A stretch of 64,000 nt of DNA, taken from the NCBI GenBank assembly GCA_037481775.1, contig JBBFKZ010000001.1, positions 151,150 to 215,149 of the forward strand, in the 5' to 3' direction. Below, in pieces: positions 1 to 64,000 of this stretch (positions within the stretch are counted from its first letter, which is position 1; each line of letters starts with the position of its first letter). The notes under the pieces were generated by a model. That model searched no databases. It was not told the DNA's origin and worked only from the letters and a program-made list of their open reading frames with translations. The position numbers were made by a program, and so were the translations under genes. The stretch comes from Candidatus Bathyarchaeia archaeon (lineage in GTDB: Archaea > Thermoproteota > Bathyarchaeia > Bathyarchaeales > Bathycorpusculaceae).

Positions 1-173
1 GCATAAAAATCGTATTCAACAAGAGGTAACGGCAGTTTCGCTTATTCTCTAAGTAGGCTCAATTACTCTCTTTTGCAGATGCTTTGAAATGGCGCTTGGC
101 ATTATTATTCTGTTTAGGCAAAATTTGAAAGGGCGGTTCAGATTAGGATGCTAAGCACAGTTTATTGTATTTG

Positions 174-554
174 TTAAATTGAGCGGCAGAAGACGCATGT
201 TTCCTTGGAGGGGGCAGGGGTCTTTTTTTGGCAGGGTTTACACATTAGGCCTTTTTCACGGATTATTTTGCAGGTTTGACAGAAAAGTTCTAGGATTTCT
301 TTTTGTGATGATTTTTCGTGTAAAAGCATGTTCGTCATCTGATCTATGAGCAGTTGTACTTCGGGGCTGTCTTCAATTGTTATGAGGTTTCCTCGGTTTT
401 TTGTTGTGTATCTGCTTATTGCTGATTGGGTTAAGCCTAGAATTTCAGCTACTTGCTGTTCTTTCATTCTATGTTTTTCCACGAAGTTTCGGGCTATTGC
501 GGCTTTTACGGCGGGTAAAACTGTTTTTACTCCTACCTCGCAAGGCAGTAACAT
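174..554 (-). CDS. XRE-type HTH transcriptional regulator with C-terminal Cys-rich tail
   Basis: Track ORF 174..590. HTH segment 'QQVAEILGLTQSAISRY'. Three C-terminal CxxC pairs (CQTC, CKPC, CVFC). Start moved to the second ATG (554, 'MLLPCEV') because GGTGA lies 4 nt upstream and an AT-rich TATA-like box abuts the ATG at 590. Start at 590 remains possible. Confidence 0.6.
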   Translation of the reverse strand: MLLPCEVGVKTVLPAVKAAIARNFVEKHRMKEQQVAEILGLTQSAISRYTTKNRGNLITIEDSPEVQLLIDQMTNMLLHEKSSQKEILELFCQTCKIIREKGLMCKPCQKKTPAPSKETCVFCRSI

Positions 555-598
555 GTGTTCACCAGTTGGTCTAATTTCTGTTAGAAACATATATAAAT

Positions 599-633
599 AT
601 GACGCGTGTCATATCATTTATGACGTGTGTCAT
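599..633. promoter_or_regulatory. Putative twin operator: ATGAC-N4-GTCAT twice, 21 nt apart, in a divergent promoter region
   Basis: ATGACgcgtGTCAT at 599..612 and ATGACgtgtGTCAT at 620..633, between two divergently oriented regulator genes and next to the AT-rich stretch 591..600. Confidence 0.35.
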
Positions 634-1574
634 GTCGGGCTTCGTTTCATACAAACTTTTTGCACCCCAATCTCTCACTCCTTTACCCGGCAAGACACAC
701 GTCAAATAAAAGCTTTATCAAACGGGGAAAAGCCTTGATAAATTATCGCATTGCTGGCGAAAAACGCGATTTGGCAGAGGCCCTTAAAGCATTAGATGCC
801 GTGTGCAGAAAATGCGTGCCTGTAACACCGCTTGAATGCATAACACGTTGCGATGTCTGGAGGCTAAAGAATGAACTTCGAAAACTGCGGGGAGTTATGG
901 AAAAACCAAATTTCATGAAAGAACTTCTAAATACTCTAAAGAATGAAACGCGACTGCAGATTCTAAAGACCATCGCAAATGAGGGTTATTCTGCAGATAA
1001 GCTTGATCACAATTTTAGAGAAGTAGGGCGCATGGACGGCAAAAACACTATTTATGAAGAATGTCTACAACCATTGGCTGCGGTTGGACTGGTAGCGGAA
1101 AACATGAACCAGCGATTTTACGCTACGGTTTTCGGATGCATACTTGCCAAGAGGCTTGATGGATTTGCTGATTTGATTCGCTTCTTGCCAGCCAATTCAG
1201 AATGCTACGAGGAAACTCTACTGACCACACTGCTACAAGGACCTAAAACCTTTAAAAACTTAGCATCACTTGTTTCGCCGAATATTGCCCCGCGCATCTT
1301 GAAGCGACTGAAAACAGCGGGTTTAATAGAAACTCCAGAAGATAAAGATTGCGTGTTCTTCTTTAGGTCGAAGCGTGACCCAGCGAAGGAGACACTTTCT
1401 AATGCTGAACGAAAAGTTTACAATGCTATTTCAGAATGCGGAATTTCAGCGCGGCAACTTTCTGAGAAAACAGGGATTTCCCCGAGAAGAATCTACTTAC
1501 ACTTGCGCCGGCTAAAAGGAAAAAAAGCTTGTTTTCGTAAGAAGAACACCAAAGACCTATCGCTTGACAGCTAA
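627..1574 (+). CDS. Winged-helix (ArsR/TrmB-like) transcriptional regulator with two wHTH modules; 3' end apparently frameshifted
   Basis: GTG at 627; TTG at 735 is an alternative start. 'ETRLQILKTIANEGYS' and 'ISARQLSEKTGISPRRIYLHLRRLKGKK' resemble wHTH helices. N-terminal Cys cluster 'CRKCVPVTPLECITRC'. After the A7 run at 1520..1526 the +1 frame reads a textbook wing, 'LVFVRRTPKTYRLTAKGLKL', up to TAA at 1669..1671. Confidence 0.6.
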   Translation: MSCRASFHTNFLHPNLSLLYPARHTSNKSFIKRGKALINYRIAGEKRDLAEALKALDAVCRKCVPVTPLECITRCDVWRLKNELRKLRGVMEKPNFMKELLNTLKNETRLQILKTIANEGYSADKLDHNFREVGRMDGKNTIYEECLQPLAAVGLVAENMNQRFYATVFGCILAKRLDGFADLIRFLPANSECYEETLLTTLLQGPKTFKNLASLVSPNIAPRILKRLKTAGLIETPEDKDCVFFFRSKRDPAKETLSNAERKVYNAISECGISARQLSEKTGISPRRIYLHLRRLKGKKACFRKKNTKDLSLDS

Positions 1575-1826
1575 AGGCTTAAAGTTGGCATCTTTGCTGC
1601 GGGAATTACAGGCGCTTGTTGAAGAAATCTGGAAATCTTCTGAGCAGTTAGACAACAGCGAAAACACTTAAGCGCAAGAGAAAAAACAGGAATGGGAGCT
1701 TGCAGCTAAACTATAGCCCAACAGCATAACGGATATTGTTGGCTGAAGATAGCTTGCTCATTTTATTTTTAATGGCGAAAACTGGCGTTAAAAGTGGAAG
1801 AAAACATGCTTCGTTATTTTCTTTTT

Positions 1827-3977
1827 CTAATTGTTGTGTTCGTGTTTTTCAAGCTTTTTCGAAACATATTTTTCAGGGTTTTTCTTGAATTCCTCTTCAC
1901 AATGCTTCGAGCAGAAATAGTAAGTTTTGCCTGCATACTCAGTTTGACCATACGCTGTCTCTGGCTCAATTTCCATGTCGCACACAGGATCCTTCACCGT
2001 GACCGGCGCTTCTTCCTTGAATGCTACGCTTCCTGGTTCATACTTCCTCAAGGTTTGGCTGTTAAGAGCAACTAATACTGTGCTCATAGACATGATTATG
2101 GCTCCAACAGCGGGAGGCAAAACTACGCCGTAACCGCTTAGTACACCAGCTGCCAAGGGTATGGCTACAATGTTGTAGCCTGCGGCCCACCACAAGTTCT
2201 GCGCCATCTTACGGTATGTTTTCTGTGAAAGAGCTATTACTTTTGTAACGTCTCTTGGGTCGTTTTTAACGAGGATTATATCCGCGCTTTCAATTGCTAC
2301 ATCTGTTCCCGCGCCGATGGCGATGCCAACGTCTGCCGTAACCAATGCGGGCGCATCGTTTATGCCGTCGCCCACCATAGCCACCTTATGACCCCTAGCT
2401 TTTAACGCTTTAATTGCCTCAGATTTTTGATCGGGCAGAACTTGCGCAAAATACTCGTCTATGCCAAGATCTCGTGCAACCCATTTCGCGACGGCTTCAG
2501 AATCGCCCGTAAGCATGTAAACCTTCAAACCAAGGGTTTTCAGTTTAGCCACAGCTTCCGCAGATTCCTTCCTAATCTTATCTGCCAACGCAAAGGCGCC
2601 GACAAGTTTTCCATCAGCAACTGTGAAAACAACTGTCTTTCCATGTTCCTGTAAAGTCTTAATCGTGTCATCGTTTATCTTTATTTTCATTTCATGCAGC
2701 AGCGCTTGACTCCCAACATATACTTCACTGCGCGCAACCTTCCCATAAGCGCCTTTTCCCGGTAACGCTTTGAAATCTTTTACTTTAGGAATTTCCACAC
2801 CTTTATCGTTAGCATAGCGCACAATGGCTTTCGCGATTATGTGCTCCGAATTACGTTCCACAGCCGCGGTAAGCGCCAGAAGCCGCTCTTGGGGAATGTA
2901 GGCAACAACGTCCGCGACGCCGAATTCTCCTTCCGTTAACGTTCCAGTCTTGTCAAAAACAACCGCGTCAACATCCTTAACCATCTCGAAAGCACGCCTG
3001 TCTCGGATAAGAATGCCACTTTTCGCAGTTATTGAAGTGGAAAGCGCCACAACCAACGGGATAGCCAACCCAAGAGCATGAGGACAAGCAATCACAAGAA
3101 CGGTTACTGTTCTTTCCAAAGCCACATACGCGCTGGCTAGGGCGGACCAAGCAACGAAAGTCACTATGCCCACGGCAAGTGCGACGTAAAAAAGCAACGC
3201 CGCAGCCCTGTTTGCAAAATCCTGCGTTCGCGACTTGCTTTCCTGTGCGGCCTTCACAAGCTTTATCACTTGTGCTATATACGTTTCTTCACCAGTCTTT
3301 TCCACCCTAACTTTCAAGGAACCTTCACCGTTGATAGCGCCGCCTATCACACGGCTTTCTTTAGCCTTAAAAACGGGCGTTGACTCGCCAGTCAGCAACG
3401 CTTCATTAACAAAAGATTCGCCTTCAACAACGACACCATCAGAAGGAACCTTCTCTCCCGGACGCACCAGCACCACATCACCAACCCGCAGTTCTGACAC
3501 AAGCACATCCACCACCTCACCATCCCGTATAAGATGTGCAGAGGCGGGCATGACGCGGACAAGCACTTCAAGCGCCCGCGAAGCACCAAGCACGCTTTTC
3601 GCTTCTATCCAGTGGCCTAGGAGCATAACATCGATTAACGTTGCTAGCTCCCAAAAGAAGTCCATGCCCGCTATGAGAAAAACGGTTGCGGCAGAATAGA
3701 AAAAAGCTACTGAAATCGCCATGCCTATCAGCGTCATCATTCCCGGCTGTCGGCGCTTAACTTCCTCAACCATGCCCTGCAGGAAAGGCAATCCACCATA
3801 GACATAAATTATCGCTGAAAGAACCAACAAATTTTCTCGCTGGTAAGGCACCACAATCCAGGTGAGTCCCAACCAGCTTTGAATAGTTTCAGATAGCAGC
3901 AAAACAGGAACTGTCAGCGCAAGAGAAAACCAGAATTTACGCTTGAACATTTGCATGTGATGAACATGATGAGCCAT
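1827..3977 (-). CDS. copB: Heavy-metal (copper) P1B-type ATPase, CopB-like, with C-terminal YHS/TRASH-like domain
   Basis: 716 aa. P-type motifs TGES ('LLTGESTPV'), '[10 protein letters not shown]' and '[10 protein letters not shown]'. Transmembrane 'CPH' motif and His-rich N-terminus 'MAHHVHHMQ'. C-terminal 'DPVCDMEIE...[19 protein letters not shown]'. Confidence 0.85.
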
Positions 3978-4058
3978 AAAATCAACCTTTCACAAAAAAG
4001 GGATGCGGACTCTAACTTATTTGAGTTATCCTTCTCAAAAAATGAGAAAAATTTGCGG

Positions 4059-4550
4059 TTAGCCGCCGGGTGCGCCGTGGAACGGCGCGTTTTCCCAGAG
4101 CAGTTGCCACCAGTCGTCCTCGGTTATGGTCTCTGCCTTTACGATTACTTCCAGAATGGCCTTTAGCAAAGCATGATGTCGTTTCTCGTCAACCAAAATG
4201 GACTTCAAGAGAAACTTCACCTTGCTATTCGCTATTGTAGGCAGAATCTTCTCAATTTTCTTGATAAGCTCCGCTTCCATCTGGATGTGCTTCTCCACAA
4301 GCGCCCTCTGCGCATCAAGATTCTCCTGCGTTAAAGCCTGCGAAACGACCATTAGAAAAGTAAGCGCGGACTCGTACAGGTCCGCGTGCTTCATGGAATC
4401 AAAGGCTATGCCTTTCAAAACGCTTGCTACAGCCGGGTTCTTAATATCAACCACGCCCTTATTCAGGGAGTCAACAATTTCCTTCTCAACAATTATCTGG
4501 CGCTTTATGAACTCAACCAGCTCACTATTCGAGTTTGAACTCATTTCCAC
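4059..4550 (-). CDS. Ferritin/rubrerythrin-like four-helix-bundle protein (hypothetical)
   Basis: 163 aa, helical-looking, with 'FDSMKHADLYE' and 'VDEKRHHALL' segments. Co-directional with the flavodoxin and copB genes. Confidence 0.4.
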   Translation of the reverse strand: MEMSSNSNSELVEFIKRQIIVEKEIVDSLNKGVVDIKNPAVASVLKGIAFDSMKHADLYESALTFLMVVSQALTQENLDAQRALVEKHIQMEAELIKKIEKILPTIANSKVKFLLKSILVDEKRHHALLKAILEVIVKAETITEDDWWQLLWENAPFHGAPGG

Positions 4551-4577
4551 CGTTTATCCTCCCCCTTTTTAAGCATG

Positions 4578-5030
4578 CTAAGCTTTGTGCATAAGGGTTT
4601 CAGCAACGCGCTTGCCAAGCTCACGGCACATGCTCAGCGCTTTTTCATCAGGCGCATACTTCACCAGCAATGGCGGCTCGATCACTTGCATTTCAAACTT
4701 GTTCTTCATAATTTCAAGAAGCATTTTCGGTGCTTCACCACTCCAGCCGTAAGAGCCAAAAGCCGCACCTACTTTCCCCTTTAGATTCATACCCTTCGCA
4801 GCGGCGTCCTCAAACAGCCTCTTCATATCCATTGGCGTGTCATGATGATACGTTGGTGCACCCAGAATTATAGCGTCAAAATTCGCTAGGTCATCAGCAT
4901 CAACATGATAGCTCAGCTCCACTTCGGCATTGCCAGCGTTTTTTGCGCCCTCAGCCACAGCCTTCGCCATTTTCTCCGTGTTTCCACTTCGGCTATAATA
5001 CAAAACAAGAATTCTCGGCACAAAATTCAC
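4578..5030 (-). CDS. Flavodoxin-fold FMN protein
   Basis: 150 aa. N-terminal 'ILVLYYSRSGNTEKMAKAVAEG', typical of the flavodoxin FMN-phosphate loop. Confidence 0.7.
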   Translation of the reverse strand: MNFVPRILVLYYSRSGNTEKMAKAVAEGAKNAGNAEVELSYHVDADDLANFDAIILGAPTYHHDTPMDMKRLFEDAAAKGMNLKGKVGAAFGSYGWSGEAPKMLLEIMKNKFEMQVIEPPLLVKYAPDEKALSMCRELGKRVAETLMHKA

Positions 5031-5236
5031 CTTTTAGAATAGAATGGTCAGCCAAATAATATGAACCTTTTGCAAATCAGGAAATAGCGGAAGAAAGAGG
5101 CAAAAAGGAATGCGCGTGTCTGTAAGGTTTTAGCAACGTGCATAACCACGTGTTTTTAGACGTAATATTCTTAAGTTGGAAACATAGGTTAAGTGCGCCA
5201 AAAAATTGTTTCCTTGAGAAAAGGAGAAGGCTCTTA

Positions 5237-6649
5237 ATGGAAAAACTAAAAATTAAGAAATCATGGATGCTTACCTGCGCACTGCTCTTACTGCAATTAA
5301 CAACTTTTGCTTCTGTCAGTCAGGCTTACGCCGTGATTCCCACAGGACCGCTTGATGTTGAAGTAGATGTAGGCGCAATACATTTCCGAGGAGAAATCGC
5401 TGACTTCTACATCCTGGTTTCTTTATCAGGTACGCCCATAGACGCAACGTTAACCGCTGATCTATATTATGAAGGAATGCTGGACTCTAATCTAACAGGT
5501 TTAATTCAGCCGGTTACTACAGGACTTTACAGAATAACCTACGCCATTCCGAATGATGCTTCGCCTGGGACATACGCTTTAGTTGTAAACGCTTGCCACA
5601 ATTGTGCCAAAGGCACTGCATTGAAAACTTTCTTGATAAGTCAGACGCTAACAGGCTGGGACGCATGGCTAATCGATATACAGAACAACATAGCAACTAT
5701 AAAAACTGAAGTCAGCACGATTAAAGTATCTTTGACCAATATAGACGCGAGGATAACCAGCATAGAAGGCAACATCATTACAATTCAGACAGACATAGGC
5801 AGCATCAAGACTGACATAACCACGATAGGGATAACACTGACCAGTATCGCGGGAGACATGGCAACCATAAACACTGCCATAGGCAGCATCCAAGGTAACA
5901 TAACGTCAATTCAAGGAGACATACTAGCAATCAGCACCCACGTAGGCTCAATCAAAGTGGACATAAGCAGCCTAAACGCAACTTTAACAAGCATCCAAGA
6001 TTCACTCGCGATAATCAGCACCACCGTCGGCACTATGGAAACAACCTTGAACAATATTGAACTCGGCATAACGCAGGTGTCTGGAAGCACAGTGTACATA
6101 AGCACTGTCTTCGGCGATCTGCAGGGCACTTTAAGCACAATCCAAGGCGACATAGCCACCATAAACACCAACATAGGCATGCTGCAAACAGACATAAGTT
6201 CATTAAACGCCACTTTAAAGGAAATTAAAGAGTCAATCGCCACAATCGAAACCAACGTGGGCCAGATGCGGGTTAGCTTGGACCAGATAAACGCGAAGCT
6301 TGTTGCGTTAGACGGTGATGTGGCAACGGTAAGAACAGACTTGGGCACAATTAAAACAACCATAGAAGACATCCAACTGAAAGTAATAAGCATTCAAGGC
6401 GATGTGGCAACCATAAGCACTGCGCTGGGCGATTTAACGGGCAAAATAACCGATATCCAAGGGGACATAGTCACGATAAAAACAGACATCGGTGAAATCA
6501 AAGCCACACTACGCGACATGCAAAACCGTGGAGGAGAAAACGCTGGTGCCACCTCGCTCTGGCTGGTACTCGCTGTGATCGCTGCCATCGTAGCGGTTAC
6601 TGCGATAATGCTGTTTCTGAAGAAGCATGGAAAAAGCAAAGTTGCTTAA
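5237..6649 (+). CDS. Secreted, C-terminally membrane-anchored surface protein with long coiled-coil stalk
   Basis: ATG at 5237 is preceded by AAGGAG at 5221; the track ORF begins at GTG 5138. Signal peptide 'MEKLKIKKSWMLTCALLLLQLTTFASVSQAYA'. About 110 aa of beta-rich head, about 290 aa of heptad repeats, TM 'LWLVLAVIAAIVAVTAIMLFL', then basic tail 'KKHGKSKVA'. Confidence 0.75.
   Translation: MEKLKIKKSWMLTCALLLLQLTTFASVSQAYAVIPTGPLDVEVDVGAIHFRGEIADFYILVSLSGTPIDATLTADLYYEGMLDSNLTGLIQPVTTGLYRITYAIPNDASPGTYALVVNACHNCAKGTALKTFLISQTLTGWDAWLIDIQNNIATIKTEVSTIKVSLTNIDARITSIEGNIITIQTDIGSIKTDITTIGITLTSIAGDMATINTAIGSIQGNITSIQGDILAISTHVGSIKVDISSLNATLTSIQDSLAIISTTVGTMETTLNNIELGITQVSGSTVYISTVFGDLQGTLSTIQGDIATINTNIGMLQTDISSLNATLKEIKESIATIETNVGQMRVSLDQINAKLVALDGDVATVRTDLGTIKTTIEDIQLKVISIQGDVATISTALGDLTGKITDIQGDIVTIKTDIGEIKATLRDMQNRGGENAGATSLWLVLAVIAAIVAVTAIMLFLKKHGKSKVA
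5663..6523 (+). repeat. Intragenic heptad (a/d) repeat region encoding a Thr/Ile/Asn/Gly-rich coiled coil
   Basis: Hydrophobic spacing is 4-3-4-3, for example 'TIQGDIATINTNIGMLQTDISSLNATLKEIKESIATIETNVG'. Recurring 'IQGD[IV]xTI' units are also visible as imperfect DNA repeats (atYcaaggNgaY). Confidence 0.8.
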
Positions 6650-7326
6650 GCACTTGTAGACTTAGGGAGCAGATCGCAATAGTAAAAGCGGTTATCCCTC
6701 AGCACTATCTCCCCCTTCTTGAAAGCTATCTTCTCATTAAATATGGGTCCATCATAGACGAATGAGTGGAATTCGCCGTTTTCGCCGCATGGATCTACAT
6801 TGGCTGGAAGCCTTGACAAAAACTCTTCATCGAACTCCCTGCCGACGAAATCCTTGGCTAGAAGAGTTGAGTCAACAGATGTGACGACTGCTTTGAAGCC
6901 GAGTTCGATGAACCGCGAGGCAAGTAGCCGAGTATTCTTGCCCCATAAAGGAAACAGCCCTCTCATGCCAATTTCAGCTAAGAGGCGCTCGCGGTATTTG
7001 CGCACATCAGCTAGAAAAATGTCGCCGAACACAACCGAGCAGACGCTGTTGTCGCGGTACCGCCTCAGCACTTTCAGTAGTTCGCTTTCGTATTCAGCGT
7101 TAGAAGCCCCTTTACGGATGAACATTTCCTCGAGCGGGAAATGCAGCGTGGTTGCCTGTTGCTCCAGCAGAACGCGGCGCACGCCGTGAATGCTGATTCT
7201 GTCATAATCCCGTGTAACTGTTGTTAATAGCGCAATCACCTCGTAGTCGCCAGTATTTAGAACTTCGTAAAGCGCAAGAGCGCTGTCCTTGCCGCTGCTC
7301 CACGCCATGATGACTTTTTCCCGCAT
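6646..7326 (-). CDS. PP-loop N-type ATP pyrophosphatase (Dph6/MJ0570-like, diphthine-ammonia ligase family)
   Basis: 226 aa. N-terminal 'MAWSSGKDSALALYE' PP-loop (SGKDS). Size fits the archaeal family. Confidence 0.6.
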   Translation of the reverse strand: MREKVIMAWSSGKDSALALYEVLNTGDYEVIALLTTVTRDYDRISIHGVRRVLLEQQATTLHFPLEEMFIRKGASNAEYESELLKVLRRYRDNSVCSVVFGDIFLADVRKYRERLLAEIGMRGLFPLWGKNTRLLASRFIELGFKAVVTSVDSTLLAKDFVGREFDEEFLSRLPANVDPCGENGEFHSFVYDGPIFNEKIAFKKGEIVLRDNRFYYCDLLPKSTSA

Positions 7327-7411
7327 TCAGATAACCGTGCCTTTTCTGCTTACCTAATGTATGGGCTAGTTTAAATATTTCAGAGCCGCCATCTAATACC
7401 ACTGGTTAAAC

Positions 7412-8893
7412 ATGAAAGTGCTCCTCATTAATCCGCCGCAGACATTTTATCCCGGCTCGGATCCGCCTGCAGGCAACCTCCCTTTGGGTCTAATGTATAT
7501 AGCAGCTGTTCTTGACGGCGCCGGCTATAAGGTTGAGATTCTAGACGCTTTCATGACTAGTGCTGTGTTCAAAAAAATCGGTGATGCCACCATAGTGGGC
7601 ATGCCTTACGAATCGATAAAGGAAGAGATTCACAGAAGGAAGCCCGACATTGTTGGCATAGCAAACCCGTTTACATCTCAAGTTGAGCATGCCATCAGAG
7701 TGGCTGACATCGCAAAGGAAGTAGATCCAGACATTTTAACGGTTGCTGGTGGCCCGCATGTCTCAGCTGCACCCGTTGAGTTCATGAAAGAGGCGCAGAA
7801 CGTGGACATCGCGGTAACCGGTGAAGGCGAGTACACCATGCTCGAGATTGCCCCTGTCTATGCGGGAACCAGAAAAATGAGCGATGTGAAGGGCATAGTT
7901 TACCGAGAGAACGGTGTGGTGAAGCAGACACCCCCGAGACCGTTCATTAAGAACTTAGATGAGCTACCCTATCCTGCGTATCATCTGGTGAACATGGAGC
8001 AGTATCTTAGCCCCAGCAAGATAGAGTACCGCAGTTTCAAGGATAGAGCAATATCCATGATAACCAGCAGAGGCTGCCCATTTAACTGCAACTTCTGTTC
8101 GGTTCACCTGCACATGGGCCGCACGTTCAGGGTCCATTCAGCAGACTACGTTGTGGATCACATAGAGTACGTGGTGGACAAGTACAGAGTTAAAACCATC
8201 TTTTTTGAGGATGACAATTTAACGTTTGACCTGAAAAGGTTTGAGGCCATCTGCGATAAAATAATCACGCGGGGCATCAGGTTCAAGTGGGAAACGCCTA
8301 ATGGCATAAGAGCCGATTATTTGACGCTTGAGCTTTTAAAGAAAATGAAGAAGTCCGGCTGCCAAAGCGTCTTCTTCGGCATCGAGTCAGGTGACCAGTA
8401 CATTCTGGATAACGTTATCGATAAGCGCCTTGACTTGAAGAAAGTGGTTGAAGTTGCCAAGATGTGCAAGTCCGTGGGGATAAGCACTGCCGCATTCTAC
8501 ATTATCGGTTTCCCCGGAGAGAAAAAGGAGCACATGCTTAGGACAGTGGAGCTTGCGCTTCGGCTTAAGCGCGAATATGATGTGGGCATGCTGCTTCATG
8601 TGGCGACGCCCTCGCTGGGAACACGTCTATACCGAGAATGCGTTGAGAAGGGCTACATTCAAGGGGAGCTGTCGCCGCGTGCCTTCGCCGAGGTAAGGCA
8701 GACATGGGGTATGCCGCTGATAAGGACAGAAGATTTCACGCCTGCAGAGGTGAAGGAAATAGCAGCCATGGCTGTTAAGCAGTACAAGCGACTGTTGCTG
8801 ATTAACTACTTCAAATATCCGGGAAAAACGCTTAGGACCGCGCTGGATCAGCCAAAGCTCATCTGGAAATTCATCCAGAACCTGAAAACGTGA
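7412..8893 (+). CDS. B12-binding-domain radical SAM protein
   Basis: 493 aa. N-terminal Rossmann-like B12-binding region ('MKVLLINPP...LGLMYIAAVL'). Radical SAM cluster motif 'RGCPFNCNFCS' (CxxxCxxC). Confidence 0.8.
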   Translation: MKVLLINPPQTFYPGSDPPAGNLPLGLMYIAAVLDGAGYKVEILDAFMTSAVFKKIGDATIVGMPYESIKEEIHRRKPDIVGIANPFTSQVEHAIRVADIAKEVDPDILTVAGGPHVSAAPVEFMKEAQNVDIAVTGEGEYTMLEIAPVYAGTRKMSDVKGIVYRENGVVKQTPPRPFIKNLDELPYPAYHLVNMEQYLSPSKIEYRSFKDRAISMITSRGCPFNCNFCSVHLHMGRTFRVHSADYVVDHIEYVVDKYRVKTIFFEDDNLTFDLKRFEAICDKIITRGIRFKWETPNGIRADYLTLELLKKMKKSGCQSVFFGIESGDQYILDNVIDKRLDLKKVVEVAKMCKSVGISTAAFYIIGFPGEKKEHMLRTVELALRLKREYDVGMLLHVATPSLGTRLYRECVEKGYIQGELSPRAFAEVRQTWGMPLIRTEDFTPAEVKEIAAMAVKQYKRLLLINYFKYPGKTLRTALDQPKLIWKFIQNLKT

Positions 8894-9050
8894 TGTCAGA
8901 TTGTTTAGGCTGAGGGCGTCTGCGTTTGCAACGCTTGATTACCGCTACAGCAACAATCACCACTGCAGCAAGATTATGACGCTTTTGGCGGAATCATAGG
9001 AACATGTATTAGGCACGGTGACTGAATAATGCTTAGAGATGCTTTGATTT

Positions 9051-9644
9051 ATGGCTAAGACATTAATTGTTTATGGCACTCGCTATGGGGCAACAGCCCG
9101 AACAGCAGAAGATGTTGCGGCAACTCTTCGTAGTGAAGGCTTAAGCGTTGAAGTGGTTGACTTGAAAAAGGGCAAAGTAGCGGACATAGCCGAGTACAAC
9201 CTCATCATTGTCGGTAGCGGGATCCAAATAAACAAGTGGACTGGCGAAGCGCAGAAGTTCCTGAAAAAGTTTCAGAAAGAACTAAAGAACAAGAAGGTCG
9301 CGTTATTCGTTTGCTGCGGCAGCGCAGAGCCAATAGATGACAAAGCGGACAAAGCCCAGTCGATAGCGGATGCCAGACGAAAATATCTGGAGAAGAAAGC
9401 CGCTGAATACCATCTTCAACCCGTCGCTTTAGGCTTGTTCGGCGGAGTCTACAACTTCAACAAGGTGTCCTGGCTGTTTGGCAGATTCATGCAGGCGGTG
9501 AAGCCGCAGCTAGAAAAAGCTAGTGTGCCCCAAACGGAACCCGGCCTCTACGACACAAGAGACTTAAGCGCCATACGCAGCTGGGCAAAAGAACTCGCCC
9601 AAAGAAGCAATTATCAGCGTAGTGGCGGGCCCGCTGGGATTTGA
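9051..9644 (+). CDS. Flavodoxin-domain protein (long-chain/HemG-like)
   Basis: 197 aa, 'MAKTLIVYGTRYGATARTAEDVA'. The last 22 nt overlap the 3' end of the antisense tRNA-Arg. Confidence 0.65.
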   Translation: MAKTLIVYGTRYGATARTAEDVAATLRSEGLSVEVVDLKKGKVADIAEYNLIIVGSGIQINKWTGEAQKFLKKFQKELKNKKVALFVCCGSAEPIDDKADKAQSIADARRKYLEKKAAEYHLQPVALGLFGGVYNFNKVSWLFGRFMQAVKPQLEKASVPQTEPGLYDTRDLSAIRSWAKELAQRSNYQRSGGPAGI

Positions 9645-9720
9645 ACCCAGGTTCTTCGGCTTTCCCCCGCACAAGAGCGCCCGGAGGCCGACGCCTTAAT
9701 CCGTGCTGGGCTACGGGCCC
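9623..9720 (-). tRNA. tRNA-Arg (anticodon CCG) with about 19-nt intron at 37/38 and encoded CCA
   Basis: Hand-folded. Acceptor GGGCCCG/CGGGCCC. Anticodon stem UCGGC/GCCGA. Loop CU-CCG-G[intron GCGCUCUUGUGCGGGGGAA]A. T arm CUGGG-UUCAAAU-CCCAG. Discriminator G followed by CCA. Confidence 0.85.
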
Positions 9721-9777
9721 ACCCTTTCAAGGCAAAATGCGCTGCAGGAGATTTAAACTTGACCGCGCCGGAAAGGG

Positions 9778-10293
9778 CTATTCTTGCGTTAACTCTTCGT
9801 TTATCCACCAAGCTTTTTTCTTTCCAGACTTTTCTCCCGCGTAATATTCGATTACCGCTTTGCCCAGCTGCCTCTTAGAGTTTCTCTGCATCTTCCGCAG
9901 CCTGTTCAGCACAAGCCACCTGTTAGTCTTCAGATACTCCGCAAGCTCCGGCGTGGTTGCGCCCTTATAATGCAAAAGGTAATCCACTATTTTATGGTCT
10001 ATTTCGTCAAGACAGAAGGCATGCGGATTAACCCGTCCATGCTCGTATGTGAGAAGCTCCAAGTCTGCAAGATACTTCTTGATTTCGGATAACTGCTGCT
10101 CGATTGCATCCATGCGCTTCTCTAACGCGAGAAGCTTATCAGGTCTAGGCGTTTTCTGCAGCTTTTCCATTATGGCTTCTCTGATAAAGTCGCTTCGATC
10201 ACCTTCAGGAACGCGCAGGATTAGCTCTTGATAAACTTCTTCAGGGATCTTCGCCGAAATCACCCTAAGTTCGCTCACCGCAATCACACTCAA
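9778..10293 (-). CDS. Ribbon-helix-helix (CopG-like) plus C-terminal winged-helix DNA-binding protein
   Basis: 171 aa. N-terminal 'ISAKIPEEVYQELILRVPEGDRSDFIREAIMEKL' looks like RHH. A central coiled segment follows. C-terminal 'IVDYLLHYKGATTPELAEYLKTNRWLVLNRLRKM' looks like wHTH. Confidence 0.55.
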   Translation of the reverse strand: MSVIAVSELRVISAKIPEEVYQELILRVPEGDRSDFIREAIMEKLQKTPRPDKLLALEKRMDAIEQQLSEIKKYLADLELLTYEHGRVNPHAFCLDEIDHKIVDYLLHYKGATTPELAEYLKTNRWLVLNRLRKMQRNSKRQLGKAVIEYYAGEKSGKKKAWWINEELTQE

Positions 10294-10366
10294 ACAAATG
10301 AGTATGCCCGTCTTATTATTTCATGGTTTCTACAATCGTTTTTCTCTAAACATCTGAAAAGCTTAA

Positions 10367-11521
10367 ATGTATTGGATCGGCGCTTTAAATCAGGGTTGGG
10401 TATTGCCAAAAGTTACCATATCCCTAATCAAGTGTGATATCGGCTCGTTGGCTGGACACCATATTGTTCCCAAACCCATATTTGACATCGCGGAGAAAAG
10501 CCTCAAAAAAGCAACAGAAAACCGCATCATAAACAGTTTTTACGTTTTCAACGCAGGCGACGATCTCGAACTGCTCATGGTGCATGAAAAAGGCGAACAA
10601 AACGCGGAAATTCACGGGCTCGCTTGGGAAACATTTAAGGAGTGCGCCAACAAAGCTGCACAGTTAAAGCTCTACGCTGCAGGCCAAGATCTTTTGAAAA
10701 ACGCTTTCAGCGGGAACATTCGAGGGATGGGCCCGGGCGTTGCAGAAATGGAGATAGAAGAACGAACTTCTGATCCAATCGTGGTTTTCGCAGCTGACAA
10801 AACATCTGCTGGCTCATTTAACTATCCTCTCTTTCGTATATTCGCCGATCCAATGAACACTGCTGGCCTCGTTATTGATCCAAACATGATTTGTGGCTTC
10901 AAATTCGAAGTTATAGACACGTTGGAAAACAAATCTATAATCCTTAAATGCCCCGAAGAAATTTATGATTTGCTGGCTCTAATTGGCACAGTAGGACGTT
11001 ATGTAATCTCTCGCGTCTGGAGAGCAAGTGACAACTTGATCTGCGCTGCAAGCAGCGTAAGTAAGCTTTCATTAATAGCTGGAAAATACGTGGGCAAAGA
11101 TGATCCAGTAATGATTACTCGGGCGCAGCATGGCCTTCCTGCTGTCGGCGAAATCTTGGCGCCTTTTATGCATAGCTACTTTGTGCAAGGTTGGATGCGA
11201 GGTAGCCACTGGGGGCCAATAATGCCCGTAGGAATGAAATCATCAAAATGTACTGCTTTTGATGGTCCACCAAGAATAGTTGCCTTAGGCTTTCAAGTGG
11301 CGAATGGTCGAATTTCATGCGATGATGAAGGGAACCCGCTTATCGCGGACTTGTTCGATGATCCAGCGTTTTCATTGGCAAGGCGTGAGGCTATGCGTAA
11401 CGCTTGTATGTTACGGAATATGGGTGAATTTGAGCCTGCACGTTTAAGTGCTGAAGACATGGAGTACACGACAATACAGCAAGTTCTGGAAAAACTCGGG
11501 AAGCGCTTCAAACCTCTTTGA
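10367..11521 (+). CDS. fbp: Fructose-1,6-bisphosphate aldolase/phosphatase (class V FBPase)
   Basis: 'KVTISLIKCDIGSLAGHH' matches the N-terminal signature of the archaeal bifunctional enzyme, and the length is right. TTG at 10403 ('MPKVTISLIK') is a likely alternative start. Confidence 0.85.
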   Translation: MYWIGALNQGWVLPKVTISLIKCDIGSLAGHHIVPKPIFDIAEKSLKKATENRIINSFYVFNAGDDLELLMVHEKGEQNAEIHGLAWETFKECANKAAQLKLYAAGQDLLKNAFSGNIRGMGPGVAEMEIEERTSDPIVVFAADKTSAGSFNYPLFRIFADPMNTAGLVIDPNMICGFKFEVIDTLENKSIILKCPEEIYDLLALIGTVGRYVISRVWRASDNLICAASSVSKLSLIAGKYVGKDDPVMITRAQHGLPAVGEILAPFMHSYFVQGWMRGSHWGPIMPVGMKSSKCTAFDGPPRIVALGFQVANGRISCDDEGNPLIADLFDDPAFSLARREAMRNACMLRNMGEFEPARLSAEDMEYTTIQQVLEKLGKRFKPL

Positions 11522-11534
11522 AATTCCTGTGGAA

Positions 11535-12098
11535 TTAAGTCGACGGAACAGTGTGTTTGGCAAAGTTAGCTAATACTGTGCATCTGTTCTCGACAATCGC
11601 GTGGAGCCTTCTGCGCAGTTCTTCCCCAACTTTTTCCTTTGTTTTTAGCAAAGCTACTTTTTTCGAAAGCTCTACATCGCCTATGCCAGTGAACCAAGCT
11701 TCAAAATCTCCACGGCTCAAATGAAAATTTATGGATTCTTCATTAACTTTCAAAATTTTATCGCAAAAATCTTGAAGGCTGTCCGCAGAGATGTTTAACG
11801 GCTTCCCTATACCCGCATAAAAGTGAAATGATTTATCTGGCGGCATCTGCGATAATAGTGCTTGCGCCTTCTCTTTGTCAATCTCGGGCACACCAAGTGC
11901 TTTTTTGCCTTTTTCCGTTATGACGTATAGCCCTTTTGCAGGTGATGCGATGTATCCCATGCGCGTGAGCCATATTATGTGCATCATGACTGACGGAAAA
12001 TCTTTCCCCAATTCCCTTGCTATGGACGCTGGTTTTTCTGGTTTATCAAGTAACAGCATAATCTCTAGTATCTCACATCTAACAGGCGACAAGCTCAT
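11535..12098 (-). CDS. Winged-helix protein with C-terminal domain of unknown function (possibly DUF5752-like)
   Basis: Track ORF runs to 12146. ATG at 12098 ('MSLSPVRCEILEIM') has GGTG 11 nt upstream. wHTH 'PASIARELGKDFPSVMMHIIWLTRMGYI...YVITEKGKKAL'. C-terminal 'FHFYAGIGKPLNISADSLQDFCDKI...FHLSRGDFEAWF'. Divergent from the glycosyltransferase gene. Confidence 0.5.
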   Translation of the reverse strand: MSLSPVRCEILEIMLLLDKPEKPASIARELGKDFPSVMMHIIWLTRMGYIASPAKGLYVITEKGKKALGVPEIDKEKAQALLSQMPPDKSFHFYAGIGKPLNISADSLQDFCDKILKVNEESINFHLSRGDFEAWFTGIGDVELSKKVALLKTKEKVGEELRRRLHAIVENRCTVLANFAKHTVPST

Positions 12099-12231
12099 AA
12101 CTACAATACACCTTAGAGGTATATGTACATACAAACTAATCAACATTTCTTAATGTTTGCTGATTGAAGATAAGCAAAAGCTTTAGTATGGTGCTTTATA
12201 ATGCTACAATGGAAAACGGTGAGCGCAAGGA

Positions 12232-13482
12232 ATGAAGATTGCCGTGCTGGTTTACGAGTATCCGCCTAAAATTGTTGGTGGATTAGGAACATATGCTGCT
12301 GAAATAACACGTAAATTTGTACTAATGGACCATGATGTAACTGTTTTTACGATGAATGATGACTCGGGCTCTTTGCCTACACGAGAAATTTGGCGCGGCA
12401 TAGAAATTCATCGACCGCTACACCTTGATGTTTCTGACTCATTACCCGATGTAATTGCTGAGGACATTAAAAAATGGGGCAGAGGTTTAACTTTATTCGG
12501 CAAGCTTCTTGTTTATAATTATCTAGCAGCGTCCAAGCTTATCAACGAGCTAATAAAAAAGGAAGGAATGAAGTACGATATCGTTGTGGCTCATGACTGG
12601 CTTTCAGTTATGGGCGGCGTCACAGTTAAAAAAGAAAGTGGCATGCCTTTAGCTTTTCATGTCCACTCAACTGAGAAAGGGCGAACTTTGGGGAATGGCT
12701 CAAGTGTGGTAAGTAACATTGAACTGCGAGGCGCTAAGATGGCCAACATGATTGTCACAGTGTCTTATGCCATGAAGGATGAGCTAGTACAACTTGGGTT
12801 TCCATCAGAAAAAATTCACGTCTGCTATAATGGAGTTGATCCGCAAAAATATGATCCTGCAAGCGTACCTGCAGAACAAGTCCGAAAAATCAGGGAACGT
12901 TACGGCATTAGAGATGGCGACATAATGATTCTTTTCATAGGAAGGCTTGTAGGCATAAAGGGTGTTGACAAGTTGATTATGGCTATGCCGCATGTCTTGT
13001 CCAAAATCCCCAACTCAAAGCTAGTAATAGTAGGCGTAGGCGACCTGCAAGAGTATCTGGTGAATTTAACCAGAACCATGCGGCTAGATGAACACGTAAA
13101 ATTCTGTTTCGACTTCATTACTGAAGAAGAACGTATCGCACATTATGCTGCTTGCGACGTGGCGGTTTTCCCAAGCCATTATGAGCCTTTCGGCATTGTT
13201 GCTCTTGAAGCAATGAGCATGGAGAAACCTGTTGTTGTGGGTGCTGCTGGCGTCAGTGGAATGCGCGAAATAGTAGTTTGCAGTGGTGAAGAGCAATGCG
13301 GATACCATATAAATCCAAATAATCCCAACGACATTGCATGGGGAATAACAAGCGCTCTGGAAAATGCGGGAAAACGGGAATGGCTTGGAAAGAACGGCAG
13401 GAAAAGAGTCTTAAGCGAGTTTACTTGGAATAAAATTGCTGAAAAAACCATTGAACTGTACGAGATGGTGCTTAAGCGCTGA
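12232..13482 (+). CDS. GT-B glycosyltransferase, archaeal glycogen-synthase-like (GT4/GT5)
   Basis: 416 aa. 'MKIAVLVYEYPPKIVGGLGTYAAE' N-terminus and 'FPSHYEPFGIVALEAMSMEKPVV' E-x7-E region. Confidence 0.7.
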   Translation: MKIAVLVYEYPPKIVGGLGTYAAEITRKFVLMDHDVTVFTMNDDSGSLPTREIWRGIEIHRPLHLDVSDSLPDVIAEDIKKWGRGLTLFGKLLVYNYLAASKLINELIKKEGMKYDIVVAHDWLSVMGGVTVKKESGMPLAFHVHSTEKGRTLGNGSSVVSNIELRGAKMANMIVTVSYAMKDELVQLGFPSEKIHVCYNGVDPQKYDPASVPAEQVRKIRERYGIRDGDIMILFIGRLVGIKGVDKLIMAMPHVLSKIPNSKLVIVGVGDLQEYLVNLTRTMRLDEHVKFCFDFITEEERIAHYAACDVAVFPSHYEPFGIVALEAMSMEKPVVVGAAGVSGMREIVVCSGEEQCGYHINPNNPNDIAWGITSALENAGKREWLGKNGRKRVLSEFTWNKIAEKTIELYEMVLKR

Positions 13483-13505
13483 ATGAGCTGGCGTATGGTG
13501 AAGCT

Positions 13506-14120
13506 TTGGACGCCAATTCGGACTTAAAGCGGAAGGCTGCTCAAGAAGCAGCAGCCCTACTATATTTTGGTATTGAAAAAGAGTATAAGCAAGCTAAATT
13601 GAAAGCTGCAAAAACTTTAGGCGTCCATTTTCTGCCATCCAACCTTGAAGTTGCTGTAGCGCTTGACAACATAGCTGAAGCGCTTGAAGGACCTGTTAGA
13701 AAAGAGCGGTTAATCCATATGCGCAGTGAAGCCCTAAAAGTAATGGAGGCCCTCAAGGGCTATCAGCCTCTCTTGATTGGCAGTGTTTGGCGCGGCACTA
13801 TCCGCAGAGAAAGCGACATCGACATAGCTGTGTACCATGATGCCCCAGATGAAGTTCTAAGAGTTCTCAAGAGTAATGGCATGAAGATTGTTAAAACTGA
13901 ACGCGTCACCACAACTAAAAAAGGCAAACCTGAAGAGTCCTTTCACATATACGTTGAGACTTCAAGTAAGCAAAGAATTGAACTGGTTGTTAGAAAATCG
14001 GAAGAGGTAAACCGCAAAAGAAAATGTGAGATTTTTGGAGATGAACTTAAAGGCCTTAACATCCAAGAGTTGAAGCGTTTACTCAAAGAAAATCCTGTGG
14101 AAAAATTTATCCCGACATGA
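13506..14120 (+). CDS. Pol-beta superfamily nucleotidyltransferase-domain protein
   Basis: 204 aa. 'GSVWRGTIRRESDIDIAVY' fits the GS-x9-12-DxD minimal NTase motif. TTG start. Confidence 0.55.
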   Translation: MDANSDLKRKAAQEAAALLYFGIEKEYKQAKLKAAKTLGVHFLPSNLEVAVALDNIAEALEGPVRKERLIHMRSEALKVMEALKGYQPLLIGSVWRGTIRRESDIDIAVYHDAPDEVLRVLKSNGMKIVKTERVTTTKKGKPEESFHIYVETSSKQRIELVVRKSEEVNRKRKCEIFGDELKGLNIQELKRLLKENPVEKFIPT

Positions 14121-14216
14121 CATTGTTGTGTTTCATTTTCTGCTACTTGTGTTGCTGCTTTAGCGTTTTCCTTGAAAAAGGCACATAAGTGCGTGTTGCT
14201 ATAGGTATCTGTAGCA

Positions 14217-14588
14217 TTGTTGCTCTTGAGGGTTAAACCTGTGGAGATTGATAAAAAGTCGTTTAAAAAGATGTTTCCGCATTTGGCAAAAGAACTTGAA
14301 GGCGGAGAAAGCAAGATTGCAATAGGCGCTGTAAGAACCGATTCAGATGTCGCTGAAAAATCGATGGATGACAAGTTTCGCAATTATAACCCTACTGTCA
14401 TCGACTTTATACGGCGTTGCGATACAGAAGAACAAGCAGAAGCAATAATCGCGTATTTGGAAAAAAGGGGCGAGTTAACTCCGGAATATGCTGAAAAACT
14501 GCGAAAGCAGCTGAAGCAGGAAGGCGTACGAAGCTTCGGTTCCAAAAAGGAAGAGAATTACTATTTTAAGCAGGGTGGGCTCTGCTAA
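14217..14588 (+). CDS. Conserved archaeal hypothetical protein (DUF2095-like by recollection)
   Basis: 123 aa. 'FKKMFPHLAKELEGG...NPTVIDFIRRCDTEEQAEAIIAYLEKRGELTPEYAEKLRKQL'. Ends in 'KQGGLC'. Start uncertain. Confidence 0.4.
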   Translation: MLLLRVKPVEIDKKSFKKMFPHLAKELEGGESKIAIGAVRTDSDVAEKSMDDKFRNYNPTVIDFIRRCDTEEQAEAIIAYLEKRGELTPEYAEKLRKQLKQEGVRSFGSKKEENYYFKQGGLC

Positions 14589-14702
14589 ACGTACTCATAT
14601 CATGGGGGAAATCCATTATGACAAAAAAGCGCTTAGAGTTATTGCAAATGATTTAATAGTTTTTCTGACGCAGATAGAAAAGGCGGAGGTAAGCAGACAC
14701 TC

Positions 14703-15755
14703 ATGGGTAAGGTGGATAAAGATGCTTTTGCTTCTGAATTTTACAGTCGACAGATAATCCTAAAGGAGTTAGGCTGGATCGGGCAGCGCAAACTTGCTAA
14801 GGCAAAAGTCGCCGTTGTAGGCGTAGGCGGTTTAGGCACGGCTTCCTCGCTTTACTTGGCACTTGCCGGTGTTGGACATCTACGTTTGATAGACCAAGAT
14901 ACTGTGGAAATGCCTAATCTGCACCGTCAGATCTTATACAGTATGGACGATCTGCATTACCCTAAGGTGGAAGTGGCTGCTAAACGGTTAATGAAGCTTA
15001 ACCCGCTCTTGAAGGCAGAGCCAATATCGGAGAATGTGAACCCAAGTAATGTTGAAAGGCTTTTGTCTGGCGTGGACCTCGTCGTCGACGGCTTGGATAA
15101 CATGTTTACCCGTTATTTACTCAACCGCGCATGCATCAAACTGGGCATTCCTTATGTTTTCGGCGCAGCCATAGGCATAGAAGGCAACCTCTCAGTTTTC
15201 ATGCCTCCCGAAACTGGCTGTTTAGAATGCTTGTTGCCGAGCCTGTCTGATGCCGACTTGCTGACGTGTGACACGCGCGGTGTTCTAGGCGCCACCCCTG
15301 GAATAATCGGTACCATGCAAGCCATGGAAGCAATAAAAATATTAACGGGCATGGGCTCGCCTCTTAAGGGTAAGCTTCTGATTTGCGACTTTAACGATAT
15401 GTATTTCACCACGGTTGAAACATCAAAAGCTGCTAACTGCCCCGCTTGTCAAGGCACTTTGGAACAGCTGGCGCAGCATGCAAAGCTGGTTTGGCTTTGC
15501 GGTCGGGACACTGTAAATGTTAACCCTGAGAAGCCGTTAAAGCTGAACCTTAACGAAGTTTACGAGAAAGTGAGGCAAAAATTCAACGTTCGCCTGAAGT
15601 CTCATCTCGCCATAATTTTCGATTACGAAAATTTGGAGGTAAGTTTGTTCAACGGTGGGCGCATGCTTATAAAAAATGTTAAAGACGAAAAGGCAGCGCT
15701 GAAAACGTATCAAAAAATCCTTGAAAAACTGGATATAACCCAATACACGTCGTAG
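14703..15755 (+). CDS. ThiF/MoeB/UbaA-family E1-like adenylyltransferase with about 100-aa C-terminal extension
   Basis: 350 aa. 'VAVVGVGGLGTASSLYLALAGVGHLRLIDQDTVEMPNLHRQ' nucleotide-binding motif. Zinc CxxC pairs 'GCLEC' and 'CPAC'. Confidence 0.8.
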   Translation: MGKVDKDAFASEFYSRQIILKELGWIGQRKLAKAKVAVVGVGGLGTASSLYLALAGVGHLRLIDQDTVEMPNLHRQILYSMDDLHYPKVEVAAKRLMKLNPLLKAEPISENVNPSNVERLLSGVDLVVDGLDNMFTRYLLNRACIKLGIPYVFGAAIGIEGNLSVFMPPETGCLECLLPSLSDADLLTCDTRGVLGATPGIIGTMQAMEAIKILTGMGSPLKGKLLICDFNDMYFTTVETSKAANCPACQGTLEQLAQHAKLVWLCGRDTVNVNPEKPLKLNLNEVYEKVRQKFNVRLKSHLAIIFDYENLEVSLFNGGRMLIKNVKDEKAALKTYQKILEKLDITQYTS

Positions 15756-15872
15756 GGGCGCGGTTGCCTAACTTTTGTGTTAAATCTCTGCTTCAGGAAT
15801 GAGAAATAAACTATAGAATAGCCATATAAAGAAAAGGAACGCGTCAACGGCGCGATTGCTGTAAAGTGGTGT

Positions 15873-16055
15873 TTACTCTATTACCTGAATTGCGCCTTGC
15901 GGGCATTGGGCTTCGCATGCACGGCAGACTAGGCATTCGCTGACGTTAACTGGGACGGATTTGCCGTCTTTTATCTCATAGACGCTGACCGGGCAAGTGT
16001 TAACGCAGGTTTCGCATCCGTTGCATTTGTCATTATCAACTACTATCTTTACCAT
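15873..16055 (-). CDS. 2x[4Fe-4S] ferredoxin
   Basis: 60 aa with 'CNGCETCVNTCP' and 'CLVCRACEAQCP'. Confidence 0.85.
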   Translation of the reverse strand: MVKIVVDNDKCNGCETCVNTCPVSVYEIKDGKSVPVNVSECLVCRACEAQCPQGAIQVIE

Positions 16056-16117
16056 TTCACATACCTCTTGTAAGTTTGATTCAAACGCTACAAGTAAAAT
16101 AAAAGTGTTTAGGTCGA

Positions 16118-17851
16118 TTAGCGAATTTCTTCACGTAGTCTAAGAAGAATTCCGTTGATTGTTGCCTCAGCTTTTTCTTTCCGCCGCTGATAATCCGCAA
16201 TTGCTTTCTTGTACTCTTCCAACGGAAGTTCTCCTCTACTGTGGCGAACCTCCACTGTTCTCAAATTAGCTGAGATTTCAACAAGTTCTGCTTCTGCAAT
16301 ATCCAGCTGCCTAACCGAATCAGCATAAACCCCGCCGGCGCTGCGGAAAACAGCCTTTAACTCAGCTATGTTCTTGTTTAGCGTGTCTATGCGGGTTTCC
16401 AGAGTTTTCCGTTGCACCTTGTATCGGCGCCTTGGAATCTTGCCCTTTTGCGCTCTTTCTTCAAGAAGCTTCAGTTCCAAGACTAACTTGTTTTTCTCTT
16501 CATATGCATCATTGAAGGCTCTTAATTGATCTGGACTGAGAATTACAGAAGCTTTTGGTGTTGCCACTCTTGGCGGTGCCGCAGCTTTGGGTCTTATTTT
16601 CCAGACAGCTAGAATCATGGCTCCAACCGCTGCTAAAGTCCACATCCACATAGTAGGCCTAAAAGACGCCCAAAGTGGATTATAATCATATTTGATCTGC
16701 ACAGTGTCTTCAGAAGGAACAGCGCTCTCTATGTTGCTGACTCCTTCTCTGTTAATTGTCAGCGTTTCTTGAAAGGCTTCTCTGGTTAAACTTGAGGATG
16801 GCTCTATTTCTGAGTACTGTGGCTCTATAAACTTCGCTCCTTCAGGGAGAACAAAGTTAACGGTGACCTTGTCAATGTAGCAATTGAGATTGGGGAATAG
16901 ATCAAAGTTCAAAGTGAAATGCGTTTGCTCAGAAGATACCTGGGGCAAAGTATAATCCGCTGATAGGAATGTTGCTGTGCCGCTGTTTAGAGGCGAGGCT
17001 AACGTAGCAGTGACAAAGGACGCGTTTGCATCATCGGTTTGAGTGCTGACGATCAAGTTTCTGCCGAATTCGTCACTTACAGCAATGTTTGAAGCCGCAG
17101 GCGGTAAGCCTATCTTAATAGAACTAATGCTACTTGTCGAGTTATTTACGATGCGATATTTGTCCGAGACTGTTATGCCGCCGGCGGCGTTTATCGTAAC
17201 TTGGCGAGTTAGCTGTTTCACGTTAATTATTTGAATGCTGCCGGAGCTTAAGGAAAAAGTTGCTGTTGCTGGCGAATAAGTGAATGCAGCTAAATTGTGC
17301 TTAACAAAGCTCGCTGTTTGAACTTCGCCGTCATTTTTTGTTATGGTAATATTTTGGGCATCTTCAGGTAAAACAAGAGTAACCTCACAGCTGGCCGCAT
17401 CCTTCACGAGACTGGGGTAGGCTGGAAAATCCAGCGTAAAATTGTTATAATTTTGAGTGATAAGGCTGTTCGAGAGAATGAATGCTACGGTAAAAACTTG
17501 AGGCGCGCCCTGTGGAAAACTTATTTTTGCACCGTAAAAGCCACTTTGGCCTTCCAACTGCACGCCAAGGCTCATGGGAAAAACATTGTTGTCGTCATAG
17601 GCTATGCCTTTGAGAATGTACGCGCCGTATTTGTATGGGACGCCTATTAGGAAGTCGCCTGTTAATTGTCCAGTTAATCGCACTTTGTCCCTTATAATTA
17701 CGTGGCCAGAGTACAAGACTTCAACTTGGTGATCAATCTGTTGTATGGTGTATGTGGCTTCTTGAGACAAAACAGCTTGCGTGTTAAATGAAGACAATAG
17801 AACCGCAAGTGAAAAAATCATCAGCACTATTGTGGTAGTAGTTCTCTTCAC
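16118..17851 (-). CDS. Type I membrane protein, ribophorin I (OST1)-like architecture
   Basis: 577 aa. Signal peptide 'MKRTTTTIVLMIFSLAVLLSSFNTQA'. About 380-aa extracytoplasmic beta-rich domain containing 'VLPEGAKFIE'. Single TM 'MWMWTLAAVGAMILAVW'. About 150-aa charged coiled-coil cytoplasmic tail. Confidence 0.5.
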   Translation of the reverse strand: MKRTTTTIVLMIFSLAVLLSSFNTQAVLSQEATYTIQQIDHQVEVLYSGHVIIRDKVRLTGQLTGDFLIGVPYKYGAYILKGIAYDDNNVFPMSLGVQLEGQSGFYGAKISFPQGAPQVFTVAFILSNSLITQNYNNFTLDFPAYPSLVKDAASCEVTLVLPEDAQNITITKNDGEVQTASFVKHNLAAFTYSPATATFSLSSGSIQIINVKQLTRQVTINAAGGITVSDKYRIVNNSTSSISSIKIGLPPAASNIAVSDEFGRNLIVSTQTDDANASFVTATLASPLNSGTATFLSADYTLPQVSSEQTHFTLNFDLFPNLNCYIDKVTVNFVLPEGAKFIEPQYSEIEPSSSLTREAFQETLTINREGVSNIESAVPSEDTVQIKYDYNPLWASFRPTMWMWTLAAVGAMILAVWKIRPKAAAPPRVATPKASVILSPDQLRAFNDAYEEKNKLVLELKLLEERAQKGKIPRRRYKVQRKTLETRIDTLNKNIAELKAVFRSAGGVYADSVRQLDIAEAELVEISANLRTVEVRHSRGELPLEEYKKAIADYQRRKEKAEATINGILLRLREEIR

Positions 17852-18057
17852 TTGAATTCACCGAGTTTAGGTTTCTCTATGTTATTAGTAGCTTATTTAT
17901 TTACTTTTAGAAAACGCGGGGTCTAATTGGTTATTGAATTTCGTTACGGCTACGGTGGCGTCCCATGCTTAGAGTGGTCGATGCTATCCGTGAATAATTC
18001 GCTTTACATAAATTTTGATTTTGTTAATTAAAGAACAAGTTATCATGGTGCAGATTA

Positions 18058-18110
18058 ATAGCCCCCTCTATAGGTTTCTGCATTGAATTGCTAATATGCG
18101 CCAAATATGA
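18058..18110 (+). repeat. Copy 1 of a 52/53-nt intergenic element (second copy at 34112..34163)
   Basis: atagccccctctataggtttctgcattgaattgctaatatgcgccaaatatga. Identical to copy 2 except for one extra C in the C-run. Confidence 0.9.
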
Positions 18111-18239
18111 TGGTTTTCCTTTGTGATGTATCAAATCCTTTGTATGGTAAGTACGGATGTGGAAAGCTTGTTACGCTTTTCTTTTGGAAAATGCTTAATT
18201 AAGGGATGTGCTTATTCTGTGCAGACGGAAGTATAAGCG

Positions 18240-18608
18240 ATGAGTGATGATCTTTCAAAGTTACCGCCTCAAGTTCAAGAGCGCTTGCTGAGGCTACAGC
18301 AGTTGCAGCAAACTTTGCAGGCTGTTTTGGCGCAGAAGCAGCAGGTAGAGGCGGAGAAGAATGAGGTGGAGCAAACCTTAGCTGAATTGCAAAATATAGC
18401 GGACGATGCTGTGATTTACAAGGCTGCTGGCTCTATTTTGATAAAGGCGGATAAAGCTAAGGTAACTGAAGAGTTGGTTGAACGAAAAGAACTGTTGAAC
18501 ACGCGGAGCACTGTTCTCGCCCGCCAAGAAGAAAGATTACGTAGCCAAGTGAAGGAAACACAAGCAAAGCTTCAAGAAGACCTCAGTCCCGTTTCGCCAT
18601 CAGCGTAA
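18240..18608 (+). CDS. pfdB: Prefoldin beta subunit
   Basis: 122 aa. Two coiled-coil arms flank 'AVIYKAAGSILIKADKAKV'. N-terminal 'LPPQVQERLLRLQQLQQ'. Confidence 0.85.
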   Translation: MSDDLSKLPPQVQERLLRLQQLQQTLQAVLAQKQQVEAEKNEVEQTLAELQNIADDAVIYKAAGSILIKADKAKVTEELVERKELLNTRSTVLARQEERLRSQVKETQAKLQEDLSPVSPSA

Positions 18609-18620
18609 TAGTCTGCTAGG

Positions 18621-18926
18621 GTGGAACATGTGGACGAGCTGGGGTTTCCCGACTTAACCACCGAGCAAATTGAGGTGTTATGCTCTACAGCGGAGAATGC
18701 TGCCAGAAACTTTGTTCTCTCGAAGATGTCCGCCAAAATGGTGGAGAAATTGAACATAAGCGTGGAAGTTGAAGGAACAAAACCTGTGAATGTGACGGTT
18801 GAGATAGAGTTGGAGCTATCGCCGAAAATGAAGGAATTTGACGTTGAAAAACTGGTGAAAGATGCGGTTAAAGAGGCGCATAAAGCAAGTGAAAATTACC
18901 TGAGAAAACTAGCATGTCCATCCTAA
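18621..18926 (+). CDS. Small conserved archaeal hypothetical protein (DUF3194-like by recollection)
   Basis: 101 aa with a GTG start, immediately downstream of pfdB and overlapping the DHH gene by 13 nt. Confidence 0.45.
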   Translation: MEHVDELGFPDLTTEQIEVLCSTAENAARNFVLSKMSAKMVEKLNISVEVEGTKPVNVTVEIELELSPKMKEFDVEKLVKDAVKEAHKASENYLRKLACPS

Positions 18927-19912
18927 ACATATTAGCTATTCTAGACGAAGTTGATGCCAAATTCGTTCTTTTACTATGTCATCACAACGCAGATCCCGAC
19001 GCAATATGCTCAGCCTATGCTTTTCAAGGCTTATTATCAAAGGTAAAGCCGCACATTGCTGCTGAGATTGGCGCTGGACAGGGGATCAGCAGGCTTTCAA
19101 AGCACATCTTAAAGCGGCTGCCTATAACTGTGAACTTGAATCCAAATGTGGAGAAAGCTGATGCCATATTGCTATTAGACACTAATACAATTCAACAATT
19201 GGATTCTTTGTCTGAAAAAGTGGCGAGAATCAAGGTGCCTATAATCGTAATTGACCATCATGCAGCTCATCCTGAGACGGAGCGTGTGGCGAGGTTATGT
19301 GTAACAGACGAAAAAGCCTCTTCTACATGTGAAATAATTTACGATTTTTACAGGCAGCTCAACATTAAACCAGACTTAAATGCGGCTAAAGCGCTGTTTC
19401 TGGGGATAACCTTCGATACCCGCCACTTTGTTTTAGCTAATTCTGCAACCTTTAAAACTATAGCTGCACTCAGTGATATAGGCGTGAATCCTCAAGAGGA
19501 GCTGGCTGCGCTTGCTTTGCCAATGGACTTTTCTGAGCGCGTCGCGAGAATAAAAGCGTGTAGAAGAGCCAAGCTAGTTAAGATGGAAAGCTGGATAATT
19601 GCTTTTTCGCATGTTAGTGCATATCAAGCTTCAGCCGCAAGAGCATTAGTTGACTTGGGTGCGCATTTGGCAGCAGTGGCGGGGCAAAAAAATGATAAGA
19701 TTGAGATTAGTCTACGCTGCACCAGCGAATTTCATCAAGCGACTGGCATCCACTTAGGAAGAGACATAGCCAAACCCTTAGGCGAGTATCTCCAAGGGAT
19801 GGGTGGCGGACACGCTACGGCTGCGGGGGTTAATGGCATAGGATCCATAGAAAAAGGGCTTAAGCGTTGCTTGCGATTGGTGAAAGAAAAACTTGTTGTC
19901 ACTAATCATTAA
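18914..19912 (+). CDS. DHH/DHHA1 family phosphoesterase (NrnA/RecJ-like)
   Basis: 332 aa. 'HHNADPDAICSA', 'VIDHH' and 'GGGHATAAG' motifs. Confidence 0.8.
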   Translation: MSILNILAILDEVDAKFVLLLCHHNADPDAICSAYAFQGLLSKVKPHIAAEIGAGQGISRLSKHILKRLPITVNLNPNVEKADAILLLDTNTIQQLDSLSEKVARIKVPIIVIDHHAAHPETERVARLCVTDEKASSTCEIIYDFYRQLNIKPDLNAAKALFLGITFDTRHFVLANSATFKTIAALSDIGVNPQEELAALALPMDFSERVARIKACRRAKLVKMESWIIAFSHVSAYQASAARALVDLGAHLAAVAGQKNDKIEISLRCTSEFHQATGIHLGRDIAKPLGEYLQGMGGGHATAAGVNGIGSIEKGLKRCLRLVKEKLVVTNH

Positions 19913-19968
19913 TGGGTAGCTACTCTTAAATGTGGCGACTAAGCGTAACATAGGCGGGCACAGCGACC

Positions 19969-20823
19969 ATGTCCATAATAGAAACAAAAAACCTCACATA
20001 CATTTATCCCGGCGCAACATATCCCTCAATTAGCGATGTGTCAATAAAAGTAGAGAAGGGCGAATTCGTTCTAATTACTGGGCCCAGCGGCTGCGGAAAG
20101 ACAACATTGTGCCGATGTTTTAACGGGCTTATCCCACATTTTTACCAAGGCGAATTAAAAGGCGAAATAACCGTGGCCGGGTTGGATCCCACTAAGCATC
20201 ATACACACGAAATGGCAAAGAGCGTGGGCATGGTTTTTCAAAACCCGGAAAATCAGCTTTTTGCCTTATCCATAGAGAAGGATGTAGCGTTCGGACTGGA
20301 AAATCTAGGTGTACCCAGAGAAGAAATACGGAAAAGGGTAGATTGGGCGCTCATGCAAACGGGCATTTACGACCTACGTGAAAGGTCACCGCATGAAGTT
20401 TCGGGTGGTCAGCAGCAACGCGTTGCTATCGCCGCTGTCCTCGCCATGCAGCCCGAAATAATAGTTTTAGATGAACCGACCTCTTTCCTAGACCCGTTGA
20501 GTGCAGAGAGAATATTTGAAGTGATACATGAACTTAACAAGAAACTTGGAATAACCGTGGTGCTGGTGGAGCATCGGCTTGATTTAACCGCTAAATACGC
20601 CGATCACATAATAATAATGGACGATGGCAAGGTATGCTTCGACGGCGCGCCCAGAGAAATTCTAAGCACCGAAGAAACACGCCTAATCGGTGTAGGTATC
20701 CCGAAAGCCACGCTTCTTTACAATTTGCTTAGGAAGGAAGGCATAAAACTGAGCGATATTACGCCGTTGTCTTCGGAAGAACTGGCAACACTGCTGTTGG
20801 AGGCTCTGAAGCCACATGATTGA
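19969..20823 (+). CDS. ecfA1: ECF transporter ATPase component
   Basis: Walker A 'GPSGCGKTT', signature 'VSGGQQQRV', Walker B 'IIVLDEPTS'. Confidence 0.85.
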   Translation: MSIIETKNLTYIYPGATYPSISDVSIKVEKGEFVLITGPSGCGKTTLCRCFNGLIPHFYQGELKGEITVAGLDPTKHHTHEMAKSVGMVFQNPENQLFALSIEKDVAFGLENLGVPREEIRKRVDWALMQTGIYDLRERSPHEVSGGQQQRVAIAAVLAMQPEIIVLDEPTSFLDPLSAERIFEVIHELNKKLGITVVLVEHRLDLTAKYADHIIIMDDGKVCFDGAPREILSTEETRLIGVGIPKATLLYNLLRKEGIKLSDITPLSSEELATLLLEALKPHD

Positions 20824-21640
20824 AGCTGAAAATGTTCACTTTGTTTACCCCAACGGTGTGGAAGCCTTAAAGGGCGTTTCGCTGGTTATCAGGGAAGGCG
20901 AGTTTGTGGCTATAATGGGCCAGAACGGCGCTGGAAAAACAACACTGATCAAGCATTTTAACGGCTTGCTGAAGCCGACAAAAGGATCAGTGCGGGTAAA
21001 CGGCGTGGAAACTACCAAAACCAGTGTTGCTTCCCTTGCGCGAAACGTTGGTTTTGTGTTTCAAAATCCTGATCATCAGCTTTTCAGCGAAACAGTCGAG
21101 GAAGAAATAGCTTTTGCATTGAAAAACTTTGGATTCGAAGCCGACGTGATAGAAAAGCGCATCAGTTGGGCTTTGAATCTTCTGGGGTTAGAGCAGTACC
21201 GTAAAACTTCACCTTTTCTGCTAAGCGGCGGCGAGCGAAAAAGAGTTGCGTTAGCCTCTGTTCTGGCTTGGGATCCGCAAACGCTGGTTTTAGACGAGCC
21301 AACGATAGGGCAGGACTATCAACAGAAGGAAAAGCTCCGCCAGTTTATTATTCAAATGCAGACACAAGGCAAAACAGTTATTATAGTTACACATGATGTA
21401 GAATTTGTGGCTGAGTGCAACCCGCGAGTAGTGTTGATGAAGGAAGGAAGAATTGTCGCTGATGGCGAAGGTAAAGGAATACTCACCAACCCTGAAGTTT
21501 TAGCTCAGTCATCTGTTGTTCTGCCGCAGATAACTCAAATTTTCATGAAACTGACGCCGCTGGGTCTTTCGAAAGACGTCATAGACCTCTACGAAGCAAA
21601 GGAAATATTACTCAAGTGCTGGAAGGGAGGTAAGAAATGA
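20816..21640 (+). CDS. ecfA2: ECF transporter ATPase component
   Basis: Walker A 'GQNGAGKTT', signature 'LSGGERKRV', Walker B 'LVLDEPT'. Overlaps the upstream ATPase gene by 8 nt. Confidence 0.85.
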   Translation: MIEAENVHFVYPNGVEALKGVSLVIREGEFVAIMGQNGAGKTTLIKHFNGLLKPTKGSVRVNGVETTKTSVASLARNVGFVFQNPDHQLFSETVEEEIAFALKNFGFEADVIEKRISWALNLLGLEQYRKTSPFLLSGGERKRVALASVLAWDPQTLVLDEPTIGQDYQQKEKLRQFIIQMQTQGKTVIIVTHDVEFVAECNPRVVLMKEGRIVADGEGKGILTNPEVLAQSSVVLPQITQIFMKLTPLGLSKDVIDLYEAKEILLKCWKGGKK

Positions 21641-22425
21641 GCTTTTTTGACGGCTTAAAATTCCGCAAAGTCTACTCGCCAATTCACAATTTAGATCCAA
21701 GAATGAAGTTCATATATGTCTGCTCGGTGTTTGTAGCGGCGATTCTCTTCAGCGAAATTATTCCATTATCCATTCTTTTCTTGATGCAAATACCCTTTGT
21801 TCTATTGGCGGGCGTCCCAAAGGAGTGGCTCCGTTCGCTTCGCGGCGCCGTCTTTCTAGCCGCATTCATTTTCCTAATTAATATAGCAACCAGCTTTTTC
21901 ACTTCAGGCTACATGCTGACAGCAGCCAATGTGGAAAATGCTGCTGCCTTGACCCTGCGCTTTATAGTGCTCGTGGAAGCCTTCTCGGTTTTCTTTTTGA
22001 CAACCTCTCCAGACCATCTGGGTTTGGCGTTAGAGCAGAGCCATGTGCCCTACGAGTTCGCTTTTGCCTTCACAACTGCAGTGCGTTTTGTTCCTGTTTT
22101 GGCAGAAGAAGCTCATACGATAATGGATGCGCAAAAGGCGCGAGGGTTGGAGTTGGAGAAAGGTAGTTTCATGAAGAGGATTAGAAACTACATTCCAATT
22201 CTCATCCCGCTAATAGTCAGCGCTATCCGGCGAAGCCTCGAGTTGGCTGAAGCTATGGAGTCACGTGCTTGGGGCGCCGCGAAAAAACGCACAAACTTGT
22301 ACGCGTTAAAGCTGCACAGAGGCGATTTTGCTTTATTGACGATAACACTCGCGGTTTTGGCGATTGCGGTTTATGCTAGGCTTTATGTGCCTGTGCCAAC
22401 GTTAACTCAACTAATTGGAGTTTGA
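21637..22425 (+). CDS. ecfT: ECF transporter transmembrane (T) component, CbiQ family
   Basis: 262 aa and polytopic. 'AEEAHTIMDAQKARG' ARG-type coupling-helix motif. 4-nt overlap with ecfA2. No S component in the window. Confidence 0.8.
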   Translation: MSFFDGLKFRKVYSPIHNLDPRMKFIYVCSVFVAAILFSEIIPLSILFLMQIPFVLLAGVPKEWLRSLRGAVFLAAFIFLINIATSFFTSGYMLTAANVENAAALTLRFIVLVEAFSVFFLTTSPDHLGLALEQSHVPYEFAFAFTTAVRFVPVLAEEAHTIMDAQKARGLELEKGSFMKRIRNYIPILIPLIVSAIRRSLELAEAMESRAWGAAKKRTNLYALKLHRGDFALLTITLAVLAIAVYARLYVPVPTLTQLIGV

Positions 22426-22529
22426 GCACCACTAATTTGGAGATTTTTCCTGGTTAGCTTTTAGCTGTTTTTGGTGAATTCCAGTTCATATTAACTATAC
22501 ATATAGCTTATTAATACTTACGACACACC

Positions 22530-22537
22530 ATATTTTT
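22530..22537 (+). promoter_or_regulatory. TATA-like box upstream of ATG 22563 (pilus locus promoter candidate)
   Basis: ATATTTTT centred about 29 nt upstream of ATG 22563. This spacing is typical of archaeal promoters driving leaderless or short-leader mRNAs. Confidence 0.3.
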
Positions 22538-22704
22538 CAAGAAACATCCGACACTCTAACCCATGGAGGGCAAAACCCACGAAGAAACAACAAGACCCAA
22601 AAACAGTAGACACTCTGGATCAGCCGCAAGCACCAGCAATAATCAGCGGTGCACCTACAAAACCTGCAGTTTTCCAAGAAGTCTACGCCCTCCAAGAGCC
22701 ATAC

Positions 22705-24141
22705 GTGTACGCGGCAATTGTCCGAGAAAAAGAAACCCAAAAGCTGCGCTACGAAGTTATAGAGCCTACTCTCCAACCAAACGAGGAAAAGTATCTTCGT
22801 GAAATAAAGAATTTTCTGATGGATGAAGTAGACGTAAACTTGAAAGAAATTGAAAACAAAGACAAAGCAGAAAACTTTCTAAGACAAAAAATCCGGGGGA
22901 TCATAAAAAAGTACCGCATGAAAATCCCAGCAGAAGCGGTTGACAAACTCACCTATTACATAATAAGAGATTCCTTAGGCTACGGAAAAATTGACCCATT
23001 AATGAAAGATCCTTTAATTGAAGATATCTCTGCAGACGGCACAAACATTCCGCTCTACGTGTGGCATCGCTTCTACGAGTCGCTGCCAACAAACATAATG
23101 TTCACAAACGTCGCTGAACTGGATGCCTTCATAATTCGCCTTGCATATCTAGCTGGCAAAAGCATTTCTCTAGCTACACCAATTCTTGACGCGACTCTTC
23201 CAGAAGGAAGCCGCATACAGCTCACCTACGGCAGCGAGGTCACCCGAAGAGGCTCAACCTTTACTATAAGGCGCTTCAAAGCGGATCCGCTGACAATCTC
23301 GGATCTCATAGCTTTCAACACCCTTTCCTCGGAGATGGCTGCTTACCTGTGGTTCATCATAGAGAACCGAGCTTCAGTCTTGGTGGCAGGCGGGGTAGCC
23401 AGCGGCAAGACCACTCTGCTCAACTGCCTATCCATGTTCATAAAACCTGAAATGAAAATTGTAAGTGTCGAAGACACTCAGGAGCTTAATCTCCCACATG
23501 AAAACTGGATACCCTCCGTAGTGCGCACTGGCTTCAAAGGTGATGACAAGCAAAGCGGCGACATCACCCTCTTCGACTTGCTGAAGGCGGCGGTTCGGCA
23601 GAGGCCTGACTACATTATTGTCGGTGAAGTGCGTGGTGAAGAAGCCTACACGCTGTTCCAAGCCATGGCCACAGGGCACTTGGGCATGTCCACCATTCAT
23701 GCTGAATCAGTCGACGCCGTAATTAAGAGGCTTGAATCCGAGCCGATGAATATTCCTAAGTCGCTTATTGCGATGACTAACGTCATTTTAGTTATGGAAA
23801 GAACCGAAGTTAAAGGGAGACCTGCAAGGCGAGTGAGCGTTGCATCTGAAGTAAAAGGAATTAATGCAGAGACAGATGAGATTCTAACTGAAAATGTGTT
23901 CCGCTGGAGCCCTCAGTTTGACAAGTTCACTTCAGGCGACAGCGTCCTCTTGGAGAAGCACATGAAGAAGCTGGGTTTAACCGAGGAAGATATACAACGT
24001 GAATTTAAAGCTAGGAAGACTGTTCTGGAGTGGATGGTAAAGGAGGGGATCCGACACTACAGTGACGTGGCCAAAGTGATCAGAGAATACTATGCTAACC
24101 CGAACCGTGTCTTCCAAAAGGCGAGAGTGGGGTTCAAATGA
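22705..24141 (+). CDS. Type IV filament secretion ATPase (archaeal FlaI/PilB/TadA family); N-terminus probably out of frame upstream
   Basis: Walker A 'GGVASGKTTLLN', 'DYIIVGEVRGEEA', 'TGHLGMSTIHA'. The intact ORF starts at GTG 22705. The same frame is open back to 22507 and encodes 'AVFQEVYALQEPYV' with no start codon. ATG 22563 lies in another frame. Confidence 0.85.
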   Translation: MYAAIVREKETQKLRYEVIEPTLQPNEEKYLREIKNFLMDEVDVNLKEIENKDKAENFLRQKIRGIIKKYRMKIPAEAVDKLTYYIIRDSLGYGKIDPLMKDPLIEDISADGTNIPLYVWHRFYESLPTNIMFTNVAELDAFIIRLAYLAGKSISLATPILDATLPEGSRIQLTYGSEVTRRGSTFTIRRFKADPLTISDLIAFNTLSSEMAAYLWFIIENRASVLVAGGVASGKTTLLNCLSMFIKPEMKIVSVEDTQELNLPHENWIPSVVRTGFKGDDKQSGDITLFDLLKAAVRQRPDYIIVGEVRGEEAYTLFQAMATGHLGMSTIHAESVDAVIKRLESEPMNIPKSLIAMTNVILVMERTEVKGRPARRVSVASEVKGINAETDEILTENVFRWSPQFDKFTSGDSVLLEKHMKKLGLTEEDIQREFKARKTVLEWMVKEGIRHYSDVAKVIREYYANPNRVFQKARVGFK

Positions 24142-25133
24142 GAAAAAAGCTCATGAAGAAACTCGCTACTGCCAAGGAACATTTAGCAGCGCTTAAAGGG
24201 TTAGATGAAAGTTCAAAACAAACACAAAAATCACTCTTGAAAGAACCTGTTGGGTTTTTGGAAAAGCCGTTATCTATAGCTTATCAGCTAATGGGCAGTA
24301 AAGCTGAGCGGTTTATGCCCCTATTCAAAGATTTAGACCAAACATTGCAAAAAGCAGGCTTAAAAATTAACTTCAAAGCATATATAAGCTTAACAATTTT
24401 ATCGTCGCTATTGATCGCCTTGGCAGTAGCGGCAGTGTTGCCTCTATTGTTATTTTCTATTTGCGCCGTGCCAATAAGCTCAGCGCTCTTATTCGGTTTA
24501 GGCGGCGGTCTACTCGCATGTTTTCTCTCGATTATTGGTTTTTACCTCTATCCAGTTTATCATGCGGATAAGCATAAACGAGAATTGGATGACGAGTTGC
24601 CCTTTACGACTGGCTACATGGCTATCCTGTCAAGTGCAGCTGTTCCTCCTGAAAAAATTTTTTATTCGCTCTCAAACTTGAATGTGCCTTTAGCTGTTTC
24701 CGCAGAAGCCAAAGAAGTTGCAAAAGGCATCAACTTGTTCGGTTTAGACGTGATATCCGCCTTAGAAAGGGTGTCAAAACGCACACCTTCTGAAAAACTG
24801 CGAGGCATCATAGAGGGAATAATATCTACAATACACACGGGCGGCAACTTAAGTGCGTTTCTGAGAGGAAAATTTAAGGTCGCAATGAACCTGAAAAAAG
24901 TGGGACTCAAAAAGTACGCCGACAATTTGGCAATTCTGTCGGAAATTTATGTAGCCTTACTCTTGACTGGCCCGTTGCTTCTAGTCATTATGGTGTCGGT
25001 TATGTCGGTGATGGGCGGCAGCATAGGCTTACTCAGCCCCGACATGCTACTGGGGCTTTTAACTTATTTGGTGATTCCAGTTTGCGCTGTCGTATTCCTC
25101 CTAATCTTGGACTCAACTTCGCCAAAATGGTAG
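24138..25133 (+). CDS. Type IV filament platform protein, N-terminal half (T2SSF domain; FlaJ/TadB-C-like)
   Basis: 331 aa and polytopic. Cytoplasmic T2SSF-like segment 'LPFTTGYMAILSSAAVPPEKIFYSL...GGNLSAFL'. 4-nt overlap with the ATPase gene. Ends at TAG 25131..25133, in frame with the next ORF. Confidence 0.75.
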   Translation: MRKKLMKKLATAKEHLAALKGLDESSKQTQKSLLKEPVGFLEKPLSIAYQLMGSKAERFMPLFKDLDQTLQKAGLKINFKAYISLTILSSLLIALAVAAVLPLLLFSICAVPISSALLFGLGGGLLACFLSIIGFYLYPVYHADKHKRELDDELPFTTGYMAILSSAAVPPEKIFYSLSNLNVPLAVSAEAKEVAKGINLFGLDVISALERVSKRTPSEKLRGIIEGIISTIHTGGNLSAFLRGKFKVAMNLKKVGLKKYADNLAILSEIYVALLLTGPLLLVIMVSVMSVMGGSIGLLSPDMLLGLLTYLVIPVCAVVFLLILDSTSPKW

Positions 25134-25139
25134 ATAAAA

Positions 25140-25955
25140 ATGCCCAAGATAGAGCGTAAAACGAAAAAACTTGCGATCATGATTTCAGCTCTGATAGCTA
25201 CCGCAATAGTCCTTGCTGGCTATTTCACTGTTGGCCTCAGCCCCGCGTTAGATGACTTCGTGTTTTTCGGTTTTCTCATCGTTATTTCGCCTATCGCGCT
25301 CTTGAATTATCTTGATTACAGGTGGAGAAAAGCTGTTGACGAGCGTTTGCCCGACTTATTCCGAAGCATAGTTCAAGCTCAAGAGACAGGCATGACACTT
25401 CACAGCGCTTTAGAAGAAGCAGCAAAAAGAGACTATGGTCCGCTAACTCCTGAACTGAAAAAGATGACTGCACAGATTTCTTGGGGTGCAAGTTTCGAGG
25501 AGGCACTTTCAGCCTTTGGAAAACGCGTGGGCACAGTGCTAACCCAGCGGACGGTACCCTTGATAATTGAAGCTAGCCGTTCAGGAGGGCAAGCAGAGAA
25601 AATTTTCGGGCCTATGGGCAAATTTATCCAGAGCACTCTTCTGCTTGAGAAAGAACGCAGAACGCAGACCCGCCCATACATAGCCATAATCTACGTGGCG
25701 CTTTTCGTGTTTCTATTCACGATAGTGATTCTTTTCAAAACCTTTTTCACAAATGTCGACGGCACAGCCTTGTTTTCCATGTCAACGGTTTCACTTATTA
25801 ATTTGCAGCGAATTTTCATGCATTTAACGATAATTCAAGGATTTTTCGGCGGTCTCGTGGCGGGCAAAATGGGTGAAGGCTCAATAACCGCTGGCTTAAA
25901 GCACAGTCTCATAATGATGCTGCTGGGCTATGTTGCATTGAATTTCTTTTTGTGA
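25140..25955 (+). CDS. Type IV filament platform protein, C-terminal half (T2SSF domain; FlaJ/TadC-like)
   Basis: 271 aa. 'LPDLFRSIVQAQETGMTLHSALEEAA...SWGASFEEALSAF...IIEASRSGG' T2SSF-like domain followed by TM helices. Confidence 0.75.
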   Translation: MPKIERKTKKLAIMISALIATAIVLAGYFTVGLSPALDDFVFFGFLIVISPIALLNYLDYRWRKAVDERLPDLFRSIVQAQETGMTLHSALEEAAKRDYGPLTPELKKMTAQISWGASFEEALSAFGKRVGTVLTQRTVPLIIEASRSGGQAEKIFGPMGKFIQSTLLLEKERRTQTRPYIAIIYVALFVFLFTIVILFKTFFTNVDGTALFSMSTVSLINLQRIFMHLTIIQGFFGGLVAGKMGEGSITAGLKHSLIMMLLGYVALNFFL

Positions 25956-26386
25956 GGATGAAGAAAATGGCTAAGGCAGCTAAACGGTTTTTGCAGGATA
26001 AGCGGGCCATAACACCCGTTCTCAGTCATCTCTTGCTCACAGTCGTGGCAGTGGCGGTTATGGCCATTGCCACTTCAGCCACGTTCGTGATAACCACCAA
26101 TCTCAGGGAGACTATGGGCGAACGCGTCTCAGTCGAAGACGTCTGGTTTAACAGTTCCACTGGTACAGTGAACGTTTACCTACGTAACGTGGGTAAAACT
26201 GCCATCCAAGTCGTGGCCGTTTACGTGAACCACGTAGGCAGCCCATTCAACTCGCCTTTTCGTTTAGAGCTAAATCAGCATGGTTGGCTAAGCGTTAATT
26301 GCACATGGAATCCTGGAGACACTTACTATATAGACGTAGTCACAACTAGGGGGACTCATGTTGCAGGTTATTACAAGGCGCCTTAA
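25952..26386 (+). CDS. Archaeal type IV pilin-like protein (class III signal peptide)
   Basis: Basic leader, then 'KRAITPVLSHLLLTVVAVAVMAIATSATFVI', then a small beta domain ('VNVYLRNVGKTAIQVVAVYVNH'). Start is ambiguous: GTG 25952, ATG 25958, or ATG 25967, which has GAGG 8 nt upstream. Confidence 0.7.
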   Translation: MRMKKMAKAAKRFLQDKRAITPVLSHLLLTVVAVAVMAIATSATFVITTNLRETMGERVSVEDVWFNSSTGTVNVYLRNVGKTAIQVVAVYVNHVGSPFNSPFRLELNQHGWLSVNCTWNPGDTYYIDVVTTRGTHVAGYYKAP

Positions 26387-29036
26387 ACTGTTTAAACATG
26401 GAAAACGCGGCATAAGCACCGTCATAGTCGTCATGCTAAGCCTAGTCCTCATAGTAGTCATAGTTGGCAACGTAGTTCTCTGGAGCTATCAGATGAACCA
26501 GTTAGACATGGAAAGAATGCAGGAAACTCTGAGCCTCATTAATGCAACGCGCATAACCCGTTCCTCATGGAGCATCGCCCAAAGAGAGTACATTACCAGC
26601 GCTGGTAGTAAGCTAAGCGGAACGTTCGTAGATACAACTGCTGCCGATAGTCTCGCTGAAACTTTTAGAGAAGAACTTGAAGGAATTTATAGTTATAATC
26701 CTTCGAGTTATACGCTTGGCGGTGCAACAAGCTATGTATTAGGCGATATTTCAGACCTTGCGTTATCAGATGGAGTATGCATGAATTTCAGAAGTTACAT
26801 GTCCAGTTCTCCCGCTAACGACAAGACTGACGCCTTCGTCGCTTACAGGGATTCTACAACATCACTCAATACACCTAAATGGCGGGTATGGGATGGCGAA
26901 AGCTTAACATGGAACTCGCAGAGCGAGTTGCCAACAGCTAACAGCTCTGTCAGGTGGGTTCGCGTCGCATATTCGCCGCTGGAATCCAGAAGCTATGAAA
27001 AAATTGTCGTCACGCTGTCGGATGACGGCTACTTAGATGCTTATGTATGGAATGGAGCAGCATGGAATGTTACAAGCAACATTGCCTTTCCCGGCACCTC
27101 CGCGAACGCGTATAGATGTTTTGATGTGGCTTACGAAAAAACAAGTGGCAGAGCACTACTGGTTTACTCAAGAGGCACGACAACAAACGAGATAGGCTAC
27201 AGAAGATGGACGCCGGAAACAGGCTGGGGCCCTGAGCAACTTCTGGATTTACCGTACACGTCAGGCATAGTGCGTTGGATCAGTCTAGCGAGTAGCCCTG
27301 GAGCACGTGCAGGAACAAGCGATGATAACGAGATAGCCATGATTTATCTAGACGCGAACAACGATGTTCACGGCTACGTCTGGACTGGTTCAGCATGGAG
27401 CCTTATGGGTGCAACAGCAATCTGGGATGCCACAGCAGCAACGTCAACACGCGAGTGCATAGCCGTTGCCTACGAGCAGACCACAGGCGAAGCCATGTTC
27501 ATCTGGGCGGATTCTGGAAGCAATCGTTTCTACTATAGAACATGGAATGGCGCAACCTTGAGCGCGGCAACTCTTCTAACTATAACAGCCACAGGAGGCG
27601 CTGGTTACTGGGTAACGCTGAAAGCTGATCCCGCATCCGATGACATGCTTTTCCTCGTAATTGATAGTGGAGCAGACCTCAACACGGCTTACTGGAACGG
27701 CAGTACATGGACAGTTCACACAGAACACGACGACACAGTCGACACAAATGCTAGGCGTTGCGCCGATTTCGCTTGGGAGCCCTCAGGCGGAAAAGGCTTA
27801 CTAGTATGGGGAACAACCACTGGACAAATAGCATATAAGACGTTCGTTGCGCCAAACGCATGGGGCACGCAGCAAAACATTGCAATGGGCGGGGCAAGTA
27901 ACATTCATCCTTGGGTGCAGTTGAGAACTAATCCTCGAAATGTCCCTGACGACGTATTGATATTAGGCTTGGTCCTTGAGGGAACCGCTTATGATTTGGG
28001 CGCTATAAGCTGGGACGGGGCAACCTTAACCGTTCTAGGCTCAAGCGTTATCTCAGCAAACACCACCGTAATTACATATGAGTGCTTCGAGTTGGAGTTC
28101 GCTAATTTTGGCGTGCCAACGTTTACGTGCGAAGTGGAGTTTTCAGGAAAATCGGATGTCAAAAACTGGACCCAACTTCTCTGGGCAGCAGCTTTATCCT
28201 TCACAGTACCAGATGTAACAACAACGTTTCAATTATATAATTATAATTTGGGTCAGTATCCAACAAGTGGAAGTGGATACATAACCGACACCATCGGGCA
28301 AACTACGGTTCCAAAAAACCAGACTATACCAGTTTCCTCAACGGATTTTCGAGATGCCAACGGGAACTGGAAAATGAAAATAACTGGAACCAAAATCACC
28401 TATACGCAGTTTGAAATGCACGTTGACTGGATAGAATTTAAACCGACACTGTTTGATGTTTACCGCCTTAATGTCGTCAATAATTTTGCAGTGGATTTAT
28501 CAACTTATCCGCGGGAACACATTCAGGGTTTAGAGTTGCTAATTAAGTATAAAGTCTCCGAAAGCTCGGAAAGATGGTTCTTAAAAGCGTATAACTGGCG
28601 CGCCGCTGCTTTCAGTGATGTAGGCTTCAACGTTACAGCTGGAAGCCAGCCGATACTTGGTGAATGGACTGAGTACGCTATAGCTGTTACAGACGATTGG
28701 GCTGATTACGTAAACGAAGAGGGCCTGGTTCGTGTAGAGCTTTTTGATGAAGGCACAGGTGCAAATCAGACTGTGTTGGAAATCGACTTCTTTGCAGTAA
28801 GAGTCATAATTGATGCCACACGCATAGACGTGAAAAACTCGAGTCCAATAAGCGTTCGCATCGTAGCAGTTTGGGTCATAAACTCTACAATGCATCAGCG
28901 CTACGATGTAGACATGTTGCTTAACGCTGGAGAAGCGGCAACGTATATCCGCGCGGACATAAAAATGCCGCAAGATACTTTTTTGGCAAAGGTTGTTACA
29001 GAAAGGGGCAATGTAGCCGTTTTCTCAAAAGACTAA
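26358..29036 (+). CDS. Giant pilin-headed surface protein: class III signal peptide, 8-repeat beta-propeller-like module, two beta-sandwich-like modules, pilin-like C-terminal domain
   Basis: 892 aa. N-terminus 'KHGKRGISTVIVVMLSLVLIVVIVGNVVLW'. Eight 'Y..W.G..W'-type repeats spaced about 52-56 aa apart (residues about 158-581). The C-terminal 74 aa are paralogous to the small pilin's globular domain. Confidence 0.7.
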   Translation: MLQVITRRLKLFKHGKRGISTVIVVMLSLVLIVVIVGNVVLWSYQMNQLDMERMQETLSLINATRITRSSWSIAQREYITSAGSKLSGTFVDTTAADSLAETFREELEGIYSYNPSSYTLGGATSYVLGDISDLALSDGVCMNFRSYMSSSPANDKTDAFVAYRDSTTSLNTPKWRVWDGESLTWNSQSELPTANSSVRWVRVAYSPLESRSYEKIVVTLSDDGYLDAYVWNGAAWNVTSNIAFPGTSANAYRCFDVAYEKTSGRALLVYSRGTTTNEIGYRRWTPETGWGPEQLLDLPYTSGIVRWISLASSPGARAGTSDDNEIAMIYLDANNDVHGYVWTGSAWSLMGATAIWDATAATSTRECIAVAYEQTTGEAMFIWADSGSNRFYYRTWNGATLSAATLLTITATGGAGYWVTLKADPASDDMLFLVIDSGADLNTAYWNGSTWTVHTEHDDTVDTNARRCADFAWEPSGGKGLLVWGTTTGQIAYKTFVAPNAWGTQQNIAMGGASNIHPWVQLRTNPRNVPDDVLILGLVLEGTAYDLGAISWDGATLTVLGSSVISANTTVITYECFELEFANFGVPTFTCEVEFSGKSDVKNWTQLLWAAALSFTVPDVTTTFQLYNYNLGQYPTSGSGYITDTIGQTTVPKNQTIPVSSTDFRDANGNWKMKITGTKITYTQFEMHVDWIEFKPTLFDVYRLNVVNNFAVDLSTYPREHIQGLELLIKYKVSESSERWFLKAYNWRAAAFSDVGFNVTAGSQPILGEWTEYAIAVTDDWADYVNEEGLVRVELFDEGTGANQTVLEIDFFAVRVIIDATRIDVKNSSPISVRIVAVWVINSTMHQRYDVDMLLNAGEAATYIRADIKMPQDTFLAKVVTERGNVAVFSKD

Positions 29037-30016
29037 TCAGCGCCTAGTTTCTTTTTTAACGAAACTATAGCTTCTTCTTGGTTTTCAGCCTCTATTGAAT
29101 CGATGTTATACAATTCTGCCATTTTCTTCCCGTTTTCGCTGAGTTTTGGAATTGCAATTAAGTAGGCTTTTTCAGGTGAAACATCGAATATCTTGGCAAA
29201 TAATGCGATAACTGGCTGTTCTGACACAACTTTTTCAGTCGTAGTTGCCAAATCAAGCACGATCATTTTCTTTGGCTCGTCGCCTTTGTAGGCAGCTATG
29301 TCGAAGGAATGGTTTGCGCCCGATTTGCCTTTGAGAATCGCGGGGCTTTCAACCGTTAATCCTTTTTCTACGAGAGTTTCTCGTATTGTAGCAATCGCAA
29401 ACCAGTTCAAGAAGGATTCTGCTTTGATATTCTCTGTTATTTTGTACGCGTACACGTCTCTGATGACACATTCTTCAAATGTGGAATTTGTATGGCAGTT
29501 CCTGCAGAAATTGATGGTTACGGGAATGTCAAAGCTTTTACCGCACTCGTTGCACGTGCACCAGATTCCTGCTTTTCTATAATCAACATCAATTTTTCTC
29601 AGCGGTTCACGACATTTCGGGCAGACATATTTGTCTCCTTCAAGAAAGTTCTCCTCTACGTCCATGTAGCCGCATTTTATGTGCTCTATCAACGCGCTTT
29701 TTTGAATATTAATTGATTTACAGAAGGGGCAACAGTAACGAACAGAAATGTTTGCGGAATCACATTTTGGGCAAAAAATGACTTTGTCATAAAGCTTCCT
29801 TTCCAAGATACCTGTAGCGTAAAGCTTGTTTAAGAAAGGCAAGACCTGCGCCTGGTCACCTACAATGTCCTCCACTACTGGGTATTTATAACCGGCTTTT
29901 GGATCGTAAACAGGTTCAAGGCTTTCAAATTTTCCGCTCAGAAATTTGCTTAACAAAACTTGTACATTCCGATCCTTATAGAGTGTAGGCGTCTCTTTTT
30001 TTTCAGTATTTTGCAT
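29033..30016 (-). CDS. Multi-zinc-ribbon protein with C-terminal alpha/beta domain (hypothetical; possible regulator)
   Basis: 327 aa. CxxC pairs at C82/C85, C96/C99, C132/C135, C155/C158 and C171/C174. C-terminal 'GKSGANHSFDIAAY...MIVLDLATT'. Convergent with the giant pilin gene, with a 4-nt overlap. Confidence 0.45.
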   Translation of the reverse strand: MQNTEKKETPTLYKDRNVQVLLSKFLSGKFESLEPVYDPKAGYKYPVVEDIVGDQAQVLPFLNKLYATGILERKLYDKVIFCPKCDSANISVRYCCPFCKSINIQKSALIEHIKCGYMDVEENFLEGDKYVCPKCREPLRKIDVDYRKAGIWCTCNECGKSFDIPVTINFCRNCHTNSTFEECVIRDVYAYKITENIKAESFLNWFAIATIRETLVEKGLTVESPAILKGKSGANHSFDIAAYKGDEPKKMIVLDLATTTEKVVSEQPVIALFAKIFDVSPEKAYLIAIPKLSENGKKMAELYNIDSIEAENQEEAIVSLKKKLGAD

Positions 30017-30294
30017 TTTATTCGATCTCTTCTGATGAACCCTTTGTTTAGCCTAAATTAATTACTCAGTGTTTTATATTTTGTTGAATTTGCAAATATT
30101 ACTTTTACGCATGCCGTCCTTCTTAGTTTTGAGTTAAACGTTTCAGCTCATTTTGAAGTATGAACGATTTTTTGGAGAAAACGGTTTGTATCTTCAACCT
30201 GCAGCTTATCAGAAGCGCTATTGCGCTTATGAGTCAGCTTTTTTAACGCGAAACCCGTATTCACACTGTGCACGTACATGGAGAAGGTAGCTGA

Positions 30295-31176
30295 ATGACA
30301 GATTACCCTCGTTTTGGCCCAGCGGGAATTCCGCCTCTCTTCAAAATTCTAGGTGCAGAATTGGCTGATGTTCCAAGACTTTTACGGGAAGAAGGGCTAG
30401 ACGCTTTTGAGTATCAGGCAGTCCGCTGGGGGCAAACTCCTCAACTTAGGCGGGAGGATGCTGAGGCGCTCGGTGCTGAGGCAAGAAAGAATAATGTTTT
30501 GCTTAGTGTTCACGGTTCCTATTATGTTAATCTCTGTGGTAAAAAAGAGGTTGTGGAAGCAAGCAAAAGGCGCTTAATCGCCTGCGCAACTGCGGCGCAG
30601 TGGATGGGCGCTTACATTTTGGTTTTTCACCCCGGGTTTTATGGGCGCATGGAAAAAAGCTACGCTTTTAAAACCTGCGTCGAGGCATTGAAGGATACTG
30701 TTTCAGCTCTGAATGGTATGGGGGTTACCGTGAAGTTAGGTCCTGAAACCATGGGGCGAGTTTTCCAAGTAGGCACATTGGAAGAAATCTTGGCTATTTG
30801 CGAAGAAGTTGAACAGACCCTGCCTGTTATTGACTGGTCGCATCTATACGCTCGACATCAAGGGGGCTTCCGAAAAACAGATGATTTCCGCGCTATAGTT
30901 GAAGAAGTTGAAAAAAGATTAGGGCCTGAGGCGGCGAGAAGCATGCACTGTCACTTCAGCAGAATTGAGTACACGGCCAAGGGTGAAAGGCGCCACCATG
31001 TACTAGACGAGAAAAGGTATGGCCCAGACTTCGAGATGCTGGCAGAGGTTATAGCTGAATTTAAAATGCGCCCTGTCGTCATATGCGAAACGCCGCTTTT
31101 AGATGTAGACGCAATGAAAATGCGCGCAATCTTTAGAAGCATTGTGGAAAATAGTGAAGGCGCTGGCAAGTCATGA
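30295..31176 (+). CDS. Endonuclease IV-like / xylose-isomerase-like TIM-barrel protein
   Basis: 293 aa. His/Glu/Asp-containing strands 'LLSVHGSYYVNL', 'LVFHPG', 'LGPETMG', 'IDWSHLYAR', 'MHCHFS' and 'VICETP' resemble the AP endonuclease family 2 metal ligands. Confidence 0.55.
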   Translation: MTDYPRFGPAGIPPLFKILGAELADVPRLLREEGLDAFEYQAVRWGQTPQLRREDAEALGAEARKNNVLLSVHGSYYVNLCGKKEVVEASKRRLIACATAAQWMGAYILVFHPGFYGRMEKSYAFKTCVEALKDTVSALNGMGVTVKLGPETMGRVFQVGTLEEILAICEEVEQTLPVIDWSHLYARHQGGFRKTDDFRAIVEEVEKRLGPEAARSMHCHFSRIEYTAKGERRHHVLDEKRYGPDFEMLAEVIAEFKMRPVVICETPLLDVDAMKMRAIFRSIVENSEGAGKS

Positions 31177-31292
31177 ATGAAATATGCAGCAAGAGGCTAC
31201 AGTTGGGATTCTTAGTTAGCGGGAAGTCAGCTACTTATGGGAGAAGCTTGAATCGCGCGGGGTATAAGCTTGTATGGGAAATAATTTTGTTG

Positions 31293-33989
31293 TTAACTTA
31301 GGAAACTTTCCAGTTTAGTTAGTCCGATGATTTCGTCGAAGCTTAAGCCCAGCGCATCCAGCACTTGCTCAAAAGTTGACTGTAAGTATGCAATATATTT
31401 GTCCACGTCAACTTCATTGTTTGTCGCAAGCTCTACTGGTTTTACATGAGGCTCCCTAACGGTTTTGACGAAACTAATCAAATCGCCTGCTCGGATTTCT
31501 ATACCGTTCTTTTCCAAAATCTTGGCAGCTTTAACGTGCTGTGGCGTGGTTTTCGTGTAGCGGTAAAGCTCTTCACCTAAAACAACATGAAAGGCAAGTT
31601 CGCTGAGGCTTTCCCATTCTCTTCGCTTCAGCCGCATGTAACGCTCACGTACAATGTTGGCTATGTCCTTCTTCGCCTTTTCGAAGTCCGCCGGCGTCTT
31701 AACCTGCGCAAGCCGCTCTTTCATCTGGTTAAACGCGTTTTTTATGTAGATGGGTATGTGCTTTTTCTTTCCTGTAAGCCCCTTAACGTCTACAGTGCCG
31801 TCTTCCAAAACACCCAGATAATTCTTTTTGCGGCTGCTGAAAACTGCGTATCTGTAAACTTTATCCACGTCTATATTCATTTTTAGCGCTTGCTCGGTCC
31901 AACGAGCTAGCTCGGCAATTTGCTCCTTAGTGGGGTTCTTAAGGAAAAGGCTATCCGTGTCCCCGTAAAGCACCTGTATACCTAACTCGCCGGCTTTGTT
32001 GAGTATTTGCGTTATAGCATGGCGGCCTATGGCTGCAGTGGCTTCCGCTACTGGCGGGCAATACAAATCGAAGCTGGCGGCTCCGAAAACTCCGTAGCTG
32101 GCGTTCAAGATAACTTTTAATGCGCCTTGGGTGATGCCATACCAGCTTCGCAGCTCAGCAGGCAAGCTTTTGTCTTTGGCTTTTAGTTTGTACCAGCGTA
32201 CACGTAAATCTCTCAATGAGCCAATAAGCAGGCTTTCTAAGGCTCGTTTTCTGGTGCAAACCCAATGCGGCGTGCCAGGTATCACATTTTGGCGGCATTC
32301 CGAATGTGGACAGAGGATTGACTGGTAGCCGAGGTTCCAAACCTTAATTATTGAAGGATATAGGCTTGGAAAGTCCATGACGGCGACGTTGAAGTGGACG
32401 CCGGGCACGGGTTCGACGACTATGGCGCCTTTGTATTTTTTGCCTTTGATGATGGCGGTGGTTGCGGTTTTGCCTTTCTTCGCAAGTATGTCTTCAGCGT
32501 TGGGAATCAGCATGTTGCGTCTGCGGTGCTCTCGGTGCATGAAGTTGCGTATCCAGCGGCTTACTCCCTGGCGGCTTACGTCTTCCATGGGCATGCTGCT
32601 TATTCGCGCGAGAACGAGGATTAGCTTCATGGCTAGCTCGTCTTCGACGCTGGTCAGTTTGAAAGTGATTTCTGAGTCTCTGAGGCAGTATTGCGCCAGT
32701 TCGGAGTAAGTTAGTTCTCCGAAGCTTTTTTCCAGCCGAATTTTTTCCACGCCTATTATGGCTTTGCCCACGTCATCAAGTGTCACGTCTCGATAACGAT
32801 TGTTGTAGGCGTAGATTTGAATTGACCTGTTGAAGAAGAACTTGTATAAATCAATGTGCACGCCATATTTCAGTAAACAGACGCGCTTACCAACCTCTAT
32901 GGGAATCTCGCTCTTTTTAATACCTAGATTCAGCGCGCGGTGAGCAAGATAGCGTAGGTCAAAATCGTCGCCATTGAAAGTTAAAATGAACGGGTATTCC
33001 CATAGCACTTCAAAGACCGCTCTGAGCAGTTCTTCTTCCTTATCAAAATATTCCAGAGAAACGTCCGCAGGCAAGTGTTCTTTTCCCTCACGGACACCTT
33101 CGCGTCTTAGAAGAAGCACTCTTTTTTTATTGTCTGAGCTGTATACGGAAACACAGATGATTTTATATTCAGCCTTGCGCGGGTCTGGCACTCTCGTGGA
33201 GACAGGCGCGTAAACCTCTATGTCAATGGCTGCTCTGCGAAATTTAGGCGCAGGATACTCCAGCAGCCTCGCCCAACTTTCAACGTATTCAAGTTCTTCA
33301 GCTGACTCCTCTTTGAAAATGGCCTTTATCTGCTCAAGAGTTTCTTCAGTCTTCTCCAAGGTTACAGGAACAAGGTTGCCGTTTTTGACTTCATAGATCA
33401 TTCCTGGAAAAAGCTGTCTATCATAAATGTAGCATTGGTAGTACTTTATTCGTGCCTCCCAAACCTTTGCTTCTTCATTATTCACCATTCCTTCAGATAT
33501 TTTCGGGAAATCCTCCGGTATTATGTCTCTTATAGTGCCTTGTGGGCGGCCACCTATAGCTAAAGGATCATTTGCAACAATTTTTGTTACCTGCACTTTC
33601 CTATCGAGAAGGGGATCGAACTTTTCTTCAAGAACAAAACGGTCAAAACCCTCATGCTTCACTAGTCGATCAATCTTCTCCAGCTCGTATTGTGAAAGGT
33701 TGGTGAAACAATAAGGCTTATGCCCAGTGTTATCATACCAGAAATAAATTTTTTCCGAGATAGGCTCATAGAGTTTAATCACCGCTTTCCTTGACTGCCC
33801 ATCGTAGGCTGCTGAAACAAAATATGACGGCGGCAGGTTCTCTGGTGCTACAGGAGGAAAAGCAAGTTTTGCTGCCTTTTTCGCGTCAGCAGGCGTCGCT
33901 TCAGTGCTGAACGCAACAGCTTTTGGCGCAGCTTCGTTGGGAGATTTCTTCTCCACCTGTGAATAGTCCAGTAAACTTCTCTGTGCCAT
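31293..33989 (-). CDS. polB: Family B DNA polymerase
   Basis: 898 aa. Exo I 'AIDIEV'. Motif A 'DFPSLYPSII', motif B 'KVILNASYGVFG', motif C 'LYGDTDSLF'. Confidence 0.9.
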   Translation of the reverse strand: MAQRSLLDYSQVEKKSPNEAAPKAVAFSTEATPADAKKAAKLAFPPVAPENLPPSYFVSAAYDGQSRKAVIKLYEPISEKIYFWYDNTGHKPYCFTNLSQYELEKIDRLVKHEGFDRFVLEEKFDPLLDRKVQVTKIVANDPLAIGGRPQGTIRDIIPEDFPKISEGMVNNEEAKVWEARIKYYQCYIYDRQLFPGMIYEVKNGNLVPVTLEKTEETLEQIKAIFKEESAEELEYVESWARLLEYPAPKFRRAAIDIEVYAPVSTRVPDPRKAEYKIICVSVYSSDNKKRVLLLRREGVREGKEHLPADVSLEYFDKEEELLRAVFEVLWEYPFILTFNGDDFDLRYLAHRALNLGIKKSEIPIEVGKRVCLLKYGVHIDLYKFFFNRSIQIYAYNNRYRDVTLDDVGKAIIGVEKIRLEKSFGELTYSELAQYCLRDSEITFKLTSVEDELAMKLILVLARISSMPMEDVSRQGVSRWIRNFMHREHRRRNMLIPNAEDILAKKGKTATTAIIKGKKYKGAIVVEPVPGVHFNVAVMDFPSLYPSIIKVWNLGYQSILCPHSECRQNVIPGTPHWVCTRKRALESLLIGSLRDLRVRWYKLKAKDKSLPAELRSWYGITQGALKVILNASYGVFGAASFDLYCPPVAEATAAIGRHAITQILNKAGELGIQVLYGDTDSLFLKNPTKEQIAELARWTEQALKMNIDVDKVYRYAVFSSRKKNYLGVLEDGTVDVKGLTGKKKHIPIYIKNAFNQMKERLAQVKTPADFEKAKKDIANIVRERYMRLKRREWESLSELAFHVVLGEELYRYTKTTPQHVKAAKILEKNGIEIRAGDLISFVKTVREPHVKPVELATNNEVDVDKYIAYLQSTFEQVLDALGLSFDEIIGLTKLESFLS

Positions 33990-34111
33990 CCCGATTCTCG
34001 TCCCTAGCCTACACTTATAGGCTAGCGCAGACTAAAATCTTTACCGACCACGCGCAGCGGAGTTACGCTACTTCAGAATGCAACTATTTGCTTGAAATAG
34101 ATAATAAGACG

Positions 34112-34163
34112 ATAGCCCCTCTATAGGTTTCTGCATTGAATTGCTAATATGCGCCAAATATGA
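34112..34163 (+). repeat. Copy 2 of the 52/53-nt intergenic element (first copy at 18058..18110)
   Basis: atagcccctctataggtttctgcattgaattgctaatatgcgccaaatatga. Lies between the rps6e stop (34213) and the polB start (33989). Confidence 0.9.
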
Positions 34164-34212
34164 CGGGTGCTGCCGAGAAGCGCATGTGCAAAAACATATC
34201 TTACGTATTTCA

Positions 34213-34611
34213 CTATGCTGTTTGAGCCATTTGTTGCTCTTTTTTACTTTCTGCGGGTTTTTGTGGTTTTTCAATGATTTTCGCGTTTATCTGCACGATT
34301 TCGTCGGTTATTATGTTTCCTCGTACGGTTTTTCGTTTTCGTTCTCCTTCTTTTTTAGGGTTAAAGCCTGTTCCGCCGCTCAGTATGACTTTTCGGCGGC
34401 CGCCGCCGTGCACGTTTGCCCTCATGGGTATTCCGTCTTTGTCTGAGCCGCCTGTGATCTGTAGCTTGTGCGCTGGTAAATCCACTATGGAGCCGTCTAC
34501 TACCTCGCCGATTTTTCTTCCAATGAGTGGTGCTGCACGTGTTTCTTCAAGCTCAACTACCTTTGAAGTTCCCGTCTCCGGGTCAGATACTATTACCTTG
34601 AATTTAGCCAT
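34213..34611 (-). CDS. rps6e: 30S ribosomal protein S6e (eS6)
   Basis: 132 aa. 'MAKFKVIVSDPETGTSKVVELEE...LQITGGSDKDGIPMRANVHGGGRRKVILS'. Confidence 0.9.
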   Translation of the reverse strand: MAKFKVIVSDPETGTSKVVELEETRAAPLIGRKIGEVVDGSIVDLPAHKLQITGGSDKDGIPMRANVHGGGRRKVILSGGTGFNPKKEGERKRKTVRGNIITDEIVQINAKIIEKPQKPAESKKEQQMAQTA

Positions 34612-34753
34612 GTGTCACTTTACTCTCCAGCGAAGTATGAAGTTAAGTATCTCTCTATTAAGGATTTATGGCGAATATGCCGCTGTTCAAGCCGTAAAAG
34701 TGCTTTTCTCTGGCATAAACATTTTAATCCAACCCTAGAGAAGTCTTGCTGTT

Positions 34754-35947
34754 ATGTGGCGGTTGGGCTTCTTCTTCCACGAAATTGCGTTCGGCTTGCT
34801 TTCGATATTTATCCCTCTGTATGTAGTAACACCAGCTGTTGGTGGTTCACTAGTTGACCTAGGCATAATGACTTCCTTAGCACTGCTTTCGGCTATACCT
34901 GCCTCCTTCTTCTGGGGTTACATCTGCGACAGAACCAGACATTATAAGCTCTACATTCTTCTGTCGTTTATTTCACTGGCTGTTATACTTTACCTTCTGA
35001 CCTTCGCCACAGACGTTCGCACGTTCACTTTTCTTTACGTAGTAATGGCTGTCCTTCACGTCGCCCATGAAGCACCAAAAAACGTTCTGATAGCCGAGCA
35101 CTACCCAAGGGAAGATTGGGGGAAATCCTATGCCCTTTATGAGGGCTTTACGGAGATCGGTTCACTAATTGGCTTGCTAATAGGCTTGTTTACGTTCACA
35201 GCTGCTTTAACCCCCCCTCTCATCTTGTTTCTGTGCAGCGGCTTAAACTTGGCAGCTTTTATTTTATCCATCTTCTTAGTGGCGGATCCGCTTATAATCT
35301 TCGAAAGAAGACTGGTCAGCATAGAAAAAAAGATTGACTACACCTACAACGGCTCGCGGATCTTTGCTAAGCTTTCGGATGGATTATCTCTTCGTGAAAA
35401 GTTCAAAAGCGAAAACTTCAAGGTATTTAGCGCTGGCTTGGTTCTTTTTTCTCTGGCTTCCAGCTTATTCTTCACGCCGCTGCCAATATTCTTCTCCAAA
35501 GCGCTTGACTTACCCGAGAACATGGTATTCCTGATTTACGTGCTAAATTCCAGCGGCGTCATGTTCGGTTACTTTTTGGCAGGAAAAAAAGCGGCTTCTC
35601 CAAATGCAAAATTGCATGTTCAGCGGCTTGCGCTTCTTCGAGGCACATTAGTTCTCGCATTGGTCTTCATAGTCAATTTGGCTTTCTCGCCGACGCCTTT
35701 GGCCTCCGTAATCTTGATTTTCATGGGTTTCGCATACGCTTTTTATCATATTCTAACGCTTTCGCTGTCTATGGAGTTGATTCCCGCTGGAAAAGCAGGT
35801 TTGTTTGATGTGCTTGTGGGCTTAGGCTCCTCTTTAGGCTCTTTTCTAGGTCCTTTCTTGGCTGAAACCTTTGGTTTTCTGCTTCAGTTCATGATTGCAA
35901 GCGCCATATTCTTTATGGCTTATGTGTTTTTCAAACTTTTTTACTGA
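34754..35947 (+). CDS. MFS-type transporter
   Basis: 397 aa with about 12 hydrophobic helices arranged 6+6 around a central loop ('FERRLVSIEKKIDY'). Confidence 0.6.
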   Translation: MWRLGFFFHEIAFGLLSIFIPLYVVTPAVGGSLVDLGIMTSLALLSAIPASFFWGYICDRTRHYKLYILLSFISLAVILYLLTFATDVRTFTFLYVVMAVLHVAHEAPKNVLIAEHYPREDWGKSYALYEGFTEIGSLIGLLIGLFTFTAALTPPLILFLCSGLNLAAFILSIFLVADPLIIFERRLVSIEKKIDYTYNGSRIFAKLSDGLSLREKFKSENFKVFSAGLVLFSLASSLFFTPLPIFFSKALDLPENMVFLIYVLNSSGVMFGYFLAGKKAASPNAKLHVQRLALLRGTLVLALVFIVNLAFSPTPLASVILIFMGFAYAFYHILTLSLSMELIPAGKAGLFDVLVGLGSSLGSFLGPFLAETFGFLLQFMIASAIFFMAYVFFKLFY

Positions 35948-35970
35948 AAAAAAGAAAAGAGAAATGAGAA

Positions 35971-37425
35971 TTATTCTGTATGTACTCGGAATAGGTCGAT
36001 GTCTTCGCGCATTGCTGGTGTTAGCTCTAAGAATTCTCTGACTGCCCGCTCCACGTCTTTCGCTTGTGTTACGTATCTTCCAACGATAATGACGTCCGCG
36101 CCTTTCTCCAACGCCTCTTTTGCAGTTTCCGGTACTATTCCACCTGCGACGGCTATTAGAAATCGTTTGTCCGGGAAGGTTTGGCGCAGTTTCGGTATCA
36201 GATCCAGCCCAAGGGTTTTCCCTGTTTCCTGATCTATTCCTCTGTGGATTACAATCATGTCTGGAAACTCTTTAAGCTGCTTAAGCTTTCCAATGGGGTC
36301 TTCCACGTTCAGCATGTCCACAACACCGTAGATGCCAAGTCGTCTTGCTTCGTGCACAAAAGCGTCTAATGTTTCAGGCGGCGCCAGACCGGCGGCAACC
36401 ACCGCGTCGGCCGTGTCCTCGTAGGCTATGTCAACTTCAACTTTTCCAACATCCAAAGTCTTCAAGTCAGCAATCATAAACGCGTCTTTGGCAACCTGCC
36501 GTAGCTCGTTTATCACGCGGGTTCCGTAACGTTTGATTAATGGCGTCCCAACTTCGATGATTATTCTGTCGCTTCCAGGCATCTGAGAGAGAACCTTCTT
36601 AGCCTTATCCAGTTCTGGTGGGTCAAGCGAAATCTGCAGGTAAGGCGGTCTCCACAAGCGCGGAACCTTGAAGCCCATTATCGGGTGCTTAGCGCGGTCT
36701 TTCTCGTAGAGCATCTTGTCAAGCGAAGGATACTTATTTAAGGCTCTGCGTAGCGCCAGCTTTGTTGCGCCATAATTGTACTGGTATATCTTGCGATAAT
36801 CGCTTGCCTGAGGATGAATAAAGACGCTGCATATGATCACCCAGTCATCCACCTTCTCCCTTGGAATGATGCCCTCCTCCACCGCGTCCGCAACTGCCTT
36901 TGCAACCGCAGCTTGGGCTGGACCGAAAATTTTCCCAGCATCCTCCATGTTCTTCACAGTAACCTTCGGCACAAGCAGCGTGTGCGGCTTAGGCGGAAGA
37001 TTCGGCCGAATAACCGACAGCAAAGGCGTGTGCCCTGCTGAAAGATTCGACAAACTGGTAGCGAAAGCTTGCCCAACAGGCCCGTTTTTGTCGCCTATTA
37101 GGAGATCTATATGCGCTACCTCGCTTCCTTCTCCCAAGAGGGCTTCGCCAATCAGGTATGTAGGCCCTGATTCTTCGACACATTCATCCGTGAACGGCAT
37201 CGGTATGCGGTTCACAATGTCTTTAAAGTCGACATTGAACTCTTTAAGCCAAGTGTAAAGAGTATCTCGGTGTATATTAAGCTCCTTTGCGGTGCCTGCA
37301 ACTGTCGGTCTTGTCGGTTTCTGTCCCTGCGAAAGTCTGCGTTCAACTTCTTTTTTAGCGGCTTCCGTCACAAGTTTTATGAAATCGTCTTTTGTTTCAG
37401 GCTTTTTAGTGTCTATATCCGACAT
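35971..37425 (-). CDS. fae-hps: Bifunctional formaldehyde-activating enzyme / 3-hexulose-6-phosphate synthase (Fae-Hps) with in-frame N-terminal HTH extension
   Basis: Fae part 'LIGEALLGEGSEVAHIDLLIGDKNGPVGQAF'. Hps part 'LQISLDPPELDKAKKVL...IIEVGTPLIKRYG'. Residues upstream of 'MPFTDEC' (ATG 37200) encode 'TVAGTAKELNIHRDTLYTWLKEF'. ATG 37425 has GAGG and a TTATATA box upstream. The track ORF extends to GTG 37503. Confidence 0.8.
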   Translation of the reverse strand: MSDIDTKKPETKDDFIKLVTEAAKKEVERRLSQGQKPTRPTVAGTAKELNIHRDTLYTWLKEFNVDFKDIVNRIPMPFTDECVEESGPTYLIGEALLGEGSEVAHIDLLIGDKNGPVGQAFATSLSNLSAGHTPLLSVIRPNLPPKPHTLLVPKVTVKNMEDAGKIFGPAQAAVAKAVADAVEEGIIPREKVDDWVIICSVFIHPQASDYRKIYQYNYGATKLALRRALNKYPSLDKMLYEKDRAKHPIMGFKVPRLWRPPYLQISLDPPELDKAKKVLSQMPGSDRIIIEVGTPLIKRYGTRVINELRQVAKDAFMIADLKTLDVGKVEVDIAYEDTADAVVAAGLAPPETLDAFVHEARRLGIYGVVDMLNVEDPIGKLKQLKEFPDMIVIHRGIDQETGKTLGLDLIPKLRQTFPDKRFLIAVAGGIVPETAKEALEKGADVIIVGRYVTQAKDVERAVREFLELTPAMREDIDLFRVHTE

Positions 37426-37724
37426 TTCTGTCGCCTCTGCGTCTGTATAGCGAGACGTGTATATAAGAATGTCGGAGCAAAACAATTGTTTCAACGAGAG
37501 CACAGCTGTTTTTTCTGAAATTCTGTCGGCTAAGAAGTTGATTGTTAAGGCATAACACTTTTGGTTTAAAGAAACTGCTCCTGCATTGGGCTGATATCTG
37601 TGTGCATTCGTGCGCTGCGCGCTCTGTAAGTGTATAAGCGGTTAGCGCTAAAATTTAATAGTCCCTTAGATTTAGCGGTACATCTATATCTCCGCGTGTA
37701 CTCTGTGTTAGCAAATATTCAACG

Positions 37725-37925
37725 GTGTCCTGTATGTTTAGGCTTAATTGGGTGTGTTTAAGCTTGATCTTGCTTGGTTTTGTGCTTTTTCTTTACGGCG
37801 CTAACTTCTACGACGCAATAGTTGGCTGGCTGGGCGTTTTCGTCATTCTTGGAGGTGCACTTGCGCTTCTTCTTTTATACATTTATTGCGAGTTAAAGAA
37901 ACAAGGATCTGTTCAGAAGCCGTAG
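37725..37925 (+). CDS. Small two-TM membrane protein (hypothetical)
   Basis: 66 aa with two hydrophobic helices and a C-terminal 'ELKKQGSVQKP'. Overlaps the 3' end of the convergent peptidase gene by 13 nt. Confidence 0.35.
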   Translation: MSCMFRLNWVCLSLILLGFVLFLYGANFYDAIVGWLGVFVILGGALALLLLYIYCELKKQGSVQKP

Positions 37926-39448
37926 AGTCCACTGTACTTTTCTTCTAAATACCGCAAGTAAGGCTCAGCGTCCAGTTTTCTTCCAGTTACTTTAGTTATC
38001 AAGTCTGGCGGGTCATACAAGGCGCCATGTGAATGAACGTTTTTAGCAAGCCATGCTATGATGTCTTTCGCGTTGCCCTGTGCAAGTTGGCTTCGCCAAT
38101 CTTTTATATCGCTGGCTAAAGCGGCGAGCAGCTGCCCACTGTAGATGTTGCCTAAAGCGTAGCTTGGGAAGTAGCCGTAGTACCCGCTTGCCCAATGCGT
38201 ATCTTGCATCACTCCTTCAGAGTCATTTTCAATTTTCAAGCCAAGAAGCTCCTCGTACTTTTGATTCCATACCTCTGGCAGCTGACTAACTTCGACTTTG
38301 TTTCCGAACAGGTCCTTCTCAATTTGGAATCGAATTATTATGTGAAGGCAATAGGTTACCTCGTCGGCTTCCACGCGAATCTTTGAGGGCTTAACCTCGT
38401 TTATAGCGTGCACAAACGGGTCTAACTCAAGATGCGCTAGGCTCGAGCCAGCTATTGCTTTCAGCTTAGGTAGGAAGCTAATCCAGAATTCTCTGGAGCG
38501 CCCTACAATGTTTTCCACGAAGCGGGATTGAGATTCATGTATACCATAAGAGCAGCTTGCGCCGACAGGCTGGTATTTCCATTCTCTCGGCAGTCCCTGC
38601 TCGTACAATGCGTGTCCAGTTTCATGAAGCACCGAGAAGATTGAAGATGCGAATTCTTCAGGGTAATAGTGTGTTGTAATTCTCACATCGTCATAATATC
38701 CCGTGGTGAAGGGATGCTCCGTTTCATCGATGCGCCCAGCGGCATCCGACGAGCTAACATCGTAGCCCATTGCCTCTGCAAGAGCTTTCGCGATTTGCCG
38801 CTGCGCTTCAATTGGAACATTGCATTTAAGCACCGCTGTATTCGGCTGGTTTGGCGCATTCTGAATCTTCCTAAGCAGAGCAACTAGCCCCTTTTGAAGC
38901 TGCTCAAAAATAGGCGCGATTGCCGCAGCGGTCATTTTAGGCTCAAAAATATCTATAAGCGCATCATAGGGTGTTGCTGTTGCCTTGACTTTCATGAGAA
39001 TTTCTGCTTTTTCCCGGTTAAGCTCCACAAGTTTCTGCAGCTCAGGCTGAAGCAGGCTGAAGCATTTTGCAGCTTTTGCTTTTTTCCAACTGTTCACTGT
39101 TAACGCTTGCTGCTTGGCGATTTCTGCAACAAGCTTTTCCGGCAGCTGAGTTTGCTCATCATAATTTTTCTTGATAAGATAGACATTCCGCTTTTCTACC
39201 TCAGTTAAAGTGTCATATTGTGGGCTTGCGAGTATTTCGTTTAAGAGCTTTCCAATTTCTGGTGAAGTGCTCATCTTATGGCTGATGCGGCTTAACAGCG
39301 CAAGCTGCTGGCTCCGCTGCTCGATGCCCCTAGGCGGCATCATGGTTTCCATGTCCCAGTGAATTATGGCTTCAGCGGATTGCAGAACAATCAAGTCTTT
39401 GGCTAATTCAAGCAGCTTTTTATATGCTAAGTGCACTTCGGATGCCAT
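37913..39448 (-). CDS. M32 carboxypeptidase (carboxypeptidase Taq family)
   Basis: 511 aa. 'HETGHALYEQG' (HExxH) and 'HESQSRFVEN' motifs. Confidence 0.85.
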   Translation of the reverse strand: MASEVHLAYKKLLELAKDLIVLQSAEAIIHWDMETMMPPRGIEQRSQQLALLSRISHKMSTSPEIGKLLNEILASPQYDTLTEVEKRNVYLIKKNYDEQTQLPEKLVAEIAKQQALTVNSWKKAKAAKCFSLLQPELQKLVELNREKAEILMKVKATATPYDALIDIFEPKMTAAAIAPIFEQLQKGLVALLRKIQNAPNQPNTAVLKCNVPIEAQRQIAKALAEAMGYDVSSSDAAGRIDETEHPFTTGYYDDVRITTHYYPEEFASSIFSVLHETGHALYEQGLPREWKYQPVGASCSYGIHESQSRFVENIVGRSREFWISFLPKLKAIAGSSLAHLELDPFVHAINEVKPSKIRVEADEVTYCLHIIIRFQIEKDLFGNKVEVSQLPEVWNQKYEELLGLKIENDSEGVMQDTHWASGYYGYFPSYALGNIYSGQLLAALASDIKDWRSQLAQGNAKDIIAWLAKNVHSHGALYDPPDLITKVTGRKLDAEPYLRYLEEKYSGLYGF

Positions 39449-39599
39449 TTTTTTGTTTGTCTCCTGTTGTGCTTCTTTTAGCGAGCGCTTGCAAGAAAAG
39501 ACTTGTGTTTCTAAATGAGGCTGCAGCGGTTGGCGCCTAATGTTGAACGTCGGTAAATCTTAATAACGGCTCGTGTAATCTGTTTTTGTGTGGTGTGGA

Positions 39600-39872
39600 A
39601 TGAAACGGAAGTTGATGGAGATACTGGCTTGCCCCATAGACAAGCATCACCCGCTTGAGCTTTATGTTTTCGAAGAAAAAGATGAGATAACTGAGGGTTT
39701 GATTGTCTGCCCTAAGTGTCTTCGGTGGTATCCGATACGAGATGAAATTCCCGAGATGTTGCCTGATGAGCTGCGGAAAGAAACTGAAGATTTGCCGTTT
39801 TTGAAGAAATGGCGAGAAAAAATTCCTGAAAAAATAGTTTTCGAAGGTAAACCTTTTAGTCTGAAACGGTAA
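39600..39872 (+). CDS. Trm112-like zinc-ribbon protein
   Basis: 'MKRKLMEILACPIDKHHPLEL...LIVCPKCLRWYPIRDEIPEMLPDE'. ATG 39600 has GGTG upstream. The track ORF starts at GTG 39588. Confidence 0.7.
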   Translation: MKRKLMEILACPIDKHHPLELYVFEEKDEITEGLIVCPKCLRWYPIRDEIPEMLPDELRKETEDLPFLKKWREKIPEKIVFEGKPFSLKR

Positions 39873-39880
39873 GAAGCGTT

Positions 39881-40828
39881 TTACTCCAGTTTTATTGCTT
39901 TATTCTTTGCTGAGGAGCGTAAGGCTGCTTCCGCGATCTCCAGCGCCTTTAAGCCGTCCACACCGGTTATCAGCGGCTTCTTCTTCGCTAGTATGCAATC
40001 GGCGAAGTGCTGCAACTCGAGTTTTAAGGGCTCCTGCCAAGCGTATCTCGGCATTAAAGTTGCTTTTTGATCCTCAATCCATAATTCCTGCGTCATGTAA
40101 TCAAGCCGCATTATGGCGTTGCTGCCCGTGACTGTGAGCAGCCGCGTTTTATACGGCGTTAACCAGTTAGATTCTATAAACGCGCTTTTTCCATCTTTGT
40201 AGGTAAGCATTATCTGCGCGTAATCCTCAAACTTTCTGTGCATCATGCTTCCTGTTTTTGCGTAAACCATGATGGGCTCCTCATCGAATATGAAACGCAT
40301 AACATCTATGTCATGTATTGCCGTGTCTTTAACTACGCCTACATCGCCTATCCTCTCAGGCCACTGAGAAAACCGCTTTGCAGTTGCACATACAAGTTCG
40401 CCGATTTCCTTTTTCTCCACCGCTCTTCTAATGTGCTGCAGCCCAGGAATAAACCTCATCAAAAAGCCAACTGTCAAGTGCAAGCCGTTTTTCTCGGCTG
40501 TTTCCAGAAGCGTTTTCGCCTGCTTCGTGTTCGCAGCCATGGGCTTCTCGACTAAGACATGCTTTCCAGCGTTAAGCGCCTTCAAGGCCTCCTTCGCAAG
40601 CATGGTTGACCATGTGCATACGCTTACGGCTTCAATATCCTCATTTTTCAGCATTTTCGCGCTATTCGTGTATGCTTTGATGCCATACTGTCTGGCTATG
40701 CTTTTTGCTCTTTCAGCGTTTACGTCGCAAACAGCCACCAACTCTGTGGATTCAATCTCTTTATAGGCGCGCGCATGATTTTTTCCCCAGCCTCCTACGC
40801 CTATTACCGCTACGCCCAGCTTTCTCAT
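39881..40828 (-). CDS. Gfo/Idh/MocA-family NAD-dependent sugar oxidoreductase (WbpB-like candidate)
   Basis: 315 aa. 'LGVAVIGVGGWGKNHARAY' Rossmann N-terminus and 'VLVEKPMA' motif. 4-nt overlap with the upstream dehydrogenase gene. Confidence 0.7.
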   Translation of the reverse strand: MRKLGVAVIGVGGWGKNHARAYKEIESTELVAVCDVNAERAKSIARQYGIKAYTNSAKMLKNEDIEAVSVCTWSTMLAKEALKALNAGKHVLVEKPMAANTKQAKTLLETAEKNGLHLTVGFLMRFIPGLQHIRRAVEKKEIGELVCATAKRFSQWPERIGDVGVVKDTAIHDIDVMRFIFDEEPIMVYAKTGSMMHRKFEDYAQIMLTYKDGKSAFIESNWLTPYKTRLLTVTGSNAIMRLDYMTQELWIEDQKATLMPRYAWQEPLKLELQHFADCILAKKKPLITGVDGLKALEIAEAALRSSAKNKAIKLE

Positions 40829-42180
40829 CTATTTCTTACTCCTCGACCTAACCCACGATATATGAACCCTTCTTTTTCAACTTTTTGTGTTTCAATCACG
40901 CCTGCCAAATCAACCAAAGCCGGAGGCGCCTTCATAACTGCATATAGCTTTTTGAGATTTAGACGTTTAAAAACGTCCAGCGGGCTAATTATCATTATGC
41001 AGTCTGCGCCTTCTGCAGCTTCAATTAAACTTTTTTTAAGCATACGCGACCCACTTGCCTGCTCATATACTGAAGGCACGGGGTCATAGAGGTTCAGCTT
41101 CGCGCCTTTCTTTTCCAGCATATGCACAAGTTTTTCCGCCGCCGTCTGAGGCTGAAAGTTGCCCAGCAAAGCAATTCGCGCTCTTCTTAATGTTTTCCCA
41201 CAGCCGTGCAGCGCATCTTGCGCCAAGTTGACTGCGTGACTTGCCATCTGCTCATTGATTTGCCTAGCAAGTCCCGGCAACCGAAGCTTGACTGTTAGGT
41301 TTTCGGCGTTTTCAAGCAGAAGGTACGCGCCATCTCGGCAGTTTTCCTCAGCAATCGTCGGTGAGAAACCTGTATCTTGCAGGCCTGCGGCTTTTATAGT
41401 TTCAATGTAATCTATGCCTGCGCTTTCACAGAAAATAGCTAATTCGTTAGCTAATGCCATGTGTGCATCTTTTTTTGCGATGGCAAAGAGCGTAGCGGCC
41501 TCAGCAGTTTTTATGTCACTTATCTTGTGTACAGCTTTTTCAGTTACGGTTTCTAAGACTTTTGAAGCGGAGTCTAAGCTGTTTTTGTCTACGGCAGCTA
41601 TCTTTAACTCTTGGTCTCTAATTGTGACAGACCTTTGGCTGTGTGGAATATAAATGGGGTTGTAGGCAAAACCTAGTGAATCGCCCACTTTGAACCCTGA
41701 GGTGTTCTCCAAAAGCTTTTTGATGACGCCTTCTGTAACACCGAACCCTGTTATGCCCGCGTAAATGACCAATGTGTCCCTATGTAGGGCTACACCAACC
41801 TGTTTGCATATCTTCTCTATTTCTGAGTAATCTGCTCTTTTCTTATCATCAAATTTTACTGGAATTGCTATAAGTATTATGTCACTCTGAGAAACCGCAC
41901 TTTTTAAATCGCTTGTGGCGCTTATCTGCCCTGTTTTTGCAAAGCGTTTCAATTTAATCTCTGCTTCGCGGGCCACGTAGGGCACGTTGCCCTTCGCTAT
42001 GCTCTTAATCACGCTCTGGTCTAAATCTGTGCATATAACTCTGTAGCCTGCTTCAGCGAAGGCAACAGCATAAAGAATGCCTGTTTGCCCGCAACCCACC
42101 ACGCTTACCATGTATGCTTGACGCTTTTCAGCTGTGTCTATTTCTTCGGGTTTCAAATGTAGAATCGCGGGCATCAGCAC
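40825..42180 (-). CDS. UDP-sugar 6-dehydrogenase family protein (UDP-GlcNAc/ManNAc dehydrogenase-like)
   Basis: 451 aa. 'VSVVGCGQTGILYAVAFAEAGYRV' Rossmann N-terminus. Three-domain length typical of the UDP-glucose/GDP-mannose dehydrogenase family. Confidence 0.7.
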   Translation of the reverse strand: MLMPAILHLKPEEIDTAEKRQAYMVSVVGCGQTGILYAVAFAEAGYRVICTDLDQSVIKSIAKGNVPYVAREAEIKLKRFAKTGQISATSDLKSAVSQSDIILIAIPVKFDDKKRADYSEIEKICKQVGVALHRDTLVIYAGITGFGVTEGVIKKLLENTSGFKVGDSLGFAYNPIYIPHSQRSVTIRDQELKIAAVDKNSLDSASKVLETVTEKAVHKISDIKTAEAATLFAIAKKDAHMALANELAIFCESAGIDYIETIKAAGLQDTGFSPTIAEENCRDGAYLLLENAENLTVKLRLPGLARQINEQMASHAVNLAQDALHGCGKTLRRARIALLGNFQPQTAAEKLVHMLEKKGAKLNLYDPVPSVYEQASGSRMLKKSLIEAAEGADCIMIISPLDVFKRLNLKKLYAVMKAPPALVDLAGVIETQKVEKEGFIYRGLGRGVRNR

Positions 42181-42203
42181 GTGTTCTCCAAAAGTTTACT
42201 TAT

Positions 42204-43571
42204 TTAAAGGGTTTTGAGGATTTTTTCAAGCTTCAGACTATACTCTTCAACTAGCTTCCGTGCTTTCTCTGGGCTTTTCGCTTCCGCGTATAACCTATAA
42301 ATTGGTTCAGTTCCGCTGGGTCTTATCAGAATGGAGCTTTTATCCTCAAACCATATTTTTACGCCGTCAATGGTGCTTATGTTTAAGCCTTGCACTTGAC
42401 CAAGCAGTTTTTGAAGTACTTTGTCTTTTTTGTCTTCTGGGCACTCAATCTTTCCTTTTTCAATGAAATACTGTGGTTGCTCTGCAATCAACTGCGAAAG
42501 CGTCTTGCCTGCTTTAGCCATTATCTCCAGGATTAGGGCAGTTGTCATCGAGCCGTCGCGAACCGCTTGGTGTGGACCGTAAAAAACTCCGCCGTTTTCT
42601 TCACCGCCCAGCTTCGCTTTTATTGCTTTCATCGTTTGAGAAACCGTTACGCTTCCAACCTTGGTCCAAACTATTTCGCCACTATAGGCGTCGGCAACAT
42701 CCTTTACAAGCGTTGAGGAACTGACCGGCGTGACTATCTTTTCATTTGGGTTTCTAATGAGAAACTCTTTTTCAATCAACGCGAAGGTCTTGTCGCCCCA
42801 GTGAATTTCTCCCTTTTCGTCTACAAATATGGCTCGGTCAGCGTCTCCGTCAAATGCAACGCCTAAATCCGCGTCCACAGCCCGCACAATCCTCGCAAGC
42901 TCTGTTAGGTTTTCTGGGCGCGGCTCCGGCATTCTGCCCGGAAAAGTTCCGTCAATATTAGCGTTAATCGTGGTGACTTTACAGTTTAATTCACGTAGAA
43001 GACGCGGCGCTGCAAGACTGCCAACGCTATTAGCTGTGTCCACTACAACATGAATTTTTTTTCTTGCTATCTCAGAAACATCCACGTGTTTCTTTATTGC
43101 TTCGATGTACTCGTCATTTACTGTTGGCAATTCATGCGTAGCGCCCAGTTTATTCCATTCAGCAAATACTTGCTTGCCTTCAAAATAGATTTTCTCTATT
43201 TCAATTTCCTGCTCGTGAGAAATTTCTATGCCATCTTTCCAGATGACTTTTATGCCGTTATATTCAGGTGGGTTGTGCGACGCCGTTATTATTACGCCAC
43301 CGTCCATGCAATGATTTTTTATCGCATATTGCAGTGCAGGAGTTGGCGCCATCCCCGCGAAATACACGTTGCAGCCAGTGGCTACTAAGCTGGCGGTGAC
43401 TGCCTTAGCAAACATTGGGCCGCTGGTTCTAGCGTCATGTCCCAGTAGCAGGTTTTTCTTTTTGAAGAAAGTTCCGATGGCTGAGCCTATTTTCACTGCC
43501 ATTTCAGGAGTTAATTCCTTGTTTGTTAATCCGCGGATGCCGTTTGTCCCGAAAAGCTTGTTTGCACCCAT
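42204..43571 (-). CDS. glmM: Phosphoglucosamine mutase / phosphohexomutase
   Basis: 455 aa. Phosphoserine loop 'TASHNPPEYNGIK'. Metal loop 'GVAFDGDADR'. Confidence 0.85.
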   Translation of the reverse strand: MGANKLFGTNGIRGLTNKELTPEMAVKIGSAIGTFFKKKNLLLGHDARTSGPMFAKAVTASLVATGCNVYFAGMAPTPALQYAIKNHCMDGGVIITASHNPPEYNGIKVIWKDGIEISHEQEIEIEKIYFEGKQVFAEWNKLGATHELPTVNDEYIEAIKKHVDVSEIARKKIHVVVDTANSVGSLAAPRLLRELNCKVTTINANIDGTFPGRMPEPRPENLTELARIVRAVDADLGVAFDGDADRAIFVDEKGEIHWGDKTFALIEKEFLIRNPNEKIVTPVSSSTLVKDVADAYSGEIVWTKVGSVTVSQTMKAIKAKLGGEENGGVFYGPHQAVRDGSMTTALILEIMAKAGKTLSQLIAEQPQYFIEKGKIECPEDKKDKVLQKLLGQVQGLNISTIDGVKIWFEDKSSILIRPSGTEPIYRLYAEAKSPEKARKLVEEYSLKLEKILKTL

Positions 43572-43591
43572 TCTTGAGTCTCCCGTTCTGT

Positions 43592-44680
43592 TTAAAAGAT
43601 AATATTGGCTCTTAAATGGTTTTCAGAAACTTCTTTAGCTGGGCAAACTGCTGTTCCTTCCGCAAGTGAGACGCCGTCTTTGATTTTCGCTTGATCGGCT
43701 ACAATGCAGCCCATGCTGATTTTGGCTTTTTTCCCTATAGTGACGGCTTCACCTATAATCGCACCCTCTATCATTGTGTAGTCATCTATTTGCGCATCTG
43801 GAAAAATTACCGAATCGCGTATTTGCACGTTTTTCCCAACGATAACGTTTTTCCCCAGTATCGCGTATGGTCCTATCACAGAGTTTTCGCCAATAGAAAT
43901 CCCCTTGTCTAAAGCCACGGGTTGCCTAATTTCGAACTTGCCTGCCGCGCATACTTTTTGAGTTTTGGCAAGTGTATCGAGAATAATTTTGTTCGTCTGC
44001 AAGTACTCCTCTGGCTTGCCAATGTCTTTCCACACCCCACTAATGACATGCCCATAAAGTTTGCCTTCTCCCGCCAATTTCGGAAAGACCTCTCGCTCCA
44101 TCGATACTGCTCTCCCTTTTGGAATATAACTTAGGACCTTCGGGCTGAGCACGTAAATCCCCGCGTTTATCAAGTTGGTCGGCGCTGTGCCCTTTGCTGG
44201 TTTTTCAACGAATCTCTTCACGAGCCCTTCCTTCGTAATTTCGGCTACTCCGTATCTGCTTGGGTCTTCAACTTCGCAGAGAGCAATTGTGGCTAAAGCG
44301 TTGGTTTCTCTGTGGTTCGCTACTATTTCTTCATAGTTGACATATGCGAATATGTCGCCGTTTAAAACTAGGAACGGCTCTGCGTTGTCTAGTAGCTTTT
44401 CAGCCTTTTTTATTGGCCCTGCTGTTCCAAGCGGCGTTTTAGGTGGATCAATGGAGTATCTTATCCGTAATCCGCTTTTTGGGATTCGCTGCTTTTTAAT
44501 GTAGAATTCTGTTTGCATATTAACTGCTAATATCGCATCTTTGATGTCGCTTCGCGCAAGTTGCTCGAAAATCCATTGAAGCAAAGGCTTGTTAACTATC
44601 GGAAACAAAGTTTTAGGTCTTGTGCAGCTCAGCGGTCTCAATCTGGTGCCGAATCCACCTGCAAGGATTAAAGCCTTCAA
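43592..44680 (-). CDS. Sugar-1-phosphate nucleotidylyltransferase with C-terminal left-handed beta-helix (archaeal GlmU-like bifunctional candidate)
   Basis: TTG start. 'MKALILAGGFGTRLRPLSCTRPK'. C-terminal hexapeptide repeats 'IGENSVIGPYAILGKNVIVGKNVQIRDSVI'. Confidence 0.8.
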   Translation of the reverse strand: MKALILAGGFGTRLRPLSCTRPKTLFPIVNKPLLQWIFEQLARSDIKDAILAVNMQTEFYIKKQRIPKSGLRIRYSIDPPKTPLGTAGPIKKAEKLLDNAEPFLVLNGDIFAYVNYEEIVANHRETNALATIALCEVEDPSRYGVAEITKEGLVKRFVEKPAKGTAPTNLINAGIYVLSPKVLSYIPKGRAVSMEREVFPKLAGEGKLYGHVISGVWKDIGKPEEYLQTNKIILDTLAKTQKVCAAGKFEIRQPVALDKGISIGENSVIGPYAILGKNVIVGKNVQIRDSVIFPDAQIDDYTMIEGAIIGEAVTIGKKAKISMGCIVADQAKIKDGVSLAEGTAVCPAKEVSENHLRANIIF

Positions 44681-44985
44681 TCAACGTCACCCTTTAAAGG
44701 GGATTATACTATCTGTATGTTTTAATATAAACAGTTATGGCGGAAAATTGCCAGCGTACTGCAAAAGCTAAAGATTCAGTCCCGTACTCCTCCTATAAAT
44801 AGGCGATTTTGATTTAGCCCAAAATTTTTTAGTGATAATTTTTGTCGCTTAATCATCTTTATTTGTTTATTGAACTAAGAGGAAACAGCTGAACATTGCA
44901 TGTTGAATATAACCTGCTGGTTTTCGATTAAAATACTGCGTTACGGTTATATGTTGCTGGTGTAAAACAGAAGGGGAGAACGCCT

Positions 44986-46428
44986 ATGTCAGACATGGGA
45001 GTAACCGTTAAAAAAAGCGAAAACTTCTCAGAATGGTACACGGAGGTAGTTTTAAAATCAGGGCTAGCTGACTACGCCCCAATAAAGGGTTGCATGGTTT
45101 TCCGCGAGCTTTCCTACGCCATCTGGGAGAAAATCCAGGAAATTTTCAACAAGAAGATAAAGGCGACTGGCCACAAGAACGTTTATTTCCCCATGTTTAT
45201 ACCTGAGAGCTTTCTGAAGAAAGAGGCAGAGCACTTTGCAGGGTTTATTCCAGAAGTTGCTTGGGTAACCGAAGGTGGCGATTCACCATTAGAGGAGAGG
45301 CTCGCCGTAAGGCCGACTTCTGAAACGATAATTTACGCTACTTACGCGAAATGGATTAGAAGCTGGCGAGACCTGCCAGTCAAGCTTAATCAATGGTGCA
45401 ATGTTGTCAGATGGGAAACCAAGGCAACTAAGCCCTTCCTTAGAACCAGAGAATTCCTATGGCAAGAGGGGCACACTGCACATGCGACAAAAGCTGACTC
45501 AGATAAAGAAGTGATGGACATCCTAAACGATTACAAGGATTTAATGGAAAACTACCTCGCAATCCCCGTGCTTATCGGCGTGAAAACCGACAAAGAAAAG
45601 TTCGCTGGCGCTCTTTACACGACAACGCTGGAAGCAATGATGCCTGATGGGAAAGCTTTACAGATGGGTACATCACATAATTTGGGACAAAATTTCGCCA
45701 AGGTTTTTGACATAAAATTCATAGGAGAAGATGAGAAGGAGCATCATGTTTGGCAAACCTCATGGGGCATATCCACACGGCTGATAGGCGCGCTTGTTAT
45801 GGTTCACGGCGACGACAAGGGCTTAGTAATCCCTCCGAAAGTTGCGCCAATACACGTTGTCATAGTGCCTATACCGTACAAGGACGCGGACTCCACGGCG
45901 ATATTGGCAAAAGCCAAAGAAATTCTGGCAAAACTCGAAGCGTGTGGCATAACCGCAATTTTGGATGATAGAGAAGAATACACGCCTGGATGGAAATTCA
46001 ACGAGTGGGAACTGAAGGGTGTGCCCATACGTATAGAGATAGGCCCAAGAGATCTTAAGCAAAACCAGCTAACCATAGCGAGAAGAGACACCTGCCAGAA
46101 AACTGCAGTTAAGATGGAAGATGCCGTGCAAGCTGTAGAAAAGCTCCTTGAGGACATCCAAAGCAACTTGTACGCCAAAGCTAAAGCAGCCTTAATGGAA
46201 AAAACAACTACTGTGCGTAGCTATGATGATTTTCAGCGGACGCTCCGAGAGAAAGGCGGCTTCATCAAAGCGCCTTGGTGTGGTAGCAGCGACTGCGAAG
46301 AGAAGATCAAGGACGAAACAGGCGCCACAATTAGGCTGAAACCATTCGAAAAAGAGGCGCCCACAGCCAACTGCATTTGCTGCGGTGCAAAAGCTGTGGA
46401 AATGGTGTACTTCGCCAAATCCTATTAA
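44986..46428 (+). CDS. proS: Prolyl-tRNA synthetase (archaeal/eukaryal type)
   Basis: 480 aa. 'FSEWYTEVVLKSGLADYAPIKGCMVFRE' N-terminus, class II motifs, and a C-terminal Cys cluster ending in 'YFAKSY'. Confidence 0.9.
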   Translation: MSDMGVTVKKSENFSEWYTEVVLKSGLADYAPIKGCMVFRELSYAIWEKIQEIFNKKIKATGHKNVYFPMFIPESFLKKEAEHFAGFIPEVAWVTEGGDSPLEERLAVRPTSETIIYATYAKWIRSWRDLPVKLNQWCNVVRWETKATKPFLRTREFLWQEGHTAHATKADSDKEVMDILNDYKDLMENYLAIPVLIGVKTDKEKFAGALYTTTLEAMMPDGKALQMGTSHNLGQNFAKVFDIKFIGEDEKEHHVWQTSWGISTRLIGALVMVHGDDKGLVIPPKVAPIHVVIVPIPYKDADSTAILAKAKEILAKLEACGITAILDDREEYTPGWKFNEWELKGVPIRIEIGPRDLKQNQLTIARRDTCQKTAVKMEDAVQAVEKLLEDIQSNLYAKAKAALMEKTTTVRSYDDFQRTLREKGGFIKAPWCGSSDCEEKIKDETGATIRLKPFEKEAPTANCICCGAKAVEMVYFAKSY

Positions 46429-46443
46429 ACAGCATCTGCTTTA

Positions 46444-48276
46444 CTATTCAGCTATCTTGACGTACTTGCCAAGCTGCTTGGCCACATCATCTAACCCAAG
46501 CCTCTTCAATGTTGCTTTTCTCGGTATTCCCCGCTCATCCCAGCCTCTCTTCTGATAATACTTTTGTAGCATAATATTGTAATTTTCCAAGTCGAGTTTG
46601 GCACCTTTCAGGGGTCCTTTAGTTAACGGCTCTTTAAACCATCTTACAGGCGGCACGTCCATCTCACTTGACCAGCGGCTTCCATACTCGCGCACCCAAA
46701 AAGCTCGAATCAAATTCCATACGCGCTCGCCTATTTCATTTAGTCTGTTCCAAGTGAACTCCACGCCAGTGGCAACGCGGAGAAAACGAGTGTACCACTG
46801 CAGTTCTAACCCAAGCGAAATACTTGGGAACCGGCAAACTGTTAAAGATTCAAAAACTCCACCGCGCTGATGCTGCATCTCTATAATCTTGACAATTTTT
46901 TCTTCGCTATAGCTTCCGCGGTTAACTTTAACTTCCCAGGAAATCAGCCATGCATCCTTATGATGCGCGCCAATTGCGCTGGTGCCGTAAGCCAACGCCA
47001 TGCCGGGCGCAGCGTGGCAATTGTAGGCGGAGACTTCTAACCCCTTAACGTGCATTGCCCACTCGTTTGCGCCGTAACCTATTTTTGCAGCGGCAGCTTG
47101 TGCTCCTTCAGCGAGAACATCGCCTAGTCCGCGCCTATACGCTATGTCTTCAATTAGCTGTTTGGCTTCCGCATATTCTCCCCAGTTGAGCTTATCAGCG
47201 ATTCGATGCTTCTCGGATGCTTCAATGGCAAAGCCCAACACGTTGCCAAGCGAAATCGAGTCTAGGCCCAGTTCGTCTGCCATGCGGTTTAAAGCCGCAA
47301 CCTGTCTGAGGCTGCCTAATCCTATATTAGCACCGAGCATTGCCACGTTCTCGTAATCCAGCTCCGCTTCCCTTCTATGTGCGTCTCTGATAACATTGCC
47401 GCATGTCATGTTGCATTGGGGGCAGCCGCGGTTGGAAACCTTGATTTTCTCCATGGCGAAACCGCCTATCTTGTCTGCTTTATCAAAAACGGCTTCTTGG
47501 AAATTGAAGGTTGGTAGCACACTATTTTCTTGGCTCCACTCTATAGTTGACATTGTTCCCTGCCGTTTCCAAAAGGTGTAGAGAGGCAATGTTAACACTT
47601 CCCTGTAGCTTGCTGCACTAAGCTCTTTCATCTCTTTAGGATATGCAAGCGGCAGGCTGTCAAAACCTTCAAAAACGACTGCTTTCAGATTTTTGGAGCC
47701 CATAACTGCGCCCATTCCAGGTCTTCCACCCGAACGGCCTTCCTGAGCGATGACGGTGGCAAACTTGACGAGGTTCTCCCCTGCTGGGCCAATAGATACA
47801 ATGCCCGCGCTTTGTCCATAAATGTCCTTCAGCTGTGCCTCGGTTTCGAATGTGCTTAAGCCCCAGAAATCTTTAGCGTCCACAAACTCGGCCGTTTTAT
47901 CCTTAATATGAAGAATGATAGGTGTCTCTGCTTTTCCCTCAATAATAACGGCGTCGTAACCAGCTTTACGCATCTGAACCGCAGCGGTGCTCCCAATGTT
48001 TCCATCACCATAACCGCCTGTCAGAGGGCTCTTCGCTGCTACAACAAACTTACCGCTGTTCGGTAAGCCTATCCCCGTCAATGGCCCAGCCGCAAAGACA
48101 AGCTTATTTTCCGGCGATAGTGGTTCGGTTCCAGGTTTTAGCCCGTCCCACAGAATCTTGGCGGCGAAGCCTCTGCCGCCGAGAAAATTCAGGGCCATGT
48201 TCGCGTCATATGACTCTGCAACTGCCTTGTTCTTGCTTAGGTTAACTTGCAAGAAAACTCCATTCCACCCAAACAT
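46444..48276 (-). CDS. aor: Aldehyde:ferredoxin oxidoreductase family (tungstopterin) enzyme
   Basis: Start set at 'MFGWNGVFLQVNLS', the canonical AOR N-terminus; the track ORF extends to 48333. Also 'GCPQCNMTCG' 4Fe-4S ligands. Confidence 0.85.
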   Translation of the reverse strand: MFGWNGVFLQVNLSKNKAVAESYDANMALNFLGGRGFAAKILWDGLKPGTEPLSPENKLVFAAGPLTGIGLPNSGKFVVAAKSPLTGGYGDGNIGSTAAVQMRKAGYDAVIIEGKAETPIILHIKDKTAEFVDAKDFWGLSTFETEAQLKDIYGQSAGIVSIGPAGENLVKFATVIAQEGRSGGRPGMGAVMGSKNLKAVVFEGFDSLPLAYPKEMKELSAASYREVLTLPLYTFWKRQGTMSTIEWSQENSVLPTFNFQEAVFDKADKIGGFAMEKIKVSNRGCPQCNMTCGNVIRDAHRREAELDYENVAMLGANIGLGSLRQVAALNRMADELGLDSISLGNVLGFAIEASEKHRIADKLNWGEYAEAKQLIEDIAYRRGLGDVLAEGAQAAAAKIGYGANEWAMHVKGLEVSAYNCHAAPGMALAYGTSAIGAHHKDAWLISWEVKVNRGSYSEEKIVKIIEMQHQRGGVFESLTVCRFPSISLGLELQWYTRFLRVATGVEFTWNRLNEIGERVWNLIRAFWVREYGSRWSSEMDVPPVRWFKEPLTKGPLKGAKLDLENYNIMLQKYYQKRGWDERGIPRKATLKRLGLDDVAKQLGKYVKIAE

Positions 48277-48449
48277 GCGTATCACCGCGCGCGTGTGCCA
48301 TATAATAAACGACGGAAATAAAAGTTTAATCAACCGTTACGAATACTGTCCTCTACAGAACACATGCATTTTCATTCGGGTTCCTCGGTTCTTCGGAAGC
48401 TTTATGTTTTGGAATAGCGCAAGTGTGAAGTTATGCAGGGGCTTTAACA

Positions 48450-49652
48450 GTGGTGCGCATAAAAATTACAGAACGAGCAAAATCTGTTGAATACGCAATA
48501 CGTGACGTAGTAGTTAACGCCGGATCCTTAGCAACTACCGGTAGAAAAATTTTCTACCTAAACATAGGTGATCCTGTAGCGTTTGATTTTCCCACGCCTC
48601 CGCATATCAAACAAGCTCTTTGTGAGGCTGTCCAGTCTGAAAAGAACTATTATGCGCCTTCAGAAGGGCTGCTTGAGCTGAGGCAGGCAATTGCTGAAAA
48701 AGAAAAAAAAGTCAATGGCGTAGACATAACTGCAGAAAATGTTCTAGTTACCGCAGGAGTCTCAGAAGGAATCCGTATGGTTATATCGGCGCTGATAGAG
48801 AAAGGCGATGAAATTCTTGTTCCCGGACCCGCGTATCCGCCGTATATCTCCTATGCGAAGGCGTATTATGGAAAGCCAGTCACTTACGAAACAGTAGAGG
48901 AAGAAAACTGGCAGCCGAACATTGACGATTTGCGGAGGAAAATTTCGAAGAAGACACGGGCGATAGTGATAATCAATCCAAATAATCCCACAGGCGCGCT
49001 TTACAGGAGAAAGGTTGTCAAGCAAATATTAGACATAGCTGGCGAGCATGATCTGCTGGTTTTGTCAGATGAAATTTACGATCAGATACGATACGTTGAA
49101 GAGTGCGAAAGCACCGCGCATTTAGCCAAAGACTTACCCGTAGTAGGCTTGAATGGCTTCTCAAAAGTGTACCTCATGACGGGCTGGCGGCTTGGCTACA
49201 TATACTTCCATGAGCAAAACGGCGAGTTACAGGAGCTGAAGGAAAGCATAGAAAAAGAGCAGCGCATCCGAATCTGCGCTAATACCCCCGTCCAAGTTGC
49301 GGGAGTTGCCGCGCTGAAGGGCCCGCAGGATCATGTGAAAGATCTCGTTGAAAGGCTTAGAGTTAGACGAGACTACGCATGGAAGAGGCTGAATGAAATC
49401 GAAGGAATAAGCTGCGCGAAACCTGAGGGTGCCTTCTACGTGTTTCCGAAGATTCACGGTGTCGGCGCAAGGTGGAAGACAGACATGGAGTTTGCCATCG
49501 AACTCTTAAAAGAAACAGGTGTTCTGCTAGTGCATGGTTCAGGCTTTGACCCCGCCTATGGCGCTGGGCATGTTCGAATGGTGTTCCTTCCTCCAATTGA
49601 GACGCTGGAGCAAGCCTTCAACGCGATAGAACGCTTCATGAAAAAGAAGTAG
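48450..49652 (+). CDS. Class I/II aminotransferase, alanine aminotransferase-like
   Basis: 400 aa with a GTG start. 'SVEYAIRDV', 'LNIGDP', 'NPNNPTGALY' and 'GFSKVYLMTGWRLGY' (PLP lysine) closely follow my recollection of the Pyrococcus AlaAT pattern. Confidence 0.8.
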   Translation: MVRIKITERAKSVEYAIRDVVVNAGSLATTGRKIFYLNIGDPVAFDFPTPPHIKQALCEAVQSEKNYYAPSEGLLELRQAIAEKEKKVNGVDITAENVLVTAGVSEGIRMVISALIEKGDEILVPGPAYPPYISYAKAYYGKPVTYETVEEENWQPNIDDLRRKISKKTRAIVIINPNNPTGALYRRKVVKQILDIAGEHDLLVLSDEIYDQIRYVEECESTAHLAKDLPVVGLNGFSKVYLMTGWRLGYIYFHEQNGELQELKESIEKEQRIRICANTPVQVAGVAALKGPQDHVKDLVERLRVRRDYAWKRLNEIEGISCAKPEGAFYVFPKIHGVGARWKTDMEFAIELLKETGVLLVHGSGFDPAYGAGHVRMVFLPPIETLEQAFNAIERFMKKK

Positions 49653-49683
49653 CCCGAAAAGCCTCTAATGTCCTGCTTCGGGT

Positions 49684-50583
49684 TTATTGGTAAATTGGCA
49701 CTCCCTCGGCGGGGTCGGCGATTGCCTTCTGGAAGGCATCCATCAGCCTTTTCGTAACTGGCCCGGGTTTTCCTTCGCCTATTTGCCGCTTGTTCACTTC
49801 CCTTATGGGCACAATCTCCGCTGCAGTGCCAGTGAAGAATGCCTCATCGGCGGTGAACAACTGGAAAGGCGTAATATTGCATTCGGTTACTTCGTATCCT
49901 AAGGTTCTGGCAAGCTTGATCACAAACTGCGCTGTGATGCCTGCTAATGCGCCTGTAGTGCTTGGCGGAGTAAAGATTTTCCCGTCCTTGACTATGAATA
50001 GGTTTTCACCTACTCCTTCGGCTATGACGCCGTTTTTGTCTAAGCAAATCGCTTCGTCAGCGCCACTTGCAGTAGCCTCTATTTTGCCCAGCACGCTGTT
50101 AAGGTAGTTTAGCGATTTTATCTCATGTGTGGAGGCGTCCACGGGGTTTCTTCTGACCCAGCTTATCATAGTGGAGATGCCCTTTTCTTTTGCTTCCTTC
50201 GACATTATGGAAATCGAGTCAGTTATGATAATCACAGAAGGCTTGGGGCACTTCCGCGGATCCAAGCCAAGGTCACCTACTCCTCTAGTAACTACAAGGC
50301 GTATGTACGCGTCTCTCAGCTTATTTCTGCGCAGCGTTTCAACAACGGCTTGTATCATTTCCTCTTTTGTTAAAGGTATTTTGAGCATGATGGCATGGGC
50401 TGAGCGGTACAAGCGGTCAATGTGCTCTTTTAGTTTGAAGACGACGCCGTTGTAGGCGCGGATGCCTTCAAAAACTCCGTCGCCGTATAGTAGGCCGTGA
50501 TCGTAGACAGAGATCTTGGCCTGAGATTTCGGATAGTATGCGCCGTCTATGTAGACTTGCAGCTCTTTTTCCATGGCTTTCAC
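49684..50583 (-). CDS. ilvE: Branched-chain amino acid aminotransferase (class IV)
   Basis: 299 aa. 'HGLLYGDGVFEGIRAYNG' and 'EGVGENLFIVKDGKIFTPP'. Confidence 0.85.
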   Translation of the reverse strand: MKAMEKELQVYIDGAYYPKSQAKISVYDHGLLYGDGVFEGIRAYNGVVFKLKEHIDRLYRSAHAIMLKIPLTKEEMIQAVVETLRRNKLRDAYIRLVVTRGVGDLGLDPRKCPKPSVIIITDSISIMSKEAKEKGISTMISWVRRNPVDASTHEIKSLNYLNSVLGKIEATASGADEAICLDKNGVIAEGVGENLFIVKDGKIFTPPSTTGALAGITAQFVIKLARTLGYEVTECNITPFQLFTADEAFFTGTAAEIVPIREVNKRQIGEGKPGPVTKRLMDAFQKAIADPAEGVPIYQ

Positions 50584-50654
50584 TTCGATATTGGCGCTTT
50601 TATTGTAAACATTGTTTGATATATTTTTTGGCCGTGATCTATATGCTTCATATA

Positions 50655-52532
50655 TCAGCCGTAGAATTGCGGTCTTTTGGAGAGTTGCATAGGCAAGGGC
50701 AACGGCTTAAACGGCTTGCCCTGCAGCTTATCGACGATTTTTGTTATCAACTCGTCTAGCTTTAGAGTTTGCACTTTACCGTGGGCTTCTCGGTCTCGCA
50801 CTGCGAGAACGCCTGATTCGAGTTCTCGTTGACCCACAACGATGATGTAGGGAACCCATTCCATCTCTGCCTCGCGGATTTTCTTCTGCAGCGTGAACGC
50901 TCTGTCGTCAATGTCTACGCGTATATTGTGCTCAGCCATTTTGCGCGCGATTTCCTCAACTTTCTCTGTGAAGCTGTCTGAGATGGGTATTAACCGCACT
51001 TGTGTAGGCGCCAGCCACAGGGGCAGCATGGGCAGTTTGCCGCTTTGCTGCTCGCGATAGGCTTTTTCCAGCAATGCATAAACACATCTTTCGATGGCGC
51101 CGCTGGGTGAGCAGTGCAGAATCAGCGGATGCTGCTTTTGACCTTTCTCGTCAACGTAGGTTATCTCATATCTCTTCGCGTTTTCAACATCTATCTGATC
51201 GGTGGAAAGCGCTGCAGCCTTGTCCTGATTATCCACGAAGTTGGCGTCCCATTTCAGCGTAAAGTAGAAGAAGCGTTCTGTCCACATTTCCACCAGCATG
51301 GGTTTGCCGAAGATTTTGGCCAAATCTGCAATGAAGTCCTTGTTTTCCTCGTAGAAGTCCTTTGTGAAGCGTATGGCAATTTCGTAATCCTCCTTTGACA
51401 AGCCGATGCTACTCAAAACGCTTATGCAAAGGTTAAAGCGCTTCTTAAACTCCTGCTTCGCCTGCTCCAAATCAGTGCAGAAAGCGTGGCAGTCTGGCAT
51501 GGTGAATGCGCGTAGCCGCTTTAAGCCTACGACCTCGCCGCTTTTCTCGCGTCTGAAACTGTAGCGGGTTAATTCGTAAACTTTAAGCGGCATCTGCTTG
51601 TAAGAGAACTGTGCATCATGCATCATCAAAAACTGACCGAAGCAAGCGGCGAACCTTAGGAAGAGTTCCTTGTCCTCTGTTTTCAGCAGGTACTGACGCG
51701 CGGGAAAACGATTCAAGTAATTCGCCAAGCTGGGATGATTGAAATCGTACATGACGGGTGTTTCCACTTCCATGGCGCCGTAGGCAATTATCTCTGAAGT
51801 CACAAACTGCTCAAGAAGAGATTTGATTAAACGCCCCTTTGGGTACCAGCGAATATTGCCGGGGTCACTGCCCTGTTCGTAATCAGCTATTTCCAACCGC
51901 TTCATCAAGGGCACATGCGGAGGCATCTGTTGGCTCGCGCGGACTTTTGAGATTTCATATTTGGCGAACTTTTCAAGATTCACATGCCCCTTGAAGTTGA
52001 AATCTTCGACTGGCGTAAGCTGGCCATCGGGCTTAAGAATGTGCCAATAAGACTTCAACTTCTCCTCAGCCTTTAACGCTTCAGAAACCTTTTCCTCCGG
52101 CTTGGCAGCGGTCTCAGCAGCTGAGGGCGCGTAGGAGCGGGCCTGCTCCGCCAGCGGATGCGCTTTGATGGAGATTGTGAACTGCTTATTCCATCCGAAA
52201 GGCGCGCGATAGGTTTCTATGCCCTTCTGCTTCGCGTAGGCTTCCATGGCCTTTATCACCTTTAGCGCTTCGGAAGGCTTGGACAGGTTGCTGCTTAAGT
52301 GCGCAAACGGGTAAATCAAGATTCGATTAACCTTAAGCTTCTCCAAGAAAACCGCAACATCGTCTATGGCTTTCTTCGCTAAAGCTGCATCGTCGCCTTC
52401 TTCGATGGCGGTAAAGAGCACAACGACTTCCTCAATGCGGTTTTCTTCCCTGCTGGCTTCTTCAGCCATAGCTATTTCTTTCTCAATAGGCTTGAACACA
52501 ATGAAGTTGGAATGTAACTGGAGTATCCGCAT
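50655..52532 (-). CDS. thrS: Threonyl-tRNA synthetase, archaeal type with N-terminal editing domain
   Basis: Start set at 'MRILQLHSNFIVFKP', with GGAG 13 nt upstream; the track ORF extends to GTG 52565. Class II catalytic core and C-terminal anticodon-binding domain. Confidence 0.85.
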   Translation of the reverse strand: MRILQLHSNFIVFKPIEKEIAMAEEASREENRIEEVVVLFTAIEEGDDAALAKKAIDDVAVFLEKLKVNRILIYPFAHLSSNLSKPSEALKVIKAMEAYAKQKGIETYRAPFGWNKQFTISIKAHPLAEQARSYAPSAAETAAKPEEKVSEALKAEEKLKSYWHILKPDGQLTPVEDFNFKGHVNLEKFAKYEISKVRASQQMPPHVPLMKRLEIADYEQGSDPGNIRWYPKGRLIKSLLEQFVTSEIIAYGAMEVETPVMYDFNHPSLANYLNRFPARQYLLKTEDKELFLRFAACFGQFLMMHDAQFSYKQMPLKVYELTRYSFRREKSGEVVGLKRLRAFTMPDCHAFCTDLEQAKQEFKKRFNLCISVLSSIGLSKEDYEIAIRFTKDFYEENKDFIADLAKIFGKPMLVEMWTERFFYFTLKWDANFVDNQDKAAALSTDQIDVENAKRYEITYVDEKGQKQHPLILHCSPSGAIERCVYALLEKAYREQQSGKLPMLPLWLAPTQVRLIPISDSFTEKVEEIARKMAEHNIRVDIDDRAFTLQKKIREAEMEWVPYIIVVGQRELESGVLAVRDREAHGKVQTLKLDELITKIVDKLQGKPFKPLPLPMQLSKRPQFYG

Positions 52533-52546
52533 GGGCTTGCTTTCTC

Positions 52547-52771
52547 CTAGGCGCTGAAACGCCACTTATCAATAGTTTTATCCTTTTTAGTCTTCTTCTT
52601 AAACTCCTTGTAATGCTCCCTGCAAAGATAAACACGTTTCTCGCTGCTGCTGACGTTCAAGCCAGCAGACTTGGCCTTCTGAGCGGAAAGCGAGCGGACA
52701 GCCTCCCCGCTGCAGCCAGACACGCTGCATTTGACTCCTTTGTCTATGCGTCCCACAGTTCTTGTCTCCAC
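52547..52771 (-). CDS. Small basic Cys/His protein (hypothetical)
   Basis: 74 aa. 'CSVSGC...CREH' plus a Lys-rich tail. Stops 15 nt before the thrS ATG. Confidence 0.4.
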   Translation of the reverse strand: METRTVGRIDKGVKCSVSGCSGEAVRSLSAQKAKSAGLNVSSSEKRVYLCREHYKEFKKKTKKDKTIDKWRFSA

Positions 52772-52796
52772 ACAGCTTTACGCACTACAATAGACA

Positions 52797-53723
52797 TCAT
52801 TGCTTAATTCCTTTTTCATAAATGCCGCGTGCTCTCTCATAAATTTCCTCTTTCTCGCCGAAGAACGTCGGCCCCACGCCTTCAACGACCAGCGACGCTG
52901 CGGCGGCACCCACGCAAGCGCACCATACTGGGTCTTTCTGGTGGATGTACTCTGCTAAGAAGCCGCCTATGAACGTATCTCCTGCGCCTGTAGGGTCAAT
53001 TGCCCTTCTGGAACGGCATGCTGGAATAGTATATTGCGCTCCGTTCTTGGAAAGCACAGCGCCTTTAGCGCCTAACGTAACAATGACTGTTTTAACGCCA
53101 AAGTCATGAACCGTTTTTATAGCTGATTTCAAGTCCGCACGCGCCGTCAACGCGCTGATTTCATCCTGAGAAGATTTGTAGATGTCAACGAGGCTGAGCA
53201 CATCAGGGTCCAATTGCGCCTGTAGCGTTACAGCGCCTGCCGCGTCGAAACTGCGTAGTAAACCCTGTGGATCAAGGGATAAAATCTCCGCAGAAGCTCT
53301 TAACCGCTCCATCACCTCATATGAGACTTCGCCTGCGACCGGCGCGATGTGGACTGCTTTGGCGTACAGAAACCGCGGTAAATCGCATACATCCAGCGCA
53401 GAAGCTTTGCTTGTTAATTTCAGCATTCTGCCTGCCAAATCGCTGCTGTATTCGAGTTTAAACCGTGTTGTCTGCTCCTCAGCGCGTTTCGTAACACTGG
53501 ACAGATCTATGCCCTCGGCGCCAAGCCACCACATGTAAGCCTCTGGAAAATCTCCGCCTACCTTCGAGATAACGGAAACCGCTGCACCTAGCTGTCTCGC
53601 GGCAAGCGAAACATATGCTGCGGCTCCGCCTAAAATGGTAAAAGGGCGACAGTGACTTGGCAGGTGAATGGTGTCTATAGTGAAATGCCCAACTACTGTA
53701 ACGTCAGAAGCATGGAGTGCCAT
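52797..53723 (-). CDS. PfkB-family carbohydrate/nucleoside kinase
   Basis: 308 aa. 'DPTGAGDTFIGGF' ATP/anion-hole motif. N-terminal GG-containing strand 'ILGGAAAY'. Confidence 0.75.
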   Translation of the reverse strand: MALHASDVTVVGHFTIDTIHLPSHCRPFTILGGAAAYVSLAARQLGAAVSVISKVGGDFPEAYMWWLGAEGIDLSSVTKRAEEQTTRFKLEYSSDLAGRMLKLTSKASALDVCDLPRFLYAKAVHIAPVAGEVSYEVMERLRASAEILSLDPQGLLRSFDAAGAVTLQAQLDPDVLSLVDIYKSSQDEISALTARADLKSAIKTVHDFGVKTVIVTLGAKGAVLSKNGAQYTIPACRSRRAIDPTGAGDTFIGGFLAEYIHQKDPVWCACVGAAAASLVVEGVGPTFFGEKEEIYERARGIYEKGIKQ

Positions 53724-53854
53724 CTAACCCCTCTTCTAGAAAACACGTATGGCGCATGTGCTATATAGGAATGCTTGAACCCAGAAGCGTATTTTTAGCC
53801 ACGTTTACGCTGTGAGCCACAAGCGACGTGCCTTATGCGAAGCAGGATGAAAAA

Positions 53855-54232
53855 TTATGATTGAAGCAGCAATATTGCTTTCGCCAAGTCGCCTTCACAT
53901 TCTTCCAGCGCTTTCCGAGCTTCTTCTATGCTTTTTCCCGTCTGGTCAGCCACAAGCTTAACGTCTTCTTCAGACACAACGAACCCTGATGCACTGGCAA
54001 CGGCACGTTCAGGCGCTTTTTCCGTGACTTTTCCGCCGATGATCTGAAAAATTTTCTGCCCTTGCATCTCAAGAATCGCCACTTCAGGCTGCTCAATCGT
54101 TATCTCCTTGCTGCTTGTTTTTATGATAACCTGCTCCACATCTGGGACAGCGTCCATATTCATGCCCAAGCGCTGCATCATGCGTCTTGTCTCTCGAGGG
54201 CTCATACGTTTATGCATAGGAACCGCATCCAC
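53855..54232 (-). CDS. nac: Nascent polypeptide-associated complex protein (aNAC) with UBA domain
   Basis: 'RRMMQRLGMNMDAVPDVEQVIIKT' NAC domain. C-terminal UBA-like 'SIEEARKALEECEGDLAKAILLL'. An internal ATG may be the true start. Confidence 0.8.
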   Translation of the reverse strand: MDAVPMHKRMSPRETRRMMQRLGMNMDAVPDVEQVIIKTSSKEITIEQPEVAILEMQGQKIFQIIGGKVTEKAPERAVASASGFVVSEEDVKLVADQTGKSIEEARKALEECEGDLAKAILLLQS

Positions 54233-54261
54233 AAACTATTCTGCGGTAGCGCCTCATATAC

Positions 54262-54753
54262 TTAACTTTCCTTGGCGCTTCCATGCCTAACCTTCACGGC
54301 GACTCCTGTCTTAAACGCCCTCATCTCAGCGCTTGACAACAAAGCGCGGCCAACAGCCAAAACCCGATTATCCTCATCGACGACTATTACTTCGTCCTTG
54401 GCGTGGACAGCGTCATCCACCTTAACTACATGTGCTGCAAAAACGTCGCCGCCGTCGGCCACGAACTCGGAAACGTCTCTTCTTACAGTAACAAAGCAGC
54501 GGGCGAAAGCTGCGTTTTCAACAATTAATTTAGCTGCTGTTATGCTTAAGGATAGCAAGCCGTCAGTGGGGCGGATAGTTGCGAGTCTCTTGCCATTTAA
54601 ATTAACGTAGCGTATTCTGCCCGTGGCTTTCGAGTACATTACCTCAACGCTCTCCGGAAATAGTTTCGCGCCTACTCCTTTTCCGAACTGGTAATCCGCT
54701 ATGCTTCTGAGCTGCTGTAACTCGTTGCGCATTTCTATTCGCCATTGCGCCAT
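54262..54753 (-). CDS. PUA-domain RNA-binding protein
   Basis: 'LRSIADYQFGKGVG' N-terminal module and C-terminal PUA-like 'DEVIVVDEDNRVLAVGRALLSSAEM'. Start at ATG 54753 or 54732. The track TTG start at 54837 would overlap mbf1. Confidence 0.65.
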   Translation of the reverse strand: MAQWRIEMRNELQQLRSIADYQFGKGVGAKLFPESVEVMYSKATGRIRYVNLNGKRLATIRPTDGLLSLSITAAKLIVENAAFARCFVTVRRDVSEFVADGGDVFAAHVVKVDDAVHAKDEVIVVDEDNRVLAVGRALLSSAEMRAFKTGVAVKVRHGSAKES

Positions 54754-54811
54754 TTTGTTTCGACAACTATAAACATCACCAAATAATAAAAACAGTATAG
54801 GTGAAGAACCA

Positions 54812-55342
54812 GTGCGATGCGAAGTCTGCGGCCGCAAAATTCACGGCACACCAATCAATGCTGTAATCGAAGGCGCTAAGCTAATGGTGTGTGCTGAATG
54901 CTCAAAACACGGAAAAATAATCAGCGAAGAAGAGGCCGACTTAAGGCAACAGCAACTTAAAAAGCCTTCACCGGCCACGCCGCTGGTGCAGAAAAAGAAG
55001 GTCGCGCCGGCCTCAGTTGAAATCACTCAGGAGGTTGTGGAAGGCTATCATGTCAAGATAAGGCAGGCGCGAGAGAAGCTGGGGCTTTCCCATGAGGAAC
55101 TGGGCAAGAAGATAAATGAGAAGGCATCTGTTTTAAGCAAGATTGAAACTGGAAAAATGGCGCCTGACAACGTTCTAGCCGCCAAGCTTGAGCATGCCTT
55201 GAAAATCAAGCTGCTTGTTCCAGTCAAAGATGAGGTTGCGCCTACAATGCTAAAGGCACCGAACCGCGAGACAACTCTAGGCGACCTTATAGAGCTAAAC
55301 AAGAAAAGCGCGGAGGAATCCACAGAACGAAAGCAATCATAG
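54812..55342 (+). CDS. mbf1: Multiprotein bridging factor 1 (zinc ribbon plus XRE HTH)
   Basis: GTG start with GGTGA 8 nt upstream. 'CEVCGRKI...CAECSKHG' zinc ribbon. HTH 'IRQAREKLGLSHEELGKKINEKASVLSKIETG'. Confidence 0.85.
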   Translation: MRCEVCGRKIHGTPINAVIEGAKLMVCAECSKHGKIISEEEADLRQQQLKKPSPATPLVQKKKVAPASVEITQEVVEGYHVKIRQAREKLGLSHEELGKKINEKASVLSKIETGKMAPDNVLAAKLEHALKIKLLVPVKDEVAPTMLKAPNRETTLGDLIELNKKSAEESTERKQS

Positions 55343-56598
55343 TGCAGCGACGCTTAAGTCACGAACCCTCAAGTTTAGAAGAACTTAAAAAACTCGCGGA
55401 AGCAGCTGGCTACACTGTCGTCGCAGAAATAGAGCAACTGCGCGAGCCTGACGCCCGTTACCAGATAGGCGCCGGAAAAGTGGAAGAACTCGCGCGTCTC
55501 GTCAAGGAAACCGCTGCCGAAAAAATAATTTTTGACAATACGCTTAGAACAGTCCAAGCTTACAATTTAGCGAAAGCCACCGGCGTCGAAGCCATCGATC
55601 GTTTCAAGCTTATTCTTGAAATCTTCACGAAAAGAGCCACGACTACTGAAGCAAAACTGCAGATTCAGCTGGCGACGCTGCAGTATGAGCTTGCGCATGC
55701 TAAGGAGCGGGTAAGACTAGCTAAGCTGAAAGAGCAGCCGGGATTCATGGGGCTCGGCGCCTATGAAGCAGACGTTTACTACGAAGCCGTAAAAAGGCAG
55801 GTGCACACTATCCAGCGTAAACTCCGTAAAATACGAGAGAAACGGTTTCTGCACCGAGAAAGAAGAACCGAATTAGGTTTTTCCACAATTTCCTTAGCTG
55901 GATACACAAACGCCGGAAAAAGCTCATTATTCAACGCTTTAACAGAAGAAACAACCCATGTAGGAAACGCACTGTTCACGACGCTCTCAACAACAACACG
56001 GCTTGTCGAGGTTTCAAAGAGAAAGTTCTTGTTAACCGACACCGTCGGCTTCATAGATCGCTTGCCCTTGACATTAATAGAAGCTTTCCATTCAACCCTT
56101 GAAGAAACCATTTACTCCGACCTCATAATACTGGTGCTGGACTTAAGCGAACCAATAGAAACAATCGAAAAGAAAAACAACATCTGCCTAGAAACAATCG
56201 ATCACATCGGCGCAACAGGCATACCCATCATCACAGCGCTAAACAAAATCGACCTGTTAACTGAGGCTGAAGCTAAACAGAAATTCGACGCGCTAAAGGA
56301 CAAAACGAAGAACCCAATTCTTGTGTCGGCACTACATCGGATAAATCTCGACCAGGTAAAGAAGGCGATACTGGAAAAACTGGAAGATTATGTGCAAGCA
56401 TCTCTTTCTGTGCCGTTAACGCCTCAAACCATGCCCATAGTTTCTTGGGTTCACGAAAAAGCAGACGTAAAAAAAGCAAACTTCATGAATGATTCTGTAG
56501 AATTAATTTTTGAGGCAAAGCCTCTATTCGCTGAAAAAGTAAAAAAACGCGTGGAAGCTCTCAATGGAAAATTCGAGCAATTCTACAAATCCCAATAG
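55342..56598 (+). CDS. hflX: GTPase HflX
   Basis: G1 'GYTNAGKSSLFNALT', G3 'DTVGFI', G4 'NKIDL'. N-terminal HflX domain 'YQIGAGKVEEL'. Confidence 0.85.
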   Translation: MQRRLSHEPSSLEELKKLAEAAGYTVVAEIEQLREPDARYQIGAGKVEELARLVKETAAEKIIFDNTLRTVQAYNLAKATGVEAIDRFKLILEIFTKRATTTEAKLQIQLATLQYELAHAKERVRLAKLKEQPGFMGLGAYEADVYYEAVKRQVHTIQRKLRKIREKRFLHRERRTELGFSTISLAGYTNAGKSSLFNALTEETTHVGNALFTTLSTTTRLVEVSKRKFLLTDTVGFIDRLPLTLIEAFHSTLEETIYSDLIILVLDLSEPIETIEKKNNICLETIDHIGATGIPIITALNKIDLLTEAEAKQKFDALKDKTKNPILVSALHRINLDQVKKAILEKLEDYVQASLSVPLTPQTMPIVSWVHEKADVKKANFMNDSVELIFEAKPLFAEKVKKRVEALNGKFEQFYKSQ

Positions 56599-57157
56599 CA
56601 CCGAAAAGCAATCGCAGGAAATCGTTGTATTAAGATGGGGCCATAGACCACAGAGAGATGCACGCCTTACAACGCATGTAGCACTAACCGCACGGGCGCT
56701 GGGCGCTTCCGGGCTTCTGCTCTCCGACACGACGGACGAAAAAATAAAGGCAACCGTAGAAAAGATCACACGAAACTGGGGTGGAAGCTTCTTTTTTGAA
56801 ATGGGCATACCCTGGAAAAAGGCGGTAAGCGCTTGGAAAGCTAAAGGCGGCATAGTTGTTCACTTAACAGTTTACGGAGAAAACATACAAACAAGCGATG
56901 TTCTTAAAAGAATTCGAAAATCGGGTAAGCCCATCATGGTGCTTGTTGGAAGCCAAAAGGTTCCCAGAGAATTTTATTCAAAAGACGTTTCTGACTTCAA
57001 CATTGCCATCGGAAATCAACCGCACTCAGAATGTGCAGCGCTTGCAGTTTTCCTAGATCGCTTTTTTGAAGGAAAAGAACTAGCCAGAGACCTTGCAGAA
57101 GCAAGAATAACTGTGGTGCCTCAAAAAAGAGGTAAAAAAACAATAGTTAAACGTTGA
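56564..57157 (+). CDS. trm56: tRNA (cytidine56-2'-O)-methyltransferase
   Basis: 'VVLRWGHRPQRDARLTTHVALTARALGA' signature of archaeal Trm56 (SPOUT). About 20-aa N-terminal extension that overlaps hflX by 35 nt. Confidence 0.8.
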   Translation: MENSSNSTNPNSTEKQSQEIVVLRWGHRPQRDARLTTHVALTARALGASGLLLSDTTDEKIKATVEKITRNWGGSFFFEMGIPWKKAVSAWKAKGGIVVHLTVYGENIQTSDVLKRIRKSGKPIMVLVGSQKVPREFYSKDVSDFNIAIGNQPHSECAALAVFLDRFFEGKELARDLAEARITVVPQKRGKKTIVKR

Positions 57158-57224
57158 TTATTGCTTGAAACGTGAATAAGAGTTTTATTGTAGCATCGTA
57201 CTAATTATAGTAGGAAAACGGCCT

Positions 57225-57737
57225 ATGTTATCAACTGTTGATGATGCAATGTTAATAAAAGTTGCAACGGCGCTGGGCGATGAAGACGCCGTGAAACTAA
57301 TTGAGCATCTAAAAAGTGTAGACGAGATTACAGATGATGAAATCGCTAACAAAACAGGCATCCGACTAAACATAGTGCGCAAAATTCTCTACAAGCTTTA
57401 TGACCACTCGCTCGTAAGTTTAAGAAGAACTCGAGATCCCAAAACAGGCTGGTTCATCTTCCACTGGAAACTACAGCCAGACCAGCTTGAAGGCTTCATT
57501 TTAAGCCAAAAACGCCGCGTTCTGGAGAAGCTGAGCATTAGGCTGGAATATGAGAAAAACCATGACTTTTATTATTGTAACACCGAAGGCTGCAAACGAA
57601 TCCCATTCGAGGAAGCCGTGGAACTAGTTTTTCACTGCCCAACCTGCGGCAAACCATTAGTGCATTATGCAAATGAAAAACTTGTGCAAAATTTGTCAGA
57701 GAAAGTTGAGCTGTTGAGGAAGGAACTGGGTGAGTGA
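57225..57737 (+). CDS. tfe: Transcription factor E (TFE alpha)
   Basis: wHTH 'ITDDEIANKTGIRLNIVRKILYKLYDHSLVSLRR...GWFIFHWKL' and zinc ribbon 'YYCNTEGC...HCPTCGKPL'. Confidence 0.85.
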   Translation: MLSTVDDAMLIKVATALGDEDAVKLIEHLKSVDEITDDEIANKTGIRLNIVRKILYKLYDHSLVSLRRTRDPKTGWFIFHWKLQPDQLEGFILSQKRRVLEKLSIRLEYEKNHDFYYCNTEGCKRIPFEEAVELVFHCPTCGKPLVHYANEKLVQNLSEKVELLRKELGE

Positions 57738-58260
57738 AAAGCTTCCAACAAGGGAGCAAGCCCTACGGATTCTCCAAGAATATAAATGCTCCCCCGAAGT
57801 TATAGAACATTGCAAAGCAGTTTCCAAGCTTGCACTGGAAACAGCACATGCACTCAAAAGAAAAGGCTTCAACATTGACATGACACTGGTGGAAATAGGA
57901 GCTCTACTCCACGATATAGGCCGCTCTGTAACCCACACCGTTCATCACGCAGTCATCGGCGCTGACTTAGCGGAAAAAGCAAACCTCCCTAACTCAGTAA
58001 TTTCTATAATTAAACGGCATGTCGGCGGAGGAATAACCGCGGACGAAGCAGAAGCCTTAGACTGGCCAAGAGATGTTTATGTGCCAGTTACCCTCGAGGA
58101 AAAGATAGTTGCATACGCTGACAAGCTAATTGAACGCGCTGATGTTGCGCCCATAGAAGTAACCATCGAGAAACTTCGCCGAGAAGGGAAGCATGAAGCG
58201 GCTGAGAGGGTTCGCAAACTTTACGATGAAATAACAAGCCTCATGGGCGGCGATCCATGA
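57730..58260 (+). CDS. HD-domain phosphohydrolase
   Basis: 176 aa. 'HCKAVS...LLHDIGR...' HD motif. Overlaps tfe by 8 nt. Confidence 0.75.
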   Translation: MSEKLPTREQALRILQEYKCSPEVIEHCKAVSKLALETAHALKRKGFNIDMTLVEIGALLHDIGRSVTHTVHHAVIGADLAEKANLPNSVISIIKRHVGGGITADEAEALDWPRDVYVPVTLEEKIVAYADKLIERADVAPIEVTIEKLRREGKHEAAERVRKLYDEITSLMGGDP

Positions 58261-59042
58261 CAGCGCTGACGCTGCTGACAAAGGCCTACGGAACCAGCCA
58301 GCTACAACAAATCGATGAAGCCCTCAAACTGACGTTTCAAGGTTTAGCTGTAGAAACAAAAATTTTAGGCACAATAGCTGACGGCTGGGTACATATAGAG
58401 CTTACAGGCGAAGACGAGAAAATAGCAACAAACTACCTAATCAAGGAAATAGGCGTCTGCCCACGCACCCTCAGAAACCTTAAAAAATCTTCCACCTTGA
58501 AAGGATACCTATCAAACTTGACTGGCCAAAAGCTATTGGTGGACATAGGCGTTTTCGAGCCAAAAATCATTCCCGCAGTCATATTCATGCAGCGTTTGCA
58601 AGCGCAGCTTATGGCTGGAACCCTAGTTCCTCACGGAAAGCTTGCCGAACTCTTTGGTTTCTGCAAAGGCTTACCCTTGAATGTAAAGATAACTAGGTTA
58701 AGCGAAGCGGAAAGTTACATAGAAGCCGACTTGTCAAGTAAACAAATTGCCAATTATACGCTCTGGCGAGAATCACTGCTTGACAGACTAATTGTGCTAG
58801 GCGTATCTTTCAACGAGGTAAATAAGGCACTGGTGCATGCAAAATTGTACAGAGATGTTATCGATGTAGAATCTTTAGGGCTGCTTGAACATGCACTAAC
58901 ATGCAAGCTTGGAACCGACGCAGCAGGATTAATCCCAAAAATCGGCAGGATTCTGAAAGGAGCAACTTTTGCTGTTTTTGACGCAAAAAAGAATTATGAA
59001 CTTGAATTTAAAAAGCAAGATTTCCATTCATCCGTTAATTAA
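58257..59042 (+). CDS. Conserved archaeal hypothetical protein (DUF2110-like by recollection)
   Basis: 261 aa with a 4-nt overlap with the HD gene. The position after tfe and the HD gene matches an arrangement I recall as conserved in archaea. Confidence 0.4.
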   Translation: MTALTLLTKAYGTSQLQQIDEALKLTFQGLAVETKILGTIADGWVHIELTGEDEKIATNYLIKEIGVCPRTLRNLKKSSTLKGYLSNLTGQKLLVDIGVFEPKIIPAVIFMQRLQAQLMAGTLVPHGKLAELFGFCKGLPLNVKITRLSEAESYIEADLSSKQIANYTLWRESLLDRLIVLGVSFNEVNKALVHAKLYRDVIDVESLGLLEHALTCKLGTDAAGLIPKIGRILKGATFAVFDAKKNYELEFKKQDFHSSVN

Positions 59043-59084
59043 AGGCTTGCTGCTTTAGCATGTTCTCCAGCGACCGCCGCCTTT

Positions 59085-59720
59085 ATGAACCAGTTAACTG
59101 CTGATAATAGTCGAGTGTGCCTAAAGTACATGACTAATGGTGCCGTCTTTCCTAAAATCAAAGTAGTCGCGCTTGACTTTGACGGCGTAATCACAAACCT
59201 GAATGTTGATTGGGATGCCGCGCTTCATTTGGCATCCACTGCAGCTGGCTACAACATTGAAAACCTTATTCCTTTTTACGAAGCCACCTATGGAACACCA
59301 GTTTTTCAAAAAGCCAGCAAGTTAATCGAACAGCTTGAATTGGAAGCACTAAAAGACGCTGAGCTTGCACCTTACACAGTCGAGTTTCTGGAAAAGCTTG
59401 CCGAACTAAAGGTTGCCATTTACATAGTTTCAATGCAAAGCATGCACGTAGTAAAACAGTTTCTCAACAAACACGGCCTCTCAGCTTACATTAGCGATGT
59501 AGTAACTCGCGATAAATGTCCAAGCAAAAAAGCCCAAGTTCTCTATGTGCTGGAAAAATCCCGTGTTCGCCCTGAACAAGTTCTGTTGGTCGATGACTCC
59601 GCTGGCAACATCACCAATTGCAAAGTACTAGGAATAAGTTGCTTCCACTTTGAGAAACAACAAAACCCGCAAAAAACAAAGGAAATGTGGGATGCAATAC
59701 TGAAACGCGTAAGAGGCTAA
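59085..59720 (+). CDS. HAD-superfamily hydrolase
   Basis: 'VVALDFDGVITN' motif I and 'LLVDDSAGN' motif IV. ATG 59130 ('MTNGAVFPK') is an alternative start. Confidence 0.7.
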   Translation: MNQLTADNSRVCLKYMTNGAVFPKIKVVALDFDGVITNLNVDWDAALHLASTAAGYNIENLIPFYEATYGTPVFQKASKLIEQLELEALKDAELAPYTVEFLEKLAELKVAIYIVSMQSMHVVKQFLNKHGLSAYISDVVTRDKCPSKKAQVLYVLEKSRVRPEQVLLVDDSAGNITNCKVLGISCFHFEKQQNPQKTKEMWDAILKRVRG

Positions 59721-59782
59721 CAGCCTCCAACCCTTAAACAAGAGAGTAGCATTTAGTGGTGTATTCTTCAAAACAGCGAAAG

Positions 59783-59857
59783 TGGGCCGGGCCGGAGTTG
59801 AACCGGCGACCTCAGCCTCGTAAGGGCTGTGTCCTAACCAAACTAGACGACCGGCCC
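59783..59857 (-). tRNA. tRNA-Val (anticodon UAC), no intron, CCA not encoded
   Basis: Hand-folded. Acceptor GGGCCGG/CCGGCCC. D arm GUCU/GGAC. Anticodon arm CAGCC-CUUACGA-GGCUG. T arm GCCGG-UUCAACU-CCGGC. Discriminator A. Confidence 0.9.
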
Positions 59858-59971
59858 TCTTTTCTTTTCCCAATCTTAATAGGATTGCTTAAATAAGTTT
59901 TGAGCGTGGCAAATAAATATTTTATAATGCCTTATGGCTTTAGTAGTAGAACCAAGCCACGTAAAGGTGAT

Positions 59972-61051
59972 ATGTTGAAAAGAGTTGTCGTTACCGGCGC
60001 CGGCGGACCTGCAGGAATAAATTTTATTATGTCGCTTCGCGTTGCACCGGAAAAAATCTTCATTTTAGGCACAGAAGCCAATGAGTACTTCGTTCACTTG
60101 TCGCCTGCCGATAAGAAATATCTAGTTCCAAAGGCCAAAGACTCTGCATACATTGACAAGTTGAACGAGATCCTGCGAAAAGAGAAAGCCGACTTCTTGC
60201 ATGCTCAACCGGATGTTGAAGTGGAGGTTGTTTCGGAAAATCGTGAAAAACTAGAGGCAAACACGTTTTTGCCTTCGAAAGAAGCCGTCAAAACATGCCA
60301 AGACAAACTTAAATCCGCTGAAATCTGGATGAAAAAAGATGTGCCAGTAGCAAAAACCGTGGAGATACAGACAGAGCACGATGTTGAGCGGGCGTTTGAA
60401 GAGCTTGGAACCCCCTTGTGGATTAGAGCCCGCCATGGCGCCGGCGGCATAGGAAGCACCCCCGCGTACAATAGAGAAACAGCTCTTGCGTGGATAAAAT
60501 ATTGGAGAGCGCGAAACGCCAGTTGGGGTTTCATTGCACAGGAGACTCTTCCAGGAAGAAATGTGGCTTTTCACAGCATTTGGAAAGATGGCGAACTTGT
60601 GACGTCCATGGCAAGAGAACGAATTGAATACATATACCCGCATCTTGCTCCTTCAGGCATAACAGGCACGCCTGCTGTTCAAAGAACCATACATGACGAG
60701 AAAGTGAACAAGATTGCTACGGATGCGGTGCTTGCCATAGACCCGAATTTTAACGGATTAGCCTGTGTGGACCTGAAAGAAAACAGGGATGGCACTCCAT
60801 GCGCCACTGAAATCAATGCTGCCCGAATGTTCACAACATCCTTCTTCTTTTCCTTCGCCAGCAAAATTCTAAGAAAAGACCATTACGCCAACATTCCCTA
60901 CCTCTACCTTAAACTTGCATGTAACGAGAGCATACCTGAAATTCCCAAGTACAATATACTGCCAGAAGGCGTTTACTGGATTAGGCACATAGATGCACCA
61001 GCCAAGCTTGTGCAAAATGGCTACGTTATTGGAGAAATGTACCGCTGGTGA
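59972..61051 (+). CDS. ATP-grasp-domain protein (carboxylate-amine ligase-like)
   Basis: Start set at 'MLKRVVVTGAGGPAGINF', downstream of the TTTATAA box at about 59921. The track ORF begins at TTG 59900. The family call is from general pattern only. Confidence 0.45.
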   Translation: MLKRVVVTGAGGPAGINFIMSLRVAPEKIFILGTEANEYFVHLSPADKKYLVPKAKDSAYIDKLNEILRKEKADFLHAQPDVEVEVVSENREKLEANTFLPSKEAVKTCQDKLKSAEIWMKKDVPVAKTVEIQTEHDVERAFEELGTPLWIRARHGAGGIGSTPAYNRETALAWIKYWRARNASWGFIAQETLPGRNVAFHSIWKDGELVTSMARERIEYIYPHLAPSGITGTPAVQRTIHDEKVNKIATDAVLAIDPNFNGLACVDLKENRDGTPCATEINAARMFTTSFFFSFASKILRKDHYANIPYLYLKLACNESIPEIPKYNILPEGVYWIRHIDAPAKLVQNGYVIGEMYRW

Positions 61052-61057
61052 ATATCG

Positions 61058-62044
61058 ATGAAAGTATGGTATGACGCGTGCACAGGCAAACACATGCGCT
61101 ACGGCTCTGCGATAGCAAAAACACTCAGAAACCGCGGACACGAGGTAATATTAACTACGCGGCAACATCCTGACACTCTACAAGTCGCAAACTTCCTAAA
61201 CGAAAAACCCATTGTTATAGGAAAATATAACCCAAAATCTTTAGCTTCTAGACTTAAGGCTGGGCTTCAACGCCAGCTTTCATTCTGCAAATTATTCGGA
61301 AAAAATCCGCCTGACTTTGCTGTTTCGCATAGCTCTGTTGACCAAATAAGAGTGGCTTTCGGCTTAGGCATTCCAGTAATCGCTACCATCGACACAGTGT
61401 ACGCTGAAGCGGTGAACAGGCTTACTCTTCCACTCGCAGACTATATTGTGGCTTCTAAGGCTATTCCCGAAGAAGTTCTAAAAACCTACAGCGTTAAAGG
61501 CGAGATTATTGGTTTTAACGGCGTGGACGAAGTAGCTTGGATTAAGGATTTCACTCCTACAGTAGAACATGCCTTCAAGAACCCATTGATTGTCGTGCGG
61601 GAAGTCGAGGAAAAAGCCGCTTACACCGCGAAAAAATTTTCCTTAATGCCCATAGCGAAAAAGCTAACTCGCCTCGGAAATGTTGTTTATCTTTCGAGAT
61701 ACCACCGAAAAGAGATTAAAGACCTAATAGTTCCGAAAGGGTTTGTTGATTCTGCAAGTTTAGCCGCTCAAGCAGACTTATTCGTCGGAGTCGGCGGAAC
61801 CATTACCAGAGAAGCAGCATTGCAGGGGACACCAGCAATAATTATTGACTTTTACCAGAAGCAACACGTAAATGATTATCTGATGGAGAAAGGTTTCCCG
61901 ATTTTTAAGGCAACGCCCGCAGAAGCCTATCGCTTAGCTGAAACGCTTATAGGTAAAAAATGGAATGTCCACAGTAAGCTTCATGAACTCGAAAGCCCAG
62001 CAGATACAATTGAGCAGATAATCAGCCGAAAATTTAAGGGATAA
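61058..62044 (+). CDS. DUF354-like GT-B fold protein (UDP-GlcNAc 2-epimerase-like fold)
   Basis: 328 aa. N-terminus 'MKVWYDACTGKHMRYGSAIAKTLRNRGHEV' resembles the DUF354 N-terminus as I recall it. Confidence 0.45.
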   Translation: MKVWYDACTGKHMRYGSAIAKTLRNRGHEVILTTRQHPDTLQVANFLNEKPIVIGKYNPKSLASRLKAGLQRQLSFCKLFGKNPPDFAVSHSSVDQIRVAFGLGIPVIATIDTVYAEAVNRLTLPLADYIVASKAIPEEVLKTYSVKGEIIGFNGVDEVAWIKDFTPTVEHAFKNPLIVVREVEEKAAYTAKKFSLMPIAKKLTRLGNVVYLSRYHRKEIKDLIVPKGFVDSASLAAQADLFVGVGGTITREAALQGTPAIIIDFYQKQHVNDYLMEKGFPIFKATPAEAYRLAETLIGKKWNVHSKLHELESPADTIEQIISRKFKG

Positions 62045-62047
62045 ACT

Positions 62048-63067
62048 ATGCAGATTGAAGGAACGAATGTCTTGATCACTGGTGGCGCCGGATTCATAGG
62101 TTCGCATTTAGTAGATGAATACCTTAAAAATGGTGCAAACAAAGTTGTAGTTTACGACGACTTCTCAACTGGAACAACAAAAAATCTCGAGCACATAAAT
62201 GACAGTAGGCTAATAGTTACCAACGGTTCTATTCTCGACAAAAATCGCCTTTACAATATTTTAAGAGACGCTAAAATCAATATTATAGACCATCAGGCGG
62301 CAGAGCTTGAGGTGTACCGCGGAATAACAGATTCAGAAGCAGACGCATACACAAACATTCTAGGAACACTAAACGTATTAAATGCTGCATTAAAAAACAA
62401 AGTGGAAAAAGTATTATTCGCTTCTTCAGGCGCAGTTTACGGTGAAGCAAAATCACTTCCAATTGATGAGGATCATCCTTTAGAACCACATTGGCCTTAT
62501 GGCGTTAGCAAACTTTCCGCTGAAAAATATGTGCTGCAGTACCATAAGCTCTTCGGCTTAAACACAACTGCCTTCAGATATGGAATTGTCTATGGCCCAA
62601 GAGAATGGTTTGGCCGTGTCTTGACGATGTTCATCAAAAGGATATTTCTGGAAAACAAGTCGCCGGTCGTATTCGGCGATGGTGCTCAAACACGGGATTA
62701 CGTCTATGTGGGCGATGTAGTGAGAGCCCACATATTAGCGATTAAAAACTTTAGCGCTGACGGGCAAGTGTTTAACATAAGCAGCGGGCGGGGAATTTCT
62801 ATAGGTAATTTAGCAAAACTACTCGTTGAAATGTCAGGCAAAAATTTGGAAATTATATATGATAACCCCGAAGAGGGAACAGCTTCAAGCTTTCAGCCAG
62901 AACGCATCAGACTCAGTGGCGAATTAAAAAACTTTATCCTAGACCATCGCAAGGCTCAAAAAGTTTTGGGTTGGGCTCCAATTACCGAGTTGAAAGATGG
63001 CTTAATCAAGGAGATAGATTGGATTTTGAAAAATTCAGAAAGATGGAAAACAAAACCCCGAGTTTGA
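62048..63067 (+). CDS. NAD-dependent nucleotide-sugar epimerase/dehydratase (SDR)
   Basis: 'VLITGGAGFIGSHLV' and catalytic 'PYGVSKLSAEKY' (YxxxK). Confidence 0.85.
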   Translation: MQIEGTNVLITGGAGFIGSHLVDEYLKNGANKVVVYDDFSTGTTKNLEHINDSRLIVTNGSILDKNRLYNILRDAKINIIDHQAAELEVYRGITDSEADAYTNILGTLNVLNAALKNKVEKVLFASSGAVYGEAKSLPIDEDHPLEPHWPYGVSKLSAEKYVLQYHKLFGLNTTAFRYGIVYGPREWFGRVLTMFIKRIFLENKSPVVFGDGAQTRDYVYVGDVVRAHILAIKNFSADGQVFNISSGRGISIGNLAKLLVEMSGKNLEIIYDNPEEGTASSFQPERIRLSGELKNFILDHRKAQKVLGWAPITELKDGLIKEIDWILKNSERWKTKPRV

Positions 63068-63178
63068 GCAAAACGCATTCCAGCTTTAGGCTAAAAAATC
63101 TGCGTGCTTTTTCTGTCAAGAGTTTTTAAACTTAAAATAACACTATCGCAATTATGTGTTTTTCTGAGGGCTAAACAA

Positions 63179-64000
63179 TTGGAAGAACAAAAAGTGCTAG
63201 TCGTAGGTTTGGGCGAGATTGGTCGCCCGCTATTTGAATTGTTAAAAGAAAGTGGCCGCTTTCAAGTTTACGGTTTTGATGTTGACGAGGAAAAAATGTT
63301 GGAACTTGCGCAAAATGTAGAAGTGTTTCCTAATAAAGTGGACGTTATGCATATTTGCATTCCATATCAGTCGAAAGAAACCTTCATAGATGCTGTAGTT
63401 GATTATGCTAATAAATATCAGCCAAAGTTACTAATTATTAATAGCACGGTTCCGCCGAGAACAACCGTTGAAATCTCTGAAAGATGCAAATGTTTAGTTT
63501 CGCATTCGCCTATTTTTGGTACACATAAAAATCTAGAGTACATGAAATGGGAAATAAGGCGCTGGACGAAGTTGGTCGGCGCCGTTGATGCTGCAGCAAG
63601 CGAAGCTACATGCAAGCACTTCGCAAAAGCAAGGATTAAATGCAAAATTCTAAAAAGCCCGATAGAGACAGAGTTAGCTAAACTTTTCGAAACTATATAC
63701 TCCGCTTGGATGATCATCTTTTTCCAAGAGATGCATCGTATCTCAAAACATTTCGGAGCTGACGTCGACGCTATAGCCGGCGTTATTGAACAGATACACC
63801 GCGTAAGATTGGATAGGCCAGTATGGTATCCAGGCGTTATCGGTGGCCACTGCTTGATTCCTAATACTGAATTACTTCTTAAAAGCTATGATTCGGAATT
63901 TTTACGGTTGATTTTGAAGTCTAATGCGAGAAGGAAAGAAGAGATTAAGGACGGAGAGATTTACAGGGAGGTGGAGAAGGTTAAAATGAGGTGTGAAGCT
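63179..64000 (+). CDS. Nucleotide-sugar dehydrogenase-like protein, 3'-truncated by window end
   Basis: Not in the ORF track because no stop occurs before the window end. The frame is open from TTG 63179 (or GTG 63194) to 64000. 'KVLVVGLGEIGRPLF' Rossmann motif and 'YPGVIGGHCLIPN' Cys-containing motif. Confidence 0.55.
   Translation, partial: MEEQKVLVVGLGEIGRPLFELLKESGRFQVYGFDVDEEKMLELAQNVEVFPNKVDVMHICIPYQSKETFIDAVVDYANKYQPKLLIINSTVPPRTTVEISERCKCLVSHSPIFGTHKNLEYMKWEIRRWTKLVGAVDAAASEATCKHFAKARIKCKILKSPIETELAKLFETIYSAWMIIFFQEMHRISKHFGADVDAIAGVIEQIHRVRLDRPVWYPGVIGGHCLIPNTELLLKSYDSEFLRLILKSNARRKEEIKDGEIYREVEKVKMRCEA

What the first reader, a model, noticed from the sequence alone, without database searches (positions are those of the whole stretch)
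16118..17851. Ribophorin I (OST1)-like membrane protein in an archaeon
The architecture is signal peptide, about 380-aa lumenal/extracellular beta-rich domain, one TM helix and a cytoplasmic coiled-coil tail of about 150 aa. This mirrors eukaryotic ribophorin I, a subunit of the oligosaccharyltransferase complex. A short stretch just before the TM, 'VTVNFVLPEGAKFIEP...VQIKYDYNPL', closely resembles what I recall of the ribophorin I segment 'LTVKIILPEGAKNIEI...VVHYTFNKVL' at the same position relative to the membrane. If real, this is a eukaryotic-signature OST accessory subunit. It would imply a multi-subunit AglB/STT3 complex in this lineage. No AglB gene is in the window.
Basis: partly seen in the sequence, partly recalled or inferred. 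Interest (0 to 1): 0.65.

Follow-up and report, generated by a model that had tools for sequence, protein, structure and literature searches.

The report
Ribophorin I (OST1) homologue in Bathyarchaeia
This gene from a Bathyarchaeia archaeon encodes a true full-length relative of ribophorin I, a helper subunit of the eukaryotic protein-glycosylation machine, including the tail that binds ribosomes in humans; such archaeal relatives are already described, so this is a solid but unsurprising find.

Summary
The ORF at 16118..17851 (-), 577 aa, is real and has the reported layout: an N-terminal signal-like segment, a ~370-aa beta-rich ectodomain, one TM helix and a ~158-aa cytosolic helical tail. 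Four separate tests support homology to ribophorin I/OST1.

- **Pfam:** PF04597 scores 41.4 bits against a cutoff of 25.
- **Family profile:** it aligns end to end with human RPN1 (E 4e-27), yeast Ost1 (5e-13) and the crystallised Lokiarchaeon MK-D1 OST1 tail (1e-18).
- **Foldseek:** the top 8 PDB hits are all RPN1/Ost1 chains (E 3e-26 to 1e-13).
- **Tail:** it superposes on 8WHN (TM 0.80, rmsd 2.8 A).

The tail is a four-helix bundle, not a plain coiled coil, and it is the most conserved and most basic part of the protein. The lineage is Bathyarchaeia (TACK), and the gene is found across that class.

No AglB/STT3, OST3/6, Sec61 or TRAP gene lies in the window or within 10 kb of the gene in 80 related loci. 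The multi-subunit OST complex therefore remains an inference.

OST1 homologues in Asgard archaea have been published since 2017, and their presence in TACK is stated in PMC11417166. Verdict: interpretation supported; new member of a known kind; modest interest.

The parts
16118..17851 (-). Complete CDS of the OST1/ribophorin I homologue (577 aa, GTG start, stop included)
   Evidence: ORF list. Identical gene call in public assemblies. Pfam PF04597 at 41.4 bits against GA 25. Full-length conservation in >1000 homologues.
17765..17851 (-). N-terminal signal-peptide-like segment, aa 1-29 (MKR + hydrophobic core + ...AVLSQ)
   Evidence: Kyte-Doolittle window aa 4-28 scores 1.93. Helix 2-20 in the AF2 model. 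The cleavage site was not predicted with a dedicated tool and is inferred.
16661..17764 (-). Extracellular (lumen-equivalent) beta-rich region, aa 30-397, with two beta-sandwich domains (~30-205 and ~206-340) and a low-confidence membrane-proximal part (341-397)
   Evidence: AF2 with MSA gives pLDDT 70-90 for aa 30-340. Foldseek top 8 hits are RPN1/Ost1 chains. The profile aligns with the RPN1 lumenal domain.
16832..16849 (-). LPEGAK motif (aa 335-340), the stretch most conserved with eukaryotic RPN1/Ost1
   Evidence: P336, E337, G338 and A339 are invariant in 62 close homologues. P336 and G338 are >=90% conserved in 69 diverse members. The motif aligns with LPEGAK of human RPN1 and LPEGAE of yeast Ost1.
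16595..16660 (-). Single transmembrane helix, aa ~398-419 (RPTMWMWTLAAVGAMILAVWKI)
   Evidence: Highest hydropathy window outside the N-terminus, with 1 K/R before and 4 K/R after. Helix 403-416 in the model. Aligned with the RPN1 TM segment. W394 is the only invariant column across 69 diverse members.
16124..16534 (-). Cytosolic four-helix bundle, aa 440-576, homologous to the ribosome-binding C-terminal domain of RPN1 / MK-D1 OST1
   Evidence: Four helices at pLDDT 80-90. Foldseek against 8WHN gives TM 0.80, rmsd 2.8 A. phmmer against 8whn_A gives E 1.4e-7 and the profile gives 1.4e-18. The tail-only profile scores 75.2 bits on the MK-D1 tail and 19.2 bits on the human tail, with 0/1000 shuffles reaching either. 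It is the most conserved and most basic region.
17858..17862 (-). GGTGA Shine-Dalgarno-like motif 6 nt upstream of the GTG start
   Evidence: Read directly from the upstream sequence printed. Its function is inferred.
17892..17909 (-). A/T-rich TATA-box-like stretch (TAAAAGTAAATAAATAAG) ~45 nt upstream of the start; putative promoter
   Evidence: Read from the sequence. Its spacing to the start codon matches that of the conserved ferredoxin promoter. Inference only.

Best explanation
The gene encodes the Bathyarchaeial orthologue-level homologue of OST1/ribophorin I, a type I membrane protein of the cytoplasmic membrane.

Shown here: it shares with mammalian RPN1 the whole domain order. That order is a signal sequence, two tandem beta-sandwich domains outside the cell (topologically equivalent to the ER lumen), the LPEGAK-containing membrane-proximal segment, one TM helix, and a basic cytosolic four-helix bundle.

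Inferred: it works as a non-catalytic accessory of the archaeal oligosaccharyltransferase AglB (STT3). The TM helix and ectodomain would sit beside AglB and handle or retain nascent acceptor polypeptides. The conserved basic four-helix bundle would dock the translating ribosome, placing N-glycosylation next to the SecYEG channel so that it can act co-translationally. This is what RPN1 does in the mammalian OST-A translocon and what was proposed for Lokiarchaeon MK-D1 OST1.

Confidence in homology and family membership is about 0.97. The confidence value given here (0.55) is for the functional mechanism.
For: Homology:
- PF04597 scores E 1.3e-10, 41.4 bits against GA 25, and 55 of 69 diverse family members hit it, best E 2e-24.
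- The family profile (69 sequences, 22-65% identical) hits human RPN1 at E 4.2e-27 over profile 14-570 / chain 10-604, yeast Ost1 at 4.8e-13, and the MK-D1 OST1 tail at 1.4e-18. The next hit is tropomyosin at 0.053.
- The AF2 model (pLDDT 72.6) has RPN1/Ost1 chains as all of its top 8 Foldseek PDB hits (3.1e-26 to 1.0e-13). The next fold is integrin at 9e-7.

Tail:
- TM 0.80 and rmsd 2.8 A to the 8WHN crystal structure.
- The tail-only profile scores 19.2 bits on the human RPN1 tail (shuffle maximum 10.1) and 75.2 bits on the MK-D1 tail (shuffle maximum 11.5).
- The tail is the most constrained region, with 41% median identity against 28% for the ectodomain. Its net charge has a median of +7, and K/R is conserved at positions 453, 469, 471, 474, 478, 481, 493 and 499. 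This fits a conserved polyanionic partner such as rRNA.

Conservation: the gene occurs across Bathyarchaeia with the full-length architecture kept down to 25% identity, which indicates a housekeeping role.
Against: Nothing links the gene to AglB. No STT3, OST3/6, Ost4/5-like, Sec61 or TRAP gene is in the 64-kb window. No WWD[YFW]G-bearing long ORF lies within 10 kb of the gene in 80 Bathyarchaeia loci.

The conserved neighbours are a 2x[4Fe-4S] ferredoxin, DUF2095, a nucleotidyltransferase and a GT4 enzyme whose best match is a glycogen-synthase subfamily. None of these indicates N-glycosylation.

The membrane-proximal region and TM (aa 343-435) are modelled at low confidence. Sequons in the ectodomain are not enriched, with 5 observed against 4.25 expected.

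No archaeal OST has been shown biochemically to contain OST1. A glycoproteomic study of an Asgard archaeon reported no clear eukaryote-like glycobiology (PMC11284389, highlights).

The shuffle control preserves composition but not helical periodicity.
Confidence: 0.55

Rival explanations
1. It is a true OST1 homologue that does not work with AglB in this lineage. Instead it acts as a stand-alone membrane ribosome receptor or translocon accessory. The tail would tether ribosomes at SecYEG, and the ectodomain would act as a holdase for emerging secretory proteins. On this view the association with the glycosyltransferase arose later, in the Asgard/eukaryote line.
For: The tail, not the ectodomain, is the most conserved part, and it is the part shown to bind ribosomes in MK-D1 and human (PMC11417166). 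There is no genomic linkage to AglB or glycosylation genes in 80 loci. In this window the gene sits next to prefoldin beta, and NAC lies elsewhere in the window. Both are nascent-chain factors, but that adjacency holds only in the closest relatives.
Against: In every system where OST1 has been studied structurally it is an integral OST subunit; all Foldseek hits come from OST complexes. The LPEGAK and membrane-proximal segments that pack within OST are the ectodomain parts best conserved with eukaryotes. Lack of gene linkage is uninformative, because archaeal aglB is often unlinked from other agl genes (general knowledge).
Confidence: 0.22
2. It is a generic archaeal cell-surface beta-sandwich protein (adhesin or S-layer-associated) with a coiled-coil cytoplasmic anchor, for example CdvA- or SMC-like. 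On this view the resemblance to ribophorin I is a fold or composition coincidence.
For: There are weak sub-threshold hits of the tail to CdvA (16.6 bits, GA 30), SMC and other coiled-coil models. Second-tier Foldseek hits are generic beta-sandwich proteins such as integrin alpha and the M1 aminopeptidase N-domain.
Against: All coiled-coil hits fall below their curated cutoffs, whereas PF04597 is above its cutoff. The profile-to-RPN1 alignment is collinear over all domains at E 4e-27. RPN1/Ost1 hits beat every other fold by at least 7 orders of magnitude. The tail is a compact four-helix bundle that superposes on 8WHN (TM 0.80), not an extended coiled coil.
Confidence: 0.02
3. It was acquired by Bathyarchaeia from an Asgard archaeon by horizontal transfer rather than inherited. 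On this view it says nothing about the antiquity of OST1 in TACK.
For: The tail is much closer to the Lokiarchaeal MK-D1 tail (75 bits) than to the human one (19 bits). No phylogeny was made here.
Against: The gene is present across Bathyarchaeia with within-class divergence down to ~25% identity. Its local gene order is conserved, with ferredoxin downstream in 76/79 loci and DUF2095 upstream in 45/77. This pattern fits presence in the class ancestor. Greater similarity to another archaeon than to human is expected under vertical descent as well.
Confidence: 0.15

Closest known systems
Human ribophorin I (RPN1; PDB 6S7O chain E, 8B6L chain O), subunit of OST-A/OST-B
   Same: Same domain order and nearly the same length (577 vs 607 aa): signal peptide, two lumenal beta-sandwich domains, LPEGAK segment, one TM helix and a cytosolic four-helix bundle. 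The profile alignment is collinear end to end at E 4.2e-27. Foldseek gives E 3.1e-26 over 620 columns.
   Different: Only 13-15% sequence identity. The tail similarity to human is weak (19 bits). The protein sits in the cytoplasmic membrane of a cell without an ER. The partners known in human cells (STT3A/B, TMEM258, DC2/KCP2, eL28 on the ribosome; from general knowledge) are unverified or absent here.
OST1 of the Lokiarchaeon 'Ca. Prometheoarchaeum syntrophicum' MK-D1 (WP_147663064.1; cytosolic domain PDB 8WHN; PMC11417166)
   Same: An archaeal, plasma-membrane OST1 with the RPN1-type cytosolic four-helix bundle. Tail comparisons give E 1.4e-18 (profile), 22% identity, TM 0.80 and rmsd 2.8 A. 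The basic loop between helices 1 and 2 is similar (GKIPRRRYKVQR vs RRKRIQKKVYTK).
   Different: Different superphylum (Bathyarchaeia/TACK rather than Asgard). Only the MK-D1 tail has been shown to bind (human) ribosomes, and nothing is tested for this protein. MK-D1 also encodes OST3/6 and TRAP subunits (PMC11417166), which could not be checked here.
Yeast Ost1p (PDB 6C26 chain 1, 6EZN chain A)
   Same: Lumenal two-domain fold and the LPEGAE / Y-D-Y membrane-proximal segment. The profile gives E 4.8e-13 and Foldseek gives E 1e-13 to 3e-16.
   Different: Yeast Ost1 (476 aa) ends shortly after the TM helix and lacks the cytosolic four-helix bundle. The Bathyarchaeial protein is of the longer RPN1/MK-D1 type.

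Membership tests
Ribophorin I / OST1 (Pfam PF04597) | Significant match to the curated family model above its gathering threshold | tested here: met
   41.4 bits against GA 25, E 1.3e-10. 55 of 69 diverse relatives also match, best E 2e-24. PF04597 is precomputed for most homologues.
Ribophorin I / OST1 (Pfam PF04597) | Collinear full-length homology to experimentally defined OST1 subunits (human RPN1, yeast Ost1) | tested here: met
   Family profile against PDB: 6s7o_E E 4.2e-27 (profile 14-570 to chain 10-604) and 6c26_1 E 4.8e-13.
Ribophorin I / OST1 (Pfam PF04597) | Type I membrane topology: N-terminal signal sequence, large extracytoplasmic domain, single TM helix, C-terminus in the cytosol | tested here: met
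   Hydropathy and charge distribution and helices at aa 2-20 and 403-416 in the AF2 model. No dedicated signal-peptide or topology predictor was available, so this rests on sequence features.
Ribophorin I / OST1 (Pfam PF04597) | Fold of the extracytoplasmic part: two tandem beta-sandwich domains as in Ost1/RPN1 structures | tested here: met
   The Foldseek top 8 PDB hits are all RPN1/Ost1 chains, probability 1.00, E 3.1e-26 to 1.0e-13, with the next fold at 9e-7. Model pLDDT is 70-90 over aa 30-340.
RPN1-type OST1 (metazoan RPN1 / Asgard OST1 subtype) | Cytosolic C-terminal four-helix bundle | tested here: met
   Four helices at pLDDT 80-90. 8WHN gives TM 0.80, rmsd 2.8 A over 141 columns. Tail-only profile scores exceed all 1000 shuffles for both the human and the MK-D1 tails.
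RPN1-type OST1 (metazoan RPN1 / Asgard OST1 subtype) | The tail binds the large ribosomal subunit | not testable with these tools
   Only indirect support: the tail is the most conserved region and is net basic, with a conserved K/R cluster. Binding has been shown for the MK-D1 and human tails only (PMC11417166).
Oligosaccharyltransferase complex subunit | Physical association with the catalytic subunit STT3/AglB (and Ost5/TMEM258, Ost4) | not testable with these tools
   No multimer prediction or biochemistry was available.
Oligosaccharyltransferase complex subunit | Genomic co-occurrence or linkage with aglB/STT3 and other OST subunits | tested here: inconclusive
   None is present in the 64-kb window or within +-10 kb in 80 loci. 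The rest of the genome could not be searched. AglB is near-universal in archaea (PMC4973528).
CdvA-like coiled-coil (PF18822) / SMC-type coiled coil | Match above the curated threshold | tested here: not met
   CdvA scores 16.6 bits against GA 30. SMC_prok_B scores 18.5 bits against a cutoff of 567. The tail is a compact four-helix bundle.

The most novel reading that the evidence does not exclude
A ribosome-docking, RPN1-type OST1 is ancestral to Bathyarchaeia and was therefore present before the TACK/Asgard split. This would mean that co-translational coupling of ribosome, SecYEG and AglB through OST1 is an old archaeal invention rather than an Asgard/eukaryote 'signature'. It would also mean that Bathyarchaeia run a multi-subunit OST at the cell membrane.
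Probability: 0.35. Interest if true: 0.55.

Novelty: new member of a known kind. Interest (0 to 1): 0.3.

Why it matters
OST1/ribophorin I is usually cited as a eukaryotic signature protein of Asgard archaea. This window shows a complete RPN1-type version, including the ribosome-binding four-helix bundle that even yeast lacks. It is a conserved gene found across Bathyarchaeia, an abundant TACK lineage, where GenBank records still label it 'hypothetical protein'.

This supports the one-line statement in the literature that OST1 extends to TACK. It pushes the origin of this accessory subunit, and possibly of ribosome-coupled N-glycosylation, below the Asgard node. It also offers a large, diverse sequence family (450 clusters at 50% identity) for evolutionary and structural work. 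It does not reveal a new kind of system.

Tried and rejected
- **Single-sequence AF2:** it gave pLDDT ~30 for the ectodomain and was not used for fold search. The MSA-based model was used instead.
- **Genome-contig scan with A2:** The closer alignment A1 was used, which limits the recovered loci to Bathyarchaeia-like sequences.
- **Cluster look-up:** it returned no taxon names for distant members. A homologue search with the 25%-identical P0268 showed that it too is from Bathyarchaeia. I could not name the lineages of the ~300 weaker representative hits.
- **Gene-neighbourhood search:** I looked for a functional link to glycosylation. The conserved upstream GT4 looked promising, but its best NCBIfam match is a glycogen-synthase subfamily below cutoff, and it sits next to FBPase, so I do not count it as support.
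- **Ferredoxin operon idea:** the tightly conserved downstream ferredoxin looked like an operon partner. However, a conserved BRE/TATA-like element and an SD sequence in the 62-nt spacer indicate its own promoter.
- **Ost4/Ost5-like small ORFs:** a search of intergenic gaps found nothing near the gene.
- **Sequon enrichment:** the ectodomain shows none.
- **Bacterial promoter/terminator scan:** it is uninformative for an archaeon.
- **First tail-profile script:** it failed on an option clash and was rerun.
Full report
**1. The observation.** The window has an ORF at 16118..17851 on the minus strand (GTG start, 577 aa), as reported. Public assemblies call the same gene with the same boundaries. 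A GGTGA Shine-Dalgarno-like motif lies 6 nt upstream of the GTG, and an A/T-rich TATA-like stretch lies about 45 nt upstream (sequence).

The reported layout holds in each part:
- MKR followed by a hydrophobic segment, aa 4-28.
- A beta-rich region, aa ~30-397.
- One more hydrophobic helix, aa ~399-419, with 1 K/R in the 20 residues before it and 4 in the 20 after it.
- A 158-aa helical tail.

HMMER aligns VTVNFVLPEGAKFIEP with human RPN1 LTVKIILPEGAKNIEI, and VQIKYDYNPLW with VVHYTFNKVLM.

**2. Sequence homology.** Pfam Ribophorin_I (PF04597) matches at E 1.3e-10, 41.4 bits, above the curated cutoff of 25. All other Pfam and NCBIfam hits are sub-threshold coiled-coil noise on the tail.

The single sequence already finds two relevant PDB chains. 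One is 8whn_A, 'Ribophorin 1 superfamily protein' (E 1.4e-7, tail). The other is human RPN1, 6s7o_E (E 0.003).

An exhaustive search of 1.84 billion cluster representatives found 450 clusters at E<=1e-3. These are full-length and collinear down to about 25% identity. A profile of 69 diverse full-length members (alignment A2) gave these PDB results:
- Human RPN1: E 4.2e-27, collinear from profile position 14 to 570 against chain residues 10-604.
- MK-D1 OST1 tail: E 1.4e-18.
- Yeast Ost1: E 4.8e-13.
- Next best hit: tropomyosin at E 0.053.

Of the 69 members, 55 individually hit PF04597.

**3. Structure.** The single-sequence AF2 model was unusable for the ectodomain. With a 62-sequence alignment the model reached mean pLDDT 72.6, and 70-90 across aa 30-340 and 440-577.

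Foldseek against the PDB put eight RPN1/Ost1 chains from human OST-A/OST-B, the Sec61-TRAP-OST-A translocon and yeast OST at ranks 1-8 (E 3.1e-26 to 1.0e-13). The next fold, integrin alpha, came at 9e-7. The low global TM score (~0.4) and large rmsd reflect the relative placement of flexibly linked domains, since the alignments span 458-620 columns.

The tail superposes on the 1.95-A crystal structure of the MK-D1 OST1 cytoplasmic domain (8WHN) with TM 0.80 (target-normalised) and rmsd 2.8 A over 141 columns. The tail is therefore a four-helix bundle, not an extended coiled coil.

A tail-only profile scores 75.2 bits on the MK-D1 tail and 19.2 bits on the human RPN1 tail. In each case, 1000 composition-preserving shuffles reach at most 11.5 and 10.1 bits. 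The cytosolic domain is thus homologous in its own right, not merely carried along by the ectodomain.

**4. Lineage and conservation.** The closest named homologues (79-84% identity) come from Candidatus Bathyarchaeia/Bathyarchaeota MAGs, and all are labelled 'hypothetical protein'. A scan of one genome per species returned 137 confirmed loci. Of the 80 kept, 78 are titled Bathyarchaeia/Bathyarchaeota or its older name MCG, and the other two are probably mis-binned contigs. A member only 25% identical to the window protein is also from Bathyarchaeia.

The window's other genes fit a TACK archaeon. They include TackOD1, archaeal-type ThrRS editing domain, FBPase class V, prefoldin beta, aTrm56, TFE-alpha and S6e.

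Across the 69 diverse members the tail is the most constrained region. Its median identity to the window protein is 41%, against 28% for the ectodomain. The tail is net basic (median +7), with K/R conserved in at least 80% of members at positions 453, 469, 471, 474, 478, 481, 493, 499, 556, 557 and 573.

**5. Genomic context.** No ORF in the 64 kb hits STT3/AglB, OST3/6, Sec61 or TRAP models. No long ORF with a WWD[YFW]G motif exists in the window or within 10 kb of the gene in the 80 loci. No small membrane ORF flanks the gene.

Two conserved linkages were found:
- **Downstream:** a 60-aa 2x[4Fe-4S] ferredoxin lies on the same strand in 76 of 79 loci.
- **Upstream:** DUF2095 lies directly upstream in 45 of 77 loci, as part of an FBPase-(HTH)-GT4-nucleotidyltransferase-DUF2095 block.

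In this window and its closest relatives the OST1-ferredoxin pair is inverted relative to that block, and a ThiF/MoeB gene sits between them.

Neither linkage informs function. The ferredoxin has its own strongly conserved BRE/TATA-like element (ACCTAAAC[A/G]CTTTTAT) and a GAGGT SD sequence in the spacer. The GT4's best match is a glycogen-synthase subfamily, below cutoff.

**6. How it most likely works.**
- **Shown:** membership of the OST1/ribophorin I family, with every domain of mammalian RPN1 present.
- **From established knowledge and PMC11417166:** in eukaryotes OST1 is an integral non-catalytic OST subunit. The RPN1 four-helix bundle contacts the ribosome in the OST-A translocon. The MK-D1 tail has the same fold and pulls down ribosomes.
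- **Inferred here:** the protein sits in the cytoplasmic membrane beside AglB, its ectodomain handles nascent acceptor chains, and its conserved basic tail docks the translating ribosome. This would place N-glycosylation at the SecYEG exit.

I put about 0.97 on homology and about 0.55 on this mechanism. The main rival (0.22) is that the protein is a ribosome or translocon accessory that works without AglB in this lineage. The 'unrelated surface protein' rival is effectively excluded (0.02). Horizontal acquisition from Asgard archaea is possible, but the class-wide distribution, deep divergence and conserved synteny do not favour it (0.15).

**7. Comparison with what is known.** A 2016 survey found no prokaryotic homologues of the non-catalytic OST subunits (PMC4973528). 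Ost1 and Ost3 were later reported in Asgard archaea, and further subunits followed (PMC10307638). [quoted passage not shown] I found no paper that describes the Bathyarchaeial family specifically.

Pfam already tags most of these proteins. The kind is therefore known, and this is a new, well-supported member from a lineage mentioned only in passing.

**8. Verdict.** The step from 'OST1 homologue' to 'multi-subunit OST complex' remains an untested inference. Novelty: new member of a known kind. Interest: 0.3.

The most novel reading still open is that ribosome-coupled OST1 predates the TACK/Asgard split, so that it is not an Asgard/eukaryote signature (probability about 0.35, interest if true 0.55).

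Noticed in passing
window 15873..16055 (-), and 76 of 79 related loci (e.g. L007:11807-11986): A 60-aa 2x[4Fe-4S] ferredoxin ORF lies 62 nt downstream of the OST1-like gene on the same strand. The pairing is kept in 76/79 Bathyarchaeia loci (median gap 71 nt). The ferredoxin is far more conserved than OST1 (median 83% vs 48% identity). The spacer carries a conserved BRE/TATA-like element ACCTAAAC[A/G]CTTTTAT and a GAGGT SD, so it probably has its own promoter. Why the adjacency is so stable is unexplained.
   Followed up: partly
window 10367..17851; loci L003, L007, L024, L058: In most Bathyarchaeia the order is FBPase-(HTH/DUF5752)-GT4-nucleotidyltransferase-DUF2095-OST1-ferredoxin, with OST1 on the same strand as the block. 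In this window and its closest relatives (L001-L004, L081) the OST1-ferredoxin pair is inverted relative to the block, a ThiF/MoeB-like E1 gene (14703..15755) lies between them, and prefoldin beta becomes the upstream neighbour.
   Followed up: partly
window 12232..13482 (+): A very highly conserved GT4 glycosyltransferase (median 80% identity across loci where OST1 is ~48%). Its best NCBIfam match is the glgA_Coryne glycogen-synthase subfamily, below cutoff (187 vs 302 bits), and a weaker hit is Agl16. Its substrate is unknown, and it is linked to OST1 in 57 of 80 loci.
   Followed up: partly
window 39881..44680 (-): A four-gene nucleotide-sugar cluster: GFO/IDH/MocA oxidoreductase, UDP-glucose/GDP-mannose dehydrogenase family, phosphoglucomutase/phosphomannomutase, and a sugar-1-phosphate nucleotidyltransferase with a hexapeptide domain. 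It is a possible supplier of glycan precursors, about 22 kb from OST1.
   Followed up: no
window 59900..63067 (+): A second sugar-related group at the window end: a PylC-like ATP-grasp protein, DUF354 (GT-B-like) and an NAD-dependent epimerase/dehydratase.
   Followed up: no
window 22705..30016: A type IV pilus/archaellum-like assembly locus: a T2SSE ATPase with a PilB3_C domain, two T2SSF membrane proteins, a 144-aa ORF with no Pfam hit, and an 892-aa protein with only a GH114-associated domain hit. A TackOD1 output-domain protein follows on the opposite strand.
   Followed up: no
window 5138..6649 (+): A 503-aa protein made largely of coiled coil (FlaC_arch, DUF1664, DUF7310 and many other sub-threshold coiled-coil hits) with a KOW-like stretch near the C-terminus. 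Function unknown.
   Followed up: no
window 35971..37503 (-): A fused formaldehyde-activating enzyme (Fae) and OMPdecase/HUMPS-family (hexulose-phosphate synthase-like) protein, typical of the archaeal ribulose monophosphate pathway.
   Followed up: no
loci L036 (DATGZD010000055.1) and L037 (DATJPJ010000107.1): Two contigs with typical Bathyarchaeia OST1 genes (47% identity; the ferredoxin was confirmed downstream in L037, not checked in L036) are deposited under 'Candidatus Sulfotelmatobacter sp.' (a bacterium) and 'Candidatus Nanoarchaeia'. They are probably binning errors in those MAGs.
   Followed up: no
window 37725..37925 (+): An unannotated 66-aa ORF in a 410-nt intergenic gap with two strongly hydrophobic helices (a hairpin membrane peptide). 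It has no Pfam hit. It is too far (20 kb) from OST1 to suggest an Ost5-like partner.
   Followed up: partly

Follow-up and report, generated by a model that had tools for sequence, protein, structure and literature searches.

A conserved, probable type IV pilus operon of Bathyarchaeia with a giant second pilin bearing a lectin-like domain

The locus described here lies in a 64-kb window of DNA from a Candidatus Bathyarchaeia archaeon—the whole stretch that was analysed—and, judged from its sequence, likely encodes an archaeal type IV pilus of the afGspE/PilB3-like type (Makarova clade 2) in an operon that is intact and has been inherited vertically. By gene content it belongs to a pilus type that is already catalogued in ammonia-oxidising archaea and known from genes alone, and it is not unusual. 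The most notable part of this otherwise largely ordinary locus is a giant pilin with a lectin-like, predicted sugar-binding domain. Comparisons use 80 retrieved related loci; the features are as follows.

22490..22533, + strand: promoter-like element ATTAACTATACATATAGCTTATTAATACTTACGACACACCATAT with a TATA-like TTATTAA, conserved in aligned upstream regions
22565..22569, + strand: Shine-Dalgarno motif GGAGG, 9 nt 5' of the putative ACG start
22579..24141, + strand: pilus assembly ATPase read from the putative ACG start, 520 aa; ORF callers give 478 aa (22705-24141) from the first canonical start, GTG 22705
24138..25133, + strand: membrane platform 1, N-terminal-half homologue (TadC/FlaJ-like), 331 aa, one T2SSF domain (PF00482, E = 1.3e-9)
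25140..25955, + strand: membrane platform 2, C-terminal-half homologue, 271 aa, one T2SSF domain (PF00482, E = 2.7e-18)
25952..26386, + strand: small pilin, 144 aa, class III signal with predicted cleavage KRA-ITPVLS (DKRA/ITPVLS)
26358..29036, + strand: modular second pilin, 892 aa; signal peptide and N-terminal helix (aa 1-55), inserted domains, C-terminal pilin β-domain
26805..28112, + strand: lectin-like β-propeller module, aa ~150-585 of the second pilin
28833..29033, + strand: C-terminal pilin β-domain of the second pilin, aa 826-892
29033..30016, − strand: TackOD1 gene, convergent with the pilin genes and overlapping them by 4 nt

An earlier, sequence-only reading had proposed a non-archaellum type IV filament operon of five co-directional genes. 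All five—ATPase, platform 1, platform 2, 144-aa pilin, and 892-aa protein—are present as called ORFs, and their domain assignments hold. The gene overlaps it listed at 24138/24141 (an ATGA) and 26358/26386 (29 nt) stand, while the one at 25952/25955 hinges on the GTG start of the small pilin; relatives of this pilin mostly start at the equivalent of ATG 25967 rather than GTG 25952, and ATG 25967 is probably the true start. Its range, 22507-30016, begins at what is merely the first codon past an in-frame stop and ends with a minus-strand gene that it overlooked: the TackOD1 gene, a conserved member of the locus. The core of an archaeal type IV pilus—assembly ATPase, TadC-like platform, and class III pilins—is complete, and no gene carries an internal stop or a frameshift.

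The same operon was found in the about 57 Bathyarchaeia species genomes that are among the 80 retrieved loci, bar contig truncation and a few loci without the second pilin. To one related locus, L001, the six genes show identities of 93, 80, 87, 86, 80, and 87%, and in close relatives synteny extends from the ECF transporter genes through polB. Nitrosopumilus holds the same gene set—ATPase, two TadC genes of about 300 aa, small pilin, large pilin-headed protein, and TackOD1 protein—as the supplementary tables of Makarova et al. 2016 record, with two arCOG01808 genes in strain AR2. The pilin complement, once thought unusual, is thus shared widely, and a search for a described pilus type with the same genes leads to these Nitrosopumilus loci.

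The TackOD1 gene encodes a zinc-ribbon protein (arCOG06883; PF18551, E = 2.5e-42, 145 bits against a cut-off of 32) with a C-terminal nuclease-fold domain, which in an AlphaFold2 model (pLDDT 85.7) resembles the nuclease folds of AF1548 (1Y88), Can2, and EndoMS. It has tblastn matches in 62 of the 80 related loci and adjoins the pilus genes in nearly every tabulated one; the family has been tied to thaumarchaeal type IV pilus loci (Makarova et al. 2016; Galperin et al. 2018).

The small pilin belongs to a family in which the class III motif [DN][KR]R[AG]/[IV][TS]PVLS is kept in 46-48 of 48 relatives, the slash marking predicted cleavage. Its family profile matches the filament-forming Pyrobaculum calidifontis pilin 8FK7 over the full length (E = 8.9e-13), as does the single sequence (E = 2.8e-5); 8FK7 is its only significant solved relative, and the match to FlaG is weak (E = 0.011). 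This profile homology to a filament subunit supports the small pilin as likely major subunit, in line with the earlier proposal. Within Bathyarchaeia its identity is 50-86%, unusually high for a major pilin.

The 892-aa protein carries a class III signal of its own (GKRG/ISTVIVV), and its AlphaFold2 model (mean pLDDT 89.2) places a helix at residues 20-55. Residues 1-66 and the final 72 residues together give an alignment with the small-pilin family (hhalign 98%, E = 1.2e-12). On this alignment, the second pilin is a paralogue of the small pilin with about 750 residues inserted into the pilin core. Orthologues at its position range from 137 to 891 aa with nested insertions, and the C-terminal β-domain is kept in all three minimal ones (137-141 aa) and in nearly all longer ones. 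Database homologues number more than 600 among the matches listed (542-1558 aa), the longer ones bearing Laminin_G_3, DUF2341, and CARDB modules. The β-propeller, which is missing from the shorter orthologues, finds its best Foldseek matches in the seven-bladed bacterial lectins PHL/PLL (Photorhabdus) and BP39L (Burkholderia)—fucose lectins—with E = 2e-10 to 1e-8, TM-scores to the target of 0.64-0.70, and identities of 10-12%. From fold similarity only, the propeller is lectin-like and predicted to bind sugar. The second pilin is lacking in the relatives L009, L046, L048, L039, and L050 and hence appears to be dispensable for assembly. With its pilin core and lectin-like propeller, the modelled protein suits the role suggested before, an adhesin that is a minor or tip pilin.

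A carbohydrate-binding-type fold in so large a protein would also suit a bindosome-like or pseudopilus device, in which a short membrane-anchored stub displays the 892-aa protein for substrate capture and no long adhesive pilus is formed. The sugar-binding proteins assembled by the Bas system of Sulfolobus carry class III signal peptides too, and here BasE is the second-best NCBIfam match of the ATPase (255 bits) and BasA weakly matches the small pilin (E = 0.0075). However, the Bas scores fall far under their NCBIfam cut-offs (BasE 255 against 1000, BasF 37 against 1300, BasA 16.5 against 230), and the sole significant solved relative of the small pilin, 8FK7, is a genuine long-filament subunit. 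The large protein keeps a full pilin core and not a solute-binding fold, and the ECF transporter genes are syntenic neighbours in close relatives only. We regard such a device as unlikely, and a long adhesive pilus as the better reading.

The ATPase is a secretion ATPase of the hexameric type. It combines a T2SSE domain (PF00437, E = 7e-39) with PilB3_C and has intact motifs (Walker A GGVASGKT, Walker B IIVGEVR, and the His box). Its closest solved relative is Archaeoglobus fulgidus GspE (afGspE, 2OAP), matched nearly end to end with 414 bits, compared with 303 bits for FlaI of Sulfolobus acidocaldarius and 173 bits for CpaF. A TadA/CpaF type was rejected on this last score and on TIGR03819 (167 bits against a cut-off of 373). 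FlaI does top the NCBIfam models for the ATPase, the Nitrosopumilus homologue is labelled "Clade_archaellum" in Makarova's table, and the small pilin resembles a "flagellar-like" P. calidifontis pilin and, weakly, FlaG; the apparatus might hence be read as a reduced or ancestral archaellum-type motility machine, or as one for surface (twitching) motility instead of adhesion. Yet the 433 bits obtained with the FlaI model NF058587 equal the score of the non-archaellum afGspE (430) and lie far under that of genuine S. acidocaldarius FlaI (668) and under the cut-off of 550, and FlaI/ArlI orthology was rejected accordingly. In both the text and the tree of Makarova, the thaumarchaeal ATPases group with clade 2.

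Gene content weighs against motility as well. In the window, Walker A motifs occur solely in the ORFs for EcfA1, EcfA2, the pilus ATPase, and an HflX-like GTPase, which leaves no FlaH/ArlH KaiC-like protein and no second (retraction) ATPase. Class III signal peptides were found in the window on the two pilin-like proteins and on no other, no archaellin among them, and the operon—from ecfT to the TackOD1 gene—leaves no additional ORF to code for FlaX or FlaCDE. We therefore consider a motility apparatus very improbable and retain the adhesion-type pilus. Among the ORFs of the window, those with at least four transmembrane segments encode a P-type ATPase, an MFS transporter, EcfT, and platform 1, all otherwise assigned, and a prepilin peptidase (PibD/FlaK-type, A24) is absent from the 64 kb. 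These scans bear out the earlier statement that archaellum accessory genes, a KaiC-like ATPase, and a prepilin peptidase are all missing from the window, and support the reliance on a peptidase encoded elsewhere; such enzymes are commonly encoded away from pilus loci, according to the literature.

The platform is encoded in two halves. Platform 1 aligns to residues 6-248 of 555 of the ArlJ model and 43-246 of 484 of the UpsF model, platform 2 to the C-terminal halves of both, and together they span both halves of the FlaJ/UpsF models. Here, the two ORFs share a frame and are parted by TAG-ATA-AAA. About 75 related loci from three archaeal groups keep the split, with TAA, TAG, or TGA at the junction, in the same frame or in another, or with an ATGA/GTGA overlap. 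Since the split is conserved with three different stops and varying frames, the in-frame TAG appears incidental; on this comparison, the split is ancient and conserved and the TAG an ordinary stop. Two tadC genes have been reported for clades 1, 2, and 4B, including many clade-2 loci (Makarova 2016), and a two-gene platform for Epd-like systems (Denise 2019). Hence, the platform is not the distinguishing oddity that the sequence-only reading took it for.

The 5' end of the ATPase gene lacks an in-frame ATG, GTG, or TTG between 22507 and 22705. Several lines of evidence point to a start further upstream than GTG 22705: the codons upstream of it show substitutions biased to the third position, the alignment to afGspE 2OAP begins upstream of it, and a sister genome carries ATG at the exact position of ACG 22579. 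The start-less ATPase recurs in 10 related loci with the GGAGG-ACG arrangement kept, and two other genes of the window are also preceded by a perfect GGAGG at a spacing of 6-7 nt. Because the start-less state recurs with a conserved GGAGG-ACG, a sister ATG, and an alignment reaching upstream of the GTG, the missing start codon is probably best explained by initiation at ACG 22579. We know of no documented case of ACG initiation in archaea. Upstream regions from about 50 Bathyarchaeia loci align to the consensus ATTa...aT.CATAtA.cTTATTAAGaCTt.cgAcAcaaTATat, which at up to 3 mismatches has two matches in the window; the second has 3 mismatches, leaving the element at 22490 as the only good match, and we infer that the element at 22490..22533 may act as a promoter. 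A decaying remnant—the ATPase start codon lost and the platform gene broken by a nonsense TAG, as the missing canonical starts and the shared platform frame might suggest—is scarcely credible and already contradicted by these comparative data, namely the split platforms with varied stops and frames, the recurrent start-less state, the third-position bias, the intact reading frames, and the intact catalytic motifs, so that the reading-frame irregularities once noted here need not be damage.

Assembly by the intact pilus operon might proceed as follows. A PibD-type prepilin peptidase encoded elsewhere would cleave behind KRA and KRG and so free the pilins of their short charged leaders. The ATPase, whose translation probably begins at a weak ACG behind a strong ribosome-binding site, would dock on the heterodimeric TadC-like platform, pull the processed pilins out of the membrane, and build the filament shaft from the 125-aa small pilin. 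As its core of helix and β-domain is the same as that of the small pilin, the second pilin could be built into the filament, probably at its tip or at scattered points along the shaft. There it would display the inserted residues, with the lectin-like propeller binding glycans on particles or partner cells. By exchanging the inserted modules, lineages might change the target of the pilus. The TackOD1 protein may serve as a cytoplasmic regulator or accessory factor.

The display of a grafted module by a filament has a parallel in Streptococcus sanguinis, whose type IV pilins PilB and PilC reportedly bear a vWA and a lectin module, respectively. These are bacterial proteins with no sequence kinship to the second pilin, and they carry their modules at the end, whereas those of the second pilin are nested between the helix and the C-terminal β-domain. 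Tad (TadB/TadC) and Epd-like pili share with the present locus two adjacent single-T2SSF-domain platform genes (Denise, Abby & Rocha 2019). In these systems, however, two platform genes precede the ATPase gene, a TadZ- or FlaH-like gene comes next, and the pilins are short and of the Flp type; here the order is ATPase, N-half, C-half, and pilins—collinear with a fused FlaJ—with no TadZ- or FlaH-like gene and a mature pilin of about 125 aa that is not Flp-type. Membership in the Ups/Aap/Bas systems of Sulfolobales was rejected on NCBIfam thresholds, also for UpsF (61 against 400) and UpsA (16.5 against 130).

The P. calidifontis 8FK7 pilin is homologous to the small pilin along its whole length, has the same size (144 aa), and likewise carries polar residues where the N-terminal helix ends. 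Its pilus type is marked by ten-strand packing and an elongated N-terminal helix; the helix region of the small pilin is about 5 residues shorter in the alignment. The Pyrobaculum locus, on the other hand, includes a KaiC-family ATPase (Kreutzberger 2023), of which the window has none, and the P. calidifontis ATPases all fall into clade 4 in Makarova's table, unlike the clade-2 placement here. afGspE (2OAP) and the Haloferax PilB3-PilC3 system of clade 2 offer the best solved ATPase relative, an equal FlaI-model score, and the PilB3_C domain; these are euryarchaeal, though, their PilA pilins are often encoded elsewhere, and none is reported to have a TackOD1 protein. The loci of Nitrosopumilus sp. 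AR2/AR1 share an arCOG01817-type ATPase (identity 50-55%), two TadC proteins, TackOD1 (24-32%), a small pilin, and a pilin-headed protein of about 600 aa; in the Nitrosopumilus locus L065, the TadC genes encode 307 and 302 aa against 331 and 271 aa here. Gene order differs: the Nitrosopumilus TackOD1 and pilin genes, the latter more numerous, run divergently to ATPase-TadC-TadC, whereas in Bathyarchaeia the five genes form a single co-directional unit with the TackOD1 gene convergent to it.

The window carries a real and intact type IV pilus operon. Its ORF list places five pilus genes in the same direction, and the Pfam and NCBIfam assignments agree with the five-gene filament locus that a sequence-only reading had described. 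A convergent TackOD1 gene on the minus strand (29033-30016) went unmentioned in that reading.

Features of the pilus locus
22565-22569, +, Shine-Dalgarno sequence GGAGG; an ACG follows at 9 nt
22579-22581, +, candidate ATPase start codon ACG; the Shine-Dalgarno/ACG layout is conserved in relatives
22705 (GTG) to 24141, +, pilus ATPase as called in the ORF list; T2SSE and PilB3_C (Pfam, NCBIfam)
24138-25133, +, platform 1; one T2SSF domain, aligning to the N-terminal half of FlaJ/UpsF models
25140-25955, +, platform 2; one T2SSF domain, aligning to the C-terminal half of FlaJ/UpsF models
25952-26386, +, small pilin of 144 aa; weak Pilin_N, UpsA and BasA matches
26358-29036, +, second pilin of 892 aa; GH114_assoc domain
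29033-30016, -, convergent TackOD1 protein of 327 aa; TackOD1 match with E = 2.5e-42

All ORFs of the 64-kb window were screened for transmembrane segments, Walker A motifs and class III signals, with Pfam applied to the candidates. This screen turned up neither an A24 peptidase nor a KaiC/FlaH-like ATPase, and apart from the small and the second pilin it gave no pilin or archaellin. The absences that had been claimed—archaellum accessory genes, KaiC-like ATPase and prepilin peptidase—hence hold for the window, and the functional sketch of an adhesion pilus with a peptidase provided in trans is mostly right.

Relatives come from a scan in which each GTDB species was represented by one genome; it returned 80 loci (numbered L001, L002 and so on). 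The top relative is a Bathyarchaeia MAG with an ATPase identity of 93%, whose synteny is full from the ECF transporter genes to polB, across the pilus operon and an AP-endonuclease-family gene. The same gene order—ATPase, platform 1, platform 2, small pilin, variable second pilin and convergent TackOD1—is found in ~57 Bathyarchaeia species genomes, the exceptions being contig truncation and a few loci that lack the second pilin. Farther relatives with ATPase identities of 50-55% come from Nitrosopumilales and several Asgard MAGs, and these bear two platform genes as well. The pilus locus is core and vertically inherited, and no island. Directly upstream (19969-22425) lies an ECF transporter energising module of two ABC ATPases and EcfT; as its synteny with the pilus operon is restricted to the closer relatives (L001-L035), this adjacency is probably non-functional. 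Also in the window, a 577-aa protein (16118-17851, -) bears a Ribophorin_I domain (PF04597, 41 bits versus a cut-off of 25), a family that constitutes an oligosaccharyltransferase subunit in eukaryotes. The two pilins contain 2 and 11 N-glycosylation sequons, and the Ribophorin_I protein may be relevant to their N-glycosylation.

The two platform ORFs share a frame and meet at the junction TGG-TAG-ATA-AAA-ATG, with the TAG at 25131-25133 (TAG-ATA-AAA at 25131-25139), which had been taken for a reading-frame irregularity. Comparison of ~75 loci describes a conserved gene boundary instead: the stop is TAA, TAG or TGA, the downstream platform gene lies in frame in some loci and in another frame in others, and ATGA/GTGA overlaps occur in many. 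This variation of stops, frames and overlaps marks the split as a genuine, ancient two-gene arrangement, and it rules out recoding of the TAG by pyrrolysine or read-through. The in-frame TAG of the window is incidental and only resembles a fresh nonsense mutation.

The start of the ATPase gene had likewise been counted as irregular, as its frame is open from 22507 and holds no ATG, GTG or TTG until 22705. The peptide upstream of GTG 22705 (…KPAVFQEVYALQEPY) is conserved in all relatives and, in an alignment with the solved A. fulgidus GspE, pairs with residues 31-44; its coding region shows substitutions that favour third codon positions (e.g., 5/3/13 and 6/2/14). A canonical in-frame start is also missing in three related loci (L002, L003 and L014), and the sole one in L004 and L027 is a far-upstream TTG. 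In the window and ten relatives, including L001-L004, L006, L013, L014, L024 and L027, a strong Shine-Dalgarno sequence (GGAGG or GGGGG) stands 6-11 nt before an in-frame ACG that sits exactly 42 codons before the GTG. The same layout is present in an eleventh relative, L034, at -40 codons, and L007—the sister of L027—carries an ATG at the ACG position. On this comparative evidence, we consider ACG 22579 a fairly probable candidate for the ATPase start codon; whichever start applies, the gene is no pseudogene. We reject a +1 frameshift or sequencing error that would link ATG 22563, out of the ATPase frame in the window, to this frame: there is overlap between this ATG and the Shine-Dalgarno sequence, only L001 has the ATG in frame (with an A-run of A3, not A4), and L002, L003 and L014, which come from unrelated assemblies, lack a canonical start and keep the ACG at -42 codons. 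The literature searched gave no account of an ACG start in archaea, and to our knowledge ACG initiation is undocumented there.

Upstream of the ATPase, a 44-nt promoter-like element (22490-22533) with a TATA-like TTATTAA is conserved near base for base in ~50 Bathyarchaeia loci, a conservation that exceeds the need of a plain BRE/TATA box. A regulon defined by this element was dropped, since no convincing second copy of the motif exists in the window. Its ATAT-rich flanks are at most a putative inverted repeat, and no operator is claimed.

Among solved structures, the ATPase matches best to the non-archaellum A. fulgidus GspE (afGspE, 2OAP; presumably AF0659) with 414 bits, followed by S. acidocaldarius FlaI (303 bits) and CpaF (173 bits). 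Its top family match is the NCBI FlaI equivalog model, at 433 bits versus a cut-off of 550. As controls on this model, genuine FlaI scores 668, afGspE 430 and the Nitrosopumilus homologue 418 bits; hence, the window ATPase behaves like afGspE, and an archaellum-type ATPase is ruled out. The non-archaellum A. fulgidus ATPases all three fall into clade 2 (Makarova et al. 2016). The same study assigns "a few Thaumarchaea" to clade 2 in its text and shows Nitrosopumilus homologues adjoining clade-2 methanogen sequences in its tree, whereas one of its tables labels the Nitrosopumilus ATPases from loci of this type "Clade_archaellum" and their sister sequences Clade_2. The FlaI-model control supports clade 2 over this label for the Nitrosopumilus ATPases.

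The small-pilin family is tightly conserved and carries the class III motif [DN][KR]R[AG]|[IV][TS]PVLS. Its profile gives one significant full-length match among solved proteins, the Pyrobaculum calidifontis pilus subunit 8FK7, and this homology supports the small pilin as the predicted filament-forming subunit—in line with the shaft role previously proposed for it. Start candidates are GTG 25952, ATG 25958 and ATG 25967, with most relatives starting at the equivalent of 25967; the overlap 25952/25955 that had been read as gene coupling thus exists if GTG 25952 is used and vanishes if ATG 25967 is. The Pyrobaculum locus differs in having a KaiC-family ATPase, and the P. calidifontis ATPases among the listed entries of Makarova's table are all of clade 4. 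Pilin and motor hence differ in their affinity—an 8FK7-like pilin is combined with another motor class than in Pyrobaculum—which fits the modular evolution described by Makarova.

The second pilin and the small one are paralogues: profile comparison aligns residues 1-66 and the last 72 residues of the second pilin with the small-pilin family at 98% probability (E = 1.2e-12). This relation required profiles, as direct BLASTP between the two proteins yields only E = 0.1. Orthologues at this position nest within one another: proteins of 137-141 aa correspond to residues 1-65 and 826-892, those of 295-314 aa to residues 1-122 and 702-892, and those of ~600 aa to residues 1-150 and 586-892; residues ~150-585 are an addition of the window form. 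The gene is missing from five loci (L009, L039, L046, L048 and L050). In the Bathyarchaeia relative L036, an extra 157-aa pilin gene (14628-15101; KKAVSPILATLLLIAIAVAAAV…) lies between the second pilin and TackOD1 genes. More than 600 database homologues exist, none of them named, with 542-1558 aa among the matches listed, and some contain Laminin_G_3, DUF2341 or CARDB modules. The confident AlphaFold2 model (pLDDT 89.2) begins with a long N-terminal helix, after which come all-β domains, and its central module resembles the seven-bladed bacterial lectins PHL/PLL of Photorhabdus and BP39L of Burkholderia (TM-scores to target 0.64-0.70). With its pilin core by profile and its lectin-like module by fold, the earlier view of the giant protein as an adhesin is largely borne out: it is consistent with a minor or tip pilin displaying an exchangeable adhesin, whose glycan binding is suggested by the fold alone.

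The TackOD1 protein shows ~70% identity across Bathyarchaeia and has 1561 homologues, those of Nitrosopumilus being named "TackOD1 domain-containing metal-binding protein" in NCBI and UniRef. The domain was named by Galperin et al. (2018), who note its presence in Bathyarchaeota and cite its occurrence in thaumarchaeal pilus loci. An AlphaFold2 model (pLDDT 85.7) displays an N-terminal helical region, a cysteine-rich zinc-ribbon and a C-terminal α/β domain. The latter (residues ~200-327), left uncovered by Pfam, matches PD-(D/E)xK (Mrr/AF1548-like) nuclease folds—AF1548, Can2 and EndoMS; a sequence search against solved structures gave marginal matches only (E = 0.06-0.09). As the canonical catalytic residues differ between Bathyarchaeia and Nitrosopumilus, the protein is probably no active nuclease, and no such activity is claimed. 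It may serve as a regulator, possibly through the 22490-22533 element, or assist the motor from the cytoplasm.

Few archaea in sediments are as abundant as Bathyarchaeia. Being class-wide and syntenic with core genes, the operon is the obvious candidate for their attachment, be it to particles, to plant polymers or to syntrophic partners. The homology of the shaft pilin to 8FK7 ties it to a filament of known structure, and the second pilin offers a natural nested-domain series that could reveal an exchange of binding specificity on an archaeal pilus. For the possible ACG start and the TackOD1 partner, a homologous locus exists in cultured Nitrosopumilus strains, among them N. cobalaminigenes with C5F47_03935 as its TackOD1 protein.

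Current understanding is not overturned by this; loci of this type were recorded as early as 2016. In the neighbourhood table of Makarova et al. (2016), the entries for Nitrosopumilus AR2 and AR1 list an arCOG01817 ATPase, two arCOG01808 TadC proteins of ~307 aa with four transmembrane segments each, pilins of 175, 246 and 611 aa and an arCOG06883 zinc-ribbon protein, and the retrieved Nitrosopumilus locus (L065) shows this tabulated arrangement. The supposedly unusual complement is hence the usual form, in Bathyarchaeia, of a pilus type that had already been catalogued for Thaumarchaeota; on Bathyarchaeia pili, nothing was found in the literature searched. Two tadC genes are also reported for clades 1, 2 and 4B (Makarova et al. 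2016), and for Epd-like and Tad systems, pairs of single-domain platform proteins are attributed to gene fission (Denise et al. 2019). From Epd and Tad systems, the window locus differs in ATPase type, gene order and pilin size, and by having no TadZ- or FlaH-like gene. What the present analysis adds is the homology to 8FK7, the modular lectin-like pilin with its nested domains, the conserved ACG start candidate and the TackOD1 gene as a part of the locus. Taken together, we regard it as conceivable rather than probable that Bathyarchaeia and Nitrosopumilales—with partial Asgard relatives sharing the ATPase and split platform—harbour a distinct pilus lineage, which would combine an afGspE-like ATPase, an ancient platform split, an 8FK7-like shaft pilin, a second pilin with nested, interchangeable lectin/adhesin modules (137 to >1500 aa), a dedicated TackOD1 zinc-ribbon/nuclease-fold regulator and, in one Bathyarchaeia clade, a conserved ACG ATPase start that, if true, would throttle pilus assembly by its mode of initiation.

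Follow-up and report, generated by a model that had tools for sequence, protein, structure and literature searches.

Two adjacent open reading frames downstream of a type IV filament assembly ATPase gene, in a stretch of Bathyarchaeia DNA 64,000 nucleotides long (hereafter the window), are very probably the genes of a stable two-part type IV filament platform that arose by gene fission. The TAG codon that separates them would then be an ordinary stop, with the two products, of 331 and 271 amino acids, being made as separate proteins; we infer that these may associate as a heteromer and that their translation may be coupled. The preliminary description of the locus had offered three explanations for the frame shared by the two genes: a recent nonsense mutation accompanying locus decay, a split of the TadB/TadC type in which the shared frame is coincidental, and partial read-through of the TAG. 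Comparison with relatives, covering 97 split loci in which frame, stop codon and spacer are all labile, backs the second of these, and the finding that relatives conserve both genes independently while spacing and frame vary speaks against the other two. Two-gene platforms are already known from archaeal type IV pili and from Tad/Epd systems, and the junction described here is real but ordinary.

The two platform genes and their operon

Re-examination of the pair confirmed both the coordinates (Table 1) and the translation given for it in the preliminary description, namely two ORFs in a single frame that are split by TAG and two sense codons. Conceptual read-through of the junction gives ...LDSTSPKW*IKMPKIERKT..., and the combined length of the two ORFs is 602 amino acids (605 positions with the TAG and both spacer codons included); a total of about 604 amino acids and a single T2SSF-like domain per ORF had been reported at first. 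The Pfam T2SSF domain (PF00482) is found exactly once in each ORF, at residues 160-285 of the N-half (E-value 1.3e-09, 38.5 bits) and residues 80-198 of the C-half (2.7e-18, 66.6 bits), both scores lying above the Pfam gathering cut-off of 25.2. Each half is predicted to combine a single cytoplasmic T2SSF domain with transmembrane helices. The gene calls in public assemblies also treat the halves as separate genes encoding 331 and 271 amino acids.

Table 1 Features of the platform locus (positions in the window)
Feature	Position	Strand	Details
Type IV filament assembly ATPase gene, FlaI/PilB3-like	22705..24141	+	Pfam T2SSE 7.1e-39, PilB3_C 2.7e-06; true start uncertain
N-half platform gene	24138..25133	+	ATG 24138, TAG 25131..25133; 331 aa, one T2SSF; C-terminus ...LDSTSPKW
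Junction/spacer	25129..25139	+	Putative re-initiation zone; GGTAGAT (degenerate Shine-Dalgarno, GGTGAT plus one extra base), then AAAA
TAG stop of N-half gene	25131..25133	+	Same in 7 independent conspecific assemblies; TAG, TAA or TGA there in 97 orthologous loci
Spacer ATAAAA	25134..25139	+	Between TAG of N-half and ATG of C-half, 6 nt
C-half platform gene	25140..25955	+	ATG 25140, TGA 25953..25955; 271 aa, one T2SSF; N-terminus MPKIERK
Small putative pilin gene	25967..26386	+	139 aa, MAKAAKRFLQDKRAITPVLSHLLL...; class-III-signal-like N-terminus; directly 3' of platform genes
Large downstream protein gene, same operon	26358..29036	+	892 aa; from ORF list; Pfam GH114_assoc 2.5e-08

The genes form a compact type IV pilus operon that runs from the ATPase gene through the N-half and C-half to the putative pilin and the large protein. 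The platform halves adjoin the T2SSE ATPase gene on one side, where the ATPase TGA overlaps the N-half ATG by 4 nt (ATGA at 24138..24141), and the pilin-like ORF on the other. In addition to its Pfam matches, the ATPase gene matches the NCBIfam FlaI model (1.4e-128, under the cut-off of that model). The putative pilin, whose 139 amino acid ORF is the same in public gene calls, has KRAITPV followed by a hydrophobic stretch in its N-terminal part; its matches to the UpsA and BasA pilin families are weak (E about 0.006). Across 18914..29036, the neighbouring genes encode a DHH protein, two ABC ATPases, CbiQ, the pilus ATPase, the two platform halves, the pilin and the large protein.

Conservation of the split and the nature of the stop

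The host genome is a metagenome-type assembly of 54 contigs (96.7% complete), a setting in which a stop codon might be created by an assembly or sequencing error. The junction sequence TGG-TAG-ATAAAA-ATG is, however, exactly the same in seven independent metagenome assemblies (samples of JGI, ENA and Logan; DNA identity 98.8-99.6%) and TAG is also found at the end of the N-half in four other species of the genus. Given the identical junction in the seven independent assemblies, the TAG was not introduced by assembly, and the chance that an error of either kind made the stop is negligible.

Homologues are present in 39 of the 41 genomes of the order, with the orthologues divided into an N and a C half. 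Across 97 distinct orthologous loci from Bathyarchaeia, the N-half always ends ...SP[KR]W-stop and the C-half restarts with a conserved ATG and the N-terminus MPKIE... The sequence between these fixed ends is far more variable. All three stop codons are used at the junction (TAG in 42 loci, TAA in 29 and TGA in 26), the length of the spacer ranges from -4 to +13 nt, and the frame offset is 0, 1 or 2 in 32, 19 and 46 loci, respectively, so that the in-frame state is overall at chance (32/97). A tree of the orthologous loci implies at least 29 changes of frame and at least 29 changes of stop codon. Variation of this sort is seen over short distances: one member of the genus (genome G002, locus L007) has an 8-nt spacer, TAGgaggaaaaATG, and is in frame +2, and four relatives at 81-82% identity (L046, L047, L049 and L051) have TAGagaaaATG or TAAagaaaATG, with a 5-nt spacer, versus TAGataaaaATG, with a 6-nt spacer, here. 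A 1-nt indel within the A-run of the spacer distinguishes these close relatives from the host genome.

The 97 loci thus offer a clean example of a gene-fission junction, in which the protein ends are fixed whilst stop, spacer and frame drift freely; the shared frame seen here would be a neutral and often-changing by-product of spacer length. With at least 29 flips of frame implied by the tree, the present state keeps no memory of the original nonsense mutation in this orthologue group, and the notion that in-frame loci preserve a trace of that mutation was ruled out. Split homologues at 30-44% identity are also found in other Thermoproteota classes, indicating that the fission is either old or recurrent.

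A lone in-frame stop placed precisely between domains that FlaJ and UpsF carry on one chain suggests, at first sight, that a recent nonsense mutation has turned the platform gene into a decaying pseudogene in a dying pilus locus. Several observations argue against this. In 97 species spread over the order the stop follows an identical residue, the ATG and MPKIE sequence that come after it are conserved in all loci, other parts of the phylum also have split homologues, and neither the ATPase gene nor the pilin gene next to the pair is disrupted. Moreover, both halves are under purifying selection, with dN/dS values of 0.08-0.17 in the N-half and 0.07-0.10 in the C-half. Taken together, retention of the split in at least 97 species and a dN/dS of 0.07-0.17 over both halves exclude, for all practical purposes, a recent nonsense mutation or locus decay, the first of the three explanations originally offered.

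TAG is decoded as pyrrolysine in some archaeal lineages, and were it recoded here, as pyrrolysine or as another amino acid, the gene would really encode a single protein of 605 amino acids. In the 96.7% complete host genome, however, neither PylS (TIGR02367) nor PylD (TIGR03911) gave a match above the cut-off, all matches being sub-threshold, whereas a Methanosarcina acetivorans control was positive at the same cut-off. No tRNA with a CUA anticodon was detected by ARAGORN, with introns allowed or not, and TAG ends 371 of the 1520 ORFs of at least 150 amino acids (24%). In orthologues, moreover, the equivalent codon can be TAA or TGA. The survey of TAG usage and of pyl and suppressor tRNA genes that had been proposed as a check on the locus therefore counts heavily against recoding, which is scarcely conceivable as the explanation. 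The value of the result is chiefly that of a negative one: where a stop lies in frame between the two T2SSF repeats of an archaeal pilus platform, annotation should not treat it as a sign of a pseudogene, of a frameshift or misassembly, or of recoding.

Translation across the junction

Could some ribosomes nevertheless pass the TAG? Under selected partial read-through, ribosomes in this in-frame lineage would produce a functional fused platform of 605 amino acids beside the separate halves. The two ORFs are in frame and only two sense codons apart, the genome also encodes functional paralogues in which the two domains are fused, and the in-frame state is commoner at TAG than at TGA junctions, with 21 of 42 TAG loci in frame versus 11 of the 55 others (raw Fisher p = 0.002). 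The association does not survive closer analysis, however. On phylogenetically independent pairs it is not significant (median p = 0.125), it is absent when TAG is compared with TAA (p = 0.14), and it arises because TGA junctions have shorter spacers. Conservation of the frame, as would suit a selected read-through product, is not seen either: the frame varies within the genus, and at 81-82% identity, via indels of 1-2 nt, and any of the three stop codons can occupy the junction. A second in-frame stop is present within the spacer in 6 of the 32 in-frame loci, the spacer codons vary (IK, RK, RE, VA, *K), and no suppressor tRNA was found by ARAGORN in the host genome. A crude ORF scan of that genome identified 90 co-directional in-frame pairs with gaps of 0-12 nt, 21 of them with a TAG end, showing that an in-frame neighbour at short distance is not unusual here. 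Selected read-through is accordingly very unlikely. It is also very improbable that basal read-through in the in-frame lineages, including this genus, gives a little fused platform of the ancestral type that is tolerated or mildly useful; if it did, the weak in-frame excess at TAG loci (raw p = 0.002, about 0.13 when controlled) would be a faint trace of selection and not a side effect of spacer length or Shine-Dalgarno sequence.

The region 25129..25139 is likely, on the basis of its sequence, to be a ribosome re-initiation zone for the C-half ATG. Termination-reinitiation requires overlaps or very short gaps between genes and is enriched for the subunits of heteromeric complexes (PMC10666635); the C-half would most likely be made by coupling of this type over the 6-nt spacer. 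The preliminary description noted no obvious Shine-Dalgarno sequence within the 6-nt gap. This is literally true, yet the GGT of TGG(W)-TAG (25129..25131) lies at -11..-9 from the C-half ATG, where Shine-Dalgarno 4-mers peak genome-wide. In 378 close gene pairs these 4-mers peak at -11 to -13, and 59% of the pairs have one versus a background of 16%. The 3' end of the host 16S rRNA reads ...GGATCACCTCCT. Junctions in relatives have either tggTGA (equivalent to GGTGA) or purine-rich spacers such as TAGgaggaaaaATG; the Shine-Dalgarno-like element here is degenerate, with GGTAG rather than GGTGA, and this weak GGT(A)GAT, which overlaps the tryptophan codon and the stop, may help re-initiation. 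The initial leaning towards either coupling or read-through is therefore upheld in one part only: coupling is still likely, by inference, whereas read-through is strongly disfavoured by the labile frame, the use of three stops and the presence of tandem stops.

Relation to other platforms

In Tad loci, tadB (the C-like gene) comes before tadC (the N-like gene). At the locus described here the order is ATPase, N-half, C-half, which is colinear with a fused protein, whereas the platform genes of Epd and Tad loci precede the ATPase gene (PMC6668835). The one-domain platforms of the TadB/TadC and Epd-like systems arose by fission of a platform with two domains (Denise et al. 2019, PMC6668835; PMC10191384), and the TadB/TadC genes of bacterial Tad (type IVc) systems and the Epd-like pair of Methanococcus maripaludis resemble the present pair in being contiguous, in having one T2SSF domain per gene and in matching the N- and C-repeats (PMC6668835). 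Tad and Epd loci differ, however, in having an adjacent secondary ATPase gene (TadZ or FlaH/KaiC-like): no second ATPase of the TadZ, MinD or FlaH/KaiC type was found among the neighbours at 18914..29036 by inspection of the ORF list and Pfam matches.

Within the archaea, two tadC-like genes are found in several type IV pilus clades: clade 1 in Methanococci, many clade 2 loci of the PilB3/PilB4 type and clade 4B in Thermoproteales (Makarova et al. 2016, PMC4858521). As here, the ATPase gene of these catalogued loci precedes a pair of neighbouring platform genes and the pilin genes, and the ATPase here has a PilB3_C domain. Bathyarchaeia do not feature in that census (0 occurrences in PMC4858521). 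The two-gene platform arrangement is now documented for Bathyarchaeia pilus loci too. In such an arrangement, the two halves would presumably form a heteromer in place of the pseudo-symmetric, two-repeat, single-chain platform, and this heteromer would link the ATPase to pilin polymerisation.

The fused platform is known as PilC, GspF, FlaJ or TadC, depending on the system. FlaJ/ArlJ, UpsF and a fused 570 amino acid paralogue encoded in the same genome (G000:C4:91282-92964) all display the same two-repeat architecture as the halves when these are joined end to end, but each is a single polypeptide, whereas here a stop and a new start fall in the inter-repeat loop. The N-half maps to positions 6-248 of 555 in the NCBIfam ArlJ/FlaJ model and 43-246 of 484 in UpsF, and the C-half to 273-539 and 285-448 of the same two models, respectively. 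In BLASTP, the concatenated halves match the 570 amino acid paralogue over residues 41-600 (E 2e-59, 26% identity, about 560 residues colinear), with paralogue residues 4 to ~280 matching the N-half and ~283-559 the C-half; the break falls in a short loop.

Sequence searches of the PDB with each half gave no match at E <= 1. An AF2 model of an artificial fusion of the two halves is of moderate confidence (pLDDT 63, pTM 0.51), and Foldseek searches with this model (pLDDT 63) gave as top matches PilC in 3jc8 and the cytoplasmic domains of OutF and EpsF, with TMt values of 0.69-0.77 and a probability of about 1 but weak E-values (>0.01). The junction residues of the model, 326-336, are non-helical, with pLDDT below 50.

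Platform genes and their setting

Two platform genes of the source genome (1.82 Mb, 54 contigs, 96.7% complete), here called the N-half (331 aa) and the C-half, are separated, just as the preliminary description had it, by an in-frame TAG and a six-base spacer, with one T2SSF domain in each ORF. Given an ATPase gene upstream and a pilin-like ORF and an 892-aa protein downstream, their setting is a compact type IV pilus operon, packed in the order ATGA overlap, 6-nt gap, GTGA overlap or short gap. For the ATPase, GTG 22705 is the first canonical in-frame start, with the frame open upstream to about 22507; the sole ATG nearby (22563; region 22507-22710 of the window) sits in another frame, and public gene calls of conspecific contigs place the start one codon earlier, giving a 479-aa product.

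Features of the platform locus (window positions)
Feature	Position	Strand	Remarks
T2SSE/PilB3_C ATPase	22705..24141	+	upstream; start tentative; overlaps N-half start by ATGA
N-half ORF	24138..25133	+	ends ...LDSTSPKW-TAG; exactly one Pfam T2SSF domain
Spacer	25134..25139		six bases, ATAAAA, between TAG and ATG 25140
C-half ORF	25140..25955	+	starts at ATG 25140; 271 aa; in the frame of the N-half; exactly one Pfam T2SSF domain
Small pilin-like ORF	25967..26386	+	downstream of C-half; KRAITPV plus hydrophobic stretch
892-aa protein			downstream of pilin-like ORF

Within the species the TAG is fixed. The junction tcgccaaaatgg-TAG-ataaaa-ATG is found in 7/7 independent assemblies (JGI, ENA and Logan samples; DNA 98.8-99.6% identical), which excludes assembly error as its origin, and the 331-aa and 271-aa halves are present in public collections as separately called proteins. 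Decoding of the TAG is likewise rejected. A look for pylTSBCD or suppressor tRNA genes had been suggested earlier, together with a survey of TAG usage. In the source genome, models of PylS and PylD gave only sub-threshold profile matches (a Methanosarcina control passes) and ARAGORN gave no tRNA with a CUA, UUA or UCA anticodon, introns allowed or not; TAG is an ordinary terminator there, ending 371/1520 ORFs of 150 aa or more.

Junctions in Bathyarchaeia relatives

Three explanations had been offered for the arrangement: a recent nonsense mutation leading to decay, partial read-through of the TAG, and a TadB/TadC-like split in which the shared frame is coincidental. Comparison of orthologues, named beforehand as the means of refuting the first two, had precisely that outcome. 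The orthologue turned up in nearly all of 40 relatives in a read-through search, mostly as two matches in different frames; 20 + 16 loci from this search, together with 79 further Bathyarchaeia species, yielded 97 distinct orthologous pairs once duplicates were removed. The related loci come from Candidatus Bathyarchaeia/Bathyarchaeota MAGs. Across these pairs the N-half stops at one constant residue (...SP[KR]W-stop; a few differ, such as ...SPR-stop) and the C-half starts with MPKIE... or a close variant in 97/97, while the stop codon (TAG 42, TAA 29, TGA 26), the spacer (-4 to +13 nt) and the frame offset (0/1/2: 32/19/46) all vary. The nucleotides between the genes are thus free to vary and the protein ends are not. 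In-frame junctions occur at exactly the chance frequency, 33%, and on a FastTree of the concatenated proteins frame state and stop codon each changed at least 29 times. This lability extends to the closest neighbours of the source genome: a same-genus relative (G002, locus L007) has TAGgaggaaaaATG, with 8 nt and frame +2, and where C-half identity is 81-82% the junction of the relatives reads TAGagaaaATG or TAAagaaaATG, with a 5-nt spacer one A shorter than in TAGagaaaaATG and TAGataaaaATG of the source genus.

Decay is refuted since both genes are conserved independently, with variable spacing and frame, and both are under purifying selection, as dN/dS is 0.08-0.17 for the N-half and 0.07-0.10 for the C-half. 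Selected read-through is strongly disfavoured by the same variation in frame, by a second in-frame stop inside the spacer in 6/32 in-frame loci (TAG-TAG, TAG-TGA or TAA-TGA) and by the two 'linker' codons, which are unconserved (IK, RK, RE, VA, ...). The platform pair is therefore a stable split and its shared frame a coincidence.

In-frame junctions are more frequent after TAG (21/42) than after other stops (11/55; Fisher p = 0.002), an excess that arises because spacers are shorter at TGA junctions (where the mode is 5 nt and overlaps of -4 and -1 occur) than at TAG junctions (mode 6 nt). For TAG versus TAA, p = 0.14, and the sign test gives a median p of 0.125 when the pairs compared are phylogenetically independent. 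The difference in spacer length plausibly exists because tggTGA is itself an SD core, with TAG and TAA junctions putting purines in a slightly longer spacer.

Relation to other platforms

TadB/TadC and Epd-like archaeal platforms have one T2SSF domain each (Denise et al. 2019, PMC6668835; restated by Pelicic 2023, PMC10191384), and a catalogue of archaeal T4P loci has two tadC-like genes in several clades, with many PilB3/PilB4-type loci and Thermoproteales clade 4B among them (Makarova et al. 2016, PMC4858521). The Bathyarchaeia locus, with two genes and one T2SSF domain apiece, fits this already described kind and is a further case of a known arrangement rather than a new kind of system. Unlike Tad and Epd, its order is colinear (ATPase, N-half, C-half) and no TadZ- or FlaH-like gene adjoins it.

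The N-half matches the first halves of the NCBIfam ArlJ/FlaJ and UpsF models and the C-half the second. Concatenated, the halves are colinear with a 570-aa paralogue of the same genome (residues 41-600 versus 4-559, 26% identity, E 2e-59), and the split point lies in a short loop that follows a transmembrane helix. When the artificial fusion was modelled with AF2, with only moderate confidence (pLDDT 63), two long helices flanked junction residues 326-336, which were non-helical and of low confidence. Among PDB folds the model most resembles PilC of the T4aP machine model and the cytoplasmic domains of OutF and EpsF, at TMt about 0.7-0.77 but with weak E-values. The source genome encodes two single-chain paralogues (G000:C4:91282-92964, about 570 aa; G000:C7:34690-36087, about 506 aa) and so has no fewer than three platform systems for type IV filaments: the split one and two fused.

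The two-gene platform is widespread in the phylum, since split homologues (30-44% identity) occur in other Thermoproteota classes, in frame or not. A single in-frame TAG or TAA separates the halves in, for example, G137:C1:335417-337165, G083:C1:527148-528956 and G103:C16:5809-7464 (about 30-32% identity; other families and classes), and the frames differ in genomes G099, G145, G048 and G094. Relatives also carry a second, paralogous pair, 28-36% identical to the first and split at the equivalent position (loci L021-L027 and L035, in G015:C27, G035:C35, G040:C1:1010000-1012500, G027:C12, G034:C13, G022:C3, G006:C69 and G021:C41). Its N-parts end ...GW*, ...SW* or ...EEE*. Of the 8 examined, 7 are in frame, with spacers of 3-9 nt and a tandem stop, TAA-TAA, in one case; the sample is biased by in-frame pairs being reported as one read-through match. 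In L027 a canonical start codon is missing from the vicinity of the stop. Together, the homologues in other classes and this second family indicate that the split is either old or recurrent.

Proposed working and expression

The halves are most likely made as separate polypeptides, which presumably form a heteromeric equivalent of the two-repeat platform, coupling the hexameric ATPase to pilin assembly. Most likely, the C-half is translated by coupling to N-half termination, given the tight packing, SD use in the genome and the precedent of termination-reinitiation; in Haloferax and E. coli this process depends on genes that overlap or lie very close together, and genes for subunits of heteromeric complexes are enriched for it (PMC10666635). 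The 16S 3' end is GGATCACCTCCT, and SD motifs are present in 59% of closely spaced gene pairs of the source genome versus 16% background, peaking at -11 to -13. The conserved W codon and stop read GGTGA in TGA-type relatives and a degenerate GGTAG in the source genome, at the right distance to act as a putative SD for the C-half.

The genome sequence indicates that SD use is common inside operons of the source Bathyarchaeon. A crude ORF scan gave 378 co-directional pairs with gaps of -4 to +20 nt, 103 of them with a 4-nt ATGA-type overlap; close pairs have a strong excess of SD-like 4-mers at -11 to -13, and 90 in-frame pairs have 0-12 nt gaps, 21 ending in TAG.
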